Assembly: GCA_965279305.1 (NCBI GenBank)
Contig: OZ257143.1
Coordinates: 1,290,001-1,322,000 of the forward strand
Length of the DNA: 32,000 nucleotides
Direction: 5' to 3'
Source of the DNA: Gammaproteobacteria bacterium
Lineage (GTDB): Bacteria > Pseudomonadota > Gammaproteobacteria > JBIOEC01
In this document: piece by piece, positions 1 through 32,000 of the stretch
Numbering within the stretch: position 1 is the first letter of the stretch
How the letters are laid out: every line of letters begins with the position of its first letter
Program-made: the position numbers and the translations under genes
Notes under the pieces: generated by a model
The model's input: the letters and a program-made list of their open reading frames with translations, nothing else
Database searches by the model: none
Told to the model about the DNA's origin: nothing

Positions 1-2605
1 CAATTAAATCAGCTTCAGAATCTGGAAGATTTTTTGTTTTAGCCGTTTGAATTTCTTCCTTTGCTTTTTCCAGAAAATTATCCGTTTTGTATATTTTATA
101 TTTAGATAAATAAAGAAGTGCCAAAACGTAATGTTCAATATAAATATCAGAAAAATTTTTCCTAGGTGTAAATAATTGATTTTCTAAGTCTTGTTTTTTT
201 TCTGGACGAAGTGCCCAGTTATATACTTCTAATTGTTTGAAAATTTCTTTTGTACGCTCTGTATTAACGGGTAAATCAGTATCTAAAGAAGCACGTAAAT
301 GTTCCTCTAAATCATCTAATATTGAACCTGACAATTGATGAGTTGGTTGAGATAAAGTAAGTAAACTCAAATAAGACCTAATGGTGCCCCTTATAATACT
401 GAGCTGTCTATATTCAAAATGGCTTTTTATAAAGTTAGATGATTGTAGTTCTTTAATGATATTGTCAAGTAAATTTATAGTTTCATTATAATAAAGGTTT
501 GAATTTTCTTGATTTAAGAATAAATGATATATTATTCCTAATTGAAGTTGAGCCATTGATTTTAAAAAAAGCAGATCACTTTTTGAAAGAATTGTAGCAT
601 GGTCAATAGCAGTATTGTAATAAGTAATAAGTCCTTCATTTTTTTCCGCTAAAGCTAAAGCTAAAGAGATTTCTGCTATTAGAAAATGACATATATCTTT
701 TATGTATCGACAAATGCGCCCATAAGAGTTTTTTTCTGAGTAACTATCTTTTATTTCATTTATTAGTGCTTCGAATTCTTCTAACCTCTCTTTCAGTGCT
801 GCCTCGGTAGTGAATGTTATACGGGTTTGATATTTCTGTAGAGTGCTAAAAAAGAGAGTCAAGGAGGGTGGTGCCTCAGAATTAAAGGGACGAGAATTCA
901 TATGCAGGCTATTACCTTCAGCCAACGTATTTAAATGATAAATCATGGTTAAAAGCCATGCTTGGGTGTGGGAGTGGGCTTGAGCTTCAGGAAAAAGTTC
1001 AGCAAAAATTATTTGATGTTCGTGTGAAAGTTGACCGTTATTAGCAATTAAATCAAACAGTTCTAATGATATTTTATACTTACTTGAAAATAAAGAAGGT
1101 GATAATGCTCTTAAAAATTCATGGAGCCATAGTACCCTCCAGTTTTTAATCGATAGTGATAGAGACTTAATTGGTTGTGTAAATATACTACGTTTGATAG
1201 AGAGAGGTTTCTCCTCCCAAAAAATATCTTCATGACATTTGAGACTAGCCAGTGTACGTGCTTGCTGAACTACCAACAATTTTTCTTGATCTAAAAACCA
1301 TTCTACCGTTTTGGTATCTACTCGATTTACTAAAGCTGCAGTATGACTCATCACTACACAATTTTGTGCGGCTTGAAGAGGTACAGAAACAAGTGGGGGT
1401 GGCGTGGTAGCATACTGTCGCAGCGGATGCTGAAAATCAGCCTGTCCTTGTGAATTTAAAAGATAAATAGTAGGTTTGCCTTGAGCTTCTGTTAAAAAAG
1501 GAGCCTGAAGTAAGCTTTTGATATATGAAAGGAGAGAGGGTTTTTCATTGGTAAAGGCTTGATCATCTAAAGTTGCCATGCAAAGAGGCGTAATCATTCC
1601 CATAGCATCAATTGAATGATAAGGCAAAGAAGTCATCGCCGCAGAAGAGGATGAAAAGGAAGTATCCCAAGTATTGCATATAATAATGCTAGTAGTGCCA
1701 TCCATTTTTTTTGAGAATTGTACAATCACCGCATGAGTCTTCCATCCGGTGGCAATCGCATAATGATTACCTTTGGGTATGTGCTTAATTTTATTATAAA
1801 CATTCTCAGCAAGAACATTATAAAGTGGGTCGTGTTCAGTAGGGAGGAGTGTGGGAATGCTACACAGCTCTTTAGTCAACGTTAACATCTCTATTTCCAC
1901 TAATAACTCATTTTTGACTATATTAATCAACGTTTCCCTAGAGGTATTTATTGGATAATTTTTAATGAGCCCTTTTTGTAGATTGACCAAAATTTCAAAC
2001 AGAGCATGAATCCGTAACGGTAAAAAATATTGATGATACCAGAATTCTAAATAAAGAGGACCTTGTTGGGTGCGCCGCCATGCCCAGTTAAAACTAAAAA
2101 TGCTGACAATATAACGGTCACGTTGCTCATAATCATTATCATTAAGCCAGCGTCCAAGGTGCTGGGTGGCCAGCCGACTCGCATAATGAGCTATCATTGA
2201 TATATTGTTTTCTTGAGCTGATATTGCGGGTGTATCTTGATAGTTACTAGTACAAAAATCTAAGATTTTATTAAGCATAATTTCTGTAAAAGAGGAGCGT
2301 TGGCTTAAAAGAAACCTTAACAGATAGGCATTTTTTTGCTCAGCAACAAGCTGGGTAGGGGTTTTAAAGCTTTTATCTACTTCATGCACAGAGGCACCAT
2401 AGTTATTAATCAATTCCTTAAGCATTTCTTCTTTTTGTGAATCAGGTGCTTTATTTTTTATAACCACATGTAAGGGGCGCCCATTCTGACCCAGGATATT
2501 AGCATTAACTTTTCTATCAAAGAGAAATTTCCTAAACTTACTTTCCCAATCTCGGTTAGGCTCATTGCATTCATCTAAAAAATCTATCTCATTATTATTT
2601 AACAT
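1..2605 (-). CDS. Ankyrin-repeat protein, N-terminal 868 codons (partial; ORF continues past the left window edge)
   Basis: Absent from the supplied ORF track because there is no stop in the window. Manual check: ATG at 2605-2603 (minus), with an in-frame stop just upstream (plus tta 2612-2614). I scanned every plus-strand triplet in this frame from 2 to 2605 and found no tta/cta/tca. The N-terminus reads MLNNNEIDFLDECNEPNRDWESKFRKFLFDRKVNANILGQNGRPLHVVIKNKAPDSQKEEMLKELINNYGASVHEVDKSFKTPTQLVAEQKN, which is two ankyrin-type repeats. The remaining ~750 aa has no motif I recognise. Confidence 0.8.
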   Translation of the reverse strand, partial: MLNNNEIDFLDECNEPNRDWESKFRKFLFDRKVNANILGQNGRPLHVVIKNKAPDSQKEEMLKELINNYGASVHEVDKSFKTPTQLVAEQKNAYLLRFLLSQRSSFTEIMLNKILDFCTSNYQDTPAISAQENNISMIAHYASRLATQHLGRWLNDNDYEQRDRYIVSIFSFNWAWRRTQQGPLYLEFWYHQYFLPLRIHALFEILVNLQKGLIKNYPINTSRETLINIVKNELLVEIEMLTLTKELCSIPTLLPTEHDPLYNVLAENVYNKIKHIPKGNHYAIATGWKTHAVIVQFSKKMDGTTSIIICNTWDTSFSSSSAAMTSLPYHSIDAMGMITPLCMATLDDQAFTNEKPSLLSYIKSLLQAPFLTEAQGKPTIYLLNSQGQADFQHPLRQYATTPPPLVSVPLQAAQNCVVMSHTAALVNRVDTKTVEWFLDQEKLLVVQQARTLASLKCHEDIFWEEKPLSIKRSIFTQPIKSLSLSIKNWRVLWLHEFLRALSPSLFSSKYKISLELFDLIANNGQLSHEHQIIFAELFPEAQAHSHTQAWLLTMIYHLNTLAEGNSLHMNSRPFNSEAPPSLTLFFSTLQKYQTRITFTTEAALKERLEEFEALINEIKDSYSEKNSYGRICRYIKDICHFLIAEISLALALAEKNEGLITYYNTAIDHATILSKSDLLFLKSMAQLQLGIIYHLFLNQENSNLYYNETINLLDNIIKELQSSNFIKSHFEYRQLSIIRGTIRSYLSLLTLSQPTHQLSGSILDDLEEHLRASLDTDLPVNTERTKEIFKQLEVYNWALRPEKKQDLENQLFTPRKNFSDIYIEHYVLALLYLSKYKIYKTDNFLEKAKEEIQTAKTKNLPDSEADLI

Positions 2606-2996
2606 ATATACTTACCTTGTCATAAAGAAAAGACTCCCTGCAAAAAACCACTTCGCTATTATTGCTGCTCATAGGTTTTTTCAATTTTTAGGGCTAATGA
2701 AGAGGTGCACTTCATCTTTTCATACCAGATGAAGATACACTGCGACTAACTATCATAGGGTAAATGGTGTTAGAGGAGCAAGACTTGACTAGTCTAGCTC
2801 TCCTTTCTTTCCTCCATCAAAATTATTGCACCTGTTTAGCGTTTATTCAACTATGCTTATAATGAGTATTTTTGAATGTTGACGGGAATAATTATAGTGC
2901 TATGATCAAAATGATTTTTTTATATTTAATATACTATTAATCATAATTTACTATTACCATAATTATTAGAATTGAGAAATAAAAGCAGGAGAAAAA

Positions 2997-5213
2997 ATGA
3001 ATAAGAAAATAGTGATATGCTGTGACACTACTTTGGCATCTTCTGTTGCTTATACAAATTTAGCAAAATTCGCAGATATGATTTCATCTCGTAGCAATGA
3101 TAGCGCTACTCAGATTGTATTTTATGATGCAGGAGAAGTGAATGTGGCTAAAATTAATTCAGCCATATCTGCCGTCGATAAAGATAAAATGATAGATCGA
3201 ATCAAATCGGCTTATATATATTTAGCTCATAATTACGTTGAAGGAGATGAAATTTATTTATTTGGTTATAGTATGGGGTCTTATGTTGTTAAAGTTTTGG
3301 CAGATATGGTGAGTAAACTAGGTATTTGTAAGGAAAAATGTATTGAAAATATAAATGAAATATGGCGTACTTATAAAAGTTTTACTTCCAGAAGTAGTGA
3401 TTTATTTTACCAAGATGTTAAAATTTATTGCTTAGGTGTATTTGATCCGGTAGTTTCAAAAAATTTTCCACTCACAGTAAAAGATGAAGAAATTCAAAAA
3501 AGTTTAACCTCAGGAATTAAGGGAATGTTACCTGAAGGCATAGTACCTAAATTTACAGGTACACTCGATTATAATGTTACCAATCTCTTTCAGATTTCTG
3601 CTTCAGAAGAAAGTATTATTCGTTCAGTTCCTTGGAGTAATTCGACGAATCGTGTAAATGCGGTCTCTAAAAACTATAATTTTGAAGGAAATCGAGCTGA
3701 TATTGGAGGGACTGGTAATAAAGAAAAAGGTCTTTTGGCGCTTGGATGGATGATAGGAAATATAAAAGAGAATTGTAGATTGGCCTTTGACTTAGAAAAA
3801 ATAGAGGGTTTACCTATTCCATTTTCTCCAGATAATAATCCTGTTGGTGGAGCATCTTCATCAGGTCCAGCTCCTGTGGCCCCTACACCGACTGCTCAAC
3901 CCTCAACTCTGCCTGGTCCAAGTTCCGCTAATTCTTTAACAGCTATACGTCATCTTTTTACAGCTAAACGTGATGATGGTGCAGGAACCACAGCAGGAAC
4001 CACAGCAGGAACCACAGCAGGACCTAAAATACATAGAATAGTTATTTGTTTTGATGGAACTTGGAATAATTCAGATGAAGACCCACATTATACAAACATT
4101 AGTAAAATTACTGAGCTTTATGCTGCTAATGCTGTAGTTAGTCTAATAAAACAATCTGTATACTATGTGAATGGTATAGGTTCAGGCACACATGGACGTT
4201 TTACAGCTGGTTATAATGGAGATGAAATACATGAAAAAATAAAAGATGGATATCATGTGATTGCTCGCGCATACAGAGACATGCTTGATGAACAGGAAAT
4301 GTTTCCTGATTATCAGTATGTTTTTGAGGTATGGCTTTTTGGTTTTAGTCGAGGTGCTTATACAGCTTGTTCGCTTGCAGGTCTCATTAGATATGTAGGA
4401 ATACCTTCTACTCTTCTTACTACACCCGATGAAGATCTTAACCCTATTGCTCAGGCTTATAATGCGTATAGAAATCGTATTAAGCAGCCGCGTCTTCTTC
4501 TAGAGCTCAAAAATGGAAAAAATTTTGATCTAATCAATATAAAATTTTTAGGGGTATTTGATACCGTACGAGCACTTTCTAATGGCATCGATAGGGCTAA
4601 TTATGATTTTCTTGATGCAAGCTTAGGGCACCCTGATGAATATGTATGGATAGAGTATGCTTATCATGCATTAGCACTTGATGAAAGGAGAAAACCATTC
4701 AAGCCTGAAATTTGGCAAGGAAATCGCCATCCCAGAACAACTGTGGAGCAAGTATGGTTTCCGGGAGTTCATTCGGATATTGGTGGTGGGTACCCTGCAG
4801 GAGAATCTCATTTATCACAGATCACTTTAAATTGGATGCTAGAGCGGGCTGTAGCGCGAGGATTTTTGCTTAGAAATAACACGCACGAGAAATTAAAACA
4901 ATATATTGCTCGAACAAGTCATGCAGATAACAATTCTTCTATTCTTCATAATCCGATTACAACAGCAAGACTACCATTAGGAGCTTATTATACAGCAACT
5001 CAAAAACCCAGAAAAATTTGTGACGCATATCAAGATCCAATTCGACATACTCACCCCAAACGCAATCTATTAAGTGGAAGAAAAAATTGTACATTCGAAA
5101 AAGTATCAATTAGTGTTTCCGTTAGAGATCGAATATTGGCTAGGAGAGACTATAGGCCAGATCTTTCACTCGCAACACCGGAAGTGAGAAATCGATACCC
5201 ATTTCCATCCTAG
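2997..5213 (+). CDS. Protein with two tandem DUF2235 (Tle1-like alpha/beta-hydrolase, putative phospholipase) domains joined by a Pro/Ala/Thr linker
   Basis: The C-terminal copy (aa ~346-640) carries the full DUF2235 motif series: IVICFDGTWNN, VYYVNGIGSG, LFGFSRGAYTACSLAGLI (GxSxG, Ser451), FLGVFDTVRAL, HALALDERRKPFKPEIW, EQVWFPGVHSDIGGGY. The N-terminal copy (aa 1-275) is degenerate: IVICCDTT, VFYDAGEV, LFGYSMGSYVV, CLGVFDPV, RADIGGTG. AGGAGA lies 6 nt upstream of the ATG. Confidence 0.85.
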   Translation: MNKKIVICCDTTLASSVAYTNLAKFADMISSRSNDSATQIVFYDAGEVNVAKINSAISAVDKDKMIDRIKSAYIYLAHNYVEGDEIYLFGYSMGSYVVKVLADMVSKLGICKEKCIENINEIWRTYKSFTSRSSDLFYQDVKIYCLGVFDPVVSKNFPLTVKDEEIQKSLTSGIKGMLPEGIVPKFTGTLDYNVTNLFQISASEESIIRSVPWSNSTNRVNAVSKNYNFEGNRADIGGTGNKEKGLLALGWMIGNIKENCRLAFDLEKIEGLPIPFSPDNNPVGGASSSGPAPVAPTPTAQPSTLPGPSSANSLTAIRHLFTAKRDDGAGTTAGTTAGTTAGPKIHRIVICFDGTWNNSDEDPHYTNISKITELYAANAVVSLIKQSVYYVNGIGSGTHGRFTAGYNGDEIHEKIKDGYHVIARAYRDMLDEQEMFPDYQYVFEVWLFGFSRGAYTACSLAGLIRYVGIPSTLLTTPDEDLNPIAQAYNAYRNRIKQPRLLLELKNGKNFDLINIKFLGVFDTVRALSNGIDRANYDFLDASLGHPDEYVWIEYAYHALALDERRKPFKPEIWQGNRHPRTTVEQVWFPGVHSDIGGGYPAGESHLSQITLNWMLERAVARGFLLRNNTHEKLKQYIARTSHADNNSSILHNPITTARLPLGAYYTATQKPRKICDAYQDPIRHTHPKRNLLSGRKNCTFEKVSISVSVRDRILARRDYRPDLSLATPEVRNRYPFPS
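3981..4022 (+). repeat. In-frame 12-bp tandem repeat, gcaggaaccaca x3 plus a partial copy, encoding (AGTT)3AG in the inter-domain linker
   Basis: Read directly: gcaggaaccaca at 3981, 3993 and 4005, then gcagga at 4017. Confidence 0.95.
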
Positions 5214-5272
5214 CTTGATGCTAAAAAGGGCAAATCTTGATATATGATATTTTAAACTTAAGACTAAATTTT

Positions 5273-5334
5273 TTTATATATTTTTACTATAATAGTTCTA
5301 TTAATAATTAAAAGGAATAAAATATGGGATGGGA
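5273..5334 (+). repeat. Copy 1 of a ~62-bp promoter/5'UTR/start-codon block (second copy at 7008-7068)
   Basis: 5273-5309 is identical to 7008-7044 (tttatatatttttactataatagttctattaataatt). Similarity continues through atatgggatg with one indel. The block contains a tataat hexamer at 5288-5293, 31 bp upstream of the ATG at 5324. Confidence 0.85.
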
Positions 5335-6178
5335 AATTGATGCGCTAAAAACGGCTGTTTCTGCTTATGCTCAATATGAGAAAGACAAGGCAACGGAAGC
5401 CAGTCTTGATTCATTGAACTCTCAGCTTGTAGAAGTAAGACGTTTAATTGTAGAAAACCATGCTCGTATTATACAAGCGATTATGGATATAAAAAGAGAC
5501 GAGCTAGAAGGGCGGTTAAATGGTCATTTAGATCAATTTCGTTTATTACCCAATTTACCTAAAGCCTCGAGAATAATTTTTCAATCTGAAAGTGCTTATT
5601 TGACGGGGGAGTTAAAAGCACTTGCAAGCAATAAAAGCTATAAACCTGAATATTTGTATGATTTTTTACGAATGCTTGTCATGCTAGCACCCATTCATGC
5701 GTTTGGGAATCGTATTATTGGAGTATCTGATGTAAGGTATCTTTTTGAAGGGGCTCACGCATTATGTATTGACTATACAAAACGGCCTCCACCAATGAGA
5801 GGAACCAAGGATAACTGGGTTGATCCAGCGTTTAGAGCAGATAGTAAAGAGCAAGCAGGTGATAAATTTCGTCAGTGGTTGGATACTGAAGTACATCCTC
5901 TGAGTAGAATGCTAATCGAAGGATGTTGGGAGATGTGTCAGTCGAGTAGCCTCTTATGGTATGCCAGTGTTAATGGAAAATCAGTTCCTGATATATTAAA
6001 TCCTACGTATGAAACAGGACAAAATATGCTGGAATTATGGTGGACTGTAAATGGGCGCGATGAATTTAAATTAGTTCTGCAGATGCAAGAGGAGATGCAG
6101 AGAGTTTTGGATTTTTTACCAAAATATCTAGAAGCCCCAACGACTGGAGCTTTAACCTATTCAGCAGGACCAGCATAG
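5324..6178 (+). CDS. Hypothetical protein (284 aa), no recognisable domain
   Basis: Long ORF with an AAAAGGAA-type SD region upstream. The C-terminus is small/polar (APTTGALTYSAGPA). Confidence 0.6.
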   Translation: MGWEIDALKTAVSAYAQYEKDKATEASLDSLNSQLVEVRRLIVENHARIIQAIMDIKRDELEGRLNGHLDQFRLLPNLPKASRIIFQSESAYLTGELKALASNKSYKPEYLYDFLRMLVMLAPIHAFGNRIIGVSDVRYLFEGAHALCIDYTKRPPPMRGTKDNWVDPAFRADSKEQAGDKFRQWLDTEVHPLSRMLIEGCWEMCQSSSLLWYASVNGKSVPDILNPTYETGQNMLELWWTVNGRDEFKLVLQMQEEMQRVLDFLPKYLEAPTTGALTYSAGPA

Positions 6179-6181
6179 TAA

Positions 6182-6236
6182 AGTGTGCAAACTGTCAGTA
6201 ATATCACACATTATTCTGAGTGGGAATAATGATATC
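6182..6236 (+). repeat. Collapsed remnant of the module found intact at 13365-14038 (retropepsin-like gene deleted)
   Basis: 6182-6215 aligns with 13365-13398 (agtgtgcaaactgt.ag.aatatcaca..., ~29/34). 6214-6236 aligns with 14017-14038 (ttctga.tgggaataa..atatc). The intervening ~620 bp is absent here. Confidence 0.7.
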
Positions 6237-6266
6237 TTGGGAGTGTGCTGGCTAAATCTCGAAAAA

Positions 6267-6295
6267 GCCAATGTCAAATGTCAAGACTTGACCCC
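6267..6295. repeat. 29-bp junction motif gccaatgtcaaatgtcaagacttgacccc (copy without an adjacent tRNA fragment)
   Basis: Identical to 8877-8905. Contains the direct repeat atgtcaa x2 and the 13-bp palindrome gtcaagacttgac (6280-6292). Confidence 0.9.
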
Positions 6296-6316
6296 TTTAA
6301 TCTTTGCTTAAACTTG

Positions 6317-6751
6317 CTATGACTTATAATTCTCTTTAAATTCACGCATTGCTTCGCCTATGCGAGTTAGCTCTGTTTCATCTAAGAATTTCTTTACTTT
6401 AGGGAATAGCCCTTTCTCTTCTTCTTTCGCGTGATGTTCTACATCTTTTTGGAATTTAATTAGTTCTTTTTCCCATTCAGAAGAATCCATAATTTTTGTT
6501 AAGTGGTCTATAAGTTTACTAGCATCTTTTTCTTCGTGGAGGAGATGCTTAATTTCCTCAAGGAGCTCTTTATTAGCGCTTAATTTAGGGTACCAAACAG
6601 TTTGCTCCATCTCTTCATGTCTGACCAGCTCATTTTTAATAGTTTCAAACAGATGTATTTTGGTTTCTTTCTTATGGCTCGGATCATTTAAATCTGCTAG
6701 TAAGGTACGAACTTTATGATGTTCTTTTATTAAAAAATCGATAGCATTCAT
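6317..6751 (-). CDS. Hemerythrin HHE cation-binding domain protein
   Basis: His/Glu motifs are spaced as in hemerythrin-like four-helix bundles: LIKEHHKV, VRHEEMEQ, HLLHEEKD, VEHHAKEEE. The ORF opens at 6766, but GGAGGA lies 7 nt upstream of the second ATG (6751), which I take as the start. Confidence 0.8.
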   Translation of the reverse strand: MNAIDFLIKEHHKVRTLLADLNDPSHKKETKIHLFETIKNELVRHEEMEQTVWYPKLSANKELLEEIKHLLHEEKDASKLIDHLTKIMDSSEWEKELIKFQKDVEHHAKEEEKGLFPKVKKFLDETELTRIGEAMREFKENYKS

Positions 6752-7007
6752 TAGATTATCCTCCATGAAATATTAAATTTATAGTAAACTTTTATTAGTT
6801 TGTCAAAATATTGCAATAATATCGCAGATTATAATATTTTTTTTATAAAATTTTACATTTCCACTGAAAATGCTATAGTCAAATATCGTCCTAAACTTAT
6901 CGGCGGTGTAAAATGAGTATTAAAAACCTGCTGAAAACGAGATATTAATAGAACTTGTTTATTTCTCCTAGTTGAGTTTTTTTACAATTTGAAAGTTTTC
7001 CGTATTA

Positions 7008-7068
7008 TTTATATATTTTTACTATAATAGTTCTATTAATAATTTACAGGATAAGATATGGGATGCGA
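7008..7068 (+). repeat. Copy 2 of the promoter/5'UTR/start-codon block of the 5324 gene, now fused to unrelated remnants
   Basis: See 5273-5334. The downstream 'ORF' 7058-7240 starts MGC... compared with MGW... for the 5324 gene. Confidence 0.85.
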
Positions 7069-7131
7069 ATTCGTGAACTTTAAAACAGCCCCAGGACTAA
7101 TATGTGCAGGCGGTGCATGCACAATTATGAC
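7067..7131 (+). repeat. Remnants of the KilA-N gene and of the hairpin that follows it (intact copies at 14286-14319 and 14907-14932)
   Basis: 7067-7100 (gaattcgtgaactttaaaacagccccaggactaa) aligns with 14286-14319 at 31/34. 7101-7126 aligns with 14907-14932 at ~21/26. About 590 bp of KilA-N coding sequence is missing between the two pieces. Confidence 0.75.
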
Positions 7132-7143
7132 TAAAAGGTATTT

Positions 7144-7225
7144 GCCTCGGGCAGGAATTGAACCTGCGACCTTCCCCTTAGGAGGAGAAAAGAAAACCAA
7201 TGTCAAATATCAAGACTTGACCCCC
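7144..7225 (-). repeat. tRNA-Arg(CCU) 3'-end fragment (7144-7185) plus 29-bp junction motif (7197-7225); att-type scar
   Basis: The minus strand reads CCTCCTAAGGGGAAGGTCGCAGGTTCAATTCCTGCCCGAGGC: anticodon loop CUCCUAA (anticodon CCU), variable region, T-arm GCAGG-TTCAATT-CCTGC and 3' acceptor strand. No D-arm or 5' acceptor strand follows, so this is not a functional tRNA. Confidence 0.75.
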
Positions 7226-7232
7226 TTTGGCA

Positions 7233-14078: not shown

Positions 14079-14906
14079 ATGGATAAAGATAAACGAATGA
14101 CCATAACTGTCCAAGGTTCATTGATTACAATTTTGTCAGTTAACAGCGATGACTATATTTCTTTAACGGATATGGCGAAAAAATTTGGAGATGAGAGTCT
14201 TATTTATAGTTGGATGCGAAATCGTAACACATTGGAATTTATAGGTATTTGGGAACAGATCCACAATCCAGATTTTAAAGGTAACGAATTCGTTACCTTT
14301 AAAACAGCCGCAGGACTAAACAATTTTAACCTTACACCTAAAAAATGGATTGATGCAACAGGAGCAATTGGAGTGCAATCTCGTGCAGGTCGGCATGGTG
14401 GCGGTACTTATGCTCATAAAGACCTTGCCTTTGAATTTGGCTCTTGGCTTAGTCCTGAATTCAAACTGTATTTGATTAAAGAATTTCAGCGACTTAAAGA
14501 AGACGAAAATCGTCGTTTATCGCTAGGATGGAATCTCAACCGTACCTTATCTAAGCTTAATTATCGAATTCATACTGATGCTATCAAAACCTATATTATC
14601 CCTGAGATCGTGAGTTCAGTACGAGCCAATTTTGTATATGCCAATGAAGCCGATGTGCTAAATGTTGCATTATTTGGAGAAACAGCGAAAGAATGGCGAG
14701 AGGCGAATCCAGAGCTTGAAGGTAATATACGTGAATATGCTAGTGTTGAGCAATTATTGGTATTAGCAAATATTGAAGCAATAAATGCTGAGTTTATTCG
14801 TATGAAATTATCTCAATCAGAGCGGTTAAAAAAATTAAATGAAATAGCTATCAGCCAGCTAAAAATTCTAACTTCTTTCAATAGTAAAAAGTTGTTAACT
14901 ATTTAA
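14079..14906 (+). CDS. KilA-N domain-containing DNA-binding protein
   Basis: The N-terminus ITVQGSLITILSVNSDDYISLTDMAKKFGDESLIYSWMRNRNTLEFIGIWEQIHNPDF is typical of KilA-N family proteins. GAGGG lies 5 nt upstream of the ATG at 14079 (the track starts at GTG 14073). Confidence 0.75.
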   Translation: MDKDKRMTITVQGSLITILSVNSDDYISLTDMAKKFGDESLIYSWMRNRNTLEFIGIWEQIHNPDFKGNEFVTFKTAAGLNNFNLTPKKWIDATGAIGVQSRAGRHGGGTYAHKDLAFEFGSWLSPEFKLYLIKEFQRLKEDENRRLSLGWNLNRTLSKLNYRIHTDAIKTYIIPEIVSSVRANFVYANEADVLNVALFGETAKEWREANPELEGNIREYASVEQLLVLANIEAINAEFIRMKLSQSERLKKLNEIAISQLKILTSFNSKKLLTI

Positions 14907-14907
14907 T

Positions 14908-14930
14908 TTGTGCAAGAGGTGCTTGCACAA
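14908..14930 (+). promoter_or_regulatory. Perfect 9-bp-stem palindrome ttgtgcaag-aggtg-cttgcacaa between KilA-N and higA (operator or terminator candidate)
   Basis: Read directly. It starts 2 nt after the KilA-N stop and ~30 nt upstream of the higA-like start. A diverged copy lies at 7102-7125. Confidence 0.5.
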
Positions 14931-14961
14931 TTGCCATAATAATATGAGAGGATTATCACTA

Positions 14962-15264
14962 ATGAAATCATTGCGCGCCAACTCAAGAAAACCCACTCAT
15001 CCGGGTGCTCTTTTACGAGAAGATATATTGCCTAAATTAAATATGTCGCAAGCACAAGTAGCTAGGCGTTTAGGCGTATCACGCCGCAGGGTATCAGAAA
15101 TCATTCATGAGCACCGTCCCCTCACTGCCGACATGGCCATTCGCCTTGCCCATTTTTTAGGTGGCACTCCTAATAGCTAGATAAACATGCAACAAGAGCT
15201 CGATATCTGGACATTAGAGCAAGAAAATAAATCCGAATACAATCAAATCCAGCAAGTAGGATAA
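14962..15264 (+). pseudogene. higA: HigA-family (XRE HTH) antitoxin interrupted by an in-frame TAG at 15178-15180; no HigB partner
   Basis: HPGALLREDILPKLNMSQAQVARRLGVSRRRVSEIIHEHRPLTADMAIRLAHFLGGTP is the HigA/VapI signature. After the TAG the same frame continues INMQQELDIWTLEQ..., matching the usual HigA C-terminal (F)W(L)N(L/M)Q..YDLW segment. TAG differs from TGG (Trp) by one base. Confidence 0.7.
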
Positions 15265-15284
15265 AATCAGCTCACAGACTGACG

Positions 15285-15310
15285 AATGTCAAATATAAAG
15301 ACTTGACCCC
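15285..15310. repeat. Degenerate copy of the 29-bp junction motif (aatgtcaaatataaagacttgacccc)
   Basis: It aligns with 6270-6295 with three substitutions that break the palindrome. No tRNA fragment is adjacent. Confidence 0.75.
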
Positions 15311-15689
15311 TTTGTTTTTAAGCAGAGCAATCAGAGCTTTATTTAGTTCTGTTGCGTATCTGTCGTGCTGTTCTTTTCCAAAGGATATACTTAACTCAAA
15401 GAAAGGTGGGATGGGCACAGTAAAGTCTTTTCTATCAGGGCGTGGCATTGGCTATCTTATTTTATGAAACAATTTAGAGATGGGTAATCTTTTGATTTTA
15501 CCTCAAAGATTGCTTTCTGTCTTATTTTATTGGTGTCAGGGTAGGAATCGGCCTCTGCTGAGCAAACAGAAAGCATATTAGTCACCCGCAATACAAAAGA
15601 CTTCCAAAAATCCCTTTCTATCATCCATCTGCCTTATATGTTGGATTAATAGAGGCTCTTGTATACCCTAGCAATCCTCTAGTTTTCAT

Positions 15690-18600
15690 CTAAGGGCTAG
15701 TAGATGTAGTTGATCTTGCGCCCGCAGTAGGAGCCGGTGCACCACCTTTAAAAGCAGTAAGGGCGGCAGCTATCGCTTGTTGCTGTGATGGACTAGGATC
15801 GAGAGGTATTAATACACCTGCGGCTCCAGGGTGGTCAGCAACTACTCCCCCAAAATTTACTTTATCTCCAGGCTTTGCGACCTTAAACATATCGAGAGAT
15901 TCTATATGCCGCTCAGTAGAAAAATCTTCTTTTCCTAACATTTTAATCGCTAATGTATCAGCTTCGCTTGCAACTGCTGTACGAAAATTAAAAGTTCTGC
16001 CAGTCGCAACTTGCAATTGAAGTTCAATACGTTTGAGATTAGCTGCTAATATCGCTACTTCTGCTACATCATGGCCAGCTGCTGCTTCTAATTGAGTCAC
16101 CCGATGAGCAAGCTCTAACCCAGAGCCTGCAATCGTTTTGTACAAAGAGGGTAATGTTGGTTTATTATGCAATAGATTCAATAATCTTTGTTGAAACTCT
16201 AGAACATGCATACCTGTGTTATCTTTTAATACTAATTCAAATGAAGAATTTTCTTTATTAATAGAATAAAGATCAAGAAGATCCATTCCATTTCGCCCAT
16301 AAAACGTTTCTAAAACGATGTCCCAACCTAAAGGGCCCAAATTGTTAGTTTTTGCCAAGCTAACTTCTAGTAAAAATTCTCGAACATTTTTATCAAAATG
16401 ACAGAGATTCAAAGTATTTTGATTTCTCTCTTTGGTAGGTAATGCGGCATAGTGGGCTGCAATCGCGATACATAATTCTTTTCCAAGTGTTGCTAAATCA
16501 GGTCGATGCCCATCTTTACTCGTTGTATCTAAAAAAGTCTTAACCGCAGGGGTAGTTGTAAACACCAGGTCAAACCACGATTCTTGGCCTTTGGGTGCGC
16601 CTAGAACGGTTCTAAGTCCTTTGTAAAGCCCATTCATCACTTTAAATGGGTAACTTAATACAACAGTTAGACCTGCTTCAACTGTTTTCCCTATGCTATC
16701 AAAATCACTATAATTGGCCTGAGGCCAGTCTACCATTTGTCTAAAATCTTTAGGATAACCTGTTTTTGGATCTAAACCTGCGCCAATATGATTTGTTCGA
16801 TGATCATTTAAAAAATCAAACTTTACATCGTTAGCTCCGTCTAAATGCCAAACTGTTCCAGTTTGAGTACCAAAAGTGCTCACGATGGTAGGCCCTGCAC
16901 AGAAATTATGAACATTTAAATCGGCAATATTAATCTTAGCTTGTTGGGCACGATTACCAGACTGAAGTGCCGCTTCCATAAATTCAACACCCCCAGGTGC
17001 ATCAAAAACAACTGCACTCATATCCGGATAATAAGATGCTATTTGATCAGAACGATGAGCCCAATAAGTTCCAATAAAACCAAGAAAGCCACCTAATGAA
17101 TGTCCGGTACTCGATATGCGAAAACGACGTTCTTTATAAGAAACCAGAGCGGGATGAGAGAGTACTTCTAAGGAGGCTTTTACAAAAGTTCCTGACTGCA
17201 AACGAACAACGGAGTGAATATCATTCAACCATAAAGTAGTTCCTTTCGAACCTCTATGTGCAATCACCACTTGTTCTTTTTGTTCGTGAACCCAAATACT
17301 TCCTTTATATTCACTTACCGGATCGGATATAAATTCAATAAGCTGCCAATCTCTGTCTTCTAAAGGTTGTTGCGCAGCAGGCATAGGTACTTTATAAGTC
17401 TGTCCAGCAAGATGCAGATTATCTTCATAAACAGCTACGCTCATCAAAAAATACTCATAAGGAGTAGGAGGAGGAAGTAAGACTGCAGATACAATTTTAG
17501 TAGGTGCTGGAGCGGCTGCTGGAGTTTGGAGCATATATATTTCCTTATCTGTAGATTCATTTAATAAAATTGGAGAGTCATGGTTGGTACTCCCATCACT
17601 TGAAGCTCTTGAAAAAAAAGCTTCTGACGATACACTTCTGTAGACTAAGTCTAGTTGCCTATCTAGTATTTTTCCAGAAGAAAAAGGTAATGAATGATTC
17701 ACATTAGGTTCTAAATGATCTAAAAGCGATTCTGCTAATGGAGAATATCTCGCTTTTACTATTTTTTTTAATCTAGGAAGAACATTTCTAAAATTTTCAC
17801 TCTCTCCTAATTGTTGATAACAGGTCGCTAATAGGTAAGCAGCTAACAATTTAGCATACAGAATAAAACCGTGACGTTGAGGCACTAGCCGCGCCAAATT
17901 AGATTCTATTACATTTTGAGAATTTGCAAAAATAAAAGTTTGTCGATGAATCCCTTGAGTTTCTAGAGCTAGTTTTAAAAATTTAGCTGCTTTTTTCAAA
18001 TTACCTTGAACCAGTAAAAAATGGCCATATCTAAGATAAACTAAAGCATTAGGCTCATGTTCTAAAGCTTCCGCGTGTATTTTAGAAGCTTCAACTATCT
18101 TACCTTGATGCTGCAGGGAATAAGCTAAGTTGGATAAAGCATAACTTATTAATAAGTGAGGACCATTATTGAAGTATATTTTGTAGGCCTCTAATACACC
18201 ATGAAGTAAATATGTTGCTTGCTCAATATCTCCCAGACAACCTAAGGCATTGGCTAGGTTGTGCGTCGTTCTTGCTATCTCAATAAAAATTAATCTATTA
18301 TTTGCATCAGTTTTAGCTAAATTAAATATTGCCAATGCATGCACTGACAAAGAAAGTTTTTTTTGATGCTCGCCTATTCCTATTTCACCATAAGCGTTTC
18401 CTAATTTTCTTATAATGATTCCTATATTAAGATGAAACTTAGTTTCAAGGTATGTTTCACTTAAATTTAATACTCTTTCTAACAGCCTAACCTCTCTAGG
18501 AGTATCTCCTAACCAATGAGAGGTGCTTGCAGCAAGCTCTAATAATTTTATATGTATATTGAAAAAAGGCCTTGGAACAGCATTTGGGAATCGAGAAATT

Positions 18601-20087
18601 AAATTTCCTTCACATGCTCTCATATGAGGCAATAATTCCTTACGATAATTTATCTCTTCTTTTGAAGGCCCCATGTCATTTTTACAGGCATCCTCAAATG
18701 CAGATAATATTTTTTCGAGCGCCATTAGATAATTATTTTCTGAAAAGGAGCTCGTTAGAGTATCATCCCGGATAAACGAATAAAATAAACCATGGCTAAA
18801 ATCAAAGCTTGTATTATCTTCAGAAAGAGTAATAATAGATTTTTTCCTAAGTTCTTCTATTATATCTGCTGTGTCGTCATCATTAACCATTAAAAACCTG
18901 ATTAGAGAAACAGGCATAGAGTATCTATTAAAAAAACCAAGATAATAAAAAAATAAATCAAGCGTCGGGGAATTTATTTTTTCTTTCAACATATCTTTTG
19001 TTAATTGCCAGGTAACAACCAAATTTTCATGGTAGCTTGAAGGGTGTTTTAATGTCCTAGCTAGAACTTTAGTTCTTCCCTCTAGAAAATTTCCAAGATA
19101 TATATCTACACTTTTTTTGATTCTGATATCATTTGCAATAATTATTCCTGAATAAGTAATGCCGAGAGGCAGTCTGTCTAAATAAACTAATAAAGTTGAG
19201 ATGGCTCTATCTTGAGCTGTAGCCTGTTTAGGAGTAAGTTTTGCATACTTTATTAGCGTTTCTCTAGCTTCTTCACGGGACATGGATTGTATAGGAATAG
19301 TCCCTGGGAAATCAGGGCTAGTTGTTGTTTGTAAAATAACTCCGCCTGTGGATGGAATATATTTTCTAATAGCGTCAAAATCTTCAACATCGTCTAATAC
19401 CAAAATCCATCCTGGTGTACTTTCTAAAAAATTCTTAACTGCTAATGAATTTTTTTCTTTTAAATCTTCTCCAGGAAAAAGAACAGAAGGGGGATGTGCA
19501 ATACCAAATTTTAATGCCAAATCACTCATTTCATATAAAAATGTTTTGTCATTTGCATTTAGCCATATATGATAACGGTATCGTTCAGCTGTTTGATGAT
19601 AATACTGTGAGGCCAACCATGTTTTTCCTTCACCAGATGCACCAGATAGAGTAACTAATTGTATTGGCTCTTTTCTTTGTTCGGAAATTTTATTATCAAT
19701 GACAAGAATAGAGTTCTCTTTTCGATTTCGAGCGGATGGATCATCCACAGATAAAGAACGCTGGGTAAAAAGTTCGGGAATATAAGAATGGGCCTTTCCA
19801 AAAAAAGCTCCATTCAACATTTTTTGTTTTTCAAAAAAAACTTCTAAAATTTTAGTAAGTTGATTTTGTTGGGCTTCATTAAGATCACCTACTATTTCTA
19901 TTGCAGCGCTTCCTTCAGCACCTGCAATCGCACTTAAATCATGAATTTTAACCCCAGGAGGAAATTGATCTTGTAAAGCTTTTAAATCGACTAGCAAGTC
20001 CTCAGGTTTCCCAGCAATGGCTACAGCCAAAGTGTTACTGGCAGAGGCAACTACAGAGCGGAGTCGGATTTCAGTGGTTTCAGGCAC
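15690..20087 (-). CDS. NB-ARC-type STAND NTPase + TPR array + class-3 lipase domain protein (1465 aa)
   Basis: Walker A is LSGASGEGKTW (aa 147-157; 19620-19643) and Walker B is WILVLDDVED (aa 227-236). GGVILQTTTS (RNBS-B-like) and DRLPLGI (GLPLA-like) are also present. TPR-like helices span aa ~545-770 (e.g. NLANALGCLGDIEQATYLLHGVLEAY). Lipase_3 motifs are VVIAHRGSKG and STGHSLGG (Ser997; 17088-17105). The N- and C-terminal ~75-aa modules are homologous. Confidence 0.85.
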   Translation of the reverse strand: MPETTEIRLRSVVASASNTLAVAIAGKPEDLLVDLKALQDQFPPGVKIHDLSAIAGAEGSAAIEIVGDLNEAQQNQLTKILEVFFEKQKMLNGAFFGKAHSYIPELFTQRSLSVDDPSARNRKENSILVIDNKISEQRKEPIQLVTLSGASGEGKTWLASQYYHQTAERYRYHIWLNANDKTFLYEMSDLALKFGIAHPPSVLFPGEDLKEKNSLAVKNFLESTPGWILVLDDVEDFDAIRKYIPSTGGVILQTTTSPDFPGTIPIQSMSREEARETLIKYAKLTPKQATAQDRAISTLLVYLDRLPLGITYSGIIIANDIRIKKSVDIYLGNFLEGRTKVLARTLKHPSSYHENLVVTWQLTKDMLKEKINSPTLDLFFYYLGFFNRYSMPVSLIRFLMVNDDDTADIIEELRKKSIITLSEDNTSFDFSHGLFYSFIRDDTLTSSFSENNYLMALEKILSAFEDACKNDMGPSKEEINYRKELLPHMRACEGNLISRFPNAVPRPFFNIHIKLLELAASTSHWLGDTPREVRLLERVLNLSETYLETKFHLNIGIIIRKLGNAYGEIGIGEHQKKLSLSVHALAIFNLAKTDANNRLIFIEIARTTHNLANALGCLGDIEQATYLLHGVLEAYKIYFNNGPHLLISYALSNLAYSLQHQGKIVEASKIHAEALEHEPNALVYLRYGHFLLVQGNLKKAAKFLKLALETQGIHRQTFIFANSQNVIESNLARLVPQRHGFILYAKLLAAYLLATCYQQLGESENFRNVLPRLKKIVKARYSPLAESLLDHLEPNVNHSLPFSSGKILDRQLDLVYRSVSSEAFFSRASSDGSTNHDSPILLNESTDKEIYMLQTPAAAPAPTKIVSAVLLPPPTPYEYFLMSVAVYEDNLHLAGQTYKVPMPAAQQPLEDRDWQLIEFISDPVSEYKGSIWVHEQKEQVVIAHRGSKGTTLWLNDIHSVVRLQSGTFVKASLEVLSHPALVSYKERRFRISSTGHSLGGFLGFIGTYWAHRSDQIASYYPDMSAVVFDAPGGVEFMEAALQSGNRAQQAKINIADLNVHNFCAGPTIVSTFGTQTGTVWHLDGANDVKFDFLNDHRTNHIGAGLDPKTGYPKDFRQMVDWPQANYSDFDSIGKTVEAGLTVVLSYPFKVMNGLYKGLRTVLGAPKGQESWFDLVFTTTPAVKTFLDTTSKDGHRPDLATLGKELCIAIAAHYAALPTKERNQNTLNLCHFDKNVREFLLEVSLAKTNNLGPLGWDIVLETFYGRNGMDLLDLYSINKENSSFELVLKDNTGMHVLEFQQRLLNLLHNKPTLPSLYKTIAGSGLELAHRVTQLEAAAGHDVAEVAILAANLKRIELQLQVATGRTFNFRTAVASEADTLAIKMLGKEDFSTERHIESLDMFKVAKPGDKVNFGGVVADHPGAAGVLIPLDPSPSQQQAIAAALTAFKGGAPAPTAGARSTTSTSP

Positions 20088-20234
20088 AGCTCAGCCTTAA
20101 TAAAAAATTTTATTTTTGTGATTTTATTAGACGACCTATTTGTCGGTAGTATAGCCTATATATGCGCTTTTTGCGTGCACACCGCACATTGAGGATACCT
20201 CACTTTTTATTTGGAGGTGCTAATGGAGTGGCCT

Positions 20235-20291
20235 GTAAAAAAGAGTATGCCCCGGGCAGGAATCGAACCTGCGACCTTCCCCTTAGGAGGG
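20235..20291 (-). repeat. tRNA-Arg(CCU) 3'-end fragment (20249-20291) with a conserved trailer; att-type boundary next to the integrase
   Basis: Identical to 11379-11421. Beyond the anticodon loop the sequence (gacaagatatacag...) cannot form the anticodon stem or D-arm, so the tRNA is truncated here. Confidence 0.8.
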
Positions 20292-20462
20292 ACAAGATAT
20301 ACAGTCCATTACAGTCCAAGGAACTCCAGAATATTTAAAAATTACCGAGAAAAACCGCTGTTTTTTCGCTTGAACACTTCCCTGAAATCTTGTAAACTCC
20401 AGTAATATCCAGTGACTTTGGTAGTACCCATGGTAGTCCCTGGGAGAATGAGGATGAAAGAG

Positions 20463-21770
20463 ATGGTAAAGTTAACTGCTAAAACAGTAGAAAATGCACA
20501 AGCTAAAAATAAAGAATATAAGCTAAACGATGGGAATGGATTGTACTTGAGAGTGAGGACAACGGGTTCAAAAAGTTGGATTTTTTGTTTCCATCCACCC
20601 GGAGAACGTAAGCTTATTACTATGACCATAGGCTCGCTTAAAGATTTGTCTTTAAAAGAAGCAAGAAGTAAATTACCGGAATTACGCAAATTAGTTGTCG
20701 AAGGGACTGATCCAAGACGTGCACGCGCGGCTGCTAAAGCAGAAAACTTGCGAGCCATAACCATGCAAATGTTATTTGATGATTGGGTTAAATTTTTGGT
20801 AGTCGCTAAAAAAGCGACTCCTGATTGGATTAAACGCCAGGAAAATCGCTGGAGACTACACTTAAAAAAACCTTTAGGGAATTTCTTTGTGAAAGATGTG
20901 ACGAGGGCACATTTAGCATCTGCGCTTGATATTATGATCCGTAAAGGCATTAAAGAAGAAACACGCAAAGCTTTAACCATCCTCAATCTTATGTTGGATC
21001 ATGCTTTAACTCGACACTCAATTGAGCAAAATCCTGCCCGTATGTTAAAGCCTAAAGATTTTGCTGTCACTGCAAGTCGCCCATGCAACAGGGCTTTATC
21101 TTTATCTGAGTTACGGGAGTTGTGGCTCGCTTTGGATCAAACTGCGGGATCTCCAGGTACTACCAAGATGAGTGAGATTACGAGAACCGTGATCAAAATA
21201 CTCATTTTAACAGGCGCTCGCAGGGGTGAGGTGGTAGGCATGCAGTGGTCGGAGCTCGACTTGTCTGAAGCCATTTGGAATTTACCCCCCTCTCGCGTTA
21301 AAAATCGACAAGCCCACACTATTTACCTATCTAGGCTTGCTCTAACGCTTTTAGAAGCATTAAAACCTGTGACGGGGGGCTCACCGTTTGTATTTAATAC
21401 TGAGCATAAAACGGAATCAGGGCATATCCATAAAGATGTCGTAACGGGAGCTATTAGGCGTTTGCAAGTTCGCGCTAAAGCTAATCCTAACAAAAGCTTT
21501 TTGCAGAATATTAACTCCTTCACTATACATGATTTGCGTCGGTCAGCTGCAACAGCATGGGGAGAGCATTTAAAGGTTAGCCCTCACATCATTGAGCGCA
21601 TGTTAAATCATCAACCATTGGATAAGCTAATAGCCACCTACCAGCGGGCGGTATATGCTGAAGAACAAAAGGCCGCATGGATGGCATGGGGAGAGCTTGT
21701 AGAACGTCGGGTAGCTAATAAAATTGATAATGTAGTCCCTTTAAAAAAAGTAAAAGAAGCTATGTCATAA
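20463..21770 (+). CDS. int: P4-type tyrosine integrase
   Basis: The N-terminal DUF4102-type arm domain is LTAKTVENAQAKNKEYKLNDGNGLYLRVRTTGSKSWIFCF. The catalytic region has TGARRGEV (Arg), HDLRRSAAT (H-x-x-R) and LNH...Y near the C-terminus. The ORF opens at 20412 (GTG); the ATG at 20463 has GAGGA 8 nt upstream. Confidence 0.9.
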   Translation: MVKLTAKTVENAQAKNKEYKLNDGNGLYLRVRTTGSKSWIFCFHPPGERKLITMTIGSLKDLSLKEARSKLPELRKLVVEGTDPRRARAAAKAENLRAITMQMLFDDWVKFLVVAKKATPDWIKRQENRWRLHLKKPLGNFFVKDVTRAHLASALDIMIRKGIKEETRKALTILNLMLDHALTRHSIEQNPARMLKPKDFAVTASRPCNRALSLSELRELWLALDQTAGSPGTTKMSEITRTVIKILILTGARRGEVVGMQWSELDLSEAIWNLPPSRVKNRQAHTIYLSRLALTLLEALKPVTGGSPFVFNTEHKTESGHIHKDVVTGAIRRLQVRAKANPNKSFLQNINSFTIHDLRRSAATAWGEHLKVSPHIIERMLNHQPLDKLIATYQRAVYAEEQKAAWMAWGELVERRVANKIDNVVPLKKVKEAMS

Positions 21771-21962
21771 CTCCGCAAGCTTAAAAAGCTGATAATATAA
21801 ACAGCCATAAAATTGCCATTTCGCCCCGCGAAATCCCTGTTTTGCCCTGCGAAACTGGGATCAGATCCCTCTTTTTTCATTTTCATATTGTGCAATTAAT
21901 CTTATCCGATTATAAATGGATGTTAATGAAGTATTAATTAATAAAAAAGGAGTACCACACAC

Positions 21963-22184
21963 ATGAATGAAGTTCCTCATACTGGCTACATGCGCATTAA
22001 GCAAATCATTGGCAGTCCCAAATCACGACCACCTATTATGCCTCTCATCCCTGTGGGCAAATCCACTTGGTGGCAAGGTGTTAAATCGGGACGCTTCCCA
22101 CAACCGATAAAAATTGGCAAAAAAATTACCGTATGGAGAGCCGAAGATATTTATCATTTTATTGAGAAGGAAGACCATGAATAA
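21963..22184 (+). CDS. alpA: AlpA-family (Phage_AlpA, MerR-like HTH) regulator/excisionase, copy 1
   Basis: MRIKQIIGSPKSRPPIMPLIPVGKSTWWQGVKSGRFPQPIKIGKKITVWRAEDIYHFI fits the AlpA pattern (stiw..vk.G.FP.P.k.g.r...W...ev..w). An AAAGGAG SD is present. Confidence 0.85.
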   Translation: MNEVPHTGYMRIKQIIGSPKSRPPIMPLIPVGKSTWWQGVKSGRFPQPIKIGKKITVWRAEDIYHFIEKEDHE

Positions 22185-22398
22185 TCTTGCCCCATTTATT
22201 CATACCCTCTTATTAGTAAAAACACTATATATAAAAACAGACCCAAAAACGCACTTTTGGGTCCCGAAATCCCAGTTTTGGGACCCAAAACTGGGATCAG
22301 ATCGCACTTTTTTCATTTTCATATTGTGCAATTAATCTTATCCGATTATAAATGGATGTTAATGAAGTATTAATTAATAAAAAAGGAGTACCACACAC

Positions 22399-22620
22399 AT
22401 GAATGAAGTTCCTCACACTGGCTACATGCGCATTAAGCAAATCATTGGCAGTCCCAAATCACGACCGCCTATTATGCCTCTGATTCCTGTAGGCAAATCC
22501 ACTTGGTGGCAAGGTGTTAAAACAGGGCGATTCCCACAGCCCATAAAAATTGGCAAAAGGATTACCGTATGGAAAGCCGAAGATATTTATCATTTTATTG
22601 AAAAGAAAGAGCATGAGTAG
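22399..22620 (+). CDS. alpA: AlpA-family regulator/excisionase, copy 2
   Basis: 73 aa, differing from copy 1 at S43T, K54R, R59K and the last five residues. Confidence 0.85.
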   Translation: MNEVPHTGYMRIKQIIGSPKSRPPIMPLIPVGKSTWWQGVKTGRFPQPIKIGKRITVWKAEDIYHFIEKKEHE

Positions 22621-22685
22621 AGGCTTTCCTTTCTTTGCCAATCAGCCATAATAATGAGATAGCATATCCCTAAAAGGAGGATCTT

Positions 22686-22871
22686 ATGTTTGAGAAAATC
22701 AAAGCATGGTGGGTAAAGGGACAGGAAACAAAGAAGCGTGACGCTTTTTCGGACTCTTCACCGACTAGGGATTTAAGTCATGAAATAGAGTCACCTATCC
22801 GTTCATATGGAGAGATCAATCCTTTGAACGATGTGGCCGGTATTTTGCATCCACATAGACATGATTGGTAG
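22686..22871 (+). CDS. Small hypothetical protein (61 aa)
   Basis: A strong SD (AAAGGAGGA) lies 6 nt upstream of the ATG. No recognisable domain. Confidence 0.5.
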   Translation: MFEKIKAWWVKGQETKKRDAFSDSSPTRDLSHEIESPIRSYGEINPLNDVAGILHPHRHDW

Positions 22872-22973
22872 ACAGGAGATTCTGCTTGTTAAATAAAAGA
22901 AAGTCTCTCTTAACGCAAACCAGAGCGTTTTAGGCATAGCCTTCCTAGTGTCCGACGCACTTATCGTCTTTGG

Positions 22974-23270
22974 CTAAACCATTGCATCCGCGATCACACC
23001 AGGAGTAGCCTCTTTCTTTTGGGGCAACTCAAATAATTTGCGATCACTATCTCGGGTCAAGTACTTATCGAGTTTAGTGACGAGTGCCGCATAGCTACTT
23101 TTTTCTCGCGCTTGGTCAAGCATGTATGCTCCCACCAAAATTTTTCGGCGAGTTTCTTCTCGTTCTTGCTTTGAGCGATCGCGTGCTTTTAGATTTTGAA
23201 TTTGCGCTTGTAGTTGTGCTTGTCTCTTTTCAAGTTTTTCGATTTGTTTCGCAGCCTGTGTTTTTGACAT
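22974..23270 (-). CDS. TraD/MobC-like relaxosome accessory protein
   Basis: An N-terminal coiled coil is followed by EREETRRKILVGAYMLDQA...LTRDSDRKLFEL. This resembles the small Ti-plasmid TraD / MobC family (R-x-x-TRRKI-x-x-G ... DR-x-LF). It is transcribed divergently from the relaxase, as in traCD-oriT-traA arrangements. Confidence 0.5.
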   Translation of the reverse strand: MSKTQAAKQIEKLEKRQAQLQAQIQNLKARDRSKQEREETRRKILVGAYMLDQAREKSSYAALVTKLDKYLTRDSDRKLFELPQKKEATPGVIADAMV

Positions 23271-23400
23271 GTGTTTTACTCCCTATAATTCTTAGATCAT
23301 TAGCGTGAGTCAAACTCTTTTCTCTGTCAATGGCTTCATGCGTCCGCTGGACTTTCTGGGACTATAAAAAAATAATTTTTCAAAAAAACTTCCACTAAAT
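23268..23400. repeat. Copy A of a ~130-bp direct repeat of the traD-like 5' end/leader region (copy B at 24022-24152)
   Basis: cttagatca.ta.cgtgagtcaaactcttttctctgtcaat.gc.tcatgcgtc.gctggactt.c.tgggactat... is shared by 23291-23397 and 24045-24150. Similarity extends to the cat(g/a)tgtttta start-codon region. Confidence 0.85.
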
Positions 23401-23465
23401 AAATTTAATTAAGGATTTTGGAGTGTTATAATTAAGCTTCATGAAATAAAAGAGGAGTAAAGCAT

Positions 23466-23762
23466 ATGAATGAAATAATACCTGTTGATGTAGGGCAAAT
23501 TGAAGACATGATCAGCAATATAGACAAGATCTCTGAGATATGGCTAGGCCAGCTTCCAGACGAACCTGAGTTGAGAAAAGAAACGATACAGCTTCTCGCC
23601 CATGTGGGTTCATTGGAAGGAGAAGGGAAGATGCCTGTGGCGGATAAGCAAGAAATGTTAGTGTTATCAAAAAACATGTTAGACACTTTCACCGAATTTC
23701 AAAAGCTGATCGAAACATCCCAAGATACTCTACGTAGTCTGCTCACACTGAAGATCCAATAG
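23466..23762 (+). CDS. Hypothetical protein (98 aa)
   Basis: An AGAGGAG SD lies upstream of the ATG. The gene sits between the two copies of the 130-bp repeat. Confidence 0.5.
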   Translation: MNEIIPVDVGQIEDMISNIDKISEIWLGQLPDEPELRKETIQLLAHVGSLEGEGKMPVADKQEMLVLSKNMLDTFTEFQKLIETSQDTLRSLLTLKIQ

Positions 23763-24021
23763 AGGCAACAGGCAGGATTCGCCTTATACGCATTATTATC
23801 TGTATTAGCGAAGCCCTGCTTGGGGCAAGTTATTTGATGGCAGGAGAACATTTTCAGGGGGCATTAAAGCCCCTGAAAAATCGTCATCGCCTCTCATCTT
23901 TAATCTAAAAGAGCACGTAGCCGTATGCTACGTAAAGTAAAATTTCTCAAGACACTTCTGTTTAACATATCAACCTCCTCTGTTTGAGCAATTATTTTTT
24001 ATTTTTAGTCTGTGTTCGTAA

Positions 24022-24152
24022 CATATGTTTTATTTCTTGTACTTCTTAGATCACTACCGTGAGTCAAACTCTTTTCTCTGTCAATAGCCTCATGCGTCAG
24101 CTGGACTTCCTTGGACTATTTAAAATAAATTTTCTAAAAAAAACTTCTACAG
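24022..24152. repeat. Copy B of the ~130-bp direct repeat; retains only a 10-codon stub of a traD-like start
   Basis: The minus-strand ATG at 24024 gives MLRTQTKNKK* only. The rest aligns with copy A. Confidence 0.85.
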
Positions 24153-24160
24153 AGGCGAGC

Positions 24161-24210
24161 CACACTGGCAATTGAAGTGCGCGCTTATACGTTGCTTTGC
24201 AACATGCTGG
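24161..24210 (+). promoter_or_regulatory. Putative oriT core with a MOBQ-like nic sequence
   Basis: gaagtgcgcgctt (24174-24186) resembles the MOBQ nic core AAGTGCGCCCT (RSF1010-type, from memory). Small inverted repeats flank it: gcca-cac-tggc (24160-24170) and gttgc-ttt-gcaac (24192-24204). It lies 90 bp upstream of the relaxase start. Confidence 0.4.
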
Positions 24211-24273
24211 AATAAAAAAATAAAACTCGTTACAATATTAATATGGAAGTAGAAGTAAAAAGAGGAAAATGAC

Positions 24274-26880
24274 ATGGCCGTCTTTCATGTCAGTGCACAA
24301 ATGATTGGACGCTCCAGCGGACGCAGTAGTGTTGCGTGTGCTGCGTATCGTTCTGGCCAAGAATTAACAGATGAACGTCTTGGCAAAACGTTTGATTATT
24401 CGCGCAAAGACGGCGTTTTAGATGCACAGATTTTTCTTCCCGCTAACGCCCCCACGTGGATGCTCGATCGTGAAAAATTGTGGAATGCAGTAGAAGCCAA
24501 AGAAAACCGCAAAGACGCGCAGCTAGCGCGTGAGTTTCAGATTTCCTTACCCCGTGAATTAACCATCGAACAAAACAAATCGCTCATTCATGATTATGTG
24601 AAACAAGCCTTTGTGAGCAGAGGCATGATTGCTGATGTCTGCTTACATGTAGAGCGTGCGAGTGATGGTGGCGCGCAACCTCATGCGCACATCATGCTCA
24701 CCACCCGTGAAGTCACTGCTGATGGTTTTGGAAAAAAGGCCAGAGAGTGGAATGATAAAGCATTGCTCGTTGAACAACGCGCCCTCTGGGAAACGGTGGT
24801 GAATCATCACCTAGCACTTAACGGTCATGATATGCGGATTGATCACCGCACTCTGGAAGCCCAAGGGATCGACTTACTCCCTCAAACAAAAATCGGCCCC
24901 CAAAGTGCGCGGGATCGATTATCGGCTTTGGAAGATCATCAACGCCGCGCTCGTGAAAACGGTGAGCGATTATTAGCCAGGCCAGCGCTCGCTCTAAAAG
25001 CCATCACGCAACAACAATCTACATTTACTCACCGAGATGTGGCGCGCTTTGTTAATCGTCACACCGTCGATGCAGAGCAGTTTCAAGCCGTATATGACGC
25101 GATCATGGCGAGCCCCGAACTCATGAGCATAGGGAAAGATGATCGTGGCGTAGAGCGATTAACCACGCGAGAGCAGCGGGAAATGGAGCACCGTTTGCTG
25201 GCTGACGCCGAGCTGGGAGCATCCGAATTTCGCCACCCTGTGAGTACTCGTGTGCGCGAACAGGTAGAGGCACACTGGAAACTTGATGGACAACAATTAA
25301 CTGCCTATCGACATCTTGTTGAAAAAGGTGATGTGACGGGGTTGATTGGCTATGCGGGTACGGGCAAAAGTTATTTGCTAGGAGCCGCACGTGAAGTGTG
25401 GGAACGCGAAGGGTACAACGTGCAGGGCGTGACGCTCTCTGGCATTGCCGCTGAAAATTTAGAAGCCAGCAGCGGTATTACTTCTCGCACGTTTGCAAGC
25501 CGTTCGTATTATTGGCGCAATTCACGCGAGTCATTAACCTCCAAAGATATTCTGGTGGTGGATGAGGCCGGTATGTTGGGCAGTCGACAATTTTCAGAGC
25601 TGATGAAGGAGGCTCGCCGCGCCGGCGCAAAAGTAGTACTGATTGGTGATCCACAACAATTACAAGCAATAGAAGCGGGTGGTGCGTTTAGAGCAATTAG
25701 TGAGCGCGTAGACACTGAATATTTAACCCATATTCGCCGTCAGCATGAACCCTGGCAAAAAGAAGCCACAAAAGCATTGGCCGAAGGCAAGACACCAATG
25801 GCACTCGAAGCGTATCGTGAAAAGAGTTACGTGCATGAATGTAAAACGGCGGAGGAAAGTAAAAATCACTTACTCGATCACTGGCACATGGCGCGCCAAC
25901 AACATCCTGATAAAAGCGAGATTATGGTAGCGTATCTTCGTGCGGATGCCGTAGCACTGAATGAGGGTGCGCGTGCACGACGGTTAGAAGCCGGCGAGTT
26001 GGGAGAGAGTAAAACATTTATGACCGAAGGGGGTGCACGAGAATTTGCAATTGGCGAGCGATTGTACTTTTTGAAAAATGATCGGGACTTAAAAGTAAAG
26101 AATGGAACATTAGGAACCATTAAGGAGTTTCGTGGACATTCGCTATTAGTGCAGCTGGATAAAGAAGAGAAAGGGAAGAAGCGAGAAATTGTAGTGAATA
26201 CATTGCACTATAAATATGTGGAATATGGGTATGCTTCTACTATTCATAAATCGCAAGGAGCTACCGTTGATAGAGCGTACTTTTTAACGTCTGAATATGT
26301 AGACGCGCACGCCGCCTATGTGGCGATGAGTCGTCACCGAGAAAGTGTACACGTCTATTGGAGTCATGATCGATTTAAAGAATGGAAAGACGTATGCACT
26401 ACGTTAGCGCGTGAGCGTGGTAAAGATATGACCACGGATTATGGCGTTGAACAACATGCGGCAGCCGTACCGGATTTGAAATTAACACCCGAAAAAGAAA
26501 CAGCGCATCAACAGCAGACAATCGTGGCTAAACAATCACCGCCTATCATTTCCCTGGAAGCTTTTGCACGGCAATTTGAAGCGAATAATCCTGAACTGTC
26601 GCGGACTATCCAGCAGTCATTGGATCCAAAACTCAATCAGGAAAAAGACATGCAACAACACGTCGCTTATTTTGAACGTCTGGAAAAAGCAGCCTCTCAA
26701 CATCTTGATAGAAAAGACGTTGAAATATTTAAGTCCTATGTTGTCCAATTAAGTAAAAATGAAGAATTGATGGCGCATATTAAACAACAGCATGGTAAAA
26801 TATTTGAAAGGTTGCAACAGCATGTGAAAGAGCATGAACGTCAGCAGTCTTTGAATATCAGTTTTGATATAGAAAGATAG
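24274..26880 (+). CDS. traA: Conjugative relaxase-helicase (MobA/MobL MOBQ-type relaxase domain + RecD/TraA-like helicase)
   Basis: The N-terminus MAVFHVSAQMIGRSSGRSSVACAAYRSG (catalytic Tyr context) and QPHAHIMLTTR (His motif) match MobA/MobL. Helicase Walker A is GYAGTGKS and Walker B is LVVDEAGM, followed by GDPQQLQAIEAGGAFR and STIHKSQG. Codon usage is visibly GC-richer than the flanks. Confidence 0.9.
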   Translation: MAVFHVSAQMIGRSSGRSSVACAAYRSGQELTDERLGKTFDYSRKDGVLDAQIFLPANAPTWMLDREKLWNAVEAKENRKDAQLAREFQISLPRELTIEQNKSLIHDYVKQAFVSRGMIADVCLHVERASDGGAQPHAHIMLTTREVTADGFGKKAREWNDKALLVEQRALWETVVNHHLALNGHDMRIDHRTLEAQGIDLLPQTKIGPQSARDRLSALEDHQRRARENGERLLARPALALKAITQQQSTFTHRDVARFVNRHTVDAEQFQAVYDAIMASPELMSIGKDDRGVERLTTREQREMEHRLLADAELGASEFRHPVSTRVREQVEAHWKLDGQQLTAYRHLVEKGDVTGLIGYAGTGKSYLLGAAREVWEREGYNVQGVTLSGIAAENLEASSGITSRTFASRSYYWRNSRESLTSKDILVVDEAGMLGSRQFSELMKEARRAGAKVVLIGDPQQLQAIEAGGAFRAISERVDTEYLTHIRRQHEPWQKEATKALAEGKTPMALEAYREKSYVHECKTAEESKNHLLDHWHMARQQHPDKSEIMVAYLRADAVALNEGARARRLEAGELGESKTFMTEGGAREFAIGERLYFLKNDRDLKVKNGTLGTIKEFRGHSLLVQLDKEEKGKKREIVVNTLHYKYVEYGYASTIHKSQGATVDRAYFLTSEYVDAHAAYVAMSRHRESVHVYWSHDRFKEWKDVCTTLARERGKDMTTDYGVEQHAAAVPDLKLTPEKETAHQQQTIVAKQSPPIISLEAFARQFEANNPELSRTIQQSLDPKLNQEKDMQQHVAYFERLEKAASQHLDRKDVEIFKSYVVQLSKNEELMAHIKQQHGKIFERLQQHVKEHERQQSLNISFDIER

Positions 26881-26906
26881 TAACAGAAGTCATAAGGAGG
26901 TACACA

Positions 26907-27497
26907 ATGACAATAGAAAATACAGGAGAACAAAATCTCGAACAGGCAAACGAAAATAATCAACCACTGATGGATCAAAGAGAGTTATTAAATTCGCTCT
27001 CGGCGAATATTTATCAGTTGTATGAAGTGCAAAAACATCTTTATGGGGATGTAAAAAAATTCTCTGAGGCGAGTCAGGAATTTATGTCTTTTCATCAAAC
27101 CTTGAAAGGGACCGTAAAAGATTTCTCCCTGCTTGCTCCAGAGGTTAAACGTCAAATAAATGAGATGGTCTATGCCAGCGTCACAAAAACCCTTAAGCAA
27201 CAAGAAGCGAATCTGGGAGAAGCATTGGTGGCTACCGCCAGCATAGAAACGAACAAACTGGTTCAATCACTCAATACCAGTGTTAGGAATGCAGAAAAAA
27301 CGCTTGATAGTTATATTGAGGAAACAAAATGGTCACGCTGGATGAGCGTTGGTACAGGCGCCTTATGCGGGTTATGTATTGTACTGGTCTTCCTTGTCTT
27401 TATGGTAGCTAGACCTTTTACTTTCGTGGATGCCGCCGATATTGATATGTATGAATATGGGAAACTGACAGGGAAAATGCTGGCTAAAACTGAGTGA
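26907..27497 (+). CDS. Hypothetical coiled-coil protein with a C-terminal TM helix (196 aa)
   Basis: A strong SD (TAAGGAGG) is present and the start is 27 nt after the traA stop. The TM segment is WMSVGTGALCGLCIVLVFLVFMVA. Confidence 0.6.
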   Translation: MTIENTGEQNLEQANENNQPLMDQRELLNSLSANIYQLYEVQKHLYGDVKKFSEASQEFMSFHQTLKGTVKDFSLLAPEVKRQINEMVYASVTKTLKQQEANLGEALVATASIETNKLVQSLNTSVRNAEKTLDSYIEETKWSRWMSVGTGALCGLCIVLVFLVFMVARPFTFVDAADIDMYEYGKLTGKMLAKTE

Positions 27498-27664
27498 AAA
27501 GGAGAGAGATAGAATTCGGGATCTGGCCTATAAATCTGATTAAGGGTATGATGAGTAACGAGGGGCGTTTGGCATTACAGGATGAACTGAATAAATCGGG
27601 TTTATGTGTAGAAGTTGAAGTCAAAGCGGCTTAATAATATAAGCAAAGTAAAAGGAGTCCAAAA

Positions 27665-27928
27665 ATGGCTATACAAATTAAAGGATCTGGTGATATTAAA
27701 AAGCATTTTTCTGATCTTACCAAAAAGATAGAAGAAAAAGTAAAGACAAATACAAAACTGGCGGAAGATAAAGCGACTAAAGCCGCCCGTATTTTTTTAG
27801 ATGAAAAAGCAAAAGAAAATGGTTTAGATCCTGCAACCATGACTGAGCAAGATCTTGAGAATCTAAAAACAAAATATGGCCATGAGCTTAGAAAAATAGG
27901 TATGGATGCACTCAGATCATCCTTTTAG
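27665..27928 (+). CDS. Small Lys/Glu-rich hypothetical protein (87 aa)
   Basis: An AAAGGAG SD is present. Downstream lie the tttgctagcaaa palindrome and a T-run. Confidence 0.5.
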   Translation: MAIQIKGSGDIKKHFSDLTKKIEEKVKTNTKLAEDKATKAARIFLDEKAKENGLDPATMTEQDLENLKTKYGHELRKIGMDALRSSF

Positions 27929-28149
27929 AATTTAGGTTGATTTGCTAGCAAAGTTGTCTTTCAACTGATGGTTTTTTTTAAGTCTCTAATCACAGTGTGA
28001 TAAGAAAGGGAGAGGGCAGGTCAACCATTGGTGTGTTATCATCACTGCGCCCTTTCTTATCGTTTTTGTTTCAATATTGATTCCAGCTTTTCCAGCCCAT
28101 CTTTAACTATCATGTAGAAACGCCTTACCCATTCCCTAATGCTCATAGC

Positions 28150-28419
28150 CTATTCCTTCGCTTGCTCATTAAGCAAGGCTTTAGCCTGGGTCATTAGTTC
28201 AGTTAATTGGGCCTCATTCTGTGTTTTTGCGGAGTCTAAGAGATTACTCACCGCCCATAAATAATCACGCTGTTCATTCTCCTCTTGTTCGTGAAAACAC
28301 TGAGTCAGTGCCATTTTGACCAAGGCCACCGATTGGCATAGGTAAACGGCTAGTTCTTCTCGTTGATAGGATTGTTGGTTTATAAACTGGCACAGATCGT
28401 TTAAACTATAGCTAGTCAT
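28150..28419 (-). CDS. Hypothetical protein (89 aa)
   Basis: An ORF with an AAAGGAGA-like SD (plus tctcctttc at 28427-28435). No recognisable domain. Confidence 0.5.
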   Translation of the reverse strand: MTSYSLNDLCQFINQQSYQREELAVYLCQSVALVKMALTQCFHEQEENEQRDYLWAVSNLLDSAKTQNEAQLTELMTQAKALLNEQAKE

Positions 28420-28533
28420 GGCCTAATCTCCTTTCAGATTGGTTGTGATTAGTGCCACATGGGTGCTTCAACATCCGTGTGGTACGCTTATTAGTTAGGC
28501 TAGCATTGAAAGCTTAAAATATCAAATACTTTT

Positions 28534-28698
28534 TTACTCTTTTAAGTTTTTATCCAAAAGTTCCTTGATAATGTCGCCCATTGTTTTATCTTCCCGAACG
28601 GAGGCCATCTTTAGCCTTCTGTGCAAGGATAGGGGCAAGTCGATGCTAAACCGCTTTACCTTCTCTTCAGCTTTCTTAGAATTGTTGCTTTTTGACAT
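28534..28698 (-). CDS. Ribbon-helix-helix (CopG/ParG/Arc-like) DNA-binding protein (54 aa from the internal ATG)
   Basis: KRFSIDLPLSLHRRLKMASVREDKTMGDIIKELL fits the RHH beta-strand/helix-helix pattern. AAGGAG lies 6 nt upstream of the ATG at 28698, so the track start at 28755 is probably too long. Confidence 0.7.
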   Translation of the reverse strand: MSKSNNSKKAEEKVKRFSIDLPLSLHRRLKMASVREDKTMGDIIKELLDKNLKE

Positions 28699-28829
28699 TA
28701 CTAGCTCCTTTAATGATAGGGCAGGGTCTATTATAGCATTTAAGCCAAGGCTCATTTACTGAAAACTCCTTTAAGCTTAAAAGACCTTAAATAGGGCAGG
28801 GCATCCGCCATTCACAACTCGAAGCTCCC

Positions 28830-28879
28830 AACTCGGTAAAGCCCGACTCGTAACATTACGACTCGGACTTTACCGAGTT
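28830..28879. promoter_or_regulatory. 21-bp imperfect inverted repeat (operator candidate) in the divergent intergenic region
   Basis: aactcggtaaagcccgactcg (28830-28850), an 8-nt spacer, then cgactcggactttaccgagtt (28859-28879). The arms are complementary at 19/21 positions. tataat at 28881-28886 follows immediately. Confidence 0.6.
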
Positions 28880-28919
28880 ATATAATGTAGAACATCATTT
28901 TTAATAAATAAAAAGTGTC

Positions 28920-28948
28920 TTGACTCGCAGAGTATAGGCTGGTAATAT
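28920..28948 (+). promoter_or_regulatory. Sigma70-like promoter candidate for the 28986-30713 operon
   Basis: TTGACT (28920-28925), a 17-nt spacer and TAATAT (28943-28948), 38 bp upstream of the ATG at 28986. Confidence 0.45.
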
Positions 28949-28985
28949 TGTATACAAGTCAACAAATAGCCAAAAGGTTTTTAGT

Positions 28986-29501
28986 ATGAACAAAGCTAGC
29001 ATTACTCTAACTCTTAAAGGGACGGGGCTCTCATATGAGAAAGAAATAGATGAAAACACGGCAGCCCAAATCATGGCTCTATGTCTTACTCTCCATGAGA
29101 CTCGATCAAATACAGAAAAAACTGCGCAACTTCCTTCATTTCAGCGCCTCAGCTCTAGTTCTCAAAGTGAATCAGCTGCGGAATATCTAAACCGCTATGC
29201 CCCAAGACGGAATCCAGACAAGATCCTTGCGTTAGCAGGTTTTTTAAAGATCCATCATAACAAAGAGTCATTTGAGCAGGGGGAAATCAAAAGCCTCTTT
29301 CGTGATGCGGGAGAGTTAACACCTGCAAATCTTACGCGAGATTTCAAAGCGACTGTCGCTAAAGGTTGGATTGCTCCTGACCCAAATAAAAAAGGCAGTT
29401 TTTATATCACAAATACAGGTATAAAAGCATTAGAAGGTGGATTCCCAGAGGAATCGGTAGTAAAAAGAAAAACAGTACGCCGTAAAAACAAGGGGAAGTA
29501 A
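28986..29501 (+). CDS. Hypothetical protein with a C-terminal winged-helix-like module (operon gene 1 of 3)
   Basis: FEQGEIKSLFRDAGELTPANLTRDFKATVAKGWIAPDPNKKGSFYITNTGIKAL fits a wHTH-like pattern shared with the next two genes. Confidence 0.6.
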   Translation: MNKASITLTLKGTGLSYEKEIDENTAAQIMALCLTLHETRSNTEKTAQLPSFQRLSSSSQSESAAEYLNRYAPRRNPDKILALAGFLKIHHNKESFEQGEIKSLFRDAGELTPANLTRDFKATVAKGWIAPDPNKKGSFYITNTGIKALEGGFPEESVVKRKTVRRKNKGK

Positions 29502-29503
29502 CT

Positions 29504-29986
29504 ATGACCGATGAATTAAAAACAAAACTTCATAACATACAGAATTTGATAAATGAGTGCCTAGAATTATTGCCTGGTCATTCGCTTGTTCTAAAAACTT
29601 CTACTGTAAAGAAAAAGTCTGCAAAGAATAACGAGCTTAATAATCATGTATTAATGATTTCAAATAAGATAAAAAGCTGTGAAGAAAATGAAAAAATAGA
29701 AGAAAAAATTCTTGATAAAGCTTCTGTTCTTGGACGGGTACTTTTGCCGTATTACATTTGCTATAAGTATTTTCCAACTCAAGGACTTACCACTGGTGAT
29801 GTGGCAAAAATAACTTCTGAACTACGAATAGGGGTTAAGCTCTCCAACATATCTACAGCTATTACAAACTCCTTACAAAAATATCTCGAAGGAGATTCAA
29901 CTAGGGTGAAAGGAAAGCCCGTCACTTATAAGCTAAATAGAAAAGGAGCGAAGCACTTCGAGTCTCTTCTGAATGGTGATGAGTAA
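29504..29986 (+). CDS. Hypothetical protein with a C-terminal winged-helix-like module (operon gene 2 of 3)
   Basis: It starts 2 nt after the gene 1 stop. Contains LTTGDVAKITSELRIGVKLSNISTAITNSLQKYLEGDSTRVKGKPVTYKLNRKGAKHF. Confidence 0.6.
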   Translation: MTDELKTKLHNIQNLINECLELLPGHSLVLKTSTVKKKSAKNNELNNHVLMISNKIKSCEENEKIEEKILDKASVLGRVLLPYYICYKYFPTQGLTTGDVAKITSELRIGVKLSNISTAITNSLQKYLEGDSTRVKGKPVTYKLNRKGAKHFESLLNGDE

Positions 29987-30713
29987 AGTAATATCTAGTA
30001 TCGAAGAGTTTTCTCTCTGCATGAGTCAAAAAGCTATAAAAATCGCAGATAGGGCACTTGCGTTTTTTTATTATTATGCTATGAAAAATGATAGTGGCGC
30101 GACGCTAAAACAAATCATCTCTGATTTTGAAAAATGCGGTTTTGGAAAGCCCAATATTACGAATTTACGAAAAGCAATAAAAAAAGATCGTCGCCTTGCC
30201 AAGGTTCCAAAAGATGAAGATAGCTGGCGCTTAAAAAGCGACAAGATTTTAGAGGTTGAAACAAAATTCCAGCTCGATAAATGTTTGAAAATAAATAAAA
30301 CTTCCTCTCTAATTTTAAATGGGGAGTTTATAAACATTGCTCGTCTTGAGCAAATTAAAAATATAAAGGGATCTTTTGATTTTTCGAGACTTACTCAAAT
30401 GCTTTCAGAATTAAACCATGCTTTTTTAGTTGGAAATTACATCTCTGTGAGTCTATTAACTCGAGCGGTTATAGACCACATTCCACCCATATTTTCTTTC
30501 AAAACATTTGCCCAAGTAGCAAGCAATCATGGGACAAAAAGTTTTAAAGATTCGATGGATCATTTAGAAAAATCGTGTCGAAAAATAGCAGATCTTCATC
30601 TCCACACACCAATTAGGAAAAATGAATCGCTACCAAATAAAACACAAGTCGATTTTTCCAGCAATCTTGATGTTTTATTAGGTGAAATTGTAAGGATTAC
30701 CACGCTTCCATAA
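29973..30713 (+). CDS. Hypothetical protein: N-terminal winged-helix-like module + C-terminal helical domain with an Rx5H (HEPN-like) motif (operon gene 3 of 3)
   Basis: It overlaps gene 2 by 14 nt. The N-terminal module is ATLKQIISDFEKCGFGKPNITNLRKAIKKDRRLAKVPKDEDSWRLKSDKILEV. The C-terminal region is LTRAVIDHIPPIF...HLEKSCRKIADLHLHTP. Confidence 0.6.
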   Translation: MVMSKVISSIEEFSLCMSQKAIKIADRALAFFYYYAMKNDSGATLKQIISDFEKCGFGKPNITNLRKAIKKDRRLAKVPKDEDSWRLKSDKILEVETKFQLDKCLKINKTSSLILNGEFINIARLEQIKNIKGSFDFSRLTQMLSELNHAFLVGNYISVSLLTRAVIDHIPPIFSFKTFAQVASNHGTKSFKDSMDHLEKSCRKIADLHLHTPIRKNESLPNKTQVDFSSNLDVLLGEIVRITTLP

Positions 30714-30760
30714 AGTTTTTTGCAACGTATCTGGAAAAACTAGAATACCAATCTCAAATA

Positions 30761-31132
30761 TCAAGGCCTTGAAACCTGCTTCAAAAATGCTTGCCCAACA
30801 GGCTTATAACACATGGTAATAAAAACAGCATGAGTGAGTGACTTACACTTTAACTTGGTTTTAATACGCTGCCGATATGTTACAACCGTAGATTTCTCAA
30901 TTCTCATCAAATCTGCTGTTTGTTTTACAGTATTACCTTGGGAAATCCAAAAGAGACAAGTGCGCTCTCTGTCTGAAAGGCTTTCAATCTGTTTTGAATG
31001 AGGATTAGCAATTGCATAAGATAATAACTCACTAATCAAGCAATGTTGCCTAGGGCTAGGAGATGAATTTCCACACGCGAATAAAATATCATTTACTAAT
31101 TTACTTGGAGCCCATAGTTCATATTTATTCAT
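30761..31132 (-). CDS. LuxR/GerE-family HTH transcriptional regulator (123 aa)
   Basis: LSDRERTCLFWISQGNTVKQTADLMRIEKSTVVTYRQRIKTKLKCKS matches the GerE-type HTH signature. Confidence 0.8.
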   Translation of the reverse strand: MNKYELWAPSKLVNDILFACGNSSPSPRQHCLISELLSYAIANPHSKQIESLSDRERTCLFWISQGNTVKQTADLMRIEKSTVVTYRQRIKTKLKCKSLTHAVFITMCYKPVGQAFLKQVSRP

Positions 31133-31164
31133 AGAATCGCCTTATTTATTAAGTTTTTAGGAAG

Positions 31165-31428
31165 CTATTTCGTCATGTCGCAACATATGACATAGCAATA
31201 TAGACACAAGACATGTGAAAATAATTTAGAACTTGGTCTATCACTCCAACCATTGAACCATCGTCTAACCGTGCTCCTAGGAATACCAAATTGATGTGCG
31301 ATCACAGAGCTGGTATATCCAGTTTGTTTAAGTGTATCTATCATGCTTTGCCAATTATCATTAGGCACGTAAATAGGCACAGGCTGAGGGTTTTTATAAT
31401 TTTTAGTTTCGCTACTAACTGTGGACAT
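31165..31428 (-). CDS. Small HTH protein (resolvase/transposase-type HTH; possibly truncated)
   Basis: GYTSSVIAHQFGIPRSTVRRWFNGW is a typical HTH. The Cys-rich C-terminal 25 aa looks non-native. Confidence 0.4.
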   Translation of the reverse strand: MSTVSSETKNYKNPQPVPIYVPNDNWQSMIDTLKQTGYTSSVIAHQFGIPRSTVRRWFNGWSDRPSSKLFSHVLCLYCYVICCDMTK

Positions 31429-31648
31429 GTACTAGCTCCTACTTTTTCCGGTTGTCATTTTTAAAAATGACAAATAACTGTATTAGCACTACAAAAATGT
31501 GCTTTTTAGAAGAAAATACTACTATTCTTCTATTCCCGACCTATGGAAAGGTTGGTATAATTCAACACTAAAAGCGGTTACTGAGGTACACTCATTTTCA
31601 GTGATTAAAATTCACACTCAAAATCAATTTTAAGTTATAAAACTTTAT

Positions 31649-32000
31649 ATGAAAGAAATGAATGTTAAAGAAATTATTTGGCAAGATGTAAGAGAAGAGG
31701 TGAAAGCCGTTAATGCATCTCTCTATGAGATTATTGAAAAAGCTAACCCTTCTGCTGAATACAAATTGTTTAAAGTAAAATATAAATTTGGTGATTTAAT
31801 TACTGAAAATGGTTTGTTAAATTTGCCCGATATTAAAGGCTCCTTATTTCCCATTACGTCGTCATCTATTCCGACTGAAATTAAAGATAAAATTTCTTAT
31901 CGCTCTATACCCTTATTTTTAGTTCTCAAAAACAGTTGCGAAGTTTTTGTAGATATGGATACTCGTACTGTGCCGCTGAATGTTTTTAATCCTGGTAGTT
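31649..32000 (+). CDS. Hypothetical protein, N-terminal 117 codons (partial; runs off the right window edge)
   Basis: Manual translation from the ATG at 31649: MKEMNVKEIIWQDVREEVKAVNASLYEIIEKANPSAEYKLFKVKYKFGDLITENGLLNLPDIKGSLFPITSSSIPTEIKDKISYRSIPLFLVLKNSCEVFVDMDTRTVPLNVFNPGS. It is open to position 32000. No domain recognised. Confidence 0.55.
   Translation, partial: MKEMNVKEIIWQDVREEVKAVNASLYEIIEKANPSAEYKLFKVKYKFGDLITENGLLNLPDIKGSLFPITSSSIPTEIKDKISYRSIPLFLVLKNSCEVFVDMDTRTVPLNVFNPGS

Follow-up and report, generated by a model that had tools for sequence, protein, structure and literature searches.

How does a chromosome come to carry the 3' part of one tRNA gene several times over, always on the same strand and with unrelated genes in between? 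The question is raised by a locus in a Legionella-like gammaproteobacterium, of which we analysed a stretch of 32,000 nt (the window). In it, five direct minus-strand fragments of tRNA-Arg(CCU) bound four small gene islets and one integrative mobilizable element (IME), and thus form a tandem array.

Five fragments of one tRNA gene

A pattern search with at most one mismatch in 42 nt located tRNA-Arg(CCU) 3' parts on the minus strand at 7144-7185, 8825-8866, 11379-11420 and 20249-20290; the chance expectation for this pattern is 0 copies (100 shuffles). A 28-nt pattern of T-arm and acceptor added a degenerate copy at 13312-13339 (2 mismatches). An nhmmer profile of the fragment, run on the window, recovered exactly these five copies (E = 2e-13 to 2e-16, next match E = 14) and no further fragment up to 32000. 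The original prediction of five minus-strand 3' fragments is therefore borne out by pattern searches, shuffles and profile, and so is its statement that they lack a 5' half: no tRNA 5' half was found in the window, nor did ARAGORN detect an intact tRNA there. A fragment 38-mer is contained in the intact tRNA-Arg(CCT) genes of nine other contigs (ARAGORN), and in alignments with intact tRNAs the likeness begins at the anticodon stem/loop. All five fragments lie on the same strand as direct repeats:

7144..7185, minus strand: fragment 1 (outermost), T-loop TTCAATT, acceptor change CCCGAGGC when aligned to intact tRNAs
8825..8866, minus strand: fragment 2, class I, last base altered (GGGGA)
11379..11421, minus strand: fragment 3, class II
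13312..13345, minus strand: fragment 4, degenerate, without anticodon loop, T-loop TTAGCTT, nhmmer E = 1.9e-13
20249..20291, minus strand: fragment 5 (innermost), attR-type junction of the IME

The two sequence classes proposed earlier are real. The T-loop reads TTCAATT at 7144 and 8825 (class I) and TTCGATT at 11379 and 20249 (class II), and both variants are found in intact tRNAs of relatives, which makes them natural alleles. Over 80 nt, island-side arm included, fragments 1 and 2 show 96% identity, and the class I copies have 51 more nt in common on the island side. Fragment 5 is identical to fragment 3 over about 43-45 nt and matches the 3' part of relatives' intact tRNAs at 100% identity. 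In fragment 3 the likeness to intact tRNAs reaches 11427 and takes in part of the 5' strand of the anticodon stem (49 nt, 98% to the tRNAs of L004 and L006). The class II copies do share a 3' trailer, as predicted; it is about 13 nt long and differs by a 1-nt indel from the gtaaaaagag then given.

Between the classes, likeness is confined to a block that opens 1 nt 5' of the anticodon loop and closes at the tRNA 3' end (-8 to +32..+36, counted from the 3' strand of the anticodon stem), and within each class the likeness of the arms is one-sided. Together, the one-sided arms and the limits of the between-class block fit att recombination and not segmental duplication. Judged from sequence, breakpoints at the anticodon loop and the tRNA 3' end are what would be expected of att sites of a tyrosine integrase. 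The identity block, from the anticodon loop/stem to the tRNA 3' end, corresponds to the anticodon-loop sublocation class of tRNA integration (Williams; Islander site 'A') as outlined in PMC4383910. Fragment 4, with no anticodon loop and a T-loop of TTAGCTT, is probably no longer a recombination substrate.

A mobilizable element at the innermost fragment

The original prediction had placed the only integrase in the last islet. It is indeed single, but it lies beyond the array as then delimited, just right of the last fragment copy, at the start of an element with the following features:

20292..20411: island-side arm (P arm) between fragment 5 and the integrase gene, with the tandem repeat TGGACTGTA-A-TGGACTGTA
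20412..21770, plus strand: P4-type tyrosine integrase, transcribed away from fragment 5
21963-22184 and 22399-22620, plus strand: two tandemly duplicated AlpA-like genes (Pfam Phage_AlpA at threshold)
24274..26880, plus strand: MobA/MobL relaxase fused to an AAA_30/RecD-like helicase (Pfam MobA_MobL 7.5e-72, AAA_30 9.5e-58)
26881..32000: rest of the element in the window, with small ORFs and the three genes below (Pfam)
28534-28755: ParG/RHH-like gene (Pfam)
30761-31132: LuxR-type gene (Pfam)
31165-31428: HTH gene (Pfam)

The integrase, the tyrosine recombinase that marks a tRNA-targeting integrative element, has Pfam matches to Arm-DNA-bind_3 (4.9e-21), Phage_integrase (2.7e-15) and Phage_int_M, and has 581 homologues, many of them in Legionella or gammaproteobacterial MAGs. 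The repeat TGGACTGTA-A-TGGACTGTA is a candidate pair of arm-type integrase sites, and relatives have comparable GGAC-type repeats at the P-arm position. The two AlpA-like proteins, 93% identical to each other, are candidate excisionases or regulators; AlpA homologues follow the integrase gene in three related loci (L007, L010, L018). The MobA/MobL relaxase-helicase identifies the element as an IME, or as an ICE if a T4SS is encoded beyond the window. Pfam finds no T4SS genes in 20292-32000; the element runs on past the window, with its right end beyond 32000. Its GC content (0.403) is the most deviant of any segment (flank 0.349, islets 0.356-0.382), which is consistent with the IME being the newest arrival.

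Related loci

An integrase beside the distal repeat was originally considered atypical. However, of the six related integrase loci five have a fragment just to the left of that gene, so the distal position is normal for this integrase family. Both loci that reach far enough have an intact tRNA-Arg(CCU) closing the element on the right. In Legionella resiliens (L010), whose integrase is 60% identical, the fragment is at 9684-9731, the integrase starts at 10001 and the intact tRNA-Arg(CCT) occupies 19307-19383; the 48-nt direct repeat of this locus is perfect and starts at CCTCCTAAGG. In a metagenomic relative (L007, integrase 64% identical) the fragment is at 8664-8705 and the intact tRNA at 20951-21027. 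These complete elements measure 9.6 kb (L010) and 12.3 kb (L007). In L008, L016 and L017 the fragment lies 140-1300 nt left of the integrase, and the elements of L016 and L017 extend for more than 11 kb without reaching a tRNA. To the left of the array lies a hemerythrin gene; L016 has a counterpart to it on that side (53% identical), which weakly marks this as the native flank.

None of the relatives examined has a multi-fragment array. A scan of genome contigs for related arrays or empty sites gave six single matches, namely five intact tRNAs and one cut by a contig end. The class I junction had 0 matches in two metagenome scans, in which the fragment core occurred in only four short contigs, with intact tRNAs; two viral sequence scans likewise gave 0 matches. 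No related strain or empty site that would reveal presence or absence of islets turned up in the contig and metagenome scans, and synteny with the fetched loci does not extend beyond the tRNA, the integrase, AlpA and the one hemerythrin.

Four cargo islets

The DNA between the fragments is unrelated from one islet to the next:

7186..8824, minus strand: islet A, 1.6 kb, one 502-aa orphan ORF (7233-8741)
8867..11378: islet B, 2.5 kb, three ORFs and a 34-nt motif (8874-8907)
9534-9836, plus strand: LuxR/GerE regulator of islet B, 100 aa (Pfam GerE 5.7e-12)
9920-10426 and 10460-10993, both minus strand: low-complexity/coiled-coil ORFs of islet B
11422..13311, plus strand: islet C, 1.9 kb, one gene for a TALE-like repeat protein (11508-13304)
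13346..20248: islet D, 6.9 kb, five ORFs (Pfam; PADLOC)
15690-20087, minus strand: NB-ARC/TPR protein of islet D, 1465 aa (Pfam)

The islet A ORF has a weak trypsin-like match (Pfam Trypsin_2, E = 0.0013, below the cut-off), and its sole match among 5.8 billion proteins is itself. Its stop codon at 7233 is followed by a copy of the 34-nt motif (7193-7226) and then by fragment 1, which ends at 7185. Besides the NB-ARC/TPR protein, islet D encodes an aspartyl-protease-like protein (126 aa), a KilA-N/PDC-S22 protein (277 aa; PADLOC PDC-S22 3.3e-125), an HTH_3 protein (90 aa) and a small ORF whose 3' end is another copy of the motif (15279-15312). This islet may be two units fused.

The most interesting side finding is the rare TALE-like repeat protein of islet C. 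It has nine repeats of 33-34 aa (DNA repeats of 99-102 nt), and its top PDB match is BurrH (E = 1.1e-57). A homologue in another genome (L019) adjoins neither a tRNA nor a fragment.

Integrase, AlpA or relaxase remnants were found in none of islets A-D, even at E<10, and database, metagenome and viral scans gave no counterpart elements or second copies of the islets elsewhere. We read the islets as decayed, CIME-like units; this derivation stays putative because they hold no mobility remnants and no counterpart elements were found.

A dispersed 34-nt motif

A 29-bp motif had been proposed as a feature of the class I copies. The motif is 34 nt long and does lie beside fragments 1 (7193-7226) and 2 (8874-8907), where it bears TTGACA hexamers, but it also occurs without a tRNA fragment at 6264-6297 and 15279-15312 and is present in another genome (L019). 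By its sequence distribution it appears to be a dispersed repeat, neither fragment-specific nor a class-specific att feature. The leftmost copy lies outside the array:

6264..6297, minus strand: orphan 34-nt motif, 20 nt beyond the hemerythrin stop codon, 100% identical to the copy at 8874

The nhmmer profile finds no sixth, decayed fragment at the orphan motif copies (6264, 15279, 30744). The motif is not an IS end, since the neighbouring ISAzo13-type element in L019 has 57-nt inverted repeats of its own and stops at them, 87 nt from the motif, and not the 3' end of a conserved small ORF, since the copies differ in reading frame. A role as terminator, promoter or known RNA found no support, with promoter and terminator scans at chance level. 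Together with the short blocks D8, D10 and D11, the motif is common to the boundaries and the left flank, and this sharing points to further rearrangement that blurs a simple history of one event per fragment.

Origin of the array

So, what assembled the array? We consider it likely, with a probability of roughly 0.8, that integrative elements were stacked at a single tRNA-Arg(CCU) by repeated site-specific integration, a known process that here takes an unusually long and tidy form. The direct repeats, the limits of the identity block, the abutting integrase, AlpA and relaxase genes and the related loci all support the original proposal of repeated integration into one tRNA with older units pushed outward.

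The P4-type tyrosine integrase of the incoming element would find its core site in the anticodon stem-loop of the tRNA gene. The element would carry its integrase gene on the 5' side of its own copy of the tRNA 3' part, transcribed away from that copy. On integration, the 5' half in the chromosome and the 3' copy brought by the element would together restore an intact tRNA, and the old tRNA 3' part would move to the far end of the element, beside the integrase. Every new arrival would repeat this and shift the earlier units outward. Read from right to left, the intact tRNA (predicted beyond 32000) would come first, then the IME (from 20292 to past 32000) with fragment 5 at its left end, followed by islets D, C, B and A, which are bounded on their left by fragments 4, 3, 2 and 1, respectively, and finally the chromosome. 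By analogy with the related loci, an intact tRNA is predicted right of the array, beyond 32000.

The four older units would have lost all integration and transfer genes, leaving cargo-only, CIME-like islets. As four of the five fragments keep the anticodon-loop core in direct orientation, the integrase and AlpA could release the IME, either singly or joined to adjacent islets, as a circle that the relaxase could then mobilize. We infer the position of the cross-over, decay as the origin of the islets, and present-day excision. Published descriptions of tandem accretion and of CIMEs (PMC5704250) agree with the model, as do those of att sites centred on the anticodon (PMC4383910). Against it, four independent clean losses of mobility genes are not the simplest expectation, the less so as no more than about 120-300 nt separate the integrase gene from the retained arm.

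Alternative explanations

The clean islets could instead mean that they never had an integrase and entered as integrase-less circles, or were shuffled in, with the resident integrase acting in trans at tRNA-fragment sites and the array serving as an integron-like gene-capture platform. Islets A and C, single-gene units tightly bounded by fragments, fit this, as do the absence of mobility-gene remnants from every islet and the 80-nt arm-plus-fragment block common to the class I boundaries. We think it unlikely: the searches revealed no islet in free form or in a second copy, the gene of islet A is an orphan, and the TALE-like homologue in L019 is not linked to a tRNA or fragment. P4-type attP sites normally require extended arms, whereas only about 40-120 nt of arm are retained here, and published tandem arrays are ascribed to decay to CIMEs (PMC5704250). 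If capture did occur, the tRNA-Arg(CCU) platform would be a dedicated site at which an intracellular Legionella-like bacterium collects host-targeting effector genes, the captured or reshuffled units being the orphan trypsin-like protein, the TALE-like DNA-binding protein and small regulators. A true integron (IntI, attI, Pc and attC cassettes) was considered separately and rejected, as the integrase is of P4 type and has an arm-binding domain, tRNA fragments and not attC sites form the boundaries, and the boundary motif shows no significant folding.

The number of fragments would overstate the number of integrations if one or two attR junctions had been copied locally by segmental duplication or homologous recombination. 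The 96% identity of fragments 1 and 2 over 80 nt, the identity of fragments 3 and 5 over about 45 nt with a similar trailer, and the duplication of short blocks D8, D10 and D11 across boundaries could be taken that way. Copying would bring both flanks along, however, whereas the likeness is one-sided, ending in class I at the tRNA 3' end and in class II at the anticodon loop, and the inter-copy DNA is unrelated between islets, which leaves local duplication quite improbable. Another doubtful variant keeps the array as real and has an inversion or translocation split off the intact tRNA, or the target tRNA lost or replaced. No tRNA occurs in the 11.7 kb right of fragment 5, a span to be set against complete elements of 9.6-12.3 kb in L010 and L007, and an inversion that parted a fragment from the full tRNA is documented in Thermococcus (PMC9897764); yet the elements of L016 and L017 likewise run for more than 11 kb before any tRNA, and the right part of the window is still element-like (relaxase, RHH and HTH genes). 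It is very improbable that the fragments are functional RNA modules for tRNA-like processing or regulation, held by selection and not left as recombination scars. Four copies are nearly perfectly conserved and the class I copies are preceded by the TTGACA-bearing motif, but the 5' acceptor strand is absent, Rfam tRNA and other models give no match even at E<0.1, ARAGORN gives no signal, promoter and terminator scans are at chance, folding is no better than in shuffles, and the like fragment in relatives is the attR of a complete element.

Comparison with known systems

Tandem accretion as the preferred reading has its closest described parallel in the ICESt1/ICESt3-related elements of Streptococcus thermophilus and in IME/CIME tandems at tRNA-Lys (Pavlovic 2004 and Bellanger 2011, as summarized in PMC5704250). 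There too, an integrase-bearing element adjoins units that have att-type repeats and lack genes for integration and transfer, every repeat is direct and originates from the target gene's 3' end, and composite excision is possible in principle. Unlike the tandems summarized there, the array in the window has four integrase-less units running (five fragments), lies at tRNA-Arg(CCU) of a Legionella-like gammaproteobacterium, has an anticodon-centred att block (~45 nt) and has its integrase distal to the tRNA. The Legionella pneumophila islands of LGI/Trb/Lvh type (Lautner 2013, in PMC5704250; PMC3864950), likened here by their summary descriptions only, are also integrase-dependent, lie at tRNA genes of an intracellular gammaproteobacterium and carry effector-like and regulatory cargo. 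As described there, they are large and encode T4SS, whereas the window element has no T4SS genes in the 11.7 kb covered.

Islander-type islands in tRNA and tmRNA genes (Williams laboratory; PMC4383910) share the anticodon-centred att sites; by comparison, fragments 1, 2 and 4 of the window carry changes. Islander counts tandem arrays only where every unit has its own integrase, and lists 125 tandems of two or more, only four of them of three or more, among 3,919 islands (PMC4383910). With four units that lack an integrase, the window array would be collapsed or missed under this rule. A five-fragment array with four integrase-less units is thus longer than nearly all those catalogued by one-integrase-per-unit tools (PMC4383910), and arrays with integrase-less units are probably under-counted.

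As tandem accretion at a tRNA gene is textbook knowledge, the finding is mainly useful for annotation: it delimits one mobilizable element and four cargo islets exactly, and predicts where the intact tRNA lies. The cargo is unusual for a Legionella-like genome, with a rare TALE-like repeat protein and an orphan protease-like protein, and ties effector-type gene gain to a single tRNA hotspot. Island-finding heuristics should allow for an integrase distal to the tRNA, a layout that is consistent in this integrase family. The elements of L010 and L007, with integrases 60-64% identical, share with the window the target tRNA, a cross-over block starting at CCTCCTAAGG, GGAC-type arm repeats and the order fragment, integrase, AlpA, cargo, intact tRNA (the last only predicted for the window). 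Both are solitary elements (9.6 and 12.3 kb) that have replication modules of primase type; the element in the window, in contrast, has a MobA/MobL relaxase-helicase and is preceded by four fragment-bounded islets.

Five tRNA-Arg(CCU) 3' fragments

A 42-nt pattern, allowing at most one mismatch, matches the minus strand of the window four times (7144-7185, 8825-8866, 11379-11420 and 20249-20290) and has no match across 100 shuffles; a 28-nt T-arm/acceptor pattern picks up a degenerate copy at 13312-13339. Numbered from the outermost inwards, these are fragments 1 to 5, the degenerate copy being fragment 4. A profile built from all five recovers these copies and no others (E = 2e-13 to 2e-16); the best remaining match in the window has E = 14. 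An identical 38-mer is present in ten contigs, six of them from genomes and four from metagenomes, and ARAGORN calls an intact tRNA-Arg(CCT) in nine of these, the tenth being truncated by the contig end. The intact genes resemble the window copies from the anticodon stem/loop through the acceptor 3' end, so the copies are genuine tRNA-Arg(CCU) 3' parts, and the coordinates and identity given in the original prediction are correct. It had also held that no copy has a 5' half, and our search of the window for this half was indeed empty, as was the ARAGORN search of the window for tRNA genes.

We numbered fragment positions from the first G of GGGGAAGG, the 3' strand of the anticodon stem. Alignment of the copies bears out the two classes first recognized by their T-loops: class I (fragments 1 and 2, at 7144 and 8825; TTCAATT) and class II (fragments 3 and 5, at 11379 and 20249; TTCGATT). 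Between classes, similarity is confined to -8 to +32..+36; it starts one base 5' of the anticodon loop CTCCTAA and stops at the tRNA end. Class I copies are alike over an extra 51 nt on the island side only, and class II copies over about 13 nt more on the 3' side only. Intact tRNAs of relatives show both T-loop variants, one in loci L001 and L005, the other in L003, L004 and L006. Arm similarity that is one-sided and ends at the anticodon loop and the tRNA end is the pattern left by att-site recombination. Fragment 3 partly keeps the 5' strand of the anticodon stem, with similarity reaching 11427. Fragment 4 has lost the anticodon loop, and fragments 1 and 2 carry single acceptor-strand changes; the changes in these three are of the same kind as the ‘damage’ that Islander reports for displaced fragments (PMC4383910).

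Islets without mobility genes

The units between successive fragments are islets A to D:

7186-8824: islet A, a lone 502-aa ORF whose trypsin-like match is below threshold
8867-11378: islet B, a LuxR-type regulator and two low-complexity ORFs
11422-13311: islet C, a single gene for a TALE-like repeat protein
11508-13304, plus strand: TALE-like DNA-binding repeat protein of islet C, nine 33-34-aa repeats
13346-20248: islet D, an aspartyl-protease-like ORF, a KilA-N protein, an HTH protein and a 1465-aa NB-ARC/TPR protein

Traces of integrase, AlpA or relaxase are absent from all four islets, even at E < 10. Cis-mobilizable elements (CIMEs) keep att-type repeats and lose integration and transfer genes, and new integrative mobilizable elements (IMEs) accrete beside them via integration into the regenerated target (PMC5704250). 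The islets fit this category, with att-type repeats present and mobility genes absent, and probably arose by decay of mobile units; searches for remnants or intact counterparts found none.

Among 5.8 billion proteins, the islet A ORF has no homologue but itself, and the TALE-like protein has only five relatives. Two of the five are paralogues encoded on the window's own 1.87-Mb source contig; a third comes from another genome, where its neighbours are SidE-, Sel1- and Ank-type genes. Among solved structures, BurrH (4cja) is the best match (E = 1.1e-57), with Xanthomonas TAL effectors next; the di-residues preceding GG are, in repeat order, PI, RD, RD, HD, HK, YA, HN, RS and HQ. The protein seems to belong to a rare TALE-like family of a Legionella-like lineage. 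In PADLOC, the islet D KilA-N protein (14073-14906, plus strand) hits the candidate defence family PDC-S22 at 3e-125. The 1465-aa protein (15690-20087, minus strand) is STAND-like: NB-ARC matches weakly at the N terminus, TPRs occupy the centre and the C-terminal region contains a GHSLGG lipase-type motif. It has no match in PADLOC.

The element right of fragment 5

Directly right of fragment 5: 120-nt arm with the tandem repeat TGGACTGTA-A-TGGACTGTA
20412-21770, plus strand: P4-type tyrosine integrase (Arm-DNA-bind_3, Phage_int_M, Phage_integrase)
Directly after the integrase: two duplicated AlpA-like genes
24274-26880: MobA/MobL relaxase fused to a RecD-like helicase
Beyond the relaxase-helicase: small RHH, HTH and LuxR genes

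This unit is an IME; conjugation genes beyond 32000, if present, would make it an ICE. Its GC content (0.403) is the most deviant of any segment (left flank 0.349; islets 0.356-0.382). The AlpA region is a tandem duplication (21795-22094 and 22231-22530, 90% nucleotide identity) whose proteins are 93% identical. Upstream of the relaxase, a 165-nt direct repeat (23224-23388 and 23978-24142, 78% identity) may be part of an oriT or a regulatory region. A sub-threshold Rfam match to the SymR antitoxin RNA (28414-28488, plus strand; 39.8 bits, gathering score 61, E = 2.5e-4) is antisense to the 5' end of ORF 28150-28419, with which it may form a type I toxin-antitoxin pair.

Of the 581 homologues of the integrase, many are labelled Legionella or gammaproteobacterial MAGs; we compared gene context for six relatives of 58-64% identity. 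In Legionella resiliens (L010), a 9.6-kb element lies between perfect direct repeats of 48 nt. The copy at 19305-19352 makes up the 3' part of an intact tRNA-Arg(CCT) on the minus strand, and the copy at 9684-9731 starts at CCTCCTAAGG, 270 nt left of the plus-strand integrase. L007 has the same layout over 12.3 kb. A fragment is found 140-1300 nt to the left of the integrase gene in L008, L016 and L017, whose elements are longer than the range fetched; in L018 no fragment was detectable. In this family (5/6 relatives) the integrase gene thus as a rule sits beside the displaced fragment and points away from it, because the gene lies 5' of the tRNA copy in attP; its position here, called atypical in the original prediction, is normal for the family. 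The intact tRNA of the window's source is, by analogy, predicted on the minus strand beyond 32000. The textbook integrase position is tRNA-proximal, directly downstream of the intact tRNA. Such an arrangement occurs on a metagenome contig (L012, 95-1540), where an unrelated integrase (27% identity) follows an intact tRNA-Arg(CCU) of the same sequence, so at least two integrase families use this tRNA.

Origin of the array

We favour, with a probability of roughly 80%, repeated integrase-driven insertion, one element after another, at the anticodon loop of a single tRNA-Arg(CCU), with older units stripped of mobility genes and the IME the newest. Each integration would have regenerated the tRNA and pushed the previous 3' part outward; mobility genes would then have been lost from older units, the current IME being the latest arrival. 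Repeated integration into one tRNA, as originally predicted, is supported by the one-sided arms, the integrase element at the innermost fragment and the layout in relatives. Four of the five fragments keep the anticodon-loop core in direct orientation, which makes excision of the IME, alone or with adjoining islets, plausible.

Integron-like capture of units without an integrase would also yield integrase-less islets, but is unlikely. Duplicated junctions, like any segmental duplication, would carry both flanks along, whereas the observed arm similarity is one-sided, and we consider them more doubtful still. It is about as unlikely as integron-like capture that rearrangement separated the array from its tRNA. 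The IME spans at least 11.7 kb inside the window without meeting a tRNA. That the fragments are functional RNA modules is scarcely credible; Rfam gave no tRNA match in the window, even at E < 0.1.

Under successive integration, the array belongs to an already known kind and is set apart by its cargo and its size: five fragments and four integrase-less units, compared with only 4 tandems of three or more among the 3,919 islands of Islander (PMC4383910).

Dispersed motif and left flank

The 34-nt motif AAGGGGTCAAGTCTTGACATTTGACATTGGCTTT (minus strand), made up of the palindrome GTCAAGTCTTGAC and a tandem TTGACAT, adjoins fragments 1 and 2 (7193-7226 and 8874-8907). It also occurs without a fragment at 6264-6297 and 15279-15312, with a weak copy at 30744-30777, so the 29-bp motif earlier tied to class I is specific neither to that class nor to the fragments. 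Usually it directly follows the stop codon of an ORF on the minus strand, whether or not a fragment is present, and folding, terminator and promoter scans and Rfam gave no signal for it. In this lineage the motif is a dispersed intergenic repeat. The orphan copies may be relics of unit boundaries that lost their fragments; the profile search of the window detected no decayed fragments beside them. In another genome (L019, 14803-14895) the motif, 87 nt outside a neighbouring IS, is interrupted by a perfect hairpin of 62 nt with a GTCTT duplication on its flanks; this insert resembles a miniature mobile one.

Other short blocks common to boundaries and left flank indicate additional rearrangement: a 47-nt block (5270 and 7005), a 34-nt block (6182 and 13365) and a piece of a related KilA-N gene, 35 nt long (7066-7100), that abuts fragment 1. 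The 47-nt block is promoter/RBS-like, one copy lying upstream of ORF 5324-6178 and the second (7005-7051) preceding the KilA-N piece. About 3 kb at the left end (1-2996; 31-36% GC) hold no ORF of at least 60 aa on either strand, unusual for a bacterial genome. Next to it, a 738-aa protein (2997-5213, plus strand) in the left flank of the array has two Tle1-like (DUF2235) phospholipase-effector domains, with a linker rich in proline and threonine between them.

Follow-up and report, generated by a model that had tools for sequence, protein, structure and literature searches.

A gene on the reverse strand of the 32-kb window (the whole stretch of DNA that was analysed) is predicted from its sequence to encode a protein in which a bacterial relative of the NLR immune receptors of animals and plants is joined to a lipase that attacks membranes. 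We give roughly even chances to the reading that its product is a single-chain NLR-like conflict or immunity protein, combining in one polypeptide the STAND receptor and lipase executioner of a two-component system, in which case it would be a compact model of how NLR-type receptors fire a killing enzyme. The architecture (Table 1) includes two elements overlooked in a preliminary description of this DNA, namely a ~85-aa module found at both termini, with one copy in the N-terminal ~88 aa, and a stretch of conserved helices, about 230 aa long, that separates the lipase core from the C-terminal module.

Table 1. Coordinates of the gene, its encoded domains and the boundaries of its islet.
Feature	Position	Strand	Basis or remarks
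Whole gene, STAND-TPR-lipase protein, 1465 aa	15690..20087	(-)	GTG start; stop codon 15690-15692
N-terminal module copy, aa 2-88	19824..20084	(-)	BLASTP, shuffle test, module HMM
NB-ARC-type STAND NTPase, aa ~100-445	18753..19790	(-)	Profiles, fold matches, motifs
Helical/TPR solenoid, aa ~450-790	17718..18740	(-)	Pfam, AF2, Foldseek
Ser/Pro/Ala-rich disordered linker, aa 791-866	17490..17717	(-)	pLDDT <50 in both AF2 models
Class-3-lipase-fold alpha/beta-hydrolase core, aa 867-1130	16698..17489	(-)	Family alignment, profile, Foldseek
Conserved helical domain after lipase core, aa 1131-1358	16014..16697	(-)	Family alignment, AF2
C-terminal module copy, aa 1359-1447	15747..16013	(-)	Module HMM, AF2, repeat-unit alignment
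Small/polar disordered tail, aa 1448-1465, GGAPAPTAGARSTTSTSP	15693..15746	(-)	AF2, sequence
tRNA 3'-end fragment, att-like repeat, upper islet boundary	20240..20282	(-)	Direct-repeat families D3/D4
tRNA 3'-end fragment, att-like repeat, lower boundary of the gene's islet	13303..13345	(-)	Direct repeats

The reading frame first proposed is real, with an in-frame stop directly upstream of the GTG and an AAGG 7 nt ahead of it. A check against the sequence placed all previously named motifs at their residues: GASGEGKT (149 to 156, including K155), WILVLDDVED (227 to 236), GGVILQTTTS (248 to 257) and DRLPLGI (304 to 310) in the NTPase, VVIAHRGSKG (940 to 949), STGHSLGG (993 to 1000, including S997) and VVFDAPGG (1026 to 1033) in the lipase, and the Pro/Ala linker motif (856 to 863). 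The NB-ARC region, described at the outset as complete, was confirmed by the NCBIfam FxSxx_TPR profile (aa 135 to 397, E = 1.1e-26), by a family profile matching AfsR (7e-25), Apaf-1 (1e-12) and plant NLRs, and by the AF2 model, whose top PDB match in Foldseek is the STAND-TPR protein 6mfv (E = 2.5e-8), followed by Apaf-1, CED-4 and ZAR1. The first and second of the NTPase motifs above are its Walker A and Walker B, which are followed by TTTS (254 to 257), LPL (306 to 308) and an MHD-like H432...R440. The sensor-1 Arg is missing (TTTS here, TTNN in the homologue P0030), suggesting that the nucleotide cycle may be unusual, and this speaks against a conflict-system role. TPR-like helices had been placed at aa ~545 to 770; their identity stands, with Pfam TPR_10 (above the Pfam cut-off) and TPR_12 covering aa 603 to 711 and TPR matches in Foldseek, but their extent does not, as AF2 models unbroken helical repeats over the wider solenoid of Table 1, which is the presumed sensor.

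A class-3 lipase core built around Ser997 had also been proposed, and is supported at the level of the family and the fold. Pfam Lipase_3 matches the window protein alone at E = 0.02 to 0.06, under the cut-off; the family profile matches solved class-3 lipases in the PDB (E = 3.6e-5), and the AF2 model of the core (pLDDT >90) matches class-3 lipases and feruloyl esterase A in Foldseek (E about 3e-7, probability 1.0). The oxyanion strand (IAHRGS, 942 to 947), the nucleophile S997 (codon 17097-17099), D1029 and H1096 are invariant in an alignment of 21 family members, and the lipase belongs to Pfam PF26363, "Phospholipase-like". The Ser-Asp-His and oxyanion set is complete, and the enzyme is a putative hydrolase of membrane lipids. 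The helical domain that follows carries an HHFD-type motif around H1230, is conserved in the family alignment, and is modelled by AF2 as helices at aa ~1220 to 1360 with pLDDT 80 to 90.

Each copy of the terminal module consists of two 21-residue pseudo-repeats with a conserved helical segment of ~30 aa between them: EIRLRSVVASASNTLAVAIAG and KIHDLSAIAGAEGSAAIEIVG, with helices, in the N-terminal copy, and TFNFRTAVASEADTLAIKMLG and KVNFGGVVADHPGAAGVLIPL in the C-terminal copy, which AF2 folds as beta-beta-beta-alpha x2. The copies are 32% identical (BLASTP E = 6e-6; shuffle test p = 0.0005), and a module HMM trained on the tails of lipases recovered both, the C-terminal copy with iE = 1.5e-24 and the N-terminal copy at aa 9 to 79 with iE = 2.6e-4. 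The same module forms the conserved tail of stand-alone lipases in the family. It is duplicated in P0030 as well, where aa 167 to 248 are orthologous to the N-terminal copy of the window protein, indicating that the layout is old and has been kept in both lineages. Its absence from P0033 and P0035, in which the lipase is fused directly to the NTPase, fits the expectation for an adaptor, and the module probably couples switch to enzyme.

The preliminary description knew of no characterised protein with such a domain order; the order itself recurs in P0034 (NB-ARC-TPR-lipase) and in P0030/P0159, none of them characterised. The latter (1602/1607 aa, metagenomic) is a full-length homologue, ~35% identical, with the whole layout in common; its alignments to the window protein span 554 aa (34% identity, E = 3e-82) and 576 aa (39% identity, E = 3e-117). 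More broadly, the lipase family is recurrently tied to NACHT or NB-ARC STAND NTPases, as operons or fusions and in either order, which strengthens the original proposal of NLR logic with a lipase output. Stand-alone lipase-plus-module genes are directly followed by a NACHT gene (L042, L005, L006), and single frames encode lipase-NACHT-HEAT (L007), lipase-NTPase-DUF7779-TPR (P0033, P0035) or AAA-TPR-Ank-lipase (P0036). In the loci related to the window, the NACHT partners carry one unit-like motif at their extreme N-terminus. That the window gene is an artefact, in which a sequencing error has joined adjacent NLR and lipase genes, or a pseudogene in decay, is very hard to credit: the junction does fall in a low-complexity disordered linker and related systems do occur as two genes, but the frame is open without interruption over 4.4 kb, catalytic and NTPase motifs are intact, and the continuous fusion is repeated in P0034 and in P0030/P0159, the latter recovered on several independent metagenome contigs (at least five). 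Moreover, two-gene loci run lipase then NLR, so simple read-through would not yield the order seen in the window.

The att-like repeats beside the gene point to mobile-element cargo, as does P0035, found together with a related relaxase on a contig that resembles a plasmid. No complete tRNA is present in the 32-kb window. The gene had been said to sit among integrase genes; the upper tRNA fragment falls between the gene start and the integrase, and the tRNA-fragment repeats assign integrase and relaxase to the adjacent islet. Its sole defence-flavoured neighbour is a KilA-N protein matching the putative PADLOC candidate PDC-S22. Neighbouring islets hold a Tle1-like phospholipase and repeat proteins. 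An improbable alternative is that the STAND-lipase cargo is an addiction or competition module helping its element, for example by killing cells that lose the islet or gain a rival element, or else another regulated enzyme, acting in ligand-regulated lipid metabolism with no conflict role. The tRNA-fragment repeats bounding the islet would suit this, as would relatives on plasmid-like or IS-flanked contigs adjoining TA-type genes, and the STAND-TPR proteins AfsR and MalT serve in regulation, not immunity; however, the 1465-aa protein has no DNA-binding domain, its lipase effector keeps an intact catalytic set, and diversifying conflict systems typically recur, as this family does, with varied NTPase clades and sensor repeats (TPR, HEAT, Ank).

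The main rival to the conflict-system reading, unlikely but to be taken seriously, is that an intracellular Legionellales bacterium translocates the protein, like the family's stand-alone lipases, as an effector directed at its host. In this scenario the polar C-terminal tail would direct export through the Dot/Icm type IVB system, and the protein would attack host membranes as a phospholipase, with its NB-ARC-TPR part either mimicking host NLR or apoptosome platforms or acting as a switch gated by a host ligand. MAGs of Legionella, Legionellales, Coxiellaceae and 'Gammaproteobacteria' supply the close family members and MAGs of Rickettsiales and Cytophagales the distant ones, and the nearest relatives of the window relaxase lie on Aquicella, Legionella and Fluoribacter plasmids. 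The limitation of the close family to host-associated MAGs of Legionellales, Coxiellaceae and Rickettsiales type, together with associations with the eukaryote-type domains OTU (P0006), ankyrin (P0036, P0042) and SH3_1 (a paralogue beside P0036), points to eukaryotic hosts rather than phages and thus weighs against a conflict system, as does the finding of no relatives in phage/viral contigs or PLSDB plasmids. The Tle1-like phospholipase and repeat proteins nearby would also suit an effector, and NB-ARC proteins are found in the eukaryotic-association module of Wolbachia prophage WO (PMC6133264). Family members weakly match the NCBIfam model for RLip, a secreted Rickettsia lipase aiding vacuole escape (PMC12507273), but the window protein itself does not reach this model. 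Similarly, lipase-family tails are disordered, polar and often acidic, ending in [S/L]xKK, whereas the small/polar tail noted earlier in the window protein, which is present and disordered in AF2, has no acidic residues and no KK ending. The family was also not found in cultured Legionella species representatives at the sensitivity used, and the steady pairing with NACHT/NB-ARC and the common terminal module characterise NLR-effector systems that are self-contained, as distinct from lone effectors.

Under the preferred reading of a conflict protein, the NB-ARC would be closed at rest, and binding of a ligand by the TPR region (a phage or mobile-element protein, another invader or a stress cue) would lead to nucleotide-dependent oligomerisation, gathering the N-terminal modules. 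These could then pair homotypically with C-terminal modules in cis or trans, possibly including those of stand-alone lipases, thereby clustering and activating lipase domains that would cut membrane lipids and cause growth arrest or cell death resembling abortive infection. The gene would move with the tRNA-linked integrative islet that carries it, in a bacterium of Legionellales type.

Bacterial NACHT proteins protect against phage (Kibby et al., bioRxiv 10.1101/2022.07.19.500537), and the window protein resembles them and Avs/AVAST in combining, within one protein or operon, a STAND NTPase hub with an enzymatic effector and a repeat sensor (TPR, HEAT or Ank), in its carriage by a mobile element, and in the expected logic of ligand, oligomerisation and effector activation. 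Unlike in those systems, the NTPase is of NB-ARC type rather than of an Avs or NACHT clade, and the terminal module is duplicated. Avs and bNACHT proteins do not typically have the effector C-terminal to the sensor, as it is here, and this position, like the lack of any matching PADLOC model, tells against the conflict-system reading; with no PADLOC match to any known defence family at E<=1, the Avs-like membership once suggested is not supported. The words 'lipase' and 'phospholipase' do not occur in the text of the bNACHT preprint (bioRxiv 10.1101/2022.07.19.500537).

Other parallels are found among NLR-effector pairs of fungi and bacteria (HET-S/NWD2 HRAM; PNT1/HELLP/SBP; HET-eN/SESA/SESB; BASS), which have an N-terminal NLR motif, neighbouring genes, an effector with a pair of 21-residue pseudo-repeats, and related 'all-in-one' fusions. 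The fungal lipases SBP and SESB are under NLR control (PMC5485727), NLR/alpha-beta-hydrolase pairs with common terminal motifs are known (bioRxiv 10.1101/2020.01.06.895854), and these lipases and some BASS pairs share with the window protein a predicted lipase or alpha/beta-hydrolase effector with a motif at its C-terminus. In contrast to such pairs, the window repeats are split by the conserved helical segment and form a folded module rather than a disordered region in AF2, a single chain holds both partners, and the N-terminal copy of the module is complete with its two repeats; a Pfam search matched the sequence neither to HET-s_218-289 nor to any other known motif. The multicellular bacteria in which BASS was described contrast with the window lineage, a unicellular host-associated proteobacterium. 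The adaptor logic of EADs (Kaur et al. 2020, PMC7159879) is a further precedent, with a small non-enzymatic terminal domain on both the core NTPase and the effector, dispensable upon direct effector fusion and with a proposed homotypic interaction. No Pfam EAD family matches the window protein, published EADs are mostly all-alpha, and both copies of the module described here lie in one polypeptide.

RLip, the secreted lipase of an intracellular bacterium, is a distant match to family members (PMC12507273). With class-3 lipases (Lipase_3: Rhizomucor and Thermomyces lipases, feruloyl esterase A) the window lipase has in common the alpha/beta-hydrolase fold, the (F/H)RG(S/T) oxyanion strand, the GHSLGG nucleophile elbow and the Ser-Asp-His order, but it falls below the Pfam cut-off, is only ~13 to 18% identical to solved lipases, has an extra helical domain and terminal module, and places the acid residue merely 32 residues past the nucleophile. 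Plant EDS1, PAD4 and SAG101 likewise combine a class-3-lipase-like domain, a following helical (EP) domain and NLR partnership; their Foldseek matches (E about 1e-4) have TM-scores of 0.15 to 0.2 and rmsd >20 Å, indicating that the lipase domain alone is truly matched. Catalysis is dispensable for EDS1 signalling, whereas the window lipase family keeps its catalytic set invariant.

The 1465-aa open reading frame proposed in the preliminary description is real and starts with a GTG, which has AAGG 7 nt before it and an in-frame stop directly upstream, making it the first possible start. A scan for promoters and terminators returned nothing above chance. Every motif that had been quoted for the encoded protein was found at the residues assigned to it, its polar tail lies where it had been placed, and the assignment of NB-ARC, TPR and lipase domains was borne out by profile and fold searches.

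Positions of motifs in the window protein (aa) and of genomic features in the window (nt)
Feature	Position	Remark
STAND-lipase gene	nt 15690-20087	minus strand, 1465 aa
Walker A GASGEGKT	aa 149-156	K155
Walker B WILVLDDVED	aa 227-236	
GGVILQTTTS	aa 248-257	
DRLPLGI	aa 304-310	
VVIAHRGSKG	aa 940-949	
STGHSLGG	aa 993-1000	nucleophile S997
VVFDAPGG	aa 1026-1033	D1029 within
tRNA 3'-end fragment, direct copies (n=5)	nt 7135-7177, 8816-8858, 11370-11412, 13303-13345, 20240-20282	all in the same orientation
34-nt repeat with internal hairpin	nt 6264-6297, 7193-7226, 8874-8907, 15279-15312, 30744-30777	
Tle1-like protein gene	nt 2997-5213	738 aa
12-nt triplicated repeat	nt 3981-4022	in the Tle1-like gene
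ORF with 33-aa repeats	nt 11508-13304	598 aa
KilA-N and HTH_3 protein genes	nt 14073-15180	277 aa and 90 aa
P4-type integrase	nt 20412-21770	in the next islet, not that of the STAND-lipase gene
300-nt duplication	nt 21795-22530	just downstream of the integrase
Small ORF	nt 22974-23270	
165-nt duplication	nt 23224-24142	upstream of the relaxase

The P-loop and Walker B of the window protein fit the GxxxxGK[ST] and hhhhDD patterns of the NB-ARC/AP-ATPase clade (PF00931), and in an alignment of the NB-ARC region with its relatives (A3) residues G149, G152, G154, K155, T156 and D232 are invariant, as are L306, P307 and L308 of the GLPL-like ARC1 motif. The same alignment contains an MHD-like winged-helix motif, in which SHGLFYSFIR (aa 431-440) aligns to VHRLVQAVIR, with H432...R440 conserved and R440 invariant. 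The sensor-1/RNBS-B arginine (hhhT[ST]R) is missing from the window protein (ILQTTTS, with TTTS at aa 254-257) and from its full-length homologue P0030 (LLITTNN), a clade in which ATP may be hydrolysed or sensed differently; the arginine is kept as ITSR or VTSR in the NB-ARC-TPR relatives P0034, P0002 and P0003. The Pfam NB-ARC model reaches 19.8 bits, under its cut-off of 23.5 (E=5e-4), and covers only aa 131-255. Despite this sub-threshold score, NB-ARC homology is clear at the profile level, both from the NCBIfam NB-ARC+TPR model FxSxx_TPR (aa 135-397, E=1.1e-26) and from a profile of the window protein and its relatives that matches AfsR (7e-25), Apaf-1 (1.3e-12), Roq1, NRCs and MLA13. An AF2 model of aa 1-870, moderate overall (mean pLDDT 61) and better over the NTPase (70-88 at aa 130-340), predicts the NBD-HD-WHD fold, and its top Foldseek match in the PDB is the STAND-TPR protein 6mfv (E=2.5e-8), ahead of Apaf-1, CED-4 and ZAR1. 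TPR_10 scores above its Pfam cut-off, and the modelled helical solenoid extends from ~aa 450 to 790.

On the window protein alone, Pfam PF01764 (Lipase_3) scores 13.6-15.3 bits against a cut-off of 22 (E=0.02-0.06), which is exceeded by the homologues P0004 (25.4), P0012 (24.4) and P0033 (26.2). The C-terminal 666 aa retrieve 400 cluster representatives at E<=1e-3 and 36 at <=1e-30; they are related, with E down to 1e-117, to homologues for which a match to PF26363 ('Phospholipase-like') is precomputed (P0004-P0027, P0035 and P0036). Across 21 aligned members IAHRGS (aa 942-947), GHSLGG (aa 995-1000, including S997), FDxPG (including D1029) and H1096 are invariant. The oxyanion and nucleophile motifs line up with FRGS and GHSLGG of Thermomyces lipase, and the positions of D1029 and H1096 fit the Ser-Asp-His order of class-3 lipases, as read from the sequence alignment. 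The family profile matches Thermomyces and Rhizomucor lipases (E=3.6e-5), and the AF2 lipase model, with a core pLDDT above 90, has feruloyl esterase A and fungal class-3 lipases as its top PDB matches in Foldseek (E 3e-7 to 1e-5, probability 1.0, TM normalised to target 0.44-0.53). An EDS1-like two-domain homology was set aside as a lead only, having a Foldseek E of ~1e-4 but a TM of 0.15-0.2 and an rmsd above 20 Å. Close members of the family belong to Legionella, Legionellales, Coxiellaceae and 'Gammaproteobacteria' MAGs and distant ones to Rickettsiales and Cytophagales MAGs; no relatives of the lipase part were found in PLSDB plasmids or IMG/VR.

Lipases of this type recur together with STAND NTPases. 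They form the C-terminal end of the fusions P0034 (NB-ARC-DUF7779-TPR-lipase) and P0036 (AAA-TPR-Ank-lipase), and the N-terminal end of P0033 and P0035 (both lipase-NTPase-DUF7779-TPR) and of a single lipase-NACHT-HEAT ORF in a Coxiellaceae MAG (L007), while at three further loci (L042, L005 and L006) a stand-alone lipase of ~600 aa has a NACHT gene after it, within 100 nt or overlapping. With two NTPase clades, three types of sensor repeat and three kinds of linkage, these domain and gene orders point to the PF26363-type lipase as the effector arm of NLR-like systems. At another locus (L004, 4330-9189) a 1619-aa protein lies directly downstream of a gene for a stand-alone lipase with the ~85-aa terminal module described below, the position held elsewhere by the NACHT partners; it has no Pfam match and no Walker A motif, and carries a unit-like motif (VTYKSATATGAKGKANTF) close to its N-terminus. 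Directly downstream of P0036 in a Legionellales MAG (L032, 16808-21331) is a 1507-aa STAND-TPR paralogue that ends in a eukaryote-type SH3_1 domain and not in a lipase, giving one receptor chassis with different outputs.

The Legionella-, Coxiellaceae- and Rickettsiales-type MAGs in the family are suggestive of eukaryotic hosts, and the window protein could be a secreted effector directed at such a host, a possibility, and the main rival to the conflict-system reading given below, that we consider real although rather unlikely. Partner domains that point to eukaryotes are found in or beside family members: P0006 has OTU, P0036 and P0042 have ankyrin, and the STAND paralogue beside P0036 has a eukaryote-type SH3; NB-ARC proteins have been found in a eukaryotic-association module of Wolbachia (PMC6133264). 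Some members are weakly linked to RLip, a secreted Rickettsia lipase (PMC12507273), but the window protein itself falls below the RLip model. Most stand-alone lipases (P0005, P0007, P0019, P0021, P0023, P0026-28, P0032 and others) continue after the terminal module into a disordered, polar and often acidic tail that ends in a conserved [S/L/P/V]xKK(Q/S/P), a candidate for a secretion signal or for a basic tail that binds membranes. This motif is missing from the window protein. Compared with the C-terminal secretion signal of Dot/Icm (type IVB) substrates (polar tail, E-block), its own tail is small and polar and has 0 acidic residues; it also has no KK ending.

A full-length homologue, P0030/P0159 (1602/1607 aa), from peat or soil-type JGI metagenomes, is 34% identical to the window protein over aa 1-546 (E=3e-82) and 39% over aa 872-1437 (E=3e-117). 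Because this conserved fusion was found identically on several contigs, it is real and not an accident of assembly. P0030 surfaced only in an exhaustive search using the C-terminal part of the window protein; word-based searches with full-length and N-terminal queries returned only the protein itself and two FxSxx-TPR proteins, or nothing, and a metagenome scan with the N-terminal alignment found only additional copies of P0159. The gene for P0159 is preceded by that of a translationally coupled 742-aa DUF4135 (LanM N-terminal-like) protein (E=1.6e-19; 3851-6079 on contig L030, 677-2905 on L031), which was discarded as an upstream partner, being without counterpart in the window. On the flanks of the P0159 locus are IS elements and two paired nucleotidyltransferase genes (NTase_sub_bind and NTP_transf_2/Polbeta), possibly a TA pair.

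The two ends of the window protein carry copies of one module: aa 9-84 are homologous to aa ~1368-1446 (BLASTP 32% identity, E=6e-6; shuffle test p=0.0005), and the C-terminal copy corresponds to the tail conserved among stand-alone lipases (HMM iE=1.5e-24). P0030 likewise has both copies (N/C shuffle test p=0.005). The N-terminal copies of the two proteins are mutual closest relatives (score 107 vs 74 for N versus C), which argues that the both-ends arrangement is older than the split of the two lineages. Each copy comprises two 21-residue pseudo-repeats (r1 and r2) of the form h-x-h-[R/D]-[T/S/G]-A-[I/V]-A-x-x-x-[G/N]-[S/T]-x-A-[I/V]-x-h, which align gap-free as 21-residue units over 38-49 copies and are separated by a conserved helical segment of ~30 residues; AF2 predicts beta-beta-beta-alpha twice (pLDDT about 80-87). 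P0033 and P0035, in which the lipase directly precedes the NTPase in one chain, lack the module.

A second full module on the gene neighbouring the stand-alone lipases was sought with the full-module HMM and rejected, leaving a weak resemblance to a single unit. The NACHT/NB-ARC partners of two-gene or related systems have one unit-like motif at their extreme N-terminus, exemplified by the NACHT partner at L005 (LNIGSAVAKGEISIPVV, compared with IHIDGAVAKGNDATALV in r2 of its lipase). This is the site of the best or only unit-HMM match in 5 of the 7 partner NLRs, at scores of only 2-5 bits. An hhalign comparison gave P=2e-4 for segments picked by eye, and pairwise shuffle tests were not significant (p=0.12-0.49). 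We regard a single unit on the N-termini of the NLR partners as a lead and not a result.

By analogy, the module fits two published paradigms. In the EAD adaptor principle one copy resides on a core NTPase and another on the effector (PMC7159879); the module likewise occurs once on the NTPase part and once on the lipase part, each time terminal and non-enzymatic, and no Pfam EAD (EAD1-11) matches the window protein. NLR-associated signalling motifs are present as two 21-residue pseudo-repeats on the effector and one on the NLR, encoded by adjacent genes; their effectors include alpha/beta-hydrolases or lipases, and 'all-in-one' variants exist (bioRxiv 10.1101/2020.01.06.895854; PMC5485727). 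It seems improbable to us, if conceivable, that the module is an amyloid-like templating element (HET-s/NWD2-style) of Legionellales NLR-lipase systems, which would make the window protein a receptor, template and executioner in one chain. Known amyloid-motif families (e.g. Pfam HET-s_218-289) have no match in it at E<=1, and the folded beta-beta-beta-alpha x2 unit that AF2 predicts speaks neither for nor against templating. Under such templating, NB-ARC oligomerisation would seed a beta-solenoid-like assembly, to which the protein's own lipase domains and those of free lipases would be drawn and there activated. Prion-like NLR signalling, here with a phospholipase as its death effector, would, if this were true, reach Proteobacteria that are unicellular and host-associated.

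The fragment of tRNA that is repeated in the window (GC about 37%) comprises an anticodon-loop-like CUCCUAA, the T arm and the acceptor strand (minus strand ...CTCCTAAGGGGAAGGTCGCAGGTTCGATTCCTGCCCGGGGCA), and possibly derives from tRNA-Arg(CCU). Five such repeats, and no intact tRNA anywhere in the window, show that islets have accumulated here in tandem at a single tRNA. The islets are small, with 1-4 cargo genes each, and the one between 13345 and 20240 contains the STAND-lipase gene, a retropepsin-like fragment, a KilA-N protein and a small HTH protein. A TraA relaxase accompanies the integrase in the next islet; it is closest to those of Aquicella, Legionella and Fluoribacter plasmids (45-49%) and shares 52% identity with its counterpart on the plasmid-like contig bearing P0035, where homologues of a small ORF in the window also adjoin the relaxase. 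Together with the relatives of the window protein, the relaxase suggests a Legionellales-like source organism. Nearby are a 300-nt duplication (90% identity, 436 nt apart) with small ORFs of ~73 aa and a 165-nt duplication (78%). The 34-nt repeat (AAAGCCAATGTCAAATGTCAAGACTTGACCCCTT) adjoins the tRNA-fragment repeats in two of its five copies (7193 and 8874), and another copy follows the STAND-lipase gene at a distance of ~380 nt. The repeat may mark the end of an islet, or act in recombination or termination.

A search of PADLOC-DB 2.0, which includes Avs1-5 and bNACHT, returned 0 families at E<=1 for the window protein. The only strong PADLOC match among its neighbours is that of the KilA-N protein, full-length to the candidate PDC-S22 (E=3e-125); its gene is translationally coupled to that of a 90-aa HTH_3 protein, and the two genes converge on the STAND-lipase gene. 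The island array includes a second lipase-type cargo, a protein in which an uncharacterised N-terminal extension of 346 aa precedes a C-terminal phospholipase domain of the T6SS Tle1-like (DUF2235) type (E=1.6e-94). Alone in its own islet, the 598-aa ORF has six tandem 99-nt (33-aa) repeats of 65-85% identity and only spurious-looking Pfam matches (TAL-effector repeat, UBA_DHX29).

In hand are a parts list, intact catalytic and NTPase motifs, a recurrent NLR-lipase linkage and a conserved duplicated module, and we give roughly even chances to the window protein being a fused, self-contained NLR/lipase conflict system. A ligand at the TPR solenoid would free the NB-ARC, which would then oligomerise and thereby gather the N-terminal modules; these in turn would bind C-terminal modules homotypically, switching on the lipase domains at membranes. 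Antiphage activity is proven for NACHT proteins of bacteria (bioRxiv 10.1101/2022.07.19.500537), and the text of that preprint makes no mention of 'lipase' or 'phospholipase'. Such a system may serve in defence against phages or mobile elements or in host manipulation.

NLR-type receptors with enzymatic executioners are a theme common to bacterial, fungal, plant and animal immunity, and the transfer of the signal from receptor to executioner is understood in few cases only. Here, one lipase family is wired to NACHT and NB-ARC receptors in three ways, as an operon, an N-terminal fusion and a C-terminal fusion, with a candidate coupling module on both partners, and the single-chain form would be handy for testing a homotypic adaptor against amyloid-like templating. 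An answer would reveal the role, phage defence or host manipulation, of NLR-like systems in host-associated Legionellales. No source consulted here describes the window protein's lipase family in the role of an NLR effector. NLR-like STAND proteins that carry an enzymatic effector are of a kind already known, with fungal NLR-controlled lipases as the precedent, and the two pseudo-repeats of ~21 residues on the effector are common to the module and HRAM/BASS-type motifs. New are this lipase family as an NLR effector, its presence in Legionellales-type bacteria, the ~85-aa double-repeat module, and the single-chain layout, in which the module stands at both ends and the effector is C-terminal to the sensor.
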